In this document: positions 1 to 64,000 of the stretch, piece by piece
Layout of the letters: each line of letters begins with the position of its first letter
Position numbering within the stretch: the first letter of the stretch is position 1
DNA from: Squalus acanthias
Lineage: Eukaryota
Assembly: GCA_030390025.1 (NCBI GenBank)
Contig: CM059432.1
Span: forward strand, 72,542,001-72,606,000
Direction of reading: 5' to 3'
Length of the DNA stretch: 64,000 nt
Translations under genes and position numbers: made by a program
Notes under the pieces: model-generated
The model's database searches: none
What the model was told of the DNA's origin: nothing
What the model saw: the letters and a program-made list of their open reading frames with translations, nothing else

Positions 1-113
1 GCTGCTGCATTAGCCTACATCATCATAATGTCTACATTTCAAAGGTAATTCATTAGTTGTAAAACACTTTATGAAATCCTCAGGACATAAGGCACTATAT
101 AAATACAAGTTCT
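1..113 (+). mobile_element. 3' end of Deu-SINE/L2-tailed SINE
   Basis: Ends ...ggcactatataaatacaagt, the same tail as the L2 at 26384-26913. Confidence 0.55.
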
Positions 114-487
114 TTATCTATCTTCCTCTTTCTTTGCTACTTGCATGGTTCAGCTGCATACCAGGCAATGCATTTACCCACTGAAGCATTGTTGGAGCTA
201 TTTAAGTACATTTCGTTGTTTGTGTTTTGTAGGATACATCAAGCCCTCAGTCAGTAATTGAATTGGACTTACAAGCAGTGAAACATCTAATTTTTCCCTG
301 ATGCATTGTTTCATGGAAGGAGTACTCTGTAATGGTCGTGTGTGCCAAAGAGATGTGTACTTTCTCTACGCTTACAATGCAAGAGCAAATGTGATGATAA
401 AAATGCTCACTTGCTAATGTACCGTATGTTGTTTTTGTTAATGAAGTAAAGCACTGGATTTCACTCACTGTATATTAATTTTTTAAG

Positions 488-653
488 CTTTTATGCAGGT
501 GGTTCTGAACACAGTGGCCAGCAGATAGTTGGACCTCCAAAGAAAAAGAATCTAAATGAAATTGTGGATGACCTTTTTAAAGGAGCTAAGGAACATGGGG
601 CAGTTCCAGTGGATCACTGGACAGGAGGGGTAGGAGAGGCAAACCGAGCTGTG
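488..653 (+). CDS. UBXN2B: SEP-UBX p97 cofactor (UBXN2B/p37-like), coding exon
   Basis: AG/GT-bounded; encodes [41 protein letters not shown], matching the p47/p37 family. Paralogue assignment (UBXN2B vs NSFL1C) rests on downstream exons. Confidence 0.85.
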
Positions 654-2979
654 GTAAGAGAATGTGGGAATGTCTACAGAAGCATTGTGAATTCAGCGGT
701 CTCAAAATAGTGTTCTTTTTTGCTGTTTTGAAAAGTTGCAGTGCTGTATTTTTTAAAAGTAGGAAAAGTAAATTTTTAACACTAAAATAAAGGCATTAGA
801 GCTGCGATTATCTGCCATAATTGTGGGGACCTTTCCTGGTGGATAATAGAAATTGGCTCATAACCAAGTCTCCAAAATCTGGTTTTAAACATGGCAATAA
901 AGTCAAATACAATACAGATAAGGAAAGAAACATTTATGTAGTCTTCAATAAGCAAAGGAGATGAAATTTAAAAAAAATGAAATGTTAGGCTGTGTAACAG
1001 GATGGTGATGTATTGTGCAAGGATTTATCCCATCAAAGTTCTGGCAGAAAATTAGGAAGGTATTTGACCGTAGTGTGGATAGTGAAGGGTCCATTGCCAT
1101 TTTCTTGAAAGTATATGTAAAACTTATATGAACAAATGTGTAGTACTTGTTAAAATAACTTCTGAAAGAAATGTTAGCTGTTTTTACCCTCTATGGAGGA
1201 GAATATCTAAACACTAATTTACAAAAATTACATTCAGCACAGCATCTAACCTGTAAGGATAGTCTAGCCCACTGCAGAGATGAAGGCTTTTCCCTCCTTT
1301 AAAGGGGGGCGGGGGGGAGGCAGCCCTTGAAGGGGTCTTGCAAAAGTTCATTCAAAAATAATTTATTAATTTTACCGCTTGACAGATTAGTTCCCAAATC
1401 CAAACAATGTTTTTTTTTAACAAGTGAGACCTGTGATTTGCACTTATAAAGTACCTTTAATATCCCAAAGCACTCCATGATGAGTTAGTATAGGGAAGGT
1501 GATCAAAGAAAGAGGTTCTTAAGAGGCATTTGAAACTGAGAGATATGTAGCAAGTTGGAAGCGTTTAGGAACTGAATTCTGGAGTGCAGGCATATATGAC
1601 TTAAGGTTCTGCCACCGATGGTGGAATTGGGAGGGAGAGCGGATCCACAGCAGGGTCAGTCGGCAGAATGGGAATTGCGAGTAGGAATGCAAGGCTGGAG
1701 CAGATTGTGCAGATGTGCGAGGCCATGGAGGAATCTGTGAATAAATACAAGGGATGCAGAGCCAGTGGAGTGAGGTTGAGGAGGACAATGGTCTTAGTTG
1801 GCTAGGACTTATTACAGGCATGAGTTGCTTGCAAAGCCTACCCTCAGTCCTACCTGATAAAAATGTTTATTAAGTCCAGGAGTATGACATTGCAACTCTT
1901 TGCTGTACTTCAGGTTTCATGGCATTCAACATTTTCCAAGAGAATCTCACTGCCCCTGCTAAACGTTACCACTGAATATCTACATTCCCATGCCTATATA
2001 AGTCACCATTTCAAAAGTAGTTCATTTGTGCAAAGCACTTCATGACAATTTGACATTGTAACACACTACATAAATGTTGTTTCTGCATAGTCTCCATCCA
2101 CCATTTAAAAAGACAAGATAACTCATTTTAGCAGTGTTCAGTCACCTGAACAGCTGATTAGTTATCTTGATGGGTGCTCAGTCTTCTGGATGTCAGCCTG
2201 ATTATAGCATAACTGTCTTCACCTGATAATTTCAGGGACACGGTCAGGTGAAAACAACCTTGGGAGCGAGTTTTTAATCTATCGGTGACTGATTTAAACT
2301 TGTGTGTCAGAGCTAAATTGAAAGTGATACAATGGAGGACACCAGGTTATGGTGTCTTCTTTATTTTGAAGATGCATAAAAATTTAGAATATGGCATTTA
2401 AATAATCCAAACAAGTAAGGATAGAAGGAGTAAATGAGGGAAGTGAAGATAGACAAAACAGAAATGAGGTTCTTCCAGTATTTGTTTTAAAAGGTTAATA
2501 GGTTTAAAAGGTAATAAAGCTACAAGTGAGTGAGCTTCTTGGTGTCATAGTTGGTTTCAGCACCATATGTGAGCTAAAGAAAATAGCCAGTCCACGACCA
2601 GGGACTCTCCTCGAAGTGCCAAGATATTTATTAGGTTCCTCACCCTTGCCCCCATAAAAGAAATCTCGTAATGGTTAATTTTATATATAATTATTTTTTA
2701 TTCTGTCATCATTTGGCAATGAGTTCTGATAATGTAGAAGCTTTATTTCACATAATAACTTCACATAATAACTTCACACTGAACCTGGTGCCTCACATTT
2801 CAAAATGTTTGCTCCACATGAGACCTTTGGGATTGAAAGATCTGCAATATAGTGTGAAGTAAGGTGATGTAGTTACCTTCTGGATAAAGTTTTTTAATGT
2901 TCCATTACTTTGTATGAATACAGAACAACATTGATAAATGCGTTTGTATTTATTGTAAGGTTTCTGATTTATTTTATAG

Positions 2980-3072
2980 CCATTTGCTGGTGGTGGATAC
3001 CGACTGGGAGCATCATCGCAAGAACTATCTGAATATGTTTCACAAGATAAAAACCAAGATTCTAGCCTAGAT
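2980..3072 (+). CDS. UBXN2B: UBXN2B-like coding exon
   Basis: ttttatag|...|gtaagt; PFAGGGYRLGASSQELSEYVSQDKNQDSSLD; in phase with neighbouring exons. Confidence 0.88.
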
Positions 3073-3499
3073 GTAAGTTGTGAGAACTGAAGGCTGGAAA
3101 AAAAAAAAGTCATAAGGATTGTCTACAGCAAAACTGTTTTTTATTCCTTGACCCTGTTTGCATCTATTGTTTTCCCTCATTCTAGGAATCTGCCTGCAAC
3201 CTTTGTGTCTGCATTCACTAAAGAATGTTACATTTGTTATATTTACTTTGTCTGAACCTGGCTGGATATCCATCGCTACTACCTAACATTACAGCTACTG
3301 TGTGAACAATATCTTACTTAAAGGGGGCAACACTACTCCCATTAAACAGGTGATACAACGTGTAGCTTGCACCGTGGCATGGAATGAAGGTTATGGTCAG
3401 ATTTTTCAGAACAGAGAGATTGAATTTTGCTTCTCAAAATGATGTTTTCCCCACTTCTCACCTAAAGAAGCAGAATTAGAAGTAAGGGAAAAGTAGATT

Positions 3500-3828
3500 T
3501 TTTTAAAAATTCATTCATGTGATGTGGTCACCGCTGGCAATGCCAGTATTTATTGCCCATCCCTAATTGCCCTTGAGAAGGTGGTGAGCCACCACCTTGA
3601 ACCGCTGCAGTCCGTGTGGTGAAGGTACTCCCACAGTGCTGTTAGGTAGGGAGTTCCAAGATTTTGACCCAGTGACAATGAAGGAAGGACGATATATTTC
3701 CAAGTCAGGATGGTGTGTGACTTGGAGGTGGTGTTCACATGTGCCTGCTGCCCTTGTCCTTCTAGATGGTAGAGGTCGGGCATTGGGAGGTTCTGTCGAA
3801 GAAGCCTTGGCGCATTGCTGCAGTGCAT
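3500..3828 (-). mobile_element. 3' end of CR1-group LINE (same family as 61134-63695)
   Basis: Reverse complement matches 63355-63695 (MHCSN..RLLRQ.LP.P; gggcaattagggatgggcaataaa tail). Confidence 0.85.
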
Positions 3829-4739
3829 TTTTAAACTGCTTTACTATTATAACTGCATTAAAGGAACCATTACCAAGCATAAACTAGATAAACTGCTTCA
3901 CAAGGGTGTTATTTTTGTTAATGAATGGCCCGGATTCTGCTGTAATCTATCGGTGAGGCTATCGACTCTCGCTGTTATTGCAGGGTAAATCTGACAGCAA
4001 CTTCTGGCGTCCGCACATGCGCAGTTAAATGCGGAAATACAGAAGTTGCTGTCAGAGATACCCTGCTCCTCCACAGGATGTGCTGTTGCAGTTCTCCCCA
4101 ATGGACTCGGCATTGAAATCACCGTAATGACGTCAACTTGGGGTACTTGCCCACTAGTTCCGCACTAAAGACAGCTGAAAAGATTAGGACTAGTGCATTC
4201 AGGAGTAAGTGAGTTTTTAAACGGCGTAATAAGTGGTAATTACTGCTGAACAACCTCTCTGGACCTGAAAAATTAATTTTACAAATGTGGAGTCTCATTC
4301 CCTCAGAAGCAAATTAATGTTGCAGATTTTTTTTTAAATTTTTGTTGCTTTTTCTGTTTGTCTCTCTTATCTCCCTTAATCCCATCTGTATTTCCCAATC
4401 TTTATTTCACTTTCCCTACATGATTTAAATCTAATATTTTCTGCTTTATACTTCCTGGTTTGGACTCTGCGGCCGCGAATTTAATAGAGGAGGCGGGTTG
4501 GAGTCGGGTTGCCTAGTGGGCGGGTTCCAGTCCCGCTGCCGGTTTCAGCCGCTCCCAATTTGCGATTTTAAAATAAGTGGCCTCATTAGGCCCGCCATGC
4601 GCGCTGCCCGGCCCAGTGAGTGGGAGCGGGTCTGCTGCTCTCCTCTGATGACGTCAGTGCTTCAGTTGTTTTTAAGTGGCCCATGTAGCCTCAGCTTGTC
4701 ATTTTGTTTGTGCTGCTGTGGGAATCAGCCAAGGTGGCC

Positions 4740-6647
4740 ATGACTGCTGCCAAAGCAAAGGCTGCTCCACGCTTCGACGAGGACTCCCTCCAAGCTCTTG
4801 TGGAGGGAGTAAGAGGGCGCAGGAAGATTCTGTTCCCTCCTGATGGCCGGAGGAAGCCTCCTCGGCAAACAAAGGCAGCCTGGCTGCGAATTGCTGAGGA
4901 GGTAAGCGCTAGGTCCTTGTGTTCACGCACCTGGGTCCAGTGCTGAAAACGGTTCAGTGATCTTCTGCGCTCATCTAAAGTATCACATCACACTTACCTT
5001 CAATCTGCTTCCCTTCTGTTCTCATCACCAGCACTCTGCTTTGTCATCCTGCTCCTCCACATCCCACCTTATCCTTATTTCTCTTGCACCCTTACCTATC
5101 CATCTCTGTGTACTGAAACACTTCACCATCCTACTATGCACCCCTCACACTCTCACTGTTATGCAATGACAACAACTAACAACTCACAGGGAGGCGGCTT
5201 CCTCTTGGCACCTCACTCCATCTTGGTCTCCCTCTAAGCTTCTATGTTATGGATTCTTCAGTCACTCCATCAATCTCACTGAAACTCCACGTGTCCCTCC
5301 TTGCAGGAAAAGATAGCCCATAATAAGAGGGAGAGAGCGACGACAGGAGGAGGGCCACCATCCCTCGCTACATTGACAAGTGCTGAGGAGGCTGCTCATG
5401 ACATCATGGGAAGTGGCGAGGAGCTGGAAGTGGGGGACGGAGAGACAGGCGCATGAGAGGAAGCTGGTGATGGAATAGATTTTCATCCCTCTCATTTAGA
5501 TTTCATGATTGACTGAAATGGCATATGATGTTCATACAGATTGACTTTTGATCATCTGCACAAGAGGATGTGTCTGCTACCTAAATATCAGATGTCTAAC
5601 TCATGCCTTTACTCTCCCACAGGACCATCGAAAGCCCCCCTCCCCACTGTCCAGGAAGAAGAGCCGGATGACTCCTCAGAGGATCCTGAAGCCTCTGAGG
5701 GAGCAGCATCACCAGGACCAGCACCAGCAGCAACGCACACCTCGGTGGGGTGTTCGCGACATAGAGTAGTGTTGTCACCTGGTGTATCGCAGCTCACAAG
5801 TGAGCACCAGCAGATGGTGGAGACAGCGACAGCAGTGGAGAGTCCTTGTCGGAGGACGCTCCTAGCTCTGCTCAGCTGCATGTAGGCGCTGTGCCTCTGG
5901 GGCCATCCAGAAAGAATGGAGCTCCAGGAACAAGTGCAGGAGTCTCTGATAGGGTTTGCATCCACGGTAACTGCGAGTGTGCATAGAATGGAGGAGTCCA
6001 TCTCAAACATGAGCACTGCCTTGGTGGAGGCAATGGCGCATGAACGTGCTGCCATGGAGAGGGTGGCAACCTCCATGGAGGAGATAACTCGCCAGACTCA
6101 ACAGAGCATGGTGACTCTTCTAAATAGATGGTCTGATATGGAGGATAGATGGGCATCTATTGAGGAGAGACACCAGAGGTACATGGACGTCTCCATTATG
6201 AGGACTGTCAGTACAGAGACAGGTCCTCATGGCCCCACTGATGTTCAGCAAGGTGCTCTCCAGTCACTTGCTAGCACTGAAGTGCGGGTGGCCTATGAGA
6301 GGGATGTTGGTGGCCAACAACACGGAAGTGTGGGCTCCTCTCCAAGCGCTCACACGACCATGTCACTGCGCAGCCCTCGGTCACAGCCCAAGATTCAGCA
6401 CCCAACTGAGATGGCCGTCTCAGCCCCTGCACAGCTGCAGGAAGAGCAGACTGTGGAGGAGCCCTCCCAGGCTCCCAAACCCAGAGGACGCCCACCAAAG
6501 GCGTCTAAGCAGGCGCAGCATAGAAGTGAGCAAGGTGCCTCTACATCTGCTGAAGCCACAGGGGAAGCACCACGTAGTACCATGCGTAAGAGAAAGTTAA
6601 CACACAATAGTCACAAGGGTAGTCACTTGGATGTTTTCTTGTGTTAG
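4740..6647 (+). pseudogene. Harbinger Myb/SANT-like DNA-binding protein (3 exons, disrupted)
   Basis: PRFDEDSLQALVEGV...KAAWLRIAEEVS...RTWVQC*KRFSDL, then coiled coil and KPRGRPPK; premature stop at 4944-4946. Confidence 0.85.
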
Positions 6648-6874
6648 AAAGTATTGATTGTCATCATGATTGTGATGTGATTAAACAAAAATGATTTTGA
6701 AGATTTGGTTCTGAGAAATGGAAGTTGCACAGTGAGGGCTCAGGGCGACTTGATTTGTAATGATGGTGGTGAGAGTGATAGGAAAGTTTATTGGAGAGAT
6801 GATGTATGGCATGTTAAGAAGGTCGTCCAGACATTCATAGCCATCTGCCAGCCACCTGTGGTTGAAGCATAAGC

Positions 6875-8146
6875 TTAAGCGAATCTGGCATGGATGACTG
6901 AATCCATTGCCTGATGGTCAGCAATTTGGTCGCCTGCTGCTGGATTGGCCACATCCGGCCCCGCAAGGCGTGCCTAGTCCTCGTCCTCCTTCTCCTCCTC
7001 CTCCTCCGTCCTCTTCATCCTCCTCCACCTCCTCCTCGGAGGCTCTGCGCTGAGCCACTTGTTCCTCAGGCAGCGCTAAGCCACGCTGCTGTGCGATGTT
7101 GTGCAGGGCACAGCAGACCACGATGATTCTGGAGACCCTGGTTGGTGCAGACTGCAGGGCTCCATCAGATCTGTCAAGGCATCGGAATCGCATTTTGAGC
7201 AAGCCGATGGTTTGCTCTTTGATGCTTCTGGTGGAAATGTGGCTCAGATTGTAGCGCTCCTCAGCCTCGTTGATGACCTCCTCTTCCGTGTCATGAGCCA
7301 CTTTTTCAGGGGATAGCCCTTGTCGCCAAGTAGCCATCCGGAAAGTTGCGTTGGCGGATTGAAGAGCTGAGTCACAGTAGACTACCGCAGGATGAAGGAG
7401 TCATGGCAACTGCCAGGGTACTTTGTGCAAACATGCATGATCTTCCTGTGGTTACACACCAGCTGGACGTTAAGGGAGTGGAATCCTTTGCGGTTGACAA
7501 ATATACAGCTGGGTTGTGATGGGGCGCCCTAATGGCCACGTGTGCAGTCTACGACTCCCTGCACCCTTGGGAATACTGCCATATTTACAAAGCCAACTGC
7601 ACGCGCGGTCACACTTGCTTCATCCGTGGAGAAGTGGATGTAATTGTGCAACTTTGCAAAGAGGGCATCGGTAGCCTGCGTGATGCAGGTGTGTGCGGCC
7701 GACTGGGAGATGCCGCTGATGTCTGCTGCTGATCCCTGGAAGGAGCACGAAGCAAAGAACTTTAGTGCGGTGGTGACTTTGACAGCCACTGGTAAGGAGT
7801 GTCCACCCGCTCCTCTGGGCTCCAGGTGTTGGTGCAGCATTGCGCAGATGTCAGCGACTACATCTCGCGAAAGTCTCCACCTCCTTTGGCACTGTTACTC
7901 ACTCATGTTGAGGAAGCTCATCCTCTGCCTGTAAACCCGGTGTTGGGGGTATCTCCTGCGGCGAGGTGCAGCCCTGCACTGACGCCCTCTGCCCTGTGCA
8001 GCATCAGGTGGCTGAGGAGAAGGTTGACGCTCCTGCTGTTGGTGCTGCTGCTGTGCCTGGTTGCGCTGCTGCCGCGGCTGCTCTTCCTCCAAATCTGTCG
8101 ACCAGGATGAGAGGATATAAATGGTTCCCATACCGCGGGTATACAT
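6875..8146 (-). pseudogene. Harbinger (HARBI1-like) DDE transposase, frameshifted
   Basis: [42 protein letters not shown] motifs spread over several frames. Confidence 0.92.
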
Positions 8147-9331
8147 CTCAGTCGAGGAATAGAGATTGTTTGCGCTCAGCCAAAATGGCCTGAGGGTTTT
8201 CCAAGGAGGTCACACTGCAGATGGATTTCAGCTTGAACACTCACAAGATTAGTAGAGCTGCAAAATGGGTCCCAAATCTCAAAGCACTAAGTTGTGGCAT
8301 CTGAAACTCAGAGATGTTGCAGGAGTGCTTTTAAGCTGTTCGAGCAGCTGCCAACAATTCAGGTCCTTGGTAAACCCGGCACAATGCAGCTGGCGTGTTT
8401 GTCTGACGATGGGCAGCACGCAGAAAAAACAAATGCTTAACTGCCTTAAGTGCCTCACCCGCCATTCAGTGTCGGGTCAGATCGGGACTCACTGACCCGA
8501 CACTTGCCAAAGTAGCGTGGGGGTGGGATGGCAGCGGGATCGCAACCTGGCGTCAATCTTTCGCAACCGACCCACCTCCAAACCCGCCCTCTGAACTCTT
8601 ATTAAATTTGCGGCCTGCGTGTCTCAGTGAAGATTCTTCAATCTGATTAGTTGAAGAGCCTCGCTGTTCCTTGCCCTGTCCACAGATGCCACAGATCCCC
8701 TGTAGAGGATCCGCTGGAACAAACGCCTGATGACTGGAAGTCTCTGTTCTAAAACCAGTAAAATCTTTGTGGGCAGCTGTCGACGAGGTGAACAGTGAGC
8801 GCCATTCCTTCGCCACTGACCGCAAAATCCAGGCCAATGTCTTTTGTTGTGTTTTCTTAATGTTTGATTTAGAATTAAAGAACCTGCTGCATTTATTTTT
8901 ACGGGAAAGATTTTCACTTCTGTGTGGTGTCACGTACCAGTGGTAGCTGAGAAGGTGGACAACGTCATCCAACCTCTGACCCTGTCAGTTGGCAGTGTGT
9001 AAAAAAGTGACCTGAAGACGACTCCCAACGTTTCTCTCTTTCCACCACTCCACCCCCTTTCCATCAGAAAGTTTTTAATTTCAATTGTACAATGATGTAA
9101 CTGATAACAGGAATTAGGGAATTACAGGAATGAACGTATGTTTGGTGCTCCCAACATCTTTCACATTCATGTAATTCATGAACTTTTTTTTAAATGTTTT
9201 CTACCCCAGACACACTCAATACAATATTAAAGAATATCTTTGGTGAATGAACTATAGAAACTGAATCATTTAAATGCTTGATCCATTTAAAAGTTAAGCA
9301 GCTAAGCATTTTTATTTACAAAGGAATGAGT

Positions 9332-10078
9332 CGTCTTCTTAGGCAGTCCCTCGGAACCGAGGATGACTTGCTTCCACAATAAAAATGAGTTCTCAGGTGA
9401 CTGATGAGTCCAATGCGGGACCTACAGTCTCTGTCACAGGTGGGGCAGACAGTGGTTGAAGGGGCGGGTGGGTGGGGTGCTTGGGTTGACGTGCGCTCCT
9501 TCCGCTGTTTGCTCTTGGCTTCCGCTTGCTCCCGGCAAAGAGACTCGAGCTGTTCGGCACCTTTCCGGATGCTTCTCCTCCACTTTGTGTGGTCTTGGGC
9601 CAGGGATTCCCAGGTGTCAGTGGGGATGTTGCACTTTTTCAAGGAGGCTTTGAGGGTGTCCTTGAAGCGTTTCCTCTGCCCACATGGGGCTCTCTTGCCG
9701 TGTTCAAGCTCCGAGTAGAGTGCTTGTTTTGGGAGTCTCGTATCGGGCATGCGGACAATGTGGCCCGTCCATTGGAGCTGATCGAGCGTGGTCAAAGCTT
9801 CGATGCTGGGGATGTTGGCCTGAGCGAGAACACTGACGTTGGTGCGCCTATCCTGCCAATGGATTTGCAGGATCTTGCGGAGGCAGCGTTGGTGGTACCT
9901 CTCCAGTGCTTTGAGGTGCCTGCTGTAGTTGGTCCATGTCTCTGAAGCATACAGGAGTGCGAGTATCACTACTGCTCTGGAGACCATGAGCTTGGTGCTG
10001 GGTTTGAGGTCCTGGTCTTCAAACACACTCTTCCTCAGGCGACCGAAGGCTGCACTGGCGCACTGAAGGCAGTGTTGG
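9332..10078 (-). mobile_element. 5'-truncated RTE-clade LINE
   Basis: LLYASETW...RCLRKILQIHWQDR...WTGHIVRM...RLPKQALY and C-terminal CPTC..HLRTH; 11-bp TSD AAGGAATGAGT (9321-9331, 10079-10089). Confidence 0.9.
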
Positions 10079-10316
10079 AAGGAATGAGTAGTAAATGGCT
10101 CGGTACATTAAGATTTAATTTAGTTGTTATGTTCATCTTTGTTATTTGAGTAGATTCTACTACAAAAGAAGCCAAAGCTAATCTAAGTTATTTTTCTGCT
10201 TTTTTCTTAAAAAAAAGAGGACTCGATGGTGAGACTTGCTCGTTAATTATGTATTTTATATGCCCGGTGTTCTTTTCCCATCAAGTTGTGTGAAGTATGT
10301 ATGTGATTCTTGATAG

Positions 10317-10426
10317 GTTCAGGTTTTGCTGAAGCTGTGGAAAAATGGCTTTAGTCTGGATGGTGGAGAGCTTCGAACCTATACAGATCCTACAAATGCT
10401 CAGTTTTTGGAATCCATTAGCAGAGG
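10317..10426 (+). CDS. UBXN2B: UBXN2B-like coding exon (SEP domain start)
   Basis: tgatag|...|gtaaga; [37 protein letters not shown]. Confidence 0.92.
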
Positions 10427-11051
10427 GTAAGATACTGTTAATACAGTAGTGATGTTTCAAAAGGTAATCTAAAATTCTTGAAAATTATTTCCAAAAATAT
10501 TTACTGACCTGAGTTTCAATTATGTGTTACTTTGAGACAGGCTAGAACACAGGCAGATTGAATTTTTAGAGCTTTACTCAGACCAGATATGTGATCTGTG
10601 CAATTTGATAGTACCTGCTTGCATGTGTTATCTGTTTCTTGTGTGCACTGTCTGTATCTTGCTCATGCGCTTTGTGTCAAGTCTACCTCCACTATTACGT
10701 GCTGTCTGTCTCTCCCGTACACAGTAATTCTTGCGACTGTTTTAGTTTCTCTCTCGCTACATTTTCTTGTACTCTTCCTCCCTCCAGTGTGCCTACTGTC
10801 TCTCCTCTCCATCGGTCTTTTTTTTTCTCCTCCATTTTCTCCCCATCCTCCCTTTCACCCACTCCCCCCTCACCTCCCCTCCCCTCCTTTCCTATCCCAC
10901 TCCTTCCACCTTCCCTTGCCCCCTCTCCTCCCCATCGCTCATGCATGCTAACCTTACTTACTCTCTCTTTGCATGTATGCACCTACTCTAGGCCTGTTGT
11001 TTAAATGGCATTTCATTTGTGTTGTGTTTTTGTGTGCATTGTTCCATCCAG

Positions 11052-11189
11052 GGAGATTCCCGTTGAGCTCCAAAAATTGGTTCATGGAAGTCAAGTAAGT
11101 TTGGATATGGAGGATCACAGAAGTGAAGAATATTTAAAGCACAAATTGAAGTTCAAGGCGTTTTCTGGAGATGGACAGAAACTGGGAAG
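11052..11189 (+). CDS. UBXN2B: UBXN2B-like coding exon (SEP end, SHP box)
   Basis: ccag|...|gtaagg; [45 protein letters not shown] (FxGxGQxLG SHP motif). Confidence 0.92.
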
Positions 11190-11938
11190 GTAAGGGATAA
11201 GTATTAGATGGCTTGTTGGTCCATGTTGTAGATTTGACACTTGGAAATGTCCTCAAACCTTAAATAGATGTTTGCTGGAGTTAAACTTTTTACAAACTAC
11301 TCTTCTGTAAGCTAAAAATCAAGATGGCGACAAACCGACTTAAGCTTCTAGTCCTTGAAAAGGTTGGCATTTGTAAATGAGGGCTTAAATCTGGAATGTT
11401 TCTTAAGATCACAAGATAGTTTGGGGTGAAGAAAGTCCTTTTAAAATTACTGATGTGATCAGCTTTGATCGCCTTGCTGGGCAGTACATTCCAAACATTC
11501 TCTGTGAAATTGTTACATTGATGTGACCTTTCACCATCCCTTTTCTGAGCTTTATCCCATGCCCATCCCTTTGTTGTTGTTCTTGGTGCCAGGGTAAACA
11601 ATTTATAAGGGTTCAGCCCTTACGAGAAGGGTGAACAATCAACCAGAGTGCCCTATTTGTTTGGTGTATCATGGCTTCTAACATCTGGCAAAAATGAGCA
11701 TTGGTGGAAGTGACAGCAGAACATTATCCATTTTCAACAACAGAATTTGAAACCAGGTTGACCTAGACATAGGGATTAAAAGTATTTTAAAGAATAATCT
11801 CGATATCTGAAGTGCTTTAAATGCCTGATTATATTAAGAAAACTATTTTTTTTATTGTTTCCCCAAGTTGTAGCTAAACCAAGAAATTTCTGTACTTTTG
11901 GCAGTCATGAATTGTATGCTTTTCTCCCTTTTGCATAG

Positions 11939-12097
11939 CCCTACTCCAACCATAGTTAGCACACCGTCTTCTCCTGAAGAAGAGTTCAAATATTTTGTTA
12001 ATATTGTGAACATAAATGATGCTGAGCCAACAACCAACATTCAGATTCGACTAGCAGATGGGAGTCGTTTGGTGCAGAAATTCAATCAAGCTCATAG
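11939..12097 (+). CDS. UBXN2B: UBXN2B-like coding exon (UBX start)
   Basis: gcatag|...|gtaaga; [15 protein letters not shown]...[35 protein letters not shown] is p37-type. Confidence 0.92.
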
Positions 12098-12203
12098 GTA
12101 AGAAATTATATGGGTCTCACTTTATGATACCATAATATCCCTTTTCATGTGTTCACACTCCACAAGCATACTAATAGCTGTGATACCTAATCTGTAATTT
12201 AGT

Positions 12204-12540
12204 TTAGTGGTAGCACTTTCACTAAGATTGTGGTTCAAGCCACACTACAGGGCTTGAGCACATAATCTACGCTGACACTCCAGTACAGTACCGAGGAAGT
12301 TCTGCATTGCTGTCTTTCAGATCAGCCATTAAATGATATCACCATCTGGACATAAAAGATCCTATGGCACTATTTGAAGAAGAGCAAGGAGTTCTGCTGT
12401 CCTTGCTAAAATTTATCCCTTAACCAGCACTACCAAAGCAGATTAACTGGTCACTTATCTTACTTGCTGTTTGTGCAACCTTGCTGGGGGGAAATTGGCT
12501 GCCACGTTTGCCTACAAAACAGTGGCTGTGCTTAAAAATA
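12204..12540 (+). mobile_element. Deu-domain tRNA SINE (SacSINE1-like), degraded
   Basis: A/B-box-like head (tagtggtagc...ggttcaagcc) and Deu-like body (tatcccttaacc...gattaactggtca...ttgctgtttgtg...aaattggctgcc); recalled similarity. Confidence 0.6.
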
Positions 12541-14645
12541 ACAAATTGCAGTAGGCTATGAATCTAGTAGGGTATTAAATATACAATATACCCTTGTTGC
12601 ATTGTTACTCTTGAGGTCCAAGCCAAGTATGTTTTCTAATGAGGTATGCAGTATAGTAAGTATCTGTGTCAAGAGCATAGTGATTTAGACTAAGAACAAA
12701 GGCCTCGTTCAGGATTACTTAATATAAGCATATAATCCTCTGAATCCACCTGCATTTTGAGTAAAACTAAAACATGAGAATAATCTTATTGTCCCCAACA
12801 CCACACTGAGCTGGTTCATCCTCCAAACCTCAAGATATGCGATATCAGCAGATTCTGCAGCTAGAAAAATATTTACAAAGGTTTCCTAGGCTCAAAACCT
12901 TGGGCCACAACACCACATACTTTACCTCCACAAATAACATTATACAATATACTGTATGTGAAGAACATAAATTGAGTACCTTGGGAAGGTTACGTTTAGG
13001 GAACACCCAAGAGTTTGATCTTGATACAATTGTCTTTCAGTCTTAATTCCTTTGTTCAAGTAGCCATTTGTCTGCTCACTAGGACACCTGCACACACCCT
13101 CAGATGGAAGATTTTAAGAATCTCAGACCCCCTTGTACACACCACATTCTGCACTATAGCATTTGTAAATGGGATTCGTGTTCAGATAGTGATGTAAACT
13201 GTTGATATGTACGGGTCCAGTGGTGCAAGCAGTAGATTCTATGTAAAGGCTCCGAGGCCATTAAAAAGTTATAAGCCGTATTGCATTATTCCAAGGTTGA
13301 TTATAACAAAGCTGTACATTTCTAGCATATTTCCCACTCTGATGGATTCATTGAATGCGCTTGTTCCAGAACAGGAGGGGAGGGAGAAGGAGATGTTTTG
13401 ACATCTGTGATTTCAACCATGTGACCTCTCTGCTGCTGCACATTAGAAAAGACATGACTCTCGAGGAAAAAGTTCCAGCTCAGCAGTGGTAGAAATATTC
13501 AGTCTAAAATCCAGTCACTCTGCTTTTGTCAGAAAGTTCTGAATTTTTCCTTAGTGATTTATCCACTATCCAATCGTTTTTGTTGTTCCTTGAAATTTTT
13601 CAGTTATAGTACCAGGTCAGGTCTGTTCCCTAGCCACCTGCCAGCCCCCTCCTCCCATTCCCTGCAGTTGTTACAAGAGATGCAGATCCATGTGCCATGC
13701 ATGTTGCCATCTGAGTGGCAGAGCATCAGGATTCTGGCTTCTTAATTTCAACCATCATTGTGTCTCAGAAAATCTTCTCCCCTTGAAATATAAACACCAT
13801 GGGAAAAATGGCCCAACCATAGCTAACGAGAGAAATTAATGATAGTATTAGATTAAAGGAAGAGGCTTATAATGTTGCCAAAAAGAGTAGTAAGCCTGAG
13901 GATTGGGAGGATTTTAAAATTCAGCAAAGGAGGACCAAGGAATTGATAAAGAAAGGGAAAATAGAATGAGAGTAAACTAGCGAGAGACATAAAAAGAGAC
14001 TGTAAAAGCTTCTATAGGTATGTAAAAAGGAAAAGATTAGCGAAATTAAATGTGGGATCCTTACAGGCTGAGACAGGAGAAATTATAATGGGGAATAAGG
14101 AAATGGCAGGGAAATTAAACAAATACTTTGGCCGTGATTTTGCTGGCGCTTAAAGGGCGGGTTTGGAGGCGGGTCAGATGGTAAAATCGCAAATATTGAT
14201 GGCGGGTTCCGATCCCGCCGTCAACCCGCCTCTGCGCAACTTTTCCAAATGCGGGCTCCCAGCCTCCCGATCGGTCCCACCACCAAGCAGCGGGATAGGC
14301 CCTTAAGGCAGTTAACAGCTTGTTAACTGCCTGGATAATGCTATTTTGACAGCGGTTTTAGATTTTTCCACATTTTCAGCGTGTTCCACGCCGTTCCCAA
14401 ACCACGCCAGCTGATTGTGCTGGGTTCAGCAAGTACCTGAATTCTTGACAGCTGCAGCTCCAGCATAAAAACAAGGCTCACTTACAGATGACAGAACTTT
14501 GTTTTTTCAGGTCTTGGAGAACCTTTTGTAGGTCTACTGATCTTGTAAGTGGTGAAGCTGAGATCCATCTCCACTGTGACCTCCTGGGAAAAACTTCTCC
14601 CCACATTGACTGAGCGCTTCCTCAACTGAGATATCTACCAGCAGC

Positions 14646-15859
14646 ATAGGAACCATTTATTTCCTTTCATCCTGGTCCTCAGATTCAGAGGAAGGGCAGC
14701 CGCGGCAGCAGCAGAACCAGGCACAACAGCAGCACCAACAGTAGGAGCGCCAACCTCCTGCTCAGCCATCTGATGCTGCACAGGGCAGAAGGCGTCAGCG
14801 CAGAGCTGCACGTTGCCGCAGGAGATACCCCCAACACAGGGTTTACAGGCCGAGGATGACCTTCCTCCACATGACTGAGCAGCAGTGCCAAAGGAAGCTG
14901 AGACTTTCACGAGAGGTAGTCGGTGACATCTGCGCAATGCTGCACCAACACCTGGAGCCCAGAGGAGCGGGTGGACACCCCTTACCAGTGGCTGTCAAAG
15001 TCACCACCGCCCTCAATGTTTTTGCTTCAGGGTCCTTCCAGGGCTCATCAGCAGACATCAGCGGCATCTCCCAGTCGGCCGCACACACTTGCATCACGCA
15101 GGTAACCGATGCCCTCTTTGCAAAGTTGCACAATTACATCCACTTCTCAACGGATCAAGCAAGTGTAACCGCGCGTCTGTTGGCTTTGCAAATATGGCAG
15201 GCTTGCCAAGGGTGCAGGGCATCGTAGACTGCACACATGTAGCCGTTAGGGCACTCCATCACGACCCAGCTGTTTTTGTCAACCGCAAGGGCTTCCACTC
15301 CCTTAACGTCCAGCTGGTGTGTAACCACAGGAAGGACATTTTGCATGTTTGCATGAAGTACCCTGGCAGTTGCCATGACTCGTTCATCCTGCGGCAGTCT
15401 ACTGTGCCTCTGCTCTTCAATCCGCCAACCCAACTTTCCGGATGGCTACTTGGAGACAAGGGCTATCCCCTGAAGATGTGGCTGATGACGCCGTTGAGGT
15501 CATCGAACGAAGCTGAGGAGCGCTACAATGCCAGCCGCATTTCGACCAGATCCATCATCGGGCAAACCATCGGCTTGCTGAAGATACGATTCAGATGCCT
15601 TGACAGATCAGGTGGAGCCCTACAGTACTCAGCAGCCAGGGTCTCCAGAATCATCGTGGTCTGCTGTGCACTGCACAACATTGCACAGCATCGTGGCTTG
15701 CAGCTGCCTGAGAAACAAGTGGCTCAGCGCATAGCCTCCTCCGATGAGGAGGAGGAGGAAGAAGACCTTGCGGAGGCAGATGAACCAGCTGCAGCCGCAC
15801 ACGAGCACATTGCTGCCCGTGATGCAAGGGATGCACTAATCTTTGCCAGATTCGCTTAG
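14646..15859 (+). pseudogene. Harbinger DDE transposase (frameshift near 15175)
   Basis: [48 protein letters not shown]. Confidence 0.93.
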
Positions 15860-16143
15860 GTAGACGAATCAAACCCATGTGGCTGGCACCTTCTTATCAC
15901 ACCATACACAATGGACAAGAACCTGTGGGTTCCTATCACTCTGACCACCACCATTACAAATGCAAGTCGCCCTGAGCCCTCAATGTACAGCTTCCATTTC
16001 CCAGATCGCATAGACCAGAACTTCAACTGTTTGCCATCACTTCTGTTTAATCAATGCACAAAAGGATGACTGGCAAAAATTAAAGTCAACAAAAGACAAC
16101 AGAACAGAACACCCAAGTGACTACCCTTGTGACTAATTGTGCT

Positions 16144-18150
16144 TTATCTTCCTCTTACGCATGCTTCTACGTGGTGCTTCCCCTGTGGCTTCAGCAGATG
16201 TGAGGCACCTTGTTCACTTCCATGCTGTTCCTGCTTCAACACCTTTGGCGGGCGTCCTCTGGGTTTGTGAGCCTGCGAGGGCTCGGCAACAGTCTGCTCC
16301 TCCTGCGGCTGTGCAGGGGCTGAAACGCCCATCTCAGTTGGGTGAAGACTCTGGTGGGGCTCTGACCGAGGGCTACTCTGGCATGGGAGTGTGAGCGCTT
16401 GGAGAGGAGCCCACACTTGTTGCCTGCCACCAACATCCCTGTCATGGGTCAGCCCCACTTCAGTGCTCGCAAGTGGCTGGACAGCACCTTGCTGCACATC
16501 AGAGGGGCCATGAGGACCCGTACCTGCACTGGCAGTCCTACTCAAAAGGACTTCCATGAAGCTCTGATTTCTCTGCTCAATAGCTGCCCATCGCTCCTCC
16601 AGAGATGTCAGTCTATTCTGAACACTCACCATGTTTTCCTGACTCTGGCGACTTATTTCCTCCATGGCCGTAGCTATCCTCTCCTCTACCGTAGCCAATC
16701 CTGACCACGGAGGTAGCCAATCCTGACCACGGAGGTAGCCAATCCTGACCACGGAGGTAGCCAATCCTGACCACGGAGGTAGCCAATCCTGACCACGGAG
16801 GTAGCCAATCCTTTCCATGGTGGTGCGTTCATGCGCCATTGACTCCACAAAGGCACTGCTCATGTTAGAGATGGACTCCTCCATCCTCTCCACACTCACA
16901 GTAACCCTGGAGACAAAACCTGCCAGAGACTCCTGCACTTGTTCCTGAAGTTCCAGCACCGCTCTCTTTCTGGATGGACCTGGAGGCACAGGGTCCACAT
17001 GCAGCTGAGCAGAGCTGGGAGCGCCCTGCGGCCTCCGACGAGGACTCTCCACTGCTGTCCCTGTTTCCACCATCTGCTGATGCTCACTTGTGAGCTGTGA
17101 TACACCAGGTGACAACACTATATCTTGCGAAAGTCCCACCGATGTGTGCATATCTGCGCTGGTGCTGGGTGCGCTTAATTCTGCTGACGCTGCGCCCTCA
17201 GAGGCTGCAGGTTCCTCTGAGGGGTCTTCATGCTCACGCTCTTCCTCCTGGACAGTGGGGAGGGGGGCTGTCGATGGTCCTGTGGTGGAGTAAAGGCATG
17301 AGTTAGACATGTGATATTAACGTAGCATGCACGTGGAATTGTGCAGATGATCATAAGTCAATCTGTATGAGCATCAGATGCTATATCAGTCACTCATGCA
17401 ATGTAAATGAAAGAGATGCAAATCTATTCTGTCACCAGCTTGCTCTGCTGCGCCCATCTGACCGTCCCCCACTTCCAGATCCTCCGCACTTCCGATGATT
17501 TCCAGTGCCGCCGCCTCAGCATTGGTGAGATGTGAAATGGAAGGTGGCCCTCCTCCTGTCTTGGCCCTCTCCCTCTTATTGTGGGCTCTCTTTTCCTGCA
17601 AAGAGGGACACAAGTGGCGTTTGAGTGAGAATGATGGAGTGAGTGTAGAGAATCCATAGCATAGATGCTTAGAAGGAGACAAAGATGGAGTGAGGTGCCA
17701 ATACCAAGGTCCCTCCCTGTGCGTTGTTGGTTGTTGGCATTGCATAACAGTGATAGTGAGTGTGTGGGCAGCATAGTCGAATAGTGAAGTGATTGTGTAT
17801 ATGGAGAGAGAGAGGGATGGTTAAGGGTGCAAGGGATGTAAGGGTAAAGTGGGATGTGGAGGAGTAGGTTGACAATGCAGAGTGCTGGTGATGATAGGAG
17901 ATGGGGAGCAGATTGAGGCCAAGTGTGATGTTATGCTCACTTTTCCTAAGCGGACCAGGTCATTGAACCTTTTTGTGCACTGCACCCAGATTCGAGTGCA
18001 CAACGATCTGGAGCTCGCCTCCTGAGCAATTTGCAGCCAGGCTGCTTTGCTTTGCTGTGGAGGCTCCTTGCGCCCTCTGACTCCCTCCACAAGAGCATGG
18101 AGGGAGTCGTCATCAAATCGGGGAGAGGCCTTGGCTCTTGAAGCAGTCAT
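16144..18150 (-). pseudogene. Harbinger Myb/SANT-like protein (3 exons)
   Basis: PRFDDDSLHALVEGV...KAAWLQIAQ...WVQCTKRFNDL; EKRAHNKRERAKTGGG; coiled coil; KPRGRPPK. Confidence 0.87.
16691..16812. repeat. Perfect 22-bp tandem repeat, ~5.5 copies
   Basis: Unit GTAGCCAATCCTGACCACGGAG with no spacers. Confidence 0.95.
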
Positions 18151-21100
18151 GGCAGCAGTTGTTAGAGCGAAATCCACCATCAAATAATGAGAGAATGAAA
18201 CGAGGCTGCATGGGCCCCTTAAATGCAGTTGCCTCACAGACGTCAGCAGAGGCGAGTTGCAGACCCAAACCACTAATTGGCCAGGGGCGCGCGCACGCAG
18301 GGACTCAATTGCCCAAATTAGGGCAAAATTGCAATTTTTTACCGGCTGAAAGCGGCAGCGGGACTGGAACCCGCCGACCCGCACCCAACCCGCCACCAAT
18401 GAGAAAATCGCGGCCTTTGTGTCTGTCTTCATGGAAGAAGAAGCAAAAAACCTCCCGGAAATAGTGGAGAACCAAGGGTCTGCAGTGAACAGACAAATGG
18501 CAGATGGCTACTTGAACAAAAGAATTAAAACTGAAAGAAATTAGTATTAGTAAAAAAATAGTACTGGAGAAATTAATGGGACTGAAAGCCGATAAATCCC
18601 CTGGACCTGATGGCCTAAATCCTAGGGTTTTAAATGAGGTAGCTATGCAGATAGTGGCTGCATTGGTTGTCATCTTCCAAAATTCCTAGAACGGTTCCCG
18701 CGGATTGGAAGGTAGCAAATGTAACCCCACTATTTAAGAAAGGGGGAGAGAGAAAACAGGGAACTACAGACCAGTTAGCCTGACATCAGTAGTAGGAAAA
18801 ATGCTAGAATCTATTATTAAGGACGTAGTAACTTAGAAAATAATAATAGGATTGAGCAGAATTAACACTGATTTATGAAAGGGAAATTGTGTTTGATGAA
18901 TCCGTTAGAATTTTTTGAGGTTGTAACTAACAGAATAGATAAGGGGGAACCAGTGGATGTGGTGTATATGGATTTTCAGAAGGTATTCAATAAGGTGACA
19001 CACAGAAGTTATTAAACAAAATTAGGGCTCATGGGATTGGGGGTAATATACTAACATGGATTAAGGATTAGTTAACGGACAGAAAACAGATAGTAGGAAT
19101 AAATGAGTCATTTCCGGGTTGGCAGACTGTAACTAGTGGGGTACCACAAGGATCAGTGCTTGGGCCTCAGCTATTCACAATCTATATTAATGATTTGGAT
19201 GAGGGGACCAAATGTAATATATCCAAGTTTGCTGATGATACAAAGCTAGGTGGGAATGTAAGTTGTGAGGAGGATGCAAAGATATAGACAGGCTAAGTAA
19301 GTGGGCAAGAACATGGCAAATGGAATATAATGTGAAGAAATGTGAAGTTATCCACTTTGGTAGGAAAAATAGAAAAGCAGAGTTTTTTAAATGGTGAGAG
19401 ATTGGGAAATGTTGGTGGTCAGAGAGACCTGGGTGTCCTTGTACACGAATCACTGAAAGTTAACATGCAGGTACTGCAAGCAATTAGGAAAGCAAATGGT
19501 ATGTTGGCCTTTATTACAAGAGGATTTGAGTATAAGAGTAAAGATGTCTTACTGCAATTATATAGGCCCAGGTGAGACCACACATGTAGTATTGTGTACA
19601 GTTTTGGTCTCCTTACATAAGGAAGGATATACTTGCCACAGAGGGAGTGCAACGAAGGTTCACCAAACTGATTCCTGGGTTGGAGAGATTGAGTAGACTA
19701 GGCCTATATTCCCTGGAGTTTAGAAGAATGAGAGGTGATCTCATTGAAACATACAAAATTCTTACAGGGCTTGACAGGGTAGATGCAGGGAGGATGTTTC
19801 CCCTGGATGGGGAGTCTAGAACCAGGGGTCACAGTCTCAGAATAAGGGATCGACCATTTAGGACTCCGATGAGGTGACATTTCTTCACTCAGGGTGGTGA
19901 ATCTTTGGAATTCTCTACCCCAGAGGGCTGTGGAGGCTCAGTCGTTGAGTATATTCAAGACGGAGATTGATAGATTTTTAGATATTAAGGGAATCTTGGA
20001 ATATGGGGATAATGCAGGAAAGTGGAGTTGAGATAGAAGATCAGCCATGATCTTATTGAATGGCGGAGTGGGCTCAAGGGTCGAATGGCCTACTCCTGCT
20101 CCTATTTCTCATGTTCTTATGTTCTCCTCCCTTTTCACATGGTTCTACCTAAATGAGCTGCACACTGGATCACTTGGGTTCCTGAAGCCAACTGGGAGTC
20201 CAAGAGGAGTCTCTGCCTCCCTATCATAGAATCATACAGCACAGAAGAAGGCCATTTGGCCCATCATGTTCTGCCAGCTCTTTCAAAGAACAATCCAATT
20301 AGTCCCTTGCAAAATCTCTCCATTAGGTTTATCAGCTCTTCCAGTGGCAGGATGAGCAGAGTCTCATGTGTTGTCACACCAGAACTGTAACATCAGCTCC
20401 ACATCTTTGTCCTTTTCAGGTTGTGTTTTCCCTCCTCCCATTGTAGTGCAAGCAGCCCCTGCTACAATCAGAGTAGATCAAATGTGCATGGTTGACGGGA
20501 CTCACCACCTGCTGCAGAGTCTCAATCACCCTAACAAATGGAGAATTCATTCAGAAGTATGCATGGCAACTTTCAGACTTGGGTTTATTGTTTTAATAGA
20601 CATTTTTCCATCACCGAACCCATCTGTTTCTACTCCAGGCTGGTGGGTGAATTACCCTGAAGGTTTAATACTGCTTTTCCTGAAAGTGAATGGCCTGGAT
20701 TTTGTGGTCAGCGGCGAAGGAACGAGGCTCGCCTTTCACCTCGCTGACAGCTGCCCACATGTTTTTCTGGGCTTTAGTGCAGAGACTTGCTCTAATCCAG
20801 CGTCTGATCTAGCGCAGTGCCCTCTACAGGGCATCTGTGCCGTCTGTGAGCAGGCCAAGAAACTAGTCTCTTCAACCAGTCAGATTGAAGAATCCTCACT
20901 GAGACTCACAGGGGGAAAAATTCGGTTGGTTTGCGCCTCCCGTTAGCGCTCTAAGAGGGTGCTATTGGGGTGCAAAGCAACTAGCGCCAGGGCGCGGCAA
21001 TGTTTGCGCCGCTCGCGAAATTGACGAGATTTTGCGGCGGTGCAAAAGTTTACCGCCCCGATCTCCTGCGCCCGCAGATTGTGACGTCAGTCGAGCGTGT

Positions 21101-21288
21101 AACGCCCGGGTGATGCCCTGGACGGGATATTGATTGGCACCCCCCTCCTTTCTGCCTGCCGCAAGCAACGACAGGGAGACTGGAACGTTACCCAGTTGGT
21201 GAGGGGCTGGGGGGGGGGGGGGACACTATTTAAAGGCGCCCTCTTCCTGCCTTTTTCTGTAGTAGACATTTTTGCACCACTCATTCTG

Positions 21289-21582
21289 ACAGAAATGAGA
21301 AGTCGCACAACACCAGGTTATAGTCCAACAGTTTTATTTGAAATCACAAGCTTTCGGAGCTTACGTGGCCCCTTCCTCAGGTGAAGTAAAGAAATACAGA
21401 CTCGACAAAGCATATATAGATAGAGAACAATGCATGTGTAACTTACAATGGCAGACGACTACATTTAAATCATCCTGACTGTTTATCTGCCGAGGTGTGA
21501 CAAAAGGCAATCAGGTCAGCCAGGAAGGTACCACATCAAAGACATAGCAAGATACAACTGAGACAATGACAGAGAGAGAGAG
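21289..21582 (-). mobile_element. Penelope-type terminal-repeat fragment with minimal hammerhead ribozyme (21345-21383)
   Basis: Absent from the related MITE near 58385; flanked by ATTCTG; minus strand reads CAC-CTGAGGA-A-GGGGC-loop-GCTCC-GAAAGCTT-GTG. Confidence 0.75.
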
Positions 21583-21619
21583 ATTCTGTGTGAGAGAGAG
21601 AGAGACTTCTACATAGTCA

Positions 21620-22850
21620 ATGCTGTGTGAAGTAGTTTTGGCTACTGAGCATCATTTTGCAGGTACTTTTGGATTTGACCTTAATTTCTTCGATTGTCAA
21701 GTGACTTCGGGGTCTGCACTGATTCGGGGCGTCGTCCTGCGCCTGCAGAATCGGAGGCAACAGAGACGCAAAGAGAGAGTGGCAATCATGGCTAGACGGA
21801 GGAGGGCCAACAGGCCTCTGCACAGGAGACCTTACCCTCCCAGGGTATTCCAGGAACAATTCTCCTACATTCATTTGTCTGAGGAGCAGTGTTTGCGCAG
21901 GCTGCGCTTCAGCAAGGAGATGGTCACTGAGCTCTGCCACCTGCTGCAACCAGATCTGCAACCTCAACTGAGGACCAGGCCGTCTCTGTCGGTGGCAGTG
22001 AAGGTCACAGTGGCTCTGAATTTTTATGCCACAGGCTCCTTTTCAAGCAGCTACTGGGGACATCACCAATATCTCCAAGTTCGCGGTCCATTGCTGCATC
22101 CGTCAGGTCACAAATGCCCTCTATAAAAGGAGACGCCAGTACATCTCTTTCCTGATGACCCGGGCCAAACAGCATGAACGCGCATTGGGCTTTGCAAGGA
22201 TAGCGGGCTTCCCCATGGTGCAGAGCGCCATTGACTGCACGCATGTGGCATTGCGGGCACCGCATGAGAATGCGGAGGTTTTCCGAAACCGCAAGGGGTT
22301 CCACTCCTTAAACGTCCAGTTGGTCTGTGACCACAGACAGCTGATACTCGCTGTCAATGCCCGCTATCCTGGCAGCAGCCACGATGCTTTCATCCTGCGC
22401 CAGACTGCTGTGCCAGACCTTTTCCAGGCACCGCATCAGCCAAGTGGTTAGCTCCTCAGGGACAAGGGTTGTCCACTGTGCACCTGGCTGATGACACCAC
22501 TCTGTAACCCCAACACCCCTGCTGAGCTACGATACAATGAGAGCCATCTCGCCACCAGGAACATCATTGAGTAGACGATCGGCATGCTCAAGCAATGATT
22601 CCGCTGTCTGGACCACTCAGGAGGAGCCCTGCAGTACTCGCCTGAGCGGGTCTCCCTCTTCATAGTTGTGTGCTGCATTCTTCATAACCTGCCAATCCTC
22701 AAGACGCAGTCAATGCCACCAGGCCTTGGTGCACCACTAAAGGAGGAGGAAGAGGAGGAGGATGATCAGCAGCACCAAGGCGGGAGGGAGGCCCACAATG
22801 TTGAAACTGCAAGGGCCGTCCGTCAACGACTGATAACAAGCCACTTCAAG
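21620..22850 (+). pseudogene. Harbinger DDE transposase with stops and frameshift
   Basis: [68 protein letters not shown]. Confidence 0.92.
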
Positions 22851-23199
22851 GCCCCTACTCAGAAAATGACTTCTGGCATGGAGAACAACATGAATAACAA
22901 CATGAATGAAAGCAACCCGCAACCCCAAAGCTGGCCAAGGCAGCAATGATTCCAAAGGCCAAACCTGTATTTTGAATACAAAAACTTTTTTAGTTTACAA
23001 ACTCTGTGTGTGTCATTTCTTCATGACAAACTAATAGAAACAAACACAAAAAATCATTCATTAACATAACTGGTTCTCTCAACCTGGAGATAATGGCCAA
23101 AACACTAAACAAAAGTTTGAACACGAACCTTGGCCTTTAATAAAAAAAATTCCCAGCATTTTGTCACACCTCCTACTTTTTGCCCTTCGAAGGTGATGA

Positions 23200-24989
23200 T
23201 CTTCCCTTGCGCACTCCCCCCACCCCCACCCCCCTTCCACCCTACTGCTCCTCCGTAATGGGGCCCCAGTGACTGCAGCAAGGCTGGTGGAAGGCTGCTG
23301 ATTGTCAGAACCTGAGACTACAGATGCCCTTGAAGGACGGCCTCGACCAGCTTTGGGCCTGGAGGGCCCGGCTGCAGACTGCACCAACTCTGCATGGGCG
23401 GCAGCAGTCTGGGCTACAGGAGGTGGGAAGTGACAGTGGTGGCAGCAGGAATGCTGTCATCTTGAGAGAGGACAGCACCTCCCTGCTCGACCGTCACACT
23501 GGCACTCCCACGGGGCAGCACCTCAGCATCCGGAGCAATCTGCTGGAGCACAGATTGCTGGCCTGCTGCGGCGTGGTGAGAGCCCCGGGGAAATGTATCC
23601 GAACCAGCGACAATGGCAGTAGTCAGTGCTTGCGTGGCCTCAATCTGAGACTGCATGAGACCAGTCTGAGATTGGATCATGGCAGCCAGTGACTGAATTG
23701 CAGCACTAAGCATTTACGTGGCATCCACCTGTGCTGCAGCGTAGTGCTCCACACTCCTTGCCAGTGCATCAATGGTTTCGGGCACCCTTCCCACTGCACC
23801 CATGAGCTGAGTGTGCATGTCCACCGCCTGGGTGTTCATTTCAGCGATGAGCTGCTCCTCCTCTGCGTCCAGTGTAGCAGGACTCGCTGGCCTACTCTCC
23901 CTCCGGGAAGAAGGCCCCCAAGCTTCCCTAGCCACATCGCATTGCTGCAGCCCGCTGGGTGCCGGAGCTTCACCTTCATCAGACCCTTCACCCCTGCTCC
24001 CCTCCAGGGAAGACATGGTCCCAGTGTGGGCATAGGCTTCCTCGGAAGAGGGTGGCGCTGAGGCTCCAGCTTCCTCTTCCTCCTCTCCTGCAGCTTCGCT
24101 CCCACTGGCAGCTTGAGGGCCCTTCTCCTCAGCTGGTGAATCACCATCTGAAAGCAGGGAGGTACAAGAGTGGCTTTAGCGTGAGGACAGGGGGGCAGTA
24201 AGGGAGGAAGGGGTGAAGCGATTTAGTAAATTGGATTGAAAGTGTCAAAGGCTGGTGTTGTGAGGGACAAGTGGAATGAGAGAGGAGAGAAAGCTGATGA
24301 TCTTACCATTGCTGTCCTGAACGGGGTCGACCTCTCCAGGGGCGACGGGACCGATCACCTGGCTTGCCACAATCCTGTGGACGCACGCCTCAAGATCGCT
24401 GAGGGGTTGCAGCTGAGGCCGCCTTCCACCCGTCCGTTGCTGCTGTCTCCTGTTAGGAGATAGCTTGGCCTGCAAGAAAAAGGACGGCGTCTGAGTAAAT
24501 ATACAACCATGGTCTTGCCTGATGTGCCTCCCATAATTGAATAGCCCTTACAATATGCAGCCATGGTCTTGTCTGATGTGCCTCCCATAGTTGAATAGCT
24601 CTTACTGTATGCAAGCTGTGGAATGTGTGTGTGTGTTTCATGAGAGGGCCATAGGTGTAGGATGAGTGTTGGGCATTGGGGTTTTAAGATCCTCTGGCCA
24701 TAGAGTGAGGTTGAAATGGAGGGATGGAGAGATATTGGAAAAAAAGCCACTCACCCTGACGACCCGAGTGAGATCATTGAACTTCTTGCGACATTGTATA
24801 TGGGTCCTGAGCACCATGTTCATGGAAGAGACGTGCTGGGCCAACCTCCCTCCACACTCTTCTGTTGTCGCGCGGCAAAGGCCTCCTGCCACTCTCGGTA
24901 AAGTATAGATCTTCTGCGCTCCACCGCGCCAACCAGAGCTCCAAGGCCCGCTCGCTGAAGCACTGAGCTTGTTCTCTCACCCTCTCCAT
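23200..24989 (-). pseudogene. Harbinger Myb/SANT-like protein, disrupted
   Basis: FSERALE...RTHIQCRKKFNDLTR; QRTGG; coiled coil; GRGRP and LRRSSR tail. Confidence 0.8.
24507..24614. repeat. Two copies of a 54-bp unit in a Harbinger intron
   Basis: ccatggtcttgYctgatgtgcctcccataRttgaatagcYcttac... duplicated. Confidence 0.85.
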
Positions 24990-26383
24990 AGTCCTTGGCT
25001 GGAAAATGTAGGCACAGGTCTCTCCAGGCCGAGATTCAAGGCTCCAATGAGCAGGGTGTGGCTGGAGAGCAAGATCGACCCACCCCTTTAAGAACTGGCC
25101 GGCGCCAGTGTGTCTGTGTTCCATCACTAAGTGACATCACCTGCGCTGCGCCCATGCTCTGAGTTAGCTCCTCGGCCTTAAGACAGGTGTGCAGCGCCTG
25201 ATTTAGCGCTCTAATCACCACCGGGGTGATGAAAGCCAAGTTTGCAGTCGGAGGCGATAATTAGCGCCAGGCGCTAAACTTTGCGCCCGGCCGATAATTG
25301 CGCCCCAAACAGAGCGATACAGAATTTCTCCCCCACAGATTCTAAACCAGCAAGTATAAATTAGATTTTAAATCATTTACAGAAAGCTAAATAAAGATTG
25401 GGAAAGACAGATAGGATTAAGAAAGAGAGAGAAAGAAAAGAGACAGATAGAAAAAGTAAAAAATAAATCTCCAACAGTAATTAACTTCTGAAGGAATGAG
25501 ACTCCACACACAAGAGAGGTTGTTTGCCAGTACTTATCACGCAGTTAAAATTCACTTAATCCTGATTGCACCAGCCCTAACTTTTTCTAGCTTGTTTAGT
25601 GGGTAAGTACCCTAACTTCACGGCGTTGCATGAATTTCAATGCCGAGTCTATCAGCGAGGTTCTGTTATAGAGCAGCCTGTGGAGGAGCAGGGCAACTTG
25701 GACAGAAACTTCCGGATTTCCTTGTTTCCCGTGCATATGAGTACTCCAGAAGTTGCTGTCTGATTTGCTCCATTTATAATGATGAGCGTGACAGCCTCAC
25801 CATTATTATTAACACAAAATCTGGGCCATTGTTTCCTGTATGTGTTTCCTCCCTATTCCCAGAATCTTCCAGAAGATTCAAGCAGAGCCGACAATGGTGA
25901 TTCTGACAATCCCTTACTGGTCAGAAACAGGGGATCAAGGACATTCTGCTATTGGCCAATGCTCAATCAATCTCACTGTCCCATAGGTGGTACCATTTCT
26001 CACAACTCCCAGGTCATATCCTGTACCCAAACACAACCAGCTTTCACTTGATAGCATGGTTAAGAGGATCAATTTCCTCGAAGAGAGGGGGACAAAAGTT
26101 ATTCTGCATTTGGGAACCATTCAAAAAAAGTGTGCCCTTAAAATAGGTGTATTAATTATTGTGTCCATATTTGCTATGCATTGTGCATCTGTAAGTCCTG
26201 CCATTTGCAGCATCTGTAATTTGTTGTTTAAATACTGCTAGAAGGTGATGTCCAGGAACTCATCTACTAATCTGTTTTATATTAACACATGAAAGAAGTT
26301 TATTCAATCTTATTCAAAGGTTGTTTGGATGCTGGTTATACCTCTGATTATGCTGGTTAATGACCTAAGTTGTGAACAAGTTA

Positions 26384-26913
26384 CTGGCTGGCCTCACACG
26401 TTCTACACTACGTAAGCTTGAAGTCATCCAAAACTCGGCTGCCATGTCCTAACTCGCACCAAGTCCCGTTTACCCATCACCCCTGTGCTCGCTGACCTAC
26501 ATTGCCTCCCGGTTAGCAACACCTCGATTTCAAAATTCTCATCCTTGTTTTCAAATCCCTCCATGGCCTCGCCCCTCCCTATCTCTGTAATCTCCTCCAT
26601 CCCCACAACCCCCCGAGATATCTGCGCTCCTCAAATTCTGCCCTCTTGAACATCCTTGATTATAATCGCTCAACCATTGGTGGCCGTGCCTTCTGTTGTC
26701 TGGGCCCTAAGCTCTGGAATTCCCTGCCTAAACCTCTCCACCTCTCTACCTCTTTCCTCCTTTAAGACGCTCCTTAAAACCTACCTCTTTATTGCCCTAA
26801 TTTCTCCTTATGTGGCTCGGTGTCAAATTTTTTGACTTATAATACTCCTGTGAAGCGCCTTGGGACGTTTTACTACATTAAAGGCGCTATATAAATACAA
26901 GTTGTTGTTGTTG
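26384..26913 (+). mobile_element. L2 LINE 3' end
   Basis: KLEVIQNSAA, HITPVLADLH, PKLWNSLP motifs; tail aaggcgctatataaatacaagttgttgttg. Confidence 0.85.
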
Positions 26914-27338
26914 AATAATTATTTTATCACATTACTTTAGCAAATAATTCATGGGCATTGCCTTCTAGTAGTTTTTAAGCAATGAACTGAGTGCTGCAAA
27001 TGCCAGGCGTGCCTTTATTTCTTCCTGTGTACACATTGTATATAAAAATGTGCCCCAAATGCAGAAAAAGTACTCAAAATGAGGGATGTCAGTGCTGGAG
27101 AATGGAATATTTTTCCACTCTCTATCCAGTGTCAGCTTCACTCACTCCCAGACTAGCTAGTTAGATGCAGGGTAGAGCTCTCTTTACTATGCCTCAACAA
27201 TATGTCTCTGCCCGAAACTCAGAAGAAATTTCTCCCTTCCCCTTTGGACGATTGTGACATTTTGTTTCCCCACTCCAGCCATCCCTCTAGCCCCTCTTTA
27301 TGAGACTGATACTAGTGCAGACAATGTTTTGATATGTC

Positions 27339-27922
27339 ATAGAGCCATTACGGCACAGAAGAAGGCCATTCAGTCTATCGAGTCCATGCCGGCTCTCTAT
27401 AGAGCAATCAGTCAGTCCTATTCCCCTGCTCTATCCCCATAGCCCTGCAAGTTTATTTCCCTCAAGTGCCTATCCAATTTCCTTTTGAAATCATTGATCG
27501 TCTCTGCTTCCACCACCCTTGTCGGCAGGGAGTTCCAGGTCATTACCACTCGCTGCGTAAAAAAGTTCTTCCTCACATTCCCCCCCTGTATCTCTTGCCC
27601 AAAACTTTAAAGCTGTGTCTCCTAGTCCTTGTACCATCAGCTAATGAGAACAGCCTTTCTCTGTCTACCTTATCCAAACCCGTCATCATCTTGTACACCT
27701 CTATCAAATCTCCCCTCAACCTCCTTTGCTCCAAGGAGAACAACCCCAGCTTCTCCAGCCTAACCTTGTAGCTAAAATCCCTCATCCCTGGAACCATGCT
27801 GGTAAATCTCCTCTGCATCCTCTCAAGGACCTTCACATCCTTTCCAAAGTGTGGTGACCAGAACTGGATGCAATACTCTAGTTATGGCCTAACCAGAGCT
27901 TTATAAAGGTTCAGCATAACTT
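27339..27922 (-). mobile_element. CR1 LINE 3' fragment
   Basis: RLEKLGLFSLEQRRLRGDLIEVYK. Confidence 0.88.
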
Positions 27923-28296
27923 CTGATGTCACCCATGTGGCCTGTCTGCTCCTGTATAGTATAAAGGAGGCAGCTCCCTCGAGAAAAAGGTGGATGGTTT
28001 TGTGCTATGGACTCATACATTTTGAAGTGGGTTAGGATTGCCAATACTTATTTTATTTAGGACCCCAAGAGCTGACAATTCAAACCAATGTCTTGGAGGT
28101 GAAAGGACAGTGTACACAATCCCTGCTCCAACTGCTTTGCCCCTAAAGTCAAGCACTCGTGATATAATGGATATTTTAGAATGAACACTTCTCTCAAAAT
28201 TGCATTTGTTTTCTTTCAATCCTTTTGACAGTTTCTGAATCTCAATCAGGGGTCTTGAATGTAAGTTAATCAGAACTCTCTTTGTTTTAATTACAG

Positions 28297-28459
28297 AATT
28301 AGTGATATTCGTCAATTTATCATCCAACACCGTCCTGTCTTTGCTAGTTCCTCCTTTGTACTGATGACCACTTTCCCAAATAAAGAGCTGACAGATGAAG
28401 AGCAGACGCTGCAAGAGGCCAAGTTGCTTAATGCAGTGATTGTTCAGCGGCTGAAGTAA
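28297..28459 (+). CDS. UBXN2B: UBXN2B-like terminal coding exon (UBX end, stop)
   Basis: ttacag|; [53 protein letters not shown] then TAA; phase fits the previous exon. Confidence 0.93.
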
Positions 28460-29031
28460 CTTCACCTTTGACTTGTAGGACCATACAGGATGGAACAAGG
28501 CTTACAAATCTTTCCGCATACTGAATCTGAGCTGCGTGCCAAAAGGTGGTAAAATTGCCATGATGCTCACCCCAAATCATTTTAGCACTGGAGGGAGGAA
28601 TGAAGCTGTTGTTGGCCTGGAGCAGGAGACTATCCTCACTCTCCTAGGAAAGCTTATGGGAACAGTTATCTGTACGATAAATGTACTGTTAATATATACA
28701 AGTCTACTAATTCTCATATAGGAATTCCTTTGTCGTAATAGTAACTGGAAACATTCTGCAAAAGTAACTGGAGCCTTCTGACAACTGTTCTAATCTTGAA
28801 ATTTGGTTTAAACAATCACTACTGTATTTGGGCTAGATTCACTTGAATTTAAAAAAAAACTTATTTAAACTGCATCTGGAGATGAAAAATGCACTAAGTA
28901 ATAAGGGCAGACATTGTATTTATGCATGATACTGGTTGTATACAAATATGGAATATCATACTGTTGTTATTTTATGGGAGCTGTAAAAAGTAATTTAAAT
29001 TTATATACTGTTGGTAACCTCATATTTGTGG

Positions 29032-29037
29032 AATAAA
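29032..29037 (+). terminator. Candidate polyadenylation signal of the UBX gene
   Basis: AATAAA ~570 nt after the stop codon in an AT-rich 3' UTR. Confidence 0.45.
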
Positions 29038-29599
29038 ATGTTCTTGAAATGTATTCCATAAAATTATACAATGATGAACGTTGCTTCAGTTGCCACTTCA
29101 GCTGTTTCTGTGAGATGAACATTACCAGCTGTGTCATGTCTTAAATTAATGGTTAGGTTCTTTAAAAGTAGCTGTTGCAGCAATTGCTGCATGTTTTATA
29201 ACTGCTTGTGGAACTAGTTTAAAAAGTTTAAACTTTGGAATTCAGCGATGACTCTATTAATTTAAAAACTAGGTTCAAAATAAGTATTTGTCACTATTTT
29301 CACCTTCTACAGTAACATTCAATAGGAAAAAATTGGAGGGCCCTTTTTAAAAAAATAAATAGCACGAACAGACTATTCCAGGGATAATTTGGCGTTATAC
29401 GGGCGTCATCACTGATAGGATATGAATGCTAACATGCAGTTTATTATTGAGTATCCTCTATTTTCATTTATTTTTCGATCGAGAGCTGGTTATGCAATAA
29501 CTTGTGACAAATGTTATAGAGAAAAGGCTGCAGTTCTAGACCCTGTTAAATGCATAATTTCCACACAACATATAAGGGAAGAAGGACCCATTGGTTGGT

Positions 29600-31361
29600 A
29601 ATAAAAGTAAGCGTTGGTCCCTTAGAGGCTGAGACAGGAGAAATTATAATGGAGAATAAGGAAATGGTAGAGACTTTAAACAAACATTTTGTATCTGTCT
29701 TCACAGTAGAATATACAAAAAGCATACCAAAAATAGTGGGCTAATGAGAGTGAGGAACTTAAAGTAATTAAGATCTGTAGAGAAAAAGTACTTGAGAAAC
29801 TAATGGGACTAAAAGCCGACAAATCCCCTGGACCTGATGGCCTACATCCTAGAGTTCTAAAAGAGGTGGCTGCAGTGATAGTGGATGCATTGGTTGTGAT
29901 CTTCCAAAATTCCCTAGATTCTAGAACGGTCCCAGCAGATTGGAAGGTAGCAATTGTAACCCCGCTATTCAAGAAAGGAGGGAGAGAGAAAACCGGGAAC
30001 TACAGGCCAGTTAGCATGACATCAGTCGTCGGGGAAAATGCTGGAATCCATTATTAAGGAAGTGGTAACGGGACACTTAGAAAATCATAACATGATTAGG
30101 CAGAGTCAACATGGTTTTATGAAAGGGAAATTGTGTTTGCCAAATTTATTAAGAGTTTTTTGAGGATGTAACTAGCAGGGTAGATAAAGGGGAACCAGTG
30201 GTTGTAGTATATTTGGATTTCCAAAAGGCATTCGATGAGGTGCCACATAAAAGGTTGCTACGCAAGATTAGGGTTCATGGGGTTGGGGGTAATATATTAA
30301 TTAGCATGGATAGAGGATTGGTTAATGGACAGAAAACAGAGAGTAGTGATAAACGGGTCATTTTCAGGTTGGCAGGCTGTAACTAGTGGGATGCTTGGGC
30401 CTCAGCTATTTACAATCTATATTAATGACTTGGATGAAGGGACCAAGTGTAATTTATCCAAATTTTCTGACAATACAAAGCTAAGTGAGAAAGTAAGCTG
30501 TGAGGAGGACACAAAGAGCCTGAAAAAGGATATAGACAGGTTAAGTGAATTGGCAATACGGTGGCAGATGGAGTATAATGTGGAGAAGTGAGAGGTTATT
30601 CACTTTGGTAGGAAGAATAGAAAAACATTTTTTAAATGGCGAGAAACTATTACATGTTGGTGTTCAGAGAGTTTTAGGTGTCCTTGTACAGGAAACAGAG
30701 TTGGCAGGCAGGTACAGCAAGCAATTAAGAAGGCAAATGGCATGTTGGCCTTTATTGCAAGGAGTTGGATTACAAGAGTAAGTAGGCCTTGCTACAATTG
30801 TACAGGGCTTTGGTGAGACCACGCCTAGAGTACTGTGCACAGTTTTGGTCTCCTTATGAGGAAGGATGTAACTGCCTTAGAGGCAGTGCAATGAAGATTC
30901 ACTAGCTTGATTCCTGGGATGAGAAGGTTGTCCTATGAGGTGTGATTGAGTAGATTAGGCCTACACTCTCTGGAGTTTAGAAGAATGAGAGGTGATTTCA
31001 TTGAAACATATAAGATTCTGAGGGGGATTGACAGGGTAGATGCTGAGAGGTTGTTTCCCTTGGCTGGAGAATCTAGAACTAGGGGCATATCCTAAGGATA
31101 AGGGGTCGGCCATTTAAGACAGAGATGAGAAGGAATTTCTTCCCTGAGGTTTATGAATCTTTGGATCCTGTGGATGCTCAATCGTTAAGTATATTTAAGG
31201 CTGAGATAAATAGATTTTTGGACTCTAGGGGAATCGAGGAATATGGGGATCGGACGGGAAAGTAGAGTTGAGGTCGAAGATCAGCCATGATCTTATTGAA
31301 TGGCAGAGCAGGCTTGAGGGGCTGCATGGCCTACTCTTGCTCCTAATTCTTATGATCTTAT
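29600..31361 (+). mobile_element. CR1 LINE, 5'-truncated
   Basis: [32 protein letters not shown]; cttatgat tail. Confidence 0.9.
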
Positions 31362-31999
31362 AGTAATCATAAAATTACTGGCTACTAAGAATTGTTTTGT
31401 GTGTTCAAAACAGCAACCATGTCCAGAAGCCTTTTCATGAAGTGGCTACATGGTATGAACTTTGGTTGTCAAATCAGTCCAAGTGAGATGAGTATGCTCC
31501 ATTCTGCTTCTGCAGGCTTCTGAGCTTTAGCAGGGAAAAGTTATCATTCTGGTCTCGGCTGCTACTTTGCACCGGACTAAATTTACACAGGACAACATGC
31601 TGCTTTTTGTATACATCTTCTGTTTACTCCTTTACACTGTTGGAAAATCTGTGATTTAAAAAAAATTAAATTACACTGTGCCTTTCTTCCACAAATTTTA
31701 TTTTCTGTGTTGAAATTTCCTTAAAACAATAAGGCGAATCTTTGCTATCATTTTGAACACAATTTTGAAAATATGAAAGAATGAATATTATTCAGAGTTG
31801 ATTGATTATCCTGGTCTTAATCTCATGGAACTGCTAGTTGGGTATGTGGATGGCAGACATTTTACAACTACATCTAAGCATACAAGATCCTTGTAGTTGG
31901 TAATGTGGTGTGATGTCTTGTCCTTGCTTGATAATGTGTGAAATAGGTGAGTTCTCACGAAAATGCAAAGTATGAGAAACTGCAATGTTTGGTTATAAT

Positions 32000-32741
32000 G
32001 GCCCGGATTTTGCAGTGGTCATAATGGTGAAACTTTCAGCGTTTGCTGTCATTACCCCTCTGGAACTGACCGTAATTTCAGGATTTAGCACATGTGCATG
32101 TAAATGCAGAAATCTGGAAGTTGCAGTCAGTCAACAGGCTGCACTGTGGAACTCCCCATAGCCGGCAAACTGTGAAATCAGTTGAACTGACGAAAACTTC
32201 CCCTTTTCCGCTCTAATATCACAGTTAAACACCCCATAAAAAGTTACACCTTGTCTAACTAGGTCTAACTGATGTTTTAACGCCATATTGACTGCTGAAC
32301 AACTGCTCTGGTCCTGAAAAACTAATTGTATATTTGTGGAATGTCAAATTTCTCCATCGATAAAAATTACTAGATTTTTAAAATAATAAATATATTTTTG
32401 TAAAGTTTGTTTATGCTATTTCATCTTCTACCTTAACCCCATGTGTATGTCCCAATCTTCATTTCACTCTGTGAAAAATTTTAAAAGCGGAATGATAATC
32501 CGTGCTTTTTATTTCCTGGTTTTCTTTCTGTGAGAATTCTTCAATGTGATTGGTTGCTTAGACAAATTGATGACATCACAACTAATGTATGCTGGGGATC
32601 CCCTTTTGACAGCGCAACAATCAAATTAAAATCGAGAAAGCTAAAGTTTTCACCACAGAGACCGCAAGATCTTTATGGGCAGCTTTCTTCGCGGTCAGCA
32701 GCGATCGCTGTCACTTCGCCGCTGACTGCAAATTCCGGGCC
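32000..32741. mobile_element. Uninterrupted Harbinger MITE (same family as the 3927 copy)
   Basis: TIRs GGCCCGGATTTTGCAG / CTGCAAATTCCGGGCC; flanks AAT/AGT. Confidence 0.85.
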
Positions 32742-33399
32742 AGTATGTAAACTTAAGCCTACAGATAAGAGACTTTGACTATTTTAATAAACCTTTTGTA
32801 TTTTCATCCAAACCTTTCCTTTAAGTTTTCAGAAGGAAATACAAAAATGGTGTTCTCCTACAGCTTGAAAATGAAACTCCAACCTTGATCGACTCATACT
32901 GGCATTGTCTCATTTTTGTTAAGGCTTTTCTTTTTTTATCTTTAAGAGACTTATAGTCATGAATATCTGAATGTATCAGAAATGGTAATGACTGTAAATT
33001 TACAGTAATTTTCACCAGGTTGTTTGAATAATTTAAATTTTGCAGCTATGAAAATAACTGCAGATTGAACTGGACACTCATTTTAGTAACCTTATGGGAA
33101 TGTTCCTTTTGCACAGCTATTAAATGTTTTCCTGTAAACAGGCACATTGAACAGTGAACTATTTTTGTGTTCTCTTCACAAGGAGTCAAATTCCTTGCAC
33201 CTTCATTGTTTGCATCAGTACACTACTGTATTTTTAAATAAATGCTACATTTCTGGTGACTTGATATAAATTTGTATATTTTTACCTGCAGGGATGTGTT
33301 AAATCATACACCTTTTAAGAAGAAATTGTTCAAAATCCAGTAGAAATTGGACACTCTATCTAATACACTCATATTTTGCCTGTAACCAAAACGCTTTTA

Positions 33400-36300
33400 A
33401 TAGAATCATAGAATGGTTACAGCAAAGGAGGCCATTCGGCCCGGCGAGCCAGTGCTGGCTCTCTGCAAGAGCACTTCAGTTAGTCCCATTCCTGCACCCT
33501 TTCCCCGTAGCCCTGCAAATTTCTTTCCTTCAGCTACTTATCCAATTTCCTTTTGAAAGTCACGATTGAATCTGCCTCCACCACCCTTTCAGGCAGTGTA
33601 TTCCAGATCATAACCACTCGCTCCCTAAAAAAGGTTTTCCTCATGTCGCTTTTGGTTCTTCTGCCAATCACCTTAAATCTGTATCCTCTGGTTCTCGACC
33701 CTTCCGCCAATGGGAACAGTTTCTCTCTATCTACTTTGTCGAGACCTCTCATGATTTTGAACACCTCCATCAAATCTCCTCTCAACCTTCTCTGCTCTAA
33801 GGAGAACAACCCCAGCTTCTCCAGCCAATCACGTAACTGAAGTCCCTCATCCCTGGAACCATTTTTGTAAATCTTTTCTGCACCGTCTCTAAGGCTTTCA
33901 CATCCTTCCTAAAGTGTGGTGCCCAGAATTGGACACAATACTCCAGTTGAGGCAAAACCAGTGTTTTATAAAGGTTCATCATAACTTCCTTGCTTTTGTA
34001 CTCTATGGGCTCGATTTTACCAGCCCTGAGGAGGTGGGTTTGGAGGCGTGTCAGCTGGTAAAATCGGAAAAAATGGCTTCAGACACCCAACCCGCCTCCA
34101 TCCCGCCCCCATGTGATTTTCCTGAGTGTTCAGCTGCTCCCAAACTGACCCAACTCCAACCAGTGGGACAGGTAGTTAAGGCAGTTAAGAGCCTGTTAAC
34201 TGCCTTGATAATCCTATTTTGACAGAGGTTTCCCATTTTCCTGCATCTGGCTCCTGTTTCCCGTCTTGTCAGAAACAGTCCTGCTGCAAGGAGACGAATT
34301 GGTGAAGGACATGATCTGTAGTCATTATTGGTGCAGAACTTTAAAAGTGCTCCTGTAACATGGCTGGCATTCAAATGCAACAACTTTGTTGTTGGAGGTT
34401 TGGAATAAGATTTTGCAAACCTACTGATCTTGCGACTGGTCAAGCTGACACACATCTGCTGTTTGAACTGATTGGAATAATTTCAGGCCACTTTGAGTGT
34501 GCGCTTGCGAGCTTCTTGCCTCAACTGAAATCTATAACAACGGGATGGGAACCATTTACATCCTCTCATCCTGGTCGCCAGATTCGGAGGAAGAGCAGTG
34601 CGGTTTAGTGCAGCCGGATGAACAAGTGGCTCAGAACACAGCCTCCTTGGAGGAAGATGAAGAGTAGGAGGACGGGGAGTGACGCCTTCCGGGGCCGGAT
34701 GTGGCCAATCCAGCAGCAGGTGACCACATCGCTGGCCGTCAGGCAAGGGATGCACTCATCCATGCCAGATTTGCGTAAGCTTATGCTTCAACTACAGGTG
34801 GCTGGCACATGGAGATGAATATAAGTCTGACATTCTCAAAACTCCAGGCATCATCTGTGCAATAAACGATGGTTTGCGCACAGTGTCACCACCAACATTA
34901 TACATGGCATTCGCCCTGAGCCCTCACTCTTGAACTTCCATTTCCCAGAACACAGAGGCCACACTTTAGGTGATCTCAGCAGATCATTAAACCTTTTTCC
35001 ACACTGAACCCATGTGCGTCTGCGCACAGACCTCGAGCTCACCTCCTCAGCAATTTGTAGCCAAGCTGCCTTGATTTGCTGAGGAGGCCTCCTCCTTCCG
35101 TTTCCAGGGAAGAGGAGCTCCTGACGTCCTCTAACTCCCTCAACAAGAGCCCTCATTGAACCTGGGTGCAGCCTTAGTTATTGGGGCTGCCGTTCTGCAA
35201 CAGCCAGCACCTTTAAGAGTAAAAAGCATTAATATCACTAAGCCAATGATTGGAACAAATCTGGCATCTTTTTCATTTCATAGTCAGATAATAAATTGAT
35301 ATATGCAAAAAAATCCTAAAAATTTTTCTGGAAAAATATGACCAGCAATTTCATTCATTAAATTTTGTTCAGAACAGACACTGTCAACTCCCCTTTCTGT
35401 ATATTACAGCACCAAACCATCACATTGACATTTTTCCCAAAGGGGACATGGCCCCTTTAAAATTTCTTTCAAACAACGTGTCATCAGACGCGAGAAACTG
35501 ACAGCCTCCAAGCAATTGCCTGGAGGGACCCGCATGTCGGCCGTAACGAGGCCAATCAACGCAAATTTGTAAGTTCTGGGAGTCGGCTACCAGGAGCGGG
35601 TCGAAAAGCCTCCGAGCAGCAGACCCGCACTCAAGCCGCCTCCAGTAGTAAAATCGCGGCCTATGCCTCTATTTATGAAGCCCAGGATCCCGTTTGCTTT
35701 TTTAACCGCTTTCTCAACCTGCCCTGCCACCTTCAACAATATGTGCACATATACCCCCAGGTCTCTCTGTTCCTGCACCCCATTTAGAATTGTACCCTTT
35801 AGTTTATATTACCTCTCCTCGTTCTTCCTACCAAAATGTATCACTTCGCACTTTTCTGCGTTAAATTTCATCTGTCATTTGTCTGCCCATTCCTCCAGCC
35901 GGTCTATGTCCTCTTGAAGTCTATCACAATCCTCCTCACTTCACTATACTTCCAAGTTTTGTGTCATCTGCAAATTTTGAAATTGTGCCCTGTACACCCA
36001 AGTCCAAGTCATGAAGATATATATCAAGAAAAGCAGTGGTCCTAGTGCCAACTCCTTGGGAACACCACAGTATACCTTCCTCCAGTCCGATAAACAACCA
36101 TTCACCACTACTCTCTGTTTCCTGTCACTTATTCAGTTTTGTATCCATGCTGCCATTGTCCCTTTTATTCAACATTGCTGGCAAGCCTATTATGTGGCAC
36201 TTTATCAAACGCCTTTTGGAAGTTCATGTACACCACATTAACCACACTGCCCTCATCAACCCTCTGTTACCTCATCAAAAAATTCAATCAAGTTAGTTAA

Positions 36301-37980
36301 ACACGATTTGCCTTTAACAAATCCGTGCTGGCTTTCCTTAATTAATCCACACTTGTCCAAGAAACTGTTAATTTTGTCCCAGATTATCGTTTCTAAAAGC
36401 TTCCCCACTACCGAGGTTAAACTGACTGGCCTGTAGTTGCTGGGTTTATCTTTACACCCTTTTTTGTACACGGGTGTAACATTTGCAATTCTCCAGTCCT
36501 CTGGCACCACCCCCGTATCTATGGAGGATTGAAAGATTATGGCCAGTACCTCTGCAATTTCCACCTTTACTTCCCTCAGCATCCTAGGATGCATCCCATC
36601 CGGTCCTGGTGACTTATATACTTTAAGTACAGCCAGCCTTTCTAGTACCTCATCTTTATCAATTCTTTAGGTCCCTAATCGGCCCCACCCCTCCTCTTAC
36701 TACCCGTTTACTATATATACCTATAGAAGACTTTTGGATTCCCTTTTATGTTAGCTGCCAATCTATTCTCATATTCTTTCTTTGCCTCTCTTATTTCCTT
36801 TTTCACTTCCCCCTCTGAACTTTCTATATTCAGTCAGGTTCTCACTTGTATTCTCAACCTGACATCTGTCATACACTCCCTTTTTCTGCTTCATCTTACT
36901 CTCTATCTCTTTCATCATCCAGGGAGCTCTGGCTTTAGTTGCCCTACCTTTCCCCTTCGTGGGAATGTACCTCGACTGTACCCAAACCATTTCTTCTTTA
37001 AAGGCAGCCCATTGTTCGATCACAGTTTTGCCTGACAATCTTTGATTCCACTTTACCCGGGCCAGATCCGTTTTCAACCCACTGAAATTGGCCCTCCTCC
37101 AATTAAGTATTTTTACTCTAGATAACTCCTTGTCCTTTTCCATAGCTAATCTAAATCTTATGATACTATGATCACTGTTCCCTAAGTGTTCTCCTACTGA
37201 CACTTGCTCCATTTGACCCACCTCATTCCCCAGAACCAGATCCAGCAATGCCTCCTTCCTCATTGGACCGGAAACCTATTGATCAAGAAAGTGCTCCTGA
37301 ACACATATCAGAAATTCTTCCCCTTCTCTGCCCTTTACACTATTACTATCCCAGTCTATATTAGGATAATTGAAGTCCCCCATTATCACTACTCTATAGT
37401 TCTTGCACCTCTCTGTAATTTCCCTGCAAATTTGCTCCTCTATATCCTTCCCACTAGTTAGTGGCCTATAGAATACATCTAGTCGTGTAATGGCACCTCT
37501 ATTATTTCTTAACTCTAACCAAATAAATTCTGTACTTGACCCCTCCAGGCCATCCTCTCTCTCCAGCACTGTAACATTCTCCGTAATCAATACTGCCACC
37601 CTACCTCGTATCTTTCCTTCCCTATCTTTCTTGAACACCTTATATCCAGGAATATTTAATACCCAATCCTGCCCTTTTTTGAGCCAGGTCTCCGTTATTG
37701 CCATGACATCAGATTACCATGTGGCTATTTGTGCCTGTGGCTCACCAACCTTATTTACCACGCTTCGTGCGTTCGCACACATGCACTGTAAACCTATCTT
37801 AGACCATCCTGTGTTCTTCTTAGTCTGACCCCACCTAATACCTTACTATTTCTTACTCTAGTGCTATCTGTCTCTCCCAATCCTTTGAGCACCTTGTTTC
37901 TCCTTTTTAATGCTACATCCTGGTGCCCATTCCCCTGCCAGATTAGTTTAAACCCTCCCCAACAGCACTAGCAAACCTCC
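33400..37980 (-). mobile_element. CR1 LINE (endonuclease + RT), split by a deleted Harbinger
   Basis: AITETWL, MGDFNYP, LLDLVL, SDHSII, NYRPVSLTS, LEYCVQFWAP. Confidence 0.92.
34007..35661. mobile_element. Internally deleted Harbinger
   Basis: TIRs GGGCTCGATTTTAC / GTAAAATCGCGGCC, TSD TAT; keeps both ends of the transposase and Myb exon 1 (RRTWVQCGKRFNDL). Confidence 0.85.
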
Positions 37981-39235
37981 CTGCGGTTAAGTTTCTGGTT
38001 AATGGTGACCCCCAGGAAGTTGATAGTGGGGGATTCGGCAATGGTAATGCCATTGAATGTCAAGGGGAGGTGGCTAGACTCTCGCTTGTTGGAGATAGTC
38101 ATTGCCTGGCAATTCTGTGGCGCGAATGTTACCTGCCACTTATCATCCCAAGCCTGAACGTTGTCCAGGTCTTGCTGCATGCGAGCATGGACTGCTTCAT
38201 TGTCTGTGGAGTTGTGAATGGCGCTGAACACTGTGCAGTCATCAGCGAACATCCCCATTTCTGACCTTATGTTGGAGGGAAGGTCATTGATGAAGCAGCT
38301 GAAGATGGTTGGGCCTAGGACACTGCCCTGAGGAACTCCTGCAGTGATGATTGACCTTCAACCACCACAACCATCTTCCTTTGTGCTAGGTATGACTCCA
38401 GCCAGTGGAGCGTTTTCCCCCTGATTCCCATTGACTTCAGTTTTACTAGGGCTCCTTGATGCCACACTCGGTCAAATGCTGCCTTGATGTCAAGGGCAGT
38501 CACTCTCACCTCACCTCTGGAATTCAGCTCCTTTGTCCATGTTTGGACCAAGGCTGTAATGAGGTCGGGAGCCGAGTGGTCTTGGCGGAACCCAAACTGG
38601 GCATCAGTGAGCAGGTTATTGGTGAGTAATTGCCGCTTGATAGCACTGTTGATGACACCTTCCATCACTTTGCTGATGATTGAGAGTAGACTGATGGGGC
38701 GGTAATTGGCCGGGTTGGATTTGTCCTGCTTTTTGTGGACAGGACATACCTGGGCAGTTTTCCACATTGTCGGATAGCTGCCAGTGTTGTAGCTGTACTG
38801 GAACAGCTTGGCTAGTAGGTGCGGCTAGTTCTGGAGCTCAGTAGCCGGGACCCATAGCCTTTGCTGTATCCAGTGCACTCAGCCATTTCTTAATATCACG
38901 TGGAATGAATCGAATTGGCTGAAGACTGGCTTCTGTGATGGTGGGGACCTCGGGAGTAGGCCAATATGGATCATCCACTCAGCACTTCTGGATGAAAACG
39001 CTTCAGCCTTGTCTTTTGCACTCACGTGCTGGGCTCCACCATCATTGAGGATGGGGATATTCTTGGAGCCTCCTCCTCCCGTTAGTTGTTTAATGGTCCA
39101 CCACCATTCATGACTGGATGTGGCAGGACTGCAGAGCTTTGATCTGATCCGTTGATTGTGGGATCGCTTAGCCCTGTCTATAGCATGCTGCTTCTGAGCA
39201 TGCATCTAGTCCTGTGTTGCAGCTGCCCCAGGTTG

Positions 39236-41325
39236 TGTAAGGGGGGGCGTGTCTCAGACGGTGCTGGTGCGAGGTTAGGTCTTCGTTGCCTATACTATTG
39301 CTTGCTCTGGTCTCCGGCCAGCCTTTTTGCAATAAGCACCTGTGAGTGGTTCGATCCACTCGCCCTTACGGTTCTAACACTGGACTTAGGTGCAGGGAGC
39401 AGTAATGCAGAGAAAAACTCAAATAGACCCGGTTGAATAGTACGAAATGGAAATCTTTATTGCATGGCGTCTAAAATCATGAAATACATGTCATAGGCGC
39501 AAATCAAAGAGAGTACAAGTATACATACATTCATAAAGTTTGGTCTATGGAAATGGAGAACACACGGCACATCATAGAAAGGGGAACACATTATACCTTA
39601 ACCTTATTAAAAACCACCCTCCCTTAACATTATCTACACTACATCTAGATTTGTAGGATCGGAAAACATGCTCACCACTCATGTTACTTCGGAGATTTTA
39701 AAGTGGGGCACTCAGCTCGTTTCGCTGCAGCGCCTGACTGTCACGCGTTTGGAAGGGTCTCTGCACCCCACTTGTTTACTTTCGCTGCTGCGAAAAGCAG
39801 GCCAGACTCCCTGTTGTCATGAAGAACTCGACGGAACTCGGATAAAATTCAAAGAAGAGTCTTCCTGTGTTCGACACAGGTTATAGAAACATAGAATCTA
39901 GGAGCAGGAGTAGGCCATTCGGCCCGTCAAGCCTGCTCCACCATTCAATACGATCATGGCTGATCATCCAAGTCCAGTACCCTGTCCCTGCTTTAATCCC
40001 CACAGTACACATATCCCACCCTACCCCTGTAACCCCACATATTTAATTCCCCCTAACATATCCCATCCTATCCCCATAACCCCACATATTTAATCCCCCC
40101 CTAACACTAAGGGTCAATTTATCATAGCCAAATCAACCTAACCCGCACATTTTTGGACTGTGGGAGGAAACCGGAGCACCCGGAGGAAACCCACACAGAC
40201 ACGGGGAGAATGTGCAAACTCCACACAGACAGTCACCCGAGGTCAGATTCGAACCCGGGTCCCTGGCGCTGTGAGGCACCAGTGCTAACCACTATGCCAC
40301 CGTGTTGGTAGAACTCAAAGAAGAGTCCTGTATTTATATTTTCGGGCGCAGTCGGGGTTCACTGACCGTGGCGGCACGTGGATTTTCTTCTCGTCTTCTT
40401 CTCGTCTTCTTCTCCTCGGGCCTCCGGGTCCAGACACCGTTTACCGACACTCGGGATGGTGTACCCTGTTACTTGCCCTTGTCGGGGCGGCTCGTACCGA
40501 TTGAGCTCCACCCAACACTTGAATAACCGACCAGTGCGGCTAAGAGTCAAGAGTCAACAAAGTCCAGAGAGAAAATCAAGAGGCTGCCCGTCCAGGAGAG
40601 CGGCACCAGAGGATAAGAGTTCAGCCTGAGTCAAGAGTCAGCAGAGATAAGAGTCAAGAGTTCGGCAAGCGAATAAGAGAGCGATGGACATTTGTTCTCT
40701 ATAGTTATAGTGATGTGTCCTCTTATCTCCCGCTCAAATCTTAATGTTTGTCCTTTGTGTAATATTGGCGCTCAAAACTCCCAGCATGGGGCGGTTGTCT
40801 TCTTTAACGGGTTTCGGTAGCACCTGAAACTGGCCAACTATCCGTTAATGTTTTCCCCATTGTTGACCCAGCCAGGATGTGTATGAATCGTCTCCCTGAC
40901 TGGTTTTGGGGGCCCCCGAATACTTGCTTAATCACCCGTCGATGTCTCTCTCATTGTAGAGCCGGGGGGTTGTTTGTGTATTGATGTGTCTGGATGGGCC
41001 TTCGATTGCCCAGTACAATGATCCTTACTGTGCATAGGAAAACGATTCCAGCACTTATATCTTTGCTATTGTTTCAAATGCAAACGGGTTGCATCCTGTC
41101 TTTATCAGTGTTTACCGAGTATGATCCAATCTTATACTAAATGTATATTCAACGCCATTTTGTCTGCCCACTGTGTTTCTGGAAGCTTCTGCCACGATGC
41201 TCGGCGGCCATTTTACAGGCTTCTGTGTCCTTTACTATCAGGACAGCATTTCGTTTAATAAAACTGATCAAACGAATCTGCTTGTCTTGTGTTATTTTGA
41301 ATCGCGATAATTGCGAAACTTTACA
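39236..41325 (-). repeat. 3' LTR (contains a 418-bp SINE insertion)
   Basis: Matches the 5' LTR apart from scattered substitutions and the SINE; preceded by the PPT. Confidence 0.97.
39887..40304 (-). mobile_element. V-SINE (HE1-like) inserted in the 3' LTR
   Basis: tRNA head (TGGCATAGTGG, GGTTCGAATC), V-domain GGTTTCCTCCGGGTGCTCCGGTTTCCTCCCAC, CR1-type tail; absent from the 5' LTR. Confidence 0.9.
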
Positions 41326-41337
41326 GTCCCTCCTGTT
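41326..41337 (-). promoter_or_regulatory. Polypurine tract
   Basis: AACAGGAGGGAC immediately before the 3' LTR TGT. Confidence 0.75.
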
Positions 41338-43059
41338 GATGCGAATAACTCCGTTTATCGTATCAATTAAAAATGTTGGTGAGCAAAATTATCCCGATTC
41401 TCCACATCCAAACACTCCCGGTAATTAAACTATCCATGGCCTCCATGCAGTCCTCATTTCCCAGAGAAAATTACATTGTCTAACTTGGACAAATCGTAGG
41501 CAGCATTGCCTTTAAACTTACACTGCGTATACGCCTTCCAGGTGCGAAAGGCCGATGCCTCTCGCACCACCTGTATATGCATGTTTTATTATAAAAGGAA
41601 AAATAATCAAACCAACTGTTTTAAAAATACAAAAGTTACAAACTTAATCACAAATACTCATATCTAACAACAACTACAAAAACACACATGGAAAAATGGA
41701 GCGGCGTCATCCTGGCCGTTTACGCGGTACTTTCCTCGTTCACGCGCACGTAACGTTCTCTCCACTCCCCTGTGTTCTCCTGCCTTGTGAGGCGTTTGCC
41801 TCTCTTGCAGTGTACGACCAATAGGTACACTACAATTACAACTTGACACACTACCAAAATGTGGGAGGCTATCCTGATCCAGGACGGGACTTCAATATTA
41901 GTGAACAGATCCCACCACGGTGGGGTTACTATGTCTAATATCTCTGCCCCTGTCTCTACAGTCTTTTGTTCCAGGGTGTAAAAATGTTTCTGTGATACCA
42001 TGACGGCTTTTAAAATCTTGGTGAGGTGTTCAGGGAGAGGGGGAATGATGTACCCGAAATGCGCGATGAATCGCTGCAAGTCTGTGAAATTCTCTTTTAC
42101 TGTGAGGTGAACAGTGGATGGTTCAGGGATCGGGACAATTCGCTGCTGTGCCACTTGAACTTCAGCCCTGGGTTTGAAACAGAAATTGCTGTCACTCACC
42201 GGACACCGGCTGTGCTGTCCATGCTGGTATAACAACAGAAAACGCTGGAAAAACTCAGCAGGCCAGGCAGCATCCGTGGAGAGAGAAAGAGAGTTGACGT
42301 TTCAGGTCGATGACCTTTCATCAGAACTGGGAAGAGCTGGAAATCAAATAGATTTAAGGCCAGGGTAAAGCTGGGAAAAGGGGGAGGGGATAAAGGAACA
42401 AAGGAGGAGATGAAGAGACATTAAGAGACATTAAGAGATATGCGAGGCTAGAGGTGGTGTTAATGTGACAGATTAAGGCTGAATGAAGTGTGAAATCCAC
42501 TGGCAGAATGAAGGACAGCTGCCAGCTTCAAGGAGGAAAAAAAAGGTGGGGGGGACAAATAAAAGGGTGGATAAAATAAAATATAAATGTGATTGGAGCT
42601 GAGGTTATGATCTAAAATTGTTGAACTCGATATTGAGTCCAGAGGGCTGTAGCGTGCCTAAACGAAAGATGAGGTGCTGTTCCTCGAGCTTACGCTGAGC
42701 TTCCGTGGAACAGTGTAATAGGCCGAGGACGGTGAGGTCAGAGTGGGAGTGAAGCGGTGAATTAAAGTGACAGGCCACCGGGAGCTCGGGGTCCCCCTTA
42801 CGGACTGAACGGAGGTGTTCCGCAAAGCGGTCACCCAATCTGCGTTTGGTCTCCCCAATGTAGAGGAGTCCACATCGTGAGCAGCGAATACAGTATACTA
42901 AATTGCAGGAAGTACAAGTAAATCGCTGTTTCACCTGGAAGGGGTGTTTGGGGCCCTGGACAGTGGGAAGAGGGGAGGTATAAGGGCATGTGTTGCATCT
43001 CCTGCGCGTGCACGGGAAGGTGCCGGGCGAAGGGGAAGGGGTGCTGGGGGTGACTAACA

Positions 43060-43965
43060 TTGACTAACATTCACTACAAGCCCACCGACTCCCACAGCTA
43101 CCTGGACTACACTTCCTCCCACCCCGCCTCCTGTAAGGACTCTATTCCATTCTCCCAGTTTCTCCGTCTCCGCCGCATCTGCTCTGATGATGCCACCTTC
43201 CATACCAGTGCTTCCGACATGTCTTCCTTTTTCCTCAACCGAGGATTCCCCTCTACCGTGGTCGACACGGCCCTCGACCGTGTCCGTTCTATCTCCCGCA
43301 CATCTGCCCTCACCCCTGCCCCTCCCTCCCGGAACCACGATAGGGTTCCCCTTGTCCTCACCTTTCACCCCACCAGCCTCCACATTCAACGGATCATCCT
43401 CCGCCATTTCCGCCACCTCCAGCGTGATCCCACCACCAAACACATCTTCCCCTCACCTCCCCTTTCAGCATTCCGCAGGGACCGCTCCCTCCGCGACACC
43501 CTAGTCCACTCCTCTACCACCCCCAGCACCCCTTCCCCTTCGCCCGGCACCTTCCCGTGCACGCGCAGGAGATGCAACACATGCCCTTATACCTCCCCTC
43601 TTCCCACTGTCCAGGGCCCCAAACACCCCTTCCAGGTGAAACAGCGATTTACTTGTACTTCCTGCAATTTAGTATACTGTATTCGCTGCTCACGATGTGG
43701 ACTCCTCTACATTGGGGAGACCAAACGCAGATTGGGTGACCGCTTTGCGGAACACCTCCGTTCAGTCCGTAAGGGGGACCCCGAGCTCCCGGTGGCCTGT
43801 CACTTTAATTCACCGCTTCACTCCCACTCTGACCTCACCGTCCTCGGCCTATTACACTGTTCCACGGAAGCTCAGCGTAAGCTCGAGGAACAGCACCTCA
43901 TCTTTCGTTTAGGCACGCTACAGCCCTCTGGACTCAATATCGAGTTCAACAATTTTAGATCATAA
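43060..43965 (+). CDS. Penelope RT thumb + GIY-YIG endonuclease (5'-truncated)
   Basis: HYKPTD..YLDYTSSHP, SQFLRLRRICS, VYCIRC..C..LYIGET..RFAEH, GLN. Confidence 0.92.
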   Translation: MTNIHYKPTDSHSYLDYTSSHPASCKDSIPFSQFLRLRRICSDDATFHTSASDMSSFFLNRGFPSTVVDTALDRVRSISRTSALTPAPPSRNHDRVPLVLTFHPTSLHIQRIILRHFRHLQRDPTTKHIFPSPPLSAFRRDRSLRDTLVHSSTTPSTPSPSPGTFPCTRRRCNTCPYTSPLPTVQGPKHPFQVKQRFTCTSCNLVYCIRCSRCGLLYIGETKRRLGDRFAEHLRSVRKGDPELPVACHFNSPLHSHSDLTVLGLLHCSTEAQRKLEEQHLIFRLGTLQPSGLNIEFNNFRS

Positions 43966-44241
43966 CCTCAGCTCCAATCACATTTATATTTTATTTTATC
44001 CACCCTTTTATTTGTCCCCCCCACCTTTTTTTTCCTCCTTGAAGCTGGCAGCTGTCCTTCATTCTGCCAGTGGATTTCACACTTCATTCAGCCTTAATCT
44101 GTCACATTAACACCACCTCTAGCCTCGCATATCTCTTAATGTCTCTTAATGTCTCTTCATCTCCTCCTTTGTTCCTTTATCCCCTCCCCCTTTTCCCAGC
44201 TTTACCCTGGCCTTAAATCTATTTGATTTCCAGCTCTTCCC

Positions 44242-44278
44242 AGTTCTGATGAAAGGTCATCGACCTGAAACGTCAACT
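44242..44278 (+). ncRNA. Minimal hammerhead ribozyme in the Penelope terminal repeat (mirror copy at 42292-42328 on -)
   Basis: AGTT-CTGATGA-A-AGGTC-ATC-GACCT-GAAAC-GTC-AACT: core, stem I and stem II all present. Confidence 0.85.
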
Positions 44279-46509
44279 CTCTTTCTCTCTCCACGGATGC
44301 TGCCTGGCCTGCTGAGTTTTTCCAGCGTTTTCTGTTGTTATTTCGGATTTCCAGCATCCGCAGTATTTTGCTATCGTATTACTGTCCATGCTGGTAGTGT
44401 GGCGCTGCAGTGGTAACGCAATACGTTCCACCCCCTATGTATGCCACCTGTGGGGGCACATGATCTTGTGTCATTGCTTCCATGGTGCAATTCATGGGCT
44501 TTGCGCCAGCCGTTCTGAACCCGCATTGTGGTGTTAAAAAGGCATTCAAGTGCTGGGGACACAGTATGATGTGTGCTCCCTGGCCACGACAACCCGAAAG
44601 GTCGGTACCTGTCATCGTTTGCTCCCAGCGGATGACGTAAGGTGGGACCGCTGCGTAGCGAATGTGGGCTCCCCCCTGAATGACACCAATGTTCTCCACC
44701 CGGTACACTGGGGCGGGCTTTGCTGTGTCGCCCAACACCGGCATCCGTACTACTATCCCCATGATAGTGTGATTTGACCGTCCGCAGTCCACGGGGACTG
44801 GGTATGCCTCTGAGGCTAGCCTGAGCTGGCACGGGCTTAATGCGTTCTGAAAAGGGTGGAGCGCCTGCAGGTGTTTGTTACTTATCCAGGACGGGACCAA
44901 ACCTTGTTTTAAATCCTCCAAATTACTGCGGCCCTCGCCCAGTAACCACGCCCTGTATAATACGCACACCTCGTTCTGCGCAGCTTGATCGGATGCATTC
45001 CGATCTTCCCTGATCAGGGCATTTACCGTTCTCGCATGCTTCTCCAGCTCTGCTATAATCTCTTTTAAGTGTAGTGTCATGGCCTGGTCCTCATGTAACT
45101 CAGACCCTACTACCTTGTTCTCGTTTGTGAGGATGCTTTTTAACTGTGTTTTTAAACCGTTGATCTGGGTCTGCAGCTCCACATTGTCTAGAGCGTTGAC
45201 CACAGATGTTCCCGTATTAAAAGCAGTGAACACATCGTTCACAACACCCCTTCTTTGTCTCCCCACCTGACCCAAAACTTCGTGTGGTGTGGTGTATAAG
45301 CTTGTTTTGTCAACCTCTGCAAAATCAAACTCATAAAATTGCCTGAGCATGTTTGTTAACAGGACCTGGTACAATTGTTCCGTTTCTTTGGGGCACCACT
45401 CTGGTAAATGCACCTCGGTGAGATTTAGAATCACCGAGGCCACCGCGTAATGTATCCCTTGATATAGTATCTGATCTGTTGGCACCAGTACCAGACCATT
45501 CCCGGGCCCCTTAGTGGTTTTAGGGCACCCTTCCTCCTGAGCCAAAGCCACCGGAGTTGTGGGCGGAGACTTGCGTGGGCGTGTGATGAGTTCAGTGGCG
45601 TTTACCGGGATCGGGGAGAATGGAGCTCCGCACCCCCTGGTGCTGACATCCCACCTCATCCCTTTCCCGTCATCCTGCCACAGTCGTAGGAAAATTATGG
45701 ATATACCCTTGGGGCAAACATACTTCGATCCCCACATACACACATATATTCCCTCATCCGGTTCCCACCATTTGTCCCAACAGACTTTCAATTGTCCGTT
45801 AGTCCCCGTAATTGTCCGATGGGTATTGTTACCCAATCGCTCCCACTCGACCGAGGAATTTCTCATAGTCTTGCTTAATTTCCGTAACCACCACCATCGG
45901 CTCAATGGGACCTTCCCATTGCATGTCAAACAAATCCTTTTGCCGACGGTGACGCTGATTCTGGGTGCAATGATCCTCACCCTGGGACACAGTAAAGAAG
46001 TCTCTTTGTAGGCAAATCCGGATGCGCTGGAGTATTCCGTCGAATTCGTTCCCAGCCATCCCGGCCACCTTCCCTTGTGGAAATAAGTGGCGGTTTCCTC
46101 AGCCTCTCGCTCCCCGGTCCCATCCGTCGCGATGGGGGCCGTGTCCCCGGAGCAACCGAACACAACGACATCCTTGGTGAGGCCCCGATAGGCCAATCCA
46201 TATCCGATCGTTGCGAGCACTATCAGAATCCTTTCCATCTCTCCTGGTTCCTGTGATCAGATAAAATGATGTAGCCAGCCTCCCAAGAGTCTCTGGCTTT
46301 TGTGAAGGGTGAGCGGGTCCCTTGACCTCGTCTCACGTAAAAAGACATGTATGCTGGATAGACTTTAACTATTCCTATCACTAACTCCCATCATTTTACC
46401 ATTTACTTTTAAAATCAAACTACAAACTTACCAAACTAAAAAAAAACTATAAACTTAAACTTATCCTAAACTTAACTGTACAGCGCCGCCCGTTCCCAGG
46501 GCGGCCTAC

Positions 46510-49500
46510 CTAAATTCTGCGAAGGCTGCCACGAGCTTTTGCTAGTGGCGGGGGGGCACTGACCCCTTCCTTTGATCTGCCGCAGCCTGTCGCTGCTGCG
46601 CTGGGACTGGGATCTCCCTGGGCTGCCTTGAACTTACGCCTGGGGGTGTACGGGGGATTTGACCACGACTTCCTGGGCTGGGGTTTCCGACTTGACCTAC
46701 GGAGGGCTACCTTGGGCAAGATCTCCAGGGCCGACGGACCGGGAACCGAGACTTCCACCGTCACGGCCTGTGGTCCCACCACAGCCGCCGGCTCTGTCTC
46801 CCCTGGCTCCGCCCCCCTGGGCTCGGGATCTGCGGTTTCCGACTCCACCTTACTTGCTTCCCTAGTAAGTGGAACTCCACTCGCAATCCCTATCTCCCCT
46901 ATGCTTGGGTCGAGGGCGGAACCTCCGTCCTCCGACCCCACCACCTCTCCGATCGGGTCACTACCTTGGTTGAGCTCTCCGAGCTCTTCCTCATCTGAAT
47001 CCCAAGACCAAGAAAAGATCCTACACTTTTCCAAAATGTCTTCTCCCCTCACGGAGGCTGCTTTACCGGCCTGTGTGCCCTGCGGTTCTATCCGGGGCTG
47101 AGCGTCCCCACTCGCAGTTTTGGCCCCTGTGATTGGCCCCTGTGCACCCGGTTTATACAGCTTGCACTGGTTAATGTGGAACCATTTCGTGCGCCGGGGT
47201 ACCTTTACGGCATACACCATGGGACTCGCCTTATCTACAATACTGTAGGGTCCCATATACAGTGGTTCCAAACTCCCTACTCTGGCATAGTTCCTAACCA
47301 TGACCTGATCTCCGACTTCCCACTCCTGCTTCTTACGGGGTTCCAGCAACAGGCGATTGCCCTGCTGCTGTCTTCCCATGTTCCCAGCCGCCTGCTCGTA
47401 AACCTGCTTCAGGCGCTCCAAGAGGGTCTGGACAAACTTGTCCCGTTTCACCTCTTGGAGCTAACCCTCAGTGAGCACCGGGGCCAGTACATGGGTGGGG
47501 GTTCGCATGATCCTCCCAGTCATCACCTCGTACGGGGAATACCCCGTACTCTTTGACTGGTTGGCCCGGATTCCCATGAGGACTAGAGGCAGAACCTCCG
47601 CCCATTTTTGGGGCGAGTTCATAGTCTCTTTCCTCGGCTTTTCCTTGAGGGTCTGGTTCATGCGTTCAACAATCCCTGATGACTGGGGATTGTGCGCTAC
47701 GTGCCACTTCCCTTCAATGCCCAAAAGCATGAGGGTGTTCTGCATCACCTGGCCGGTGAAATAACTCCCTTGGTCTGACTCCACGAAACGGGGGAGTCCC
47801 CACCGCGAGAACACTTCCCGGACCAAGATCTTGGCAGTACCCAGCGCCGTAGCTGTTCTACAGGGGAAGGCTTCTACCCACTTGGAAAACACATCCACCA
47901 AGACGAGGCAGTATTTGTAGCCTCCCTGGGTGGTGGGCAGGGGCCCTATGTAATCGATCTGTATCGACTGCCATGGTCCCTCCACCCTCCTGATGTGCCC
48001 CATGTGCACTTTCCATTTCTGGGGGTCTGGGTTGTTTGCAGCGCACACAAGACAGCTTGCACAGAACTCGCGGACCTGCTCTCTGAGTCCCGGCCACCAT
48101 CCCGCCTGCTCTACCCGTTGCCAGGTAACCTCAGGCCCGGGGTGTCCTGCCCCTGGCCCCTCATGAGCCAACTGGAGGAATTCCCTCCTGTGCTGCTGCG
48201 GCACAACCCACTGTTCCTCGCGGAACAGCATGCCTTCTTTAACGGAGAGGGTTGCCGTACTGTACGGGCCCTCTACCTGCTTGCCCTCAGTAATCGTTCT
48301 GAGAACTGCTTTTAGGGCGGGATCCTGGTTCTGGACGGTCTTAAGGTCTAGGGGCAGTGCTACCCTGGTGTTCCCGGGATTCCCTTCCCTGCCTTGGATC
48401 GCTGCCACGGGTCCGGGTCCATAGGGGTCCCAGAAAATGCCGTTACGGGCACCCTCCCTGGCTAGCGCATCCGTCTGCTGGTTGCCCTCCCCGCGGGGTT
48501 CTGTGGAGGAGTGAGCCTTCACCTTATGGATGAAAATCTCCCCTTCCTCCCCTACTGCTGCTAGGATCTTTTCCAGCAAGGGCTTCACCGTTAAAGGTCG
48601 CCCGTCCGCGGAGGTGTATCCACGGCGGGACCAAATGGCCAGGTATTCCGTACACGAATTGCACGTAAACATACTGTCCGAACAAATCGTGTATGGGGTT
48701 GGGAAGATTTCTGGGTGGGTAACGACGTACGCCACCGTAGACAGCTCAGCCTGCTGTGCGCTCATCGTGCTGGGGAGTTTAATTGCCAAGGCAAGGTTTG
48801 CCGCAGGGTCATAAACTCCACACCCTGTGAGTCGTTCGCCAGCGGACACTGTGCTGGAACCATCAACATAAATCTCGCGACCTGTGGGATGTATCCCGGC
48901 CCGCAAACCTATGTTGACCTCCCACACCCCTTCCACCGAACACTGGTGGGCTGTTCCGGGGTATACCAGGTTGGCCGCGAGCTTGGGCTCGCAAAGACCT
49001 TTAACCCTAAGATCCATCTGGGAAAGGAGAAGGGTCCAGCGCGCAATGCGAGCGCTGCTTACGGTCCCATCCTTAATCCTCCCATCCAGAAGCATCTTGG
49101 TTGGCGTGTGATGGGTGAAGAGAGTGATGGGAGAGAGCCCTGTGAAGATCGCTGATCTTTTCACAGCCCAATGCGTGGCTAAAAGATGCCTTTCGCAATT
49201 GGAAAAACTCCTCTCCACATCCGTTAACACCCTGGATGAATAGACAACCAGCCTCAGCTTGCCGTGACGCTCTTGGAGCAGCACAGCGCTCAAGCTGTCT
49301 CCGCTGGCAGCTACCTCCAGGAAAAACTCCTCCCCCCCAATCTATGGCCCCTAAAGCTGGTGCGGTCTGCAGATCCCTTTTTAACTTCTCGAATGCTGCC
49401 TGACAACCCTCGTCCCAAGACCACTCCACTCCCTTATGGAGGAGTCGGAGCAGCGGAGCTGCTGTGGCCGCATAGTCCTCGATGAAGTCTCTACAGTAAC

Positions 49501-50824
49501 CGGTCAGTCCCAGAAAGGACCTCACACCCGTTATGGTGTTGGGAATCGGTAACTCCTGCACCGACTCCCTCCTAGCCTTATCTATGGCTCTTTCCCCAGC
49601 GCGAATGGTCAGACCCAGGAATTTTACTTCCTGCTGACCGATACGTGCTTTCTTAGGGTTAACTTTAAAACCCTTCCTCGCTAGCAGCTCCAATAACTCG
49701 GCTAGCAGTGGTCCATGCTCCTCCCTTGAGTCCGTGAACAGGAGCAAATCATCCACGTACTGCACTATCTGATTGGGCTGACTAAACTCCTTTAAACTTC
49801 CTGCCATACACTGATGGAAAATACTGGGGCTGTTGTGGAAACCCTGTGGCAAACAGTTCCATGTGTACTGTTGTCCTTTGAAAGTAAAGGCAAACTTGTA
49901 CTGGTCCTCTCGCTGCAGCGGGATGGACCAAAAACCGTTCGAGATATCCAGCACCGTGAACGTGGTCGCGGACGCTGGGATACTCCCTATTAGGTCAGCA
50001 ACTGCTGCTACTGTGGGCGCGCAGGCGGGGATGTTACTGTTAAGGACTCTGTAGTCCACCGTGGCCCTCCACGAATTATCCGGCTTCCTTACCGGCCATA
50101 ACGGGGAGTTCACGTGTGTGGCTATCGGCCTCAACACACCCTGCTGCACCAATGAGGACATTGCTGTCTCCATGTCGGGTTCTGCTTCTTTGGGGAAGTT
50201 ATACTGCTTTTGGGGCCGGGTCATGGGGTCCCCGTCTATGCTGACCTCAAACCCGGTAACCCTCCCACAATCGTGCTTGTGGGTTGCAAACGCGTGCATA
50301 TTATCTGACACGTACGTTTGCATGTCCGTTGGGACATCCGCGACCATAAGCCCGAGGTCGTAACCTCCGGATGGCTTCATGGTACACAGGGCCCCTTTAC
50401 CTTCCTTCCCTGGGATTACAACTACCTTGCCTTTCCCACCCTTGGCTCCCCAGAGACAATGATTCCTAAGGTCCACGAGGATCCCGTGTTCCGCTAGGAG
50501 ATCCGATCCGAGGATACCTCTGCCACCCCCCTCTTGCCATTTCATCAGTATGCACTTCCATGTGGTGTGGAGTGCTCCTAAATGAATGGAGAGCAGAATG
50601 GAGAACGCGCCAGCCTGCTCTTTTCCCGTGAACCCCGCTAATGTGAATGGGACCTTGGTAGACAGTGGTGAGTCAAAGGGGCTATCTGTATGAATCACGG
50701 TGCATGAAGCGCCCGTGTCCAACAAGTAACTACCCTTCTGCTTCTCCACCTCCATCTCCACCAGGGGTCGCTTCCACGCATCATAGCTGAGCGGACACAG
50801 GTAAACGGGCTGCGCAGGCTTTAG
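46510..50824 (-). pseudogene. pol: pol: protease, RT, tether, RNase H, integrase (one frameshift, one stop)
   Basis: LLDTGAS; LPQG, YVDD; IYVDGS..QAEL..SDS..KVKAH; HHCC; IDY..SDQG..VERMN; GPY; frameshift in the G-run near 49335; TAG at 47461. Confidence 0.95.
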
Positions 50825-51211
50825 TCATTGGGTACCGGTGGACGGGGTTGTGGCATCTGTGGGGCCGGTAGCGACTGCCACTTTCCTGTGCGAAATCATA
50901 AGGGACGGCATGGCTCCCAACATTGATTCTATCGCATCGGGATGGATAGGCACACCAGCTCCTTTCTCGGAGACAGGCGCTTGGGTTCGGACCGCGGGAG
51001 CTCTGTCCCTGGAGTCCTTCCAGGGATTCCTGCAGTTTTTACGCCAGTGACCTGTCTTCCCGCACCCGTAACAAACACCACTGGTTTGTGGGGCGCGATT
51101 TCCCTCCTGATGCCACTCTTTCTGAGCCGGAGCTGCGGGCTTTGCCTCATGCACCTTTCCCTTAAGGGGACGCGCTCCCATGCTCCTAGTGTTCCGATAC
51201 CCTATGGTGAG

Positions 51212-51340
51212 CTTCACCTGAGGAAGGAGCGATAGTTCCGAAAGCTTGTGATTTCAAATAAAACTGTTGGACTATAACCTGGTGTTGTGCGACCTCTCAA
51301 TTTTGTCCACCCCAGTCCAACACCGGCATCTCCGCATCAC
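51212..51340 (+). mobile_element. Short Penelope-derived insertion with minimal hammerhead (51215-51250) inside gag
   Basis: CAC-CTGAGGA-A-GGAGC-GATA-GTTCC-GAAAGCTT-GTG; flanked by GAG repeats; homologous to the 21297 and 57775 copies. Confidence 0.85.
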
Positions 51341-52761
51341 GAGTCGATTTAGGACAGACTCCTCCGTTGTGGCGGGGTTAGTGGGATCAAACCACGCTCT
51401 GGCCTGCTCCCTGACGGCTGGCAAGCTGTTGGCTACTAGACACCTGAGCCAATGAGCTTTCCCGGCGCCGTCCAAGCGGTGGTGCGCTGGCGCACCTGGG
51501 CAGCTACGCTGGTATACTGGCCACAGTCTGTCGGCGAAAACCTTCGGGGGTTCTCCCTCCATCTGTACAGTCTGACTCAATCTGACGAACGGACCTTCGT
51601 CATCCGCCCCTAACACTTCTAGGACCTCGTCCCGTAACTCCCCATAGGTTTTATTTCCCTTCTTGCTCTCGTCGGAGAGACACTGAAGGATCGAGCTATC
51701 TAAAGAGAACAGCAACATTTTGGTCTTTTCCTCATCGTCGCAACCATTAATTGCTGCGGTCTGTTCTACTTCTCTAAAATGTACGGAAGGGTCATCTGAC
51801 TCGGACAGCTTCCGTACATGGCTAATCATTGCTCTCAGCTGGTGTGAGCTGTGGGGCAATACAAGTTGGTTCAGGATATCCCCGTCTGCCCCATTGTCCG
51901 CATTCGGGCCTCTCTTGTGACCTCGGAGCGGACACATCGGTCCCGGTCTCAACGCTACCTCCGGGGATTGTCCTACCTCGGGAACCTTCTTCTCTATTTC
52001 CACCACTTCCTCCCTTACCCAGGTTGCCGAATAGCTGGGTGGCGCGGAGGGCACAGTGGCAGATACCTCTTCTGCCTTTTCCGGTAGGGATTTTGGGAAT
52101 TCCCTACATACCTGTGGCTGGCTCGCTGACGGGTTGATGAGACACACCAAGCCGTTTGCCTTACTCAGGGCCTCTCTTAGGTTCCCTATCTCCCTCTGGC
52201 AAACACTGTGGTCGGCTCCCTCATGCCTATCCTCGAGGGCCATCTTGTATGCCGCCCTAACTCCCTTCAAGCTTTCTTTCTGGGCTTTTATCTGGTTAGC
52301 TAGGCGGATACACCGTTCTCTAATTCTACCCTCGTTTAATTTTGCTTCCTTGACCTGACATTCTAGGTAATCAATTTTAGCCTCATGGTGGTTGGCTACT
52401 ATTTGGCGTTCCTGATGTAACGTATTCAATGATGCAATGAGTTTTTGTCCTCCCGTGACCTTTTCCTCCATCTCAACTTCCAATTCCCTGATCTGAGCTG
52501 CATGTGCTGCAATGGCCTGGTCCGAAAGTTGGACTTGCTTCTTGTAGCACATCAGCCAGACCGCTTTCTCTACCGACTTCTTATGTTCTTTACTGCCTGT
52601 CCATTTGATGGCGGCGTCTAGCGGACGCTTATCCATCAGTAGGTCACTTATCCACTTTTTGGTTAAGTTAACCTTCCCAAACACATAGTCGGCTACCCTC
52701 TCATCCATCACATTTCGCCTATTCAAACCAGGGTCTAAAACATTACTCTCCTGCTGCCAAT

Positions 52762-52779
52762 GTCCTGCCGCGGTCGCCA
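52762..52779 (-). promoter_or_regulatory. Primer-binding site, tRNA-Arg(TCG)-type
   Basis: TGGCGACCGCGGCAGGAC, complementary to the recalled vertebrate tRNA-Arg-TCG 3' end GTCCTGCCGCGGTCG-CCA; 5 nt from the LTR. Confidence 0.85.
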
Positions 52780-52784
52780 TTTTC

Positions 52785-54457
52785 TGTAAGGGGGGGCGTG
52801 TCTCAGACGGTGCTGGTGCGAGGTTAGGCCTTCGTTGCCTATACTATTGCTTGCTCTGGTCTCCGGCCAGCCTTTTTGCAATAAGCACCTGTGAGTGGTT
52901 CGACCCACTCGCCCTTACGGTTCTAACACTGGACTTAGGTGCAGGGAGCAGTAATGCAGAGAAAAACTCAAATAGACCCGGTTGAATAGTACGAAATGGA
53001 AATCTTTATTGCATGGCATCTAAAATCATGAAATACATGTCATAAGTGCAAATCAAAGAGAGTACAAGTATACATACATTCATAAAGCTTGGTCTATGGA
53101 AATGGAGAACACACGGCACATCGTAGAAAGAGGAACACATTATACCTTAACCTTATTAAAAACCACCCTCCCTTAACATTACCTACACTATGTCTAGATT
53201 TGTAGGATCGGAAAACATGCTCACCACTCGTGTTACTTCGGAGATTTTAAAGTGGGACACTCAGCTCGTTTCGCTGCAGCGCCTGACTGTCACGTGTTTG
53301 GAAGGGTCTCTGCACCCCACTTGTTTACTTTCGCTGCTGCGAAAAGCAGGCCAGACTCCCTGTTGCCATGAAGAACTCGACGGAACTCGGATAAAATTCA
53401 AAGAAGAGTCTTCCTGTGTTCGACACAGGTTGTAGTCGGTAGAACTCAAAGAAGAGTCCTGTATTTATATTTTCGGGCGTGGTCGGGGTTCACTGACCGT
53501 GGCGGCACGTGGATTTTCTTCTCGTCTTCTTCTCGTCTTCTTCTCCTCGGGCCTCCGGGTCCAGACACCGTTTACCGACACTCGGGATGGTGTACCCTGT
53601 TACTTGCCCTTGTCGGGGCGGCTCGTACCGATTGAGCTCCACCCAACACTTGAATAACCGACCAGTGCGGCTAAGAGTCAAGAGTCAACAAAGTCCAGAG
53701 AGAAAATCAAGAGGCTGCCCGTCCAGGAGAGCGGTACCAGAGGATAAGAGTTCAGCCTGAGTCAAGAGTCAGCAGAGATAAGAGTCAAGAGTTCGGCAAG
53801 CGAATAAGAGAGCGATGGACATTTGTTCTCTATAGTTATAGTGATGTGTCCTCTTATCTCCCGCTCAAATCTTAATGTTTGTCCTTTGTGTAATATTGGC
53901 GCTCAAAACTCCCAGCATGGGGCGGTTGTCTTCTTTAACGGGTTTCGGTAGCACCTGAAACTGGCCAACTATCCGTTAATGTTTTCCCCATTGTTGACCC
54001 AGCCAGGATGTGTATGAATCGTCTCCCTGACTGGTTTTGGGGGCCCCCGAATACTTGCTTAATCACCCGTCGATGTCTCTCTCATTGTAGGGCCGGGGGG
54101 GGTGTTTGTGTATTGATGTGTCTGGATGGGCCTTTGATTGCCCAGTACAATGATCCTTACTGTGCATAGGAAAACGATTCCAGCACTTATATCTTTGCTA
54201 TTGTTTCAAATGCAAACGGGTTGCATCCTGTCTTTATCAGTGTTTAGTGAGTATGATCCAATCTTATACTAAATGTATATTCAACGCCATTTTGTCTGCC
54301 CACTGTGTTTCTGGAAGCTTCTGCCACGATGCTCGGTGGCCATTTTACAGGCTTCTGTGTCCTTTACTATCAGGACAGCATTTCGTTTAATAAAACTGAC
54401 CAAACGAATCTGCTTCTCTTGTGTTATTTTGAATCGCGATAATTGCGAAACTTTACA
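52785..54457 (-). repeat. 5' LTR (1673 bp)
   Basis: Direct repeat of 39236-41325; followed on the - strand by the PBS. Confidence 0.97.
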
Positions 54458-56864
54458 GTTGGCACCTCATTTTTAGGTATGCCTGGTGCTGTTCCTGGCA
54501 TGCTCTTCTACACTCATTGTTGAACCAGGGTTCGTCCCCTGGCTTGATGGTAAATTGAGGGATGTGCCAGGCCATGAGGTTACAGATTGTGGTGGAATAC
54601 AATTCTGCTGCTGCCCCACAGCACCTCATGGATGCCCAGTTTTGAGCTGCTAGATCTGTTCTGAATCTATCCCATTTAGCACGGTGGTAATGCCACACAA
54701 CACGATGGAGGGTGTTCTCATTGTTGAAGACAGGACATCATCTCCACAATAACTGTGCAGTGGTCACTGCTACCATGAACAGATGCATCAGTGACAGGTA
54801 GATTGGTGAGGGCAAGGTCAAGTAGGTTTTTCCCCTCACCACCTGTCGCAGGCCCAGACTGGCAGCTATGTCCTTCAGGACTCGGCCAGTAGTGGTGCTA
54901 CCGAGCCACTCTTGGTGATGGACATTGAAGTCCCCCACCCAGAGTACATTCTGTGCCCTTGCTCTTCTCAGTGCTTCTTCCAAGTGGTGTTCAACATGGA
55001 GGAGTACTGATTCATCAGCTGAGGGAGGGCAGTACGTGGTAATCAGCAGGAGGTTTCCTTGCCCATGCTTGACCTGAAGCCACAAGACTTCATGGTGTCT
55101 CTGGAGTCAATGTTGAGGACTCCCAGGGCCACTCCTTCCCGACTGTATACCACTGTGCCACCACCCTTGGTGGGTCTGTCCTGCCGGTGGGACAGGACAT
55201 ACCCAGGAATGGTGATGGAGGAGTTTGGGACATTGGCTGAAAGGTATGATTCTGTGAGTATGACTATGTCAGGCTGTTGCTTAGACTAGTCTGTGGGACA
55301 GCTCTCCCAATTTTGGCACAAGTCCCCAGATGTTGGTGAGGAGGACTTTGCAGGGTTGACTGGGCTGGGTGTGCCGTTGCCGTGTCCGTAGCCGGTGCCG
55401 AGGTCGATGCCGGGTGGTCCGTCCAGTTTCATTCTTATTATTTTGTTTCGTAGCGGTTTGTTACAATTGAGTGACTTGCTAGGCCATTTCAGAGGGCAAT
55501 TAAGAGTCAACCACATTGCTGTGGGTCTGGAGTCACATATAGGCCAGACCAGGTAAGGACAGCAGATTTCCTTCCCTAAAGGACATTAGTGAACCAGATG
55601 GGTTTTTACGACAATCCGATAGTTTCATGGTTACCGTTACTGATACTAGCTTTTTATTCCAGATTTATTTAATTAACTGAATTTAAATCCCCAGCTGCCG
55701 TGGTGGGATTTGAACTCACGTCTCATGGATCACTAGTCCAGGCCTATTGGATTACTAGCCCAGTGACATTACCACTATGCTACCATTCCCATAAGTAGCA
55801 CAGTGGTGCAGCGCCACTGAGTGCAAGGATGTGACTTTTCACTCATAATTCCCTCGTAGCATTGTGTTCCGAGTTTCTGCCTAATTCCCACAGCAAATCG
55901 CTGAATGGAACGCAAGCTCCTATGCAGGAGCAAGGGAAGAAAAGCCATTCCTGGGCAGCTCTGGAGCACATCCAAGTTGCTGGTTCCAAACCGCACCGGT
56001 GGAAGCCTGGGTGCTGGCCCCATTAACTTCAGTTGGCGCATTGCCCGTGGAAATGGGAAGAAGAATAAAAGTATGCTTACCCTCAGTTAAAACTCACATT
56101 TTTAAAATTCCATTTGTCTACCAGTTTTTAACATCATAATTCATCATAATTTATCCCTTCAGTGATTTGGCTTTTTAACAAAATATTGGAAAAATTATAT
56201 TGAACGATGATGTAAGCCATAAGCAAAAGCAAGAAATGTAATATTATCTTGTATTTTTAGACCTATAATAGGCTCGACGCAGTACAATGCTTGAATCCAA
56301 AACAATGTCAAAAGTCATCTCCCCCCCCCCCCCCCCCCCCCCAAAATGAAATCTGGCCTGGGGTCAAAGAAGTTCTGCTCCCCCACTCACCCACAGCCGT
56401 GTACTAATTTGGAGCCTACCTCTGCCCCACTGATGTAGTTTCTCTGCCTTTGTTTCCCCTGTCCCCACCCTCTTCCTCTAAGGGTGGACTGGTTCCCCGA
56501 AAAGTCAGCGAATTTTTCGGGATTCCCATGGAAAGGGGGGAGGGGGTGGCGGTGATAATACAGCGCTTTGGAACCATTCATGAGGACACTTGGGAAATTT
56601 TCCATATGGTCTATCTGCCCCGGCCTTCCTCTCCTTCCTGCTTGTGTAATTGTTTGTGCGAGGAGGGCAGAGAACCTTCTTAATGAGATTGAACAGGATC
56701 TTTTCATATTTTACATTGTTCTCTTGATTTAATCTAACCATATTTTATTTAACATTAAGATACTAGCCTTTTTTGTGTATGTGAGAATAATTAGCTTCAC
56801 TCCAAGGTTCTCTTGGGTGAAGCAGTGCAACATTATATAAATATCGCCACATATACTACACTGC

Positions 56865-57570
56865 GTCCTAGAAATTTGATAATGCTGTACTTGTTTCAAA
56901 ATGGGTGCCAAAGTGTCCAATATGTCAGGAGATGTGCAGGCGCACATTCTGAACTGGAAGTGCGCCTACCACCATATTGGTACAGGCATCAATCGACACA
57001 TCCAGGGCCTGTGCCTGAAACAGGTGTTAGGTCCTTAGCATATGCCTAATGCCGGTTTGATGCCCCTTTTAGTAAATTGTTTTTTCCTGAACGCAGCCGG
57101 CACTAGGTCTATGTGCGACCTAACCAGCGATCCTTAAAGGAACCGATGCAGGCTAGCAACAGAAAGATAAGGTTATAAAAAAATACCTGAATGTGGAGCC
57201 AGAAGGTACAGGAGTATTGCTACTCTCTCCACATTAAAACCACGGGCTGCTGCTGGCCACCGCACCCCCCCACCCCCCCCGCCCCCAGGATCACTCCCTT
57301 GACACCTCATCCGATCGCCCCCTCGACCTCTATCCATGTCACCTCCCACTGCCTCTTCTGATCGCTCCTACCTCTTGCAAGACCTACCTGAAGGCTGCAA
57401 CGCAATGGCCCAAAATTCAAATGGTCTTTACTGACGAGCTTCATGGCCATGCACAGCAGGAGCAGGTATCTGCAGCTGGCTGGTCTGATGTAAATGAGGC
57501 CCGAGTCCCAATATCAGGTGTGTCTCAGGCCTATCCATTGTGATGCAGTGATTGTTCCAATTTCTAGGCT
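56865..57570. mobile_element. Possible degraded MITE
   Basis: Imperfect inverted ends CCTAGAAATT / AATTTCTAGG; GC-rich interior; no clear TSD. Confidence 0.4.
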
Positions 57571-57774
57571 TTTAACATATTTATTTCTTCACTTTAAAAT
57601 AAATATACTTTATCTCGACATGCAAGTGTTACCATTGTAATGCAGTTGCAGATTGTAATTTGCATGGGAATATATATTATTTGATATTCTACTCATCCAT
57701 TGAAACAGGATTTCTGTGGGATTACTTGCATTGTCCTAGGCCTTTGTGGGATTTTCCTGGCCTTGTACAACTGA

Positions 57775-57890
57775 GAGGTCGCACAACACCAGGTTATAGT
57801 CCAACAGTTTTATTTGAAATCACAAGCTTTCGGAACTATCGCTCCTTCCTCAGGTGAAGTAAATTGGATACAGAATCGTCAGAGCATATA
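57775..57890 (-). mobile_element. Short Penelope-derived insertion with hammerhead (57821-57856)
   Basis: 13-bp TSD CTTGTACAACTGA (57762-57774, 57899-57911); core identical to the gag copy. Confidence 0.85.
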
Positions 57891-58018
57891 TTGTACAACT
57901 TGTACAACTGACCATGCACTTCTACCACTCAACTGGCTGGAATCTATCTGCTTATGGCCAGTGTTTGCCTGGCCCTGCTCCTTACCTCATTTGGCTCTGC
58001 AGCTCTTCAAGAAACATG

Positions 58019-58911
58019 GGGGTAAAAATTCAGTTGGTTGCGCCTCCCATTAGCGCCTTAAGTGGGCGCTAATGGGGCGCAAAGCCGCTAACGCCCGGGC
58101 GCAGCGATGTTTGCGCCGCTCGAGAACTTAACTTGAGATTGTGCGGCGGCGCTAAAACTTACCGCTGCGACCACCTGCGCGCGCAGATTGTGACGTCATT
58201 CCATGGTGCAACGCCCTTGTGGCGCCCCGGAACGGAAATTGAGTGGCGCCCCCTGCCTTACCGCCTGGCGCATCCAACGACCAGAAGACTGGAACGCTAT
58301 CAATCGCTGTGGGGCTGGGGGTGGCGCTATTTAAAGGGGGCCTCTTCCTGTCTTTTATTGTTGGTGGCATTTTTGAACTATGCATTCTGAGAGAGAGAGG
58401 GAGAGACTTTTGGAGAGATTCAACGTTGTGGGAAGGAGTTTTGGGTACTGAGCAGCACTTTGCAGGTTCATTTTGATTTGCCATTCCTTGTATCGATTTA
58501 GCAGAGACTGTGGGAGCTGCACTCTGAGCTCTTTGCCTGGTACTCTCCATTGTTCTTTCCAGCACATTTGATGTGCAAGTCTCTCCAGGCCGAGATTCAA
58601 GGCTGCAATGAACAGGATGTGGATGGAAAGCAAGATTAACCATCCCCTTTAAGAACTGGCCCGTGCCATTGTATGTGTGTTCCATTGCTGACTGACATTA
58701 CATGAGCTTCGCCAGCGCTCTGAGTTAGCGCCTCACTCCTTGGCCTTTGCGCCTTAAGACAGGTGTGCAGCGCCTGCTTTAGCGCTCCACTCACCTCCCG
58801 GGGCGGTAAAAGTGAAGTTTCCAGTCAGTGCCGATAATTAGCGCCAGGCGCTAATATTTGCGTCCAGACGATATTTGCGCCCCAAATGGGGCGCGACCTA
58901 ATTTCTACCCC
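58019..58911. mobile_element. Non-autonomous derivative of the 20911-25334 Harbinger
   Basis: TIRs GGGGTAAAAATT / AATTTCTACCCC, TSD ATG; both halves match the ends of the larger element. Confidence 0.9.
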
Positions 58912-59039
58912 ATGGTATTTTACTGGCAAGCAAGCACATAGTGCACAATTGGGTTGCCTTCAGTTTATAACTATATGCTGAGGCAGAGTGGCCCTTGTTC
59001 TCTGACCGCATGGCCTACCTCGGCATACTATGATTTAGC

Positions 59040-60762
59040 TCTGTGCTCATCACTCGTTTTTATCTGGAAAATCATGATCACCAGTTGTTACCAAGGAATC
59101 CTTACCCCCACCCCAGCAGTGTTTATAGGCCCAGGACAACGTACCCAGAGGAGCAGTGCATAAGGAGGCTTCATTTCTCTAGGGAGGCTGTCACAGGTTT
59201 CTGTCACCTGCAACCAACTGCTCCCATATAAGTGATGTTACTACAGGTGCTACAGACCCCTGCAGGGAAGGCCCAGCTCCAGTGGCCATTGAGGTGACCA
59301 CACACTTCATGGTTGACTGCAGTGTTAATGCCATGCACATAAGTGAGTGGTGACCAACTTTTCTGTGCATTAATCTGCAAGGTCCTGCGCAGGCCGCTCA
59401 CAAGCTTTTACATTGAAAATACCAAGCATGCTCAAAAATTTAAAGGGACCGCGCATTGAAAGAAGCAGGCCGCTCAGAACATACTGCAGCATACAGGGAG
59501 ACCTGGTGGTGACTCCTTCACACTCTCCAACATGTCGTGGAAGCTCCCTGGCAGGCAGTCCAATGCATTCAGCAATTGCTGGTACACAGAAATCATCTTT
59601 CTTTTAAAGGCTGGTTCACAAAAGTCTGCATCTCTGTCCTCTTCAGTAGAGTTAGGGAATAGCTGGTTCTCTGGTGAGCTGTTTCCTGGCCCATCCTTTC
59701 CACCTACACCTGCTCATCACTATTCCAACTCACCACCTATGCGATGCAGAATGCTCATTTCTGTGCTGGTGCTTGGTTGGCAGTGTTAGAGTTAGTGACA
59801 GTGGAGAGTTCTCTCCCTTCAGTCTGTGTGACTGCAATGCCTGAGTCATCGGAGGAAATTAGAAAAAGGGGAGGGGCCAATGGCTAGCACATAGTGCCAA
59901 GTGTAAGCAGCAGCAGATCACTGGCCGCTCAATGCACCACCAGGTTGTCATAGAGTGTGCCACTGTGTCAGTCAGACTTAAGTGGAAAGAGAAAAGGGTT
60001 TTCAAGATATATAAAGCAGCTTAGCATTGTGTACTTGATGACAGGCAGAAGCAGCAAGTGTATCCTAGAGTGAAAAGTAGTTGTGAGGGCATTACAGGAA
60101 ACTCTTTATTAACCGGCACCGACGGGACCGGCGTGGTGCCGGTTTATCGAAATTACCGGATAACGGAAAGTTATATCTACCGAGGCTATTTTTAACAAAG
60201 AAAAATAAATAAATCAAGAAATGTGCAGTATACCTCCGACAGCGCCAGGAGGCCGAGTAGTGGCACTTTTGAAAACTACCCCTACTGACTAAATCGGCGT
60301 TCGCGGACTCGGGATCGGCAACATTGCCAGTTATTTGAGAGGAGTTTTTGGAGTACTCGGCATTCGCGGAGACTCGACTGCGACTCGGCAACATTGCCGG
60401 TTATTTGAGAGGAGTTTTCGGAGGATGATTTTTGCCGGTTAAGCGAGAATTCCGGATATTTGGGTGCCGGATAAACAAAAGTTTCCTGTATCAGGTTTTG
60501 AGGGTGTGCATGCAAGCAAAAAGGAGGTGCAATGAAGTATTCTCTGCTGACTTGGAGAGCCATGGGAAGTGGAAAAGTGCTGAGACTAATCTAGTGGTGC
60601 AGGGCTTTGCAGAAAATGTGAGAGGTGTGAAGGGGAATGTTATTTTGCTGGTCCTGGTCACATCATTAAACTTTTTCCTGCACTGCAGCCAGGCCCACCT
60701 CGATTCCTTTGGGCAGAAGCAGCGCAACGCCCAACCAGTTTACACTGGAGCTAAGATCACCC
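59040..60762. mobile_element. Highly degraded Harbinger remnant
   Basis: VYRPR..EEQCIRRLHFSREAV on +; WLQCRKKFNDVTR on -. Confidence 0.6.
60095..60488. mobile_element. Tc1/mariner-pogo-type MITE
   Basis: TA TSD; 26-bp imperfect TIRs CAGGAAACT...CCGGCACC; internal ~60-bp direct repeat. Confidence 0.85.
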
Positions 60763-61133
60763 CACTAATCTTCAATTTAAAACAAATGTTTTTGAATGAT
60801 TGAGGAATGAAGTAGCAATTTTAACAGATGGTATCAGTTACCTATTGTAAAACTAGAATATCACACAGCCCCAGTGTGATAACAATGAAACAATTCCTAG
60901 ACCCAATTGAACAATCACCAATTCATTGCTTCTGTTATACAATTTCATTTGTAGTTTAAATGTACTATCACACCATAGCCCATCTGACATCTTATATATA
61001 TATATATATCAAATTCAAATTGTCTATATCAAATTCATACAAATAGTAAATTATTTATTCATAATAAATGCCTGACCGCACATTTGCAGCAGCCCATCAG
61101 TTAATATAATAAATGCACAAGTATTCAGAAGAA

Positions 61134-63695
61134 GGACTTCAATGTCCATCACCAAGAGTGGCATGGTAGCACCACTACTGACCGGGCTGGCTGAGTCCTG
61201 AAGGACATAGCTGCCAGTCTAGGCCTGCGACAGGTGGTGAGAGAACCAACACAAGGGATAAATCTACTTGACCTCGTCCTCACCAATCTACCTGTCGCAG
61301 ATACATCTGTCCTTGACAGTAATGGTAGCAGTGACCACCGCACAGTCATTGTGGAGACGAAGTCCCGTCTTCACACTGAGGACACCCTCCATCGTGTTGT
61401 GTGGCACTACCACCGTGCTAAATGGGATAGATTCAGAACAGATCTAGCAGCTCAAAACTGGGCATCCATGAGGCGCTGTGGGCCATCAGCAGCAGCTGAA
61501 TTGTACTTCACCACAATCTGTAACCTCATGGCCTGGAATATCCCTCACTCTACCATTACCATCAAGCCAGGGGACCAACCTTGGTTCAATAAGGAGTGTA
61601 GAACAGCATGCCAGGAGCAGCACCAGGCGTACCTAAAAATGAGGTGCCAACCTGGGGAAGCAGCAACACAGGACTACATGCATGCTAAAAAGTGGAAGCA
61701 GCATGATATAGACAGGGTTAAGCGATCACACAACCAATGGATCAGATCAAAACTCTGCAGTCCTGCCACATCCAGTCGTGAATGGTGGTGGACCATTAAG
61801 CAACTGACGGGAGGAGGAGGCTCCATGAATATCCCCATCCTCAATGATGGTGGAGCCCAGTACGTGAGTGCAAAAGACAAAGCTGAAGCGTTTGCAACAA
61901 TCTTTAGCCAGAAGTGCCAAGTGGATGATCCATATCGGCCGACTCCCGAGGTCCCCACCATCACAGAAGCCAGTCTTCGACCAATTCGATTCACTCCACG
62001 TGATATCAAGAAACAGCTGAGCGCACTGGATACAGCAAAGGCTATGGGCCCCGACAACATCCCGGCTATCGTGCTGAAGACTTGTGCTCCAGAACTAGCC
62101 GCGCCTCTAGCCAAGCTGTTCCAGTACAGCTACAACACTGGCATCCTATCCAACAATGTGGAAAACTGCCCAGGTATGTCCTGTCCACAAAAAGCAGGAC
62201 AAATCCAATAGAAGCATAGAAGATAGGAGCAGGAGTAGGCCATTCAGCCCCTCGAGCCTGCTCCGCCATTTAATGAGATCATGGCTGATCATCCAAATTC
62301 AGTACCCTGTCCCTGCAATCCGGCCAATTACTGCCCCATCAGTCTACTCTCAATCATCAGCAAAGTGATGGAAGGTGTCATCAACAGTGCTATTAAGCGG
62401 CACTTACTCACCAATAACCTGCTCACTGATGCCCAGTTTGGGTTCCGCCAAGACCACTCAGCTCCCGACCTCATTACAGCCTTGGTCCAAACATGGACAA
62501 AAGAGCTGAATTCCAGAGGTGAGGTGAGAGTGACTGCCCTTGACATCAAGGCAGCATTTGACCGAGTGTGGCATCAAGGAGCCCTAGTAAAACTGAAGTC
62601 AATGGGAATCGGGGGGAAAACTCTCCACTGGCTAGAGTCATACCTAGCACAAAGGAAGATGGTCGTGGTGGTTGAAGGTCAATCATGACAGCCCCAGGAC
62701 ATCGCTGCAGGAGTTCCTCAGGGCAGCGTCCTAGGCCCAACCATCTTCAGCTGCTTCATCAATGACCTTCCCTCCAATATAAGGTCAGAAATGGGGATGT
62801 TCGCTGATGACTGCAGTGTTCAGCACCATTCACAACTCCTCAGATAATGAAGCAGTCCATGCCCGCATGCAATAAGACCTGGACGACGTTCAGGCTTGGG
62901 CTGATAAGTGGCAGGTAACATTCGTGCCACAGAAGTGCCAGGCAATGACTATCTCCAACAAGTAAGAGTCTAACCACCGCCCCTTGACATTCAATGGGAT
63001 TACCATCGCTGAATCCCCCACCATCAACATCCTGGGGGTCGCCATTGACCAGAAACTTAACTGGACTAGCCACATAAATACTGTGGCAACAAGAGCAGGT
63101 CAGAGGTTAGGTATTCTGTGGCGAGTGTCTCACCTCCTGACTCCCCAAAGCCTTTCCACCATCTGCAAGGCACAAGTAAGCAGTGTAATGGAATACTCTC
63201 CACTTGCCTGGATGAGTGCAGCTCCAACAACACTCAAGAAGCTCGACACCATCCAGGACAAAGCAGCCCGTTTGATTGGCACCCCATCCAACATCTTAAA
63301 CATTCACTCCCTCCACCACCGGCGTACCGTGGCTGCAGTGTGTACCATCTACAAGATGCACTGCAGCAACTCGCCAAGGCTTCTTCGGCAGCACCTCCCA
63401 AACCCGTGACCTCTTCCACCTAGAAGGACAAGGGCAGCAGGCACATGGGAACACCACCACCTCCAAGTTCCCCTCCAAGTCACACACCATCCTGAAGTAT
63501 ATCGCCAATCCTTCATCGTCGCTGGGTTAAAATCCTGGAACTCCCTACCTAACAGCACTGTGGGAGTACCTTCACCACATGGACTGCAGCAGTTCAAGAA
63601 GGTGGCTCACCACCACCTTCTCAAGGGCAATTAGGGATGGGCAATAAATGCTGGCCTTGCCAGCGACGCCCACATCCCATAAACGAATAAAAAAT
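61134..63695 (+). mobile_element. CR1-group LINE, 5'-truncated (same family as the ERV host LINE)
   Basis: [41 protein letters not shown]; 3' tail ending gaataaaaaa. Confidence 0.93.
62209..62316 (-). mobile_element. SINE/CR1 tail fragment inserted in the LINE
   Basis: Matches 39890-39991; interrupts the LINE motif KSN/PANY. Confidence 0.8.
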
Positions 63696-64000
63696 AAGTG
63701 TCTCAGCTTTTCTCAGATGCATGTACTAATCAATATAGCTTCAAATAAGAATTAATCATTTCTTGATGTTTATTTTAGTCACTCTTCTTATGTATTACTG
63801 CTAATAAAAAAACTAAGCAAAAGTGCAATGATTATTCTGTATAGAATGTACAAGAGACACTAGAAGGAACTAATTGAATATCTTTCTCAATGACACCCAG
63901 TCACACTCATGTTTCACATAATATATTCCACATGTGATTTACAGCAGGAAACAACATTATAATGTTCATTCTGTGTAGTGTGATGGACAAATCCAATGTA

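Follow-up and report, generated by a model that had tools for sequence, protein, structure and literature searches.

An endogenous retrovirus family of Squalus acanthias that probably joins a basal canonical reverse transcriptase to a predicted F-type envelope

The provirus described here lies in a window of 64,000 nucleotides of the Squalus acanthias genome (assembly GCA_030390025.1, contig CM059432.1, positions 72,542,001 to 72,606,000), and it raises the question of which retroviral lineage it belongs to and how it came to carry its envelope. A preliminary description had read it as a young, recently infectious lokiretrovirus. We consider it probable that it is instead a defunct germ-line member of a large endogenous retrovirus (ERV) family, with a reverse transcriptase (RT) that is basal canonical (the SnRV-like or 'Huo' grade) and not Loki, and with a predicted F-type Env through which the family likely spread by re-infection.

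Organization, coding breaks and age of the provirus

39232..39235 (+) and 54458-54461: left and right copies of the 4-bp target-site duplication GTTG
39236-54457 (-): provirus, LTR-gag-pol-env-LTR, with TG...CA ends
39236..41325 (-): 3' LTR, split by a ~417-bp tRNA-derived SINE (39887-40303)
41326..41337 (-): short purine-rich tract preceding the 3' LTR
41720..42214 (-): C-terminal part of env, with a heptad region, a transmembrane helix (19-aa hydropathy 2.6) and a short tail
42230..44381: Penelope-like insertion of ~2.15 kb splitting env, with GIY-YIG, an 824-bp perfect inverted repeat and a 15-bp duplication
44382..46229 (-): N-terminal part of env, 616 aa, comprising a signal peptide, an Ig-V-like domain (aa ~91-182) and an F-type core in which lie the RQRR cleavage site, a long helix and beta domains
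~46242: splice-acceptor-like AG before env
46510..47460 (-): GPY/SH3-like C-terminal domain of integrase, with a long, variable tail
47461..47463 (-): premature TAG stop within integrase, seen in no other sampled copy
47464..49341 (-): degenerate Ty3-type RNase H (tether), the second RNase H, and the HHCC and core domains of integrase
49330..49345 (-): frameshift in a G-run, near 49340, where RT meets the tether
49346..50824 (-): protease (DTG; RVP, E 4e-5) and RT (YVDD; RVT_1, E 1.5e-36)
50822..50827 (-): in-frame gag-pol stop TGA, then CTA; likely read-through signal
50828..52708 (-): gag, broken by an insertion, with an N-terminal coiled-coil-like region, predicted capsid region and one CCHC zinc knuckle
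about 51209-51340: high-copy repeat insertion in gag, ~130 bp, with in-frame stops, possibly Penelope-derived
52762..52779 (-): primer-binding site, 18/18 complementary to host tRNA-Arg(TCG)+CCA, 5 nt from the LTR
52785..54457 (-): 5' LTR, 1673 bp, TG...CA

The complete LTR-gag-pol-env-LTR element of the preliminary description was borne out, on the minus strand and with GTTG on both flanks, and the full canonical retrovirus layout is present (LTR-PBS-gag-pro-pol-env-PPT-LTR plus target-site duplication). The target was a LINE, both halves of which are contiguous in one other copy in the window. Among 22 other LTR pairs of the family, 11 had a 4-bp duplication and none a 5- or 6-bp duplication, with 11 not resolved; the integrase presumably leaves 4-bp duplications. 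The 3' end of the host tRNA-Arg gave 422 genomic matches, with tRNA-Arg(tcg) in all three that were checked, and the 5-nt spacer was seen in 18 of 30 family copies and not found in the other 12; tRNA-Arg probably primes reverse transcription. No further open reading frame of at least 100 aa lies between the provirus genes, and hence no smc gene, a trait of some Loki members.

Within Gag, the zinc knuckle matched zf-CCHC (E 2.7e-4), and a coiled-coil match at E 0.002 may be compositional; the predicted capsid region had no Pfam match, and sequence comparisons with SnRV and Loki Gag gave nothing significant. The TGA at which Gag would end is a fifth in-frame stop and a family feature rather than a lesion, as it is present in 60 of 61 genomic matches and, as TGA-CTA, in 24 of 30 fetched copies. 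Read-through of UGA-CUA is the likely source of Pol; the RNA downstream was not unusually stable (z +0.49). Foamy viruses, in contrast, make Pol from a spliced pol RNA. The UGA-CUA context is typical of alphaviruses and, in the available part of a 2026 review, absent among retroviral contexts (PMC13517186). In Pol, whose domain order is PR-RT-tether-RH-IN, the decayed Ty3-type RNase H noticed earlier was recovered as PF17917 (E 1.8e-17) with the catalytic Asp positions replaced, followed by the intact second RNase H (PF00075, E 7.6e-19); the best Pol matches are annotated NYNRIN-like. The pol tail was at first suspected of holding a fifth break, but it ends alike in nine other copies (lengths 249-308) and the suspicion was dropped.

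All four coding lesions reported earlier were found, namely the gag and env insertions, the G-run frameshift (judged against 29 of 30 other copies) and the integrase TAG, whose 21-mer context occurs in none of 30 other copies. Both insertions had been called Penelope-type. This is supported for env by the inverted repeat and a GIY-YIG match that falls slightly short of the Pfam cut-off (E 2.4e-4), and is plausible for gag, where the insert is a high-copy repeat with no Rfam match; an Rfam scan of 38000-58500 found no hammerhead and no other family. The ~417-bp SINE in the 3' LTR, which may be 'HE1-like', was not in the earlier list of lesions. Since it integrated, the provirus has gained one stop and one frameshift along with the three insertions.

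The LTRs differ by 28 substitutions in 1673 aligned sites (25 transitions and 3 transversions) and one 1-nt indel (K2P 0.017), with 13 of the 28 in CG/TG/CA context, in good agreement with the by-eye estimate of 25-30 in ~1670, many CpG-type. This corresponds to ~4 My at a mammalian rate or ~39 My at the shark rate of Han 2015 (PMC4422223), a rate-dependent range of 4 to 40+ My. Identical LTRs were found in none of the sampled copies, and in 0 of 30 were gag, pol and env all open; the 22 sampled LTR pairs include one (K 0.19) that is likely no true LTR pair and that was retained when the median was taken. With a divergence of 1.7% that reads as ~4 or ~39 My, three later insertions and no identical-LTR copy sampled, 'recently infectious' is overstated and the young status of the provirus is doubtful.

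Position of the reverse transcriptase

The RT trees include three Loki RTs, all from fish-like contigs; Odin, ERV-L, beta/lenti and fish-foamy references are absent from them. In the 77-row tree, the three Loki rows formed one clade (100/100) and all other retroviruses, including the provirus, another (100/99), a split that was repeated in a 39-row tree (support 99) and a 36-row mixture-model tree (97). A clade of the provirus with Loki RT, the sister lineage of canonical retroviruses, was rejected by the AU test (p 0.0017), and the provirus RT has none of the Loki or Odin signature motifs, as read from the supplement alignment of Wang and Han 2022. The lokiretrovirus label is therefore withdrawn. 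Set against Loki, spuma, epsilon and Ty3/gypsy rows, all of them references that the preliminary description had proposed, the RT falls outside Loki and also outside Ty3/gypsy and epsilon/gamma. An epsilon- or gammaretrovirus was rejected by the AU test of that RT clade (p 0.013) and by an Env without CX6CC, and an Odin retrotransposon by the presence of env, which Odin, a lineage with an RT sister to Loki, lacks, and the absence by eye of the Odin motif LPFGY, the trees having no Odin row.

Among canonical retroviruses, the provirus RT probably belongs, together with elements of frog and coelacanth, to a basal grade (SnRV-like/'Huo'); its identity is 52-53% to coelacanth and other Pols, 44% to SnRV and 33% to Loki. 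It groups with SnRV in the 77-row tree (84/92), but SnRV groups away in the 39-row, 36-row and tether trees. AU tests rejected neither the provirus with SnRV (p 0.25) nor the provirus with foamy viruses (p 0.084), and foamy rows of the 77-row tree form their own 100/100 clade without the provirus. When a Loki RT was searched against the host genome, none of the 136 scored matches exceeded 40%, and the four top loci have canonical LPQGF. The Loki motif pattern had no match in the host genome and was absent from viral contigs too; it was present in metagenome contigs, where 3 of 12 loci were Loki-type.

Other parts of the element lie nearer to Loki. Identity to Loki is 41% for the well-preserved tether and 42% for the integrase, scores favor Loki over SnRV for both (tether, 86 vs 52 bits; integrase, 206 vs 129 bits), and an integrase tree with no CGIN1 row has Loki within an unresolved set with frog and coelacanth relatives (84/82). 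Lokiretroviruses (Wang and Han 2020, PMC7947760) share with the provirus gag-pol-env, tether plus RNase H, possibly an NYNRIN/CGIN1-like integrase affinity, and a homologous, F-like Env with an RXXR-type site; the provirus differs in having an RT that falls outside the Loki clade, an Env with an extra Ig-like N-terminal arm and without a PF00523 match, a Gag zinc knuckle and no smc. Dual RNase H with an F-like Env had been taken as the Loki hallmark, but dual RNase H is found in all retroviruses and an F-like Env in foamy viruses (PMC11468914), so that the combination is not diagnostic. It is very improbable that the provirus represents the first genuine lokiretrovirus of cartilaginous fish, even with its dual RNase H, integrase and Env similarity. 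Beyond the RT results, Loki stays separate at 97/98 in the tether tree, and no Pfam match was obtained for the Loki Gag of L010, where the provirus has a knuckle. Relatives of Env are also present in Chiloscyllium punctatum and Scyliorhinus torazame, two genomes in which the screen of Wang and Han found no Loki.

We give practically no weight to an env-carrying Ty3/gypsy (errantivirus-like) element that is no retrovirus. F-type env is described as widespread in errantiviruses in the available part of one study (10.1101/2023.10.26.564294), and the top Env cluster in Atlas carries Baculo_F/Gypsy families. Against this, two 100-support branches set the provirus RT apart from eight gypsy-like rows, foamy and MLV RT rank at 182-184 bits vs 126 bits for Ty3 in the PDB, and Pol has dual RNase H, where Metaviridae have a single active one, in the domain order given above.

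The envelope and its relatives

Env would likely be translated from a spliced RNA and cleaved at RQRR; four runs of contigs of uncertain kind, compared with the provirus, contained no splice junction for env. It has no CX6CC motif and no PF00523 match, and its putative fusion peptide is weakly hydrophobic. The model, built from the truncated sequence, is of low confidence (pLDDT 52.6, pTM 0.41); with it, Foldseek ranks 1-24 in the PDB were all paramyxo- or pneumovirus F (best E 4.8e-6), and the best VIA match was foamy Env 8rm0 (Z 8.5, rmsd 5.9, 182 aligned), the next seven being F proteins. Atlas features scored 0.95 for Baculo_F/Gypsy and 0.94 for Fusion_gly. Env is accordingly predicted to fold as an F-type (class Ib) fusion protein with an Ig-like arm, in line with the earlier impression that it is F-like and not gamma- or beta-type. 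It may fuse membranes in the manner of paramyxovirus F, and the Ig-like arm would likely serve for attachment. A common beta-domain core and long heptad helix are predicted for it and for foamy Env and paramyxo- and pneumovirus F (class Ib, PMC11468914); in contrast to foamy viruses, it lacks both the foamy leader peptide and the RBD insert, and in the 77-row tree the RT lies outside the foamy clade.

Pairwise BLASTP of Env gave nothing significant (SnRV Env, E 0.12; Loki Env, E 0.010). By profile, Env matched Loki Env (hhalign 98%, E 1.4e-13; identity 18%) and, weakly but above controls, SnRV Env (hhalign 68-91%, 282-290 columns), with 57 vs 6 profile bits. In this respect the preliminary description holds: the provirus is of cartilaginous-fish type, has dual RNase H and carries an F-like Env that shares homology with Loki Env. 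The SnRV Env core had no homologs among shorter proteins; in VIA, coiled coils dominated the matches of its model, of which foamy Env was best (Z 6.8). Env relatives were found in the two sharks named above, and a frog relative (P0068) has an F-like Env. Walleye epsilonretroviruses gave weak hints of an F-type Env.

The SnRV reference (L004/P0017, 10,688 nt) has motifs identical to the published row. SnRV and clade Huo share with the provirus a coiled-coil Gag with one zinc knuckle and an in-frame gag-pol stop (PMC6001957, PMC4977317). SnRV Env is homologous to that of the provirus and predicted to be F-like; SnRV differs in its stop (UAG-GGC vs UGA-CUA), in a far more diverged tether and integrase, in Env length (1134 vs ~780 aa) and in accessory ORFs, none of which were seen in the provirus, and the sister relation differs between trees. 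Arg priming and a coiled-coil Gag were reportedly noted for SnRV by Hart in 1996; the primer sites matched at 13 of 18 positions. CmiERV lineage I of the elephant shark, another cartilaginous-fish element, placed with SnRV (Han 2015, PMC4422223), has by eye closely similar RT, pre-RT and tether motifs (LDISNGFWSIPL, LPQGFHNSP, THKHDCG, CERHLLA). It carries, however, a gamma-type Env (by eye, with ISD and CX6CC), another primer site and ~0.8-kb LTRs in a single old copy, against the F-type Env, Arg primer, 1.67-kb LTRs and thousands of copies of the provirus family. In cartilaginous fish, a single Pol lineage probably carries both Env classes.

Such Env swaps leave room for a recombinant, in which a Huo-grade gag-pol captured env, perhaps with integrase, from Loki or another F-bearing element, F-type Env not being ancestral here. 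The closer Env profile match to Loki than to SnRV and the integrase tree would fit. We regard this as somewhat unlikely: 18% identity to Loki Env speaks against a recent capture, and F-like Envs in SnRV, foamy viruses (PMC11468914) and the frog relative would call for several independent captures.

A canonical-retrovirus RT is here joined to an Env that has its homolog in Loki, and the profile of this Env extends to that of SnRV, currently filed among orthoretroviruses; this chain makes retroviral Env ancestry directly testable. Wang and Han (PMC9040795), in the available part of their paper, preferred independent env gains in canonical retroviruses and Loki because the Envs showed no similarity. 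As a tentative alternative, the family and its frog and coelacanth relatives may be the earliest-branching canonical grade with an ancestral kit, the first retrovirus having had an F-type Env that gamma/beta-type Envs later replaced. Its presence in Loki, the basal grade, SnRV and foamy viruses (with the weak walleye hints) would point that way. If so, the grade would sit between Loki and SnRV/foamy/class I, a placement drawn from the 36-row and tether trees, the kit would comprise a little-decayed tether, NYNRIN-like integrase and F-type Env, the 'independent env gains' scenario preferred by Wang and Han 2022 would be overturned, and SnRV, a cultured virus, would be a testable living example. 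Full-text literature searches, with most subscription papers outside coverage, found neither SnRV nor SnRV-like ERVs described as having an F-type Env.

Family size and selection on env

The family is probably undescribed, as had been suggested, though repeat databases such as Repbase/Dfam, which lay outside the comparison, may list it under a name of their own. An LTR-end word had six matches and was too subfamily-specific for counting. An RT word had 2126 copies vs 394 for an env word (5.4 to 1), and several sampled copies were without part of env; much of the wider family may thus have spread without a provirus-type env. These counts would suit amplification mainly within the germ line, by retrotransposition or complementation, with env as a passenger. 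We judge this unlikely in view of the env-bearing copies. Variants common to at least 3 of ~30 copies had nonsynonymous/synonymous ratios of 0.06-0.19 in every gene, compared with 0.27-0.59 for singletons. In the env core the ratio was 0.06, and 12 nonsynonymous vs 56 synonymous shared variants were counted. The shared variants show purifying selection on env.

Provirus anatomy and expression signals

The minus-strand provirus at window positions 39236 to 54457 had been described as a complete LTR-gag-pol-env-LTR element, a layout borne out by its domain content, paired LTRs and a GTTG border on either side. Window self-comparison placed the insertion within one LINE, with one half in each flank, and delimited the following LTRs, both with TG...CA ends:

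52785-54457, minus strand, direct repeat (LTR)
39236-41325, minus strand, direct repeat (LTR), interrupted by a ~417-bp SINE

The LTRs showed 28 differences over 1673 sites, of which 25 are transitions and 13 fall in CG/TG/CA context (K2P 0.017), matching the preliminary estimate of about 25 to 30 of ~1670, many of them CpG-type. The region between the LTRs holds gag (which includes a zinc knuckle), protease, RT, two RNase H domains, integrase and env. As proposed, the first RNase H is a decayed Ty3-type domain, with its catalytic aspartates substituted, and a second RNase H follows it. The integrase has a GPY/SH3-like end. All four coding lesions named previously (two insertions described as Penelope-type, a G-run frameshift and a TAG) were present. 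The provirus is real and well preserved, yet dead. The Penelope-like insert at 42229-44341 carries an 824-bp inverted repeat with 100% identical arms, so that this insertion is very recent, into an older provirus. Elsewhere in the window lies a pair of large, old LINE-like repeats in inverted orientation to each other (4471-8400 and 14400-18415; 77-80% identity).

The primer site is complementary at 18/18 positions to host tRNA-Arg(TCG). The gene for this tRNA has been strongly amplified in the S. acanthias genome, where the tRNA 3' end has 422 matches; on contig C26, at 38.99-42.2 Mb (loci L002 and L003), tRNA-Arg(TCG) and tRNA-Ser(GCT) recur together in long tandem arrays with a period of ~1.62 kb.

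Gag and pol share one frame across TGA-CTA. Among 61 genomic matches, the stop was TGA in 60 and TAA in 1, so it is a viral feature rather than a product of decay. Sindbis-type alphaviruses have UGA-CUA as their type II read-through context, and the sequence suggests that the gag-pol stop would likewise be read through; a stable RNA fold was sought downstream and not found. Retroviral read-through contexts listed in passages of PMC13517186 are UAG-G, UGAAGA, UGACGA and UGAAGU. Upstream of the env start is a pyrimidine tract, then AG; no splicing was observed there. In two lokiretrovirus (Loki) loci (L010:3739-3744 and L005:7653), gag and pol frames also meet at a stop, which suggests that lokiretroviruses may use gag-pol read-through.

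Phylogenetic placement

The preliminary description had identified the element as a lokiretrovirus. For the RT phylogeny, rows were taken from viral contigs (22 of 61 loci in one search, 11 of 76 in another), with foamy, gamma, epsilon, delta, gypsy-like and caulimovirus labels derived from length and grouping. Snakehead retrovirus (SnRV; protein P0017, genome L004, 10,688 nt) was recognized through the RT alignment of the 2022 Odin paper (PMC9040795), which also supplied the Loki motifs, RCPFGY-type (or MPFGY) and SRWPM-type. These motifs occurred in 3 of 12 motif matches, the metagenome contigs L005, L010 and L013, which served as Loki references; the env of L005 matches PF00523 (E 1.2e-5).

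In the 77-row RT tree, Loki was sister to all other retroviruses, in agreement with published work, and the element fell within the latter (100/99). Constraining it to the Loki clade cost 45 log units (p-AU 0.0017), and its RT carries LPQGFHNSP, as in SnRV, instead of the Loki motifs; on these grounds, lokiretrovirus identity was rejected. Other constrained partners gave p values of 0.013 (epsilon/gamma), 0.084 (foamy) and 0.25 (SnRV). The element and SnRV were joined at 84/92 in the 77-row tree, but the grade of the element sat below SnRV and class I in a mixture-model RT tree (96) and a tether tree (95/97). Its tether and integrase scored higher against Loki than against SnRV, and the integrase tree was a polytomy. 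The nearest Pols were 'NYNRIN-like' proteins of frogs and coelacanth (RT 51-52%).

The tether motif ERHLLA, previously read as a Loki mark, is by eye shared with CmiERV lineage I of the elephant shark, which was grouped with SnRV (Han 2015, PMC4422223) and whose RT and tether motifs resemble those of the element. The Env of that lineage appears by eye to be gamma-type, unlike the F-type Env predicted here. Wang and Han 2020 (PMC7947760) screened six cartilaginous-fish genomes and found Loki in none. We conclude that the element represents a family of basal canonical retroviruses, of SnRV-like/Huo grade, whose Env is predicted to be F-type. At least one additional Huo-type RT family is present in the same genome (L215 and L217, contigs C11 and C5), with numerous near-identical copies and open frames of ~1185 aa; it is possibly younger.

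Envelope of the element and its relatives

A Pfam search of the element Env matched no family. Relatives were found in Rhinoraja (79%), Pristiophorus, Mustelus, Chiloscyllium, Heterodontus, Scyliorhinus and one frog. Two sawshark gene models (P0004 and P0005) join env pieces to host-like proteins (Niban-like, zinc finger), and are probably annotation artefacts or exonised env. The first 616 residues were modeled from a 30-row alignment (pLDDT 52.6, core blocks 70-89). With this model, Foldseek returned paramyxovirus/pneumovirus F at PDB ranks 1-24 and F-type glycoproteins at the top of BFVD; VIA placed foamy Env at the top (Z 8.5, rmsd 5.9, 182 aligned), with seven F proteins behind it and, below these, Ig V domains aligned to residues 91-182 (Z 6.3, rmsd 2.4, 84 aligned). 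Although the VIA Z values are middling, three structure searches and alignment-free Atlas features concur on a predicted F-type Env, as first proposed. Because foamy Env is also F-like (PMC11468914), this trait does not diagnose Loki.

The family Env profile aligned to Loki Env over 262 columns (hhalign 98%, 18% identity), scoring 57 bits against 2.8 for the best of 500 shuffles. Against SnRV Env, the hhalign score was 61 (best of 25 shuffles, 26) and hmmsearch gave 6.4 bits, equalled by 0 of 500 shuffles; the highest natural control was a partial walleye-virus (WDSV) ORF (L062, 5.5 bits). When the SnRV Env core (L004:7643-9055) was modeled, F again ranked first (E 2.7e-6), a result biased by shark rows in the alignment used; an Atlas score independent of those rows, 0.88-0.89, provides a lead. 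The Env core of SnRV, an exogenous cultured virus, is predicted to be F-like, a statement not found in the literature searched. Walleye epsilonretrovirus Env models matched the F-type model weakly (Foldseek, BFVD ranks 25 and 27, E about 1e-3), and epsilonretrovirus Env may be F-related too. The boldest proposal, to which we give somewhat less than even weight, is that all retroviruses descend from an ancestor with an F-type Env.

No F-type Env on an SnRV-like Pol is described in the partial texts of PMC6001957 (clade Huo), PMC4977317, PMC12193657, PMC10435555, PMC13709493, PMC12583693, or bioRxiv 2023.10.26.564294 and 2024.03.17.585361; entries in repeat databases and supplementary data may affect whether the family counts as new. 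bioRxiv 2021.11.23.469661 covers gamma-type Env alone.

Family size, age and selection

Exact 20-mer matches in the genome numbered 2126 for RT, 394 for env and 2843 for the LTR. The RT word is 5.4 times commoner than the env word and clustered in places, e.g., 113-125 Mb of contig C1; env-less or env-swapped subfamilies may exist. From the 39 best RT matches elsewhere in the genome, 30 copies were sampled, a choice biased towards the provirus in the window. LTR pairs were recovered from 22 of the 30 (median K 0.0144, minimum 0.003), with a 4-bp TSD in 11 and identical LTRs in none. Open genes comprised gag in 11 copies, pol in 5 and env in 5, with all three open in 0/30.

A rate of 2.2e-9 per site per year dates the window copy to 3.9 My, and the shark rate assumed by Han (PMC4422223), 2.2e-10, dates it to 39 My; with the rate measured in the epaulette shark (7e-10 per generation, PMC10587355), its age is about 12 million generations. 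Given this span by rate, along with the sampled LTRs and reading frames, the earlier claim of a recently infectious element is not established. Variants common to at least three copies had nonsynonymous/synonymous ratios of 0.06-0.19 in all genes including env, and singletons 0.27-0.59, as simple counts without transition correction. Largely synonymous shared variants are the pattern expected under repeated infection.

Follow-up and report, generated by a model that had tools for sequence, protein, structure and literature searches.

A probable UGA-CUA readthrough junction between gag and pol in a provirus of Squalus acanthias

How is Pol made in a provirus whose gag ends in a stop codon while pol continues behind it in the same frame? 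The question is raised by a 64,000-nucleotide stretch of the Squalus acanthias genome (the window), in which inspection of the minus strand shows gag ending in CAA TGA CTA AAG, with the junction CAA-TGA-CTA at 50822..50830 and the stop codon at 50827-50825. The gag zinc-knuckle frame (51253-50828) and the protease-RT frame (50824-49076), which stays open for 583 codons after the stop, are one frame, and Pfam places zf-CCHC upstream of the stop and RVP and RVT_1 downstream of it. Frame map and domains thereby bear out the arrangement described in the original prediction, and the peptide quoted there is correct. Its statement that no frameshift is needed also holds, since the frame is the same across the stop, no slippery heptamer is printed across 50700-51000, and the remaining two frames are closed on either side of the junction. 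The stop context belongs to the Beier-Grimm type II hexamers (UGACUA or UGACGG), and its description as an alphavirus signal agrees with the accessible part of a 2026 review, where UGACUA is listed as a type II hexamer for alphaviruses and a dicistrovirus and for no retrovirus (PMC13517186). Between 41328 and 52781 of the minus strand, TGACTA occurs once among 151 TGA trinucleotides, namely at the junction stop. On the evidence of sequence comparison, we consider it very probable that the junction is a programmed UGA readthrough site for gag-pol.

The junction lies in a provirus with the layout LTR-gag-pol-env-LTR (39236-54457, minus strand, as are its parts below), whose TG...CA ends and target duplication place it within the Retroviridae. 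The 5' LTR (TG...CA; 52785..54457) is flanked by the 4-bp target duplication CAAC and shows 29 mismatches over 1677 aligned positions to the 3' LTR (39236..41325), which is preceded by a purine tract and interrupted by an insertion (about 39887-40303). The ATG of gag (52780) starts 5 nt past the 5' LTR and overlaps a primer-binding-site-like stretch beginning with TGG (52762..52780, within 52762-52785), to which we assign its role by inference; the skate Gag N-terminus is alike, so the overlap may be a family trait. The gag gene (50828..52780) encodes an N-terminal coiled-coil-like region, a capsid-like region and one CCHC knuckle, and is disrupted by a host repeat of about 91 bp (51212..51302; 99% like 57769-57859) that introduces stops. 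The N-terminal third of Gag (52150-52550) resembles a long coiled coil and recalls the smc-like ORF of lokiretroviruses, but is fused to Gag. In pol (46510..50824), Pfam supports the order PR-RT-tether-RNase H-IN with a dual RNase H, and the gene is broken by a frameshift near 49340 and by a stop codon (47461-47463). The env gene (41720..46238) encodes a basic cleavage site, RQRR, and a transmembrane-like tail; Env has no Pfam match and its structure model (pLDDT 34) was unusable, and its atlas features score 0.94 to the Fusion_gly cluster and 0.95 to the Baculo_F/Gypsy cluster. An insertion encoding GIY-YIG, putatively Penelope-like, interrupts env on the plus strand (42229..44341); its 824-bp perfect inverted repeats are 100% identical, marking a very young element. 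With lesions in gag, pol and env, this provirus copy is dead and cannot itself produce Gag-Pol.

The place at which the protease begins bears on how the living ancestors of this copy could have translated Pol. From the stop to the first Met (50755) there are 23 codons with no in-frame ATG (50756..50824), of which residues 16-23 match HIV protease residues 5-12; the alignment of residues 16-46 past the stop to HIV-1 protease 5-35 is gap-free (single-domain E about 0.001-0.01). The first Met, residue 24, corresponds to HIV PR position 13, so the first 12 positions of the protease would be missing from a protein started there. The ATG-free stretch and the HIV protease alignment fit a Gag-Pol readthrough fusion, and fit a separate start poorly. 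The stretch also carries VYLCPL, similar to a PMCPL motif inside Gag, and such a motif may be a protease cleavage site.

A separate start is what a foamy-like strategy would require, with pol translated from its own spliced mRNA (acceptor near 50788, ATG at 50755) and the UGA serving as the ordinary gag stop. There is indeed a pyrimidine-rich AG at 50788, the in-frame ATG at 50755 has a good context, the relative P0001 (83% identical) has Met at the same place, and the RT takes no fixed place among the deep retroviral branches. However, a first Met inside the protease fold argues against this strategy, as a start at HIV PR position 13 loses the N-terminal strand and the RPLV motif. Out-of-frame ATGs at 50784 and 50781 precede the in-frame one, and snakehead-like and coelacanth relatives have Val in place of this Met. 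In five foamy loci that were compared, the catalytic Asp follows the pol Met by more than 20 codons and gag lies outside the pol frame, whereas here pol shares the gag frame and a CCHC knuckle is present, unlike in the Spumaretrovirinae. Separate expression of this kind therefore appears very unlikely.

If readthrough is programmed, the stop should recur in other copies and relatives, while a sense codon there, such as a CGA lost by CpG decay, would mark the TGA as a nonsense mutation in a once-fused gag-pol, as the original prediction pointed out. No sense codon emerged among the Gag relatives, which have a common stop register, and the variants listed include none at the stop. In three of the four members of a skate cluster (P0121, P0125, P0126) and in the Logan protein P0122, Gag ends in Gln 12-13 residues past a shared motif, as in the window, and the residues between motif and Gln vary among the window, skate and Logan relatives. 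The fourth skate member, P0124, is a short divergent model, and P0136, the fifth full-length relative, has its Gag end at a similar distance, but in Leu. These same-register Gags are 45-60% identical to that of the window, a degree of divergence that speaks against decay in a single copy; protein ends reveal a stop and not which stop codon.

Contigs from four runs, out of 22 listed (organisms A-D from 3 studies; 647, 277, 239 and 93 contigs), point the same way. No variant falls inside 50805-50838 among the 40 of 146 variant rows listed, which presumably are those with the highest share, so that this result concerns majority changes at the stop; a minority sense codon may be among the 106 further rows, and to this extent they favour the mutation. 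Private changes of the window copy (e.g. at 50804, 50747 and 50711) stand at about 95-100% in all four runs, and none of them is at the stop. A loose end of the contigs at 50812, X1, shows an in-register CAA TGA CTG followed by different codons and represents a divergent subfamily (4 contigs of median length 11, agreement 0.81, with the TGA supported by the longest ones only). Two more loose ends, X7 and X10, show gag-side divergence extending as far as the junction. In the contigs, small indels at 50880-50888 compensate one another, and 16 of the 19 listed pol variants are synonymous, including both that lie between the stop and the first Met. Gag ends and the contigs, as far as listed, thus share the stop position, with CAA-TGA-CTG in X1.

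The further lesions of the window copy would suit a nonsense mutation, and so would the coelacanth gene model P0002 (XP_064407972.1), which passes from a Gag-like region into the protease and carries Gln in place of the stop, be this a real sense codon or a model artefact. A fusion of CCHC knuckle and protease is found in 0 of the first 47 Pol matches; the 13 proteins with such a fusion are low-ranking Pol matches that lack the second RNase H. The observed/expected ratio of CpG still amounts to 0.67, and the stop is placed where related retroviruses carry their readthrough codon. That the stop is not private decay follows from the same-register Gag ends, the absence of a listed majority change in the contigs and the CAA-TGA-CTG of the divergent subfamily. 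Judged by these comparisons, the nonsense mutation seems largely refuted, and we regard it as extremely improbable.

The wider family setting shows how ordinary a stop at this place is. We searched 38 retroviral loci and detected a protease motif in 24. In 21 of these, the catalytic Asp is preceded at a distance of 27-54 codons (36 in the window) by an in-frame stop, and an ORF of at least 119 codons leads up to that stop in the same frame; L002, L032 and L037 lack this layout. The stop is UAG in 17 of the 21 loci and UGA in 4, the latter probably representing one element. The junction of L035 reads UGA-AGA. In four ERV-L-like loci, L006-L009, a gag-like ORF of 576 codons is separated from pol by an in-frame UGA-AGG, at about 2000-2750. 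Gamma-, epsilon-, snakehead-like and class III retroviruses normally end gag with an in-frame stop, and the accessible part of PMC1224870 describes suppression of the stop behind gag in gamma-, epsilon- and snakehead retroviruses. The accessible text of the 2026 review gives UGA junctions for SSSV (UGAAGA), ZFERV (UGACGA) and RMEV (UGAAGU), divides retroviral readthrough into type III (UAG) and a few unclassified UGA cases, and calls the signals outside gammaretroviruses unverified and unclear (PMC13517186); that of PMC8278194 gives UGA-CAG for XtERV-S. The rarity of a gag-UGA-pol order implied by the original prediction was therefore overstated, given a stop here in 21 of 24 loci and published UGA junctions, including UGA-C, in fish and frog retroviruses.

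Whether RNA structure assists the stop is less clear from the folding results. The stem CUGCGCA...UGCGUGG named in the original prediction is possible on paper, yet folding gives it a pair probability of 0.03-0.04 with 65 nt of context and of 0.00 with 100-200 nt, and the downstream 150 nt fold no better than shuffled sequences (z -0.19). When 220-300 nt are folded, a window length picked after a first duplex had been seen, the prediction is instead a single stem-loop that extends from +9 to +219 relative to the stop (50606..50816, minus strand); most of its basal pairs have probabilities of 0.8-0.96, and z is -2.39. The stem-loop begins after an 8-nt spacer and uses the CUGCGCA 5' arm with a distant partner. 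Its window ranks fifth of 23 along the element, where spans over 200 nt are common, and of ten listed variants three keep a pair, three break one and four are unpaired; X1, the divergent subfamily, has a different sequence between +4 and +12 as well. We regard this long stem-loop as a candidate suggested by folding and unexceptional for the element.

Two other structures were dropped. A long-range duplex from +5 to +213, in the best 2.4% of 208 background positions, has pair probabilities of at most 0.08 and both variants inside it break pairs. A hairpin spanning roughly +86 to +150 scores best among 40 windows (z -3.2), but is too distant to act alone, and one pair of it is broken in other copies. 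A pseudoknot scan that recovers the known 12-pair pseudoknot in L029 found none of MLV strength at the junction, its one weak candidate having 7 Watson-Crick and 3 G-U pairs, and the type III combination of UAG-G with an H-type pseudoknot, as in gammaretroviruses, is not present. Elsewhere in pol, two 220-nt windows (50165-50384 and 49505-49724, minus strand) fold better than the junction, with z -4.3 and -3.7.

We propose that most ribosomes would terminate at the UGA and release Gag, while a few percent would decode it with a near-cognate tRNA and continue into Gag-Pol, from which the protease could release itself at a site just past the stop. The CUA context would aid this readthrough and the long downstream stem-loop possibly too. 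According to the part of PMC3159437 available, UGA-CUA alone gives about 2% readthrough in cells, as studied for Sindbis virus. Of the original proposal that Pol is made by UGA readthrough, the core gains from the comparison, through the same-register stops and the layout of 21 of 24 loci, and the named stem and the implied rarity fall away.

Ribosomes might also pass the stop by another route, through termination and reinitiation, a non-AUG start just past the stop, or selenocysteine decoding. Such a bypass would be compatible with the presence of CTG and GTG among the 23 codons and with a long stem-loop close to the UGA. However, a Pol that is not fused to Gag needs a separate route into the particle. 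Selenocysteine is disfavoured in addition by relatives with UAG, which is not selenocysteine-capable, at the same place and by the lack of any Rfam match within 50500-51400. We hold these routes, taken together, to be very unlikely, and return to readthrough of the UGA as the preferred explanation.

Snakehead retrovirus, together with clade Huo and class III ERVs, is grouped among the closest known systems. We take it to be L024 on the basis of the UAGGGC junction (PMC13517186) and of genome length. L024 resembles the window in its in-frame gag stop, which precedes the protease Asp by 32 codons, in having a single CCHC knuckle and in a comparable PL...RP motif where the protease begins; unlike the window, it has UAG-GGC in place of UGA-CUA and no Gag or Env similarity in tblastn. 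MoMLV suppresses a stop at the same gag-pol place, but with UAG-G and an H-type pseudoknot. As far as the accessible sources go, the epsilon-related SSSV, ZFERV and RMEV (PMC13517186) and XtERV-S, which has an ERV-L-type gag-pol (PMC8278194), also have an in-frame UGA between gag and pol; none of them has UGA-CUA, and their readthrough is assumed and not experimental. The elephant shark CmiERV of scaffold 324 reads CCA CAA TGA CTC in frame between CCHC knuckle and protease in our by-eye translation of the available PMC4422223 sequence, but belongs to a different, epsilon-like lineage II and has UGA-CUC; the available text leaves the junction without remark. Its Gag ends in Pro-Gln, as do the skate Gags (PMC4422223). 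Alphaviruses such as Sindbis and chikungunya have the identical hexamer and, as in the prediction for the window, a stem-loop after it, the 8-nt spacer here being reminiscent of alphavirus cassettes (PMC3159437); they are an unrelated family, and their stem spans about 125-180 nt versus about 210 nt predicted here without covariation support.

The mechanism is thus ordinary for this part of the retrovirus tree and does not change the view of retroviral Pol expression. What appears new is the exact UGA-CUA hexamer in a retrovirus, a modest addition; in the literature covered, largely outside subscription papers, no retrovirus or retrotransposon with UGA-CUA was found, and only the review and XtERV-S surfaced. 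It is conceivable, although we would give it only a minor chance, that an undescribed shark-and-ray lineage swapped the UAG-G of its relatives for a complete alphavirus-type cassette (UGA-CUA, 8-nt spacer, stem-loop of about 210 nt), converging on a host leaky-stop context, and combined it with an F-like envelope yet is not a lokiretrovirus. If this were true, the CAA-UGA-CU of an unrelated shark ERV would also point to such convergence. Finding precisely this type II hexamer in a retrovirus would mean that one and the same gag-pol junction is able to change from one signal type to another, and the junction, as a short cassette, is easily testable.

Sequence relationships indicate that the element is probably an endogenous retrovirus of cartilaginous fishes. 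The only named sequences close to it are a Gag from skate (60%) and an Env fragment from sawshark (63% along 144 residues); for Pol, coelacanth and frogs come next (43-45%), the best exogenous Pol match is L024 (31%), and a scan of viral contigs with a single protein gave no match. The RT groups with retroviruses apart from Ty3/gypsy with a 100/100 split in a 32-row tree in which Loki rows are absent, and window RT and P0001 lie in an open basal fork of the RT trees, outside any supported clade with snakehead retrovirus or ERV-L. Identity with lokiretroviruses was our first reading and was dropped, as the Loki proteases in the PMC7947760 supplement look different by eye, both from the window's protease region and, for Loki-Rca, from that of the bullfrog relative P0005. 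Lokiretroviruses are not reported from cartilaginous fishes; the window shares with them a dual RNase H, a coiled-coil-like stretch ahead of the capsid and, to go by its atlas features, possibly an Env with paramyxo/pneumovirus F-like features (PMC7947760). The element would then combine an F-like envelope, as suggested by these atlas features, with a protease that looks unlike that of Loki.
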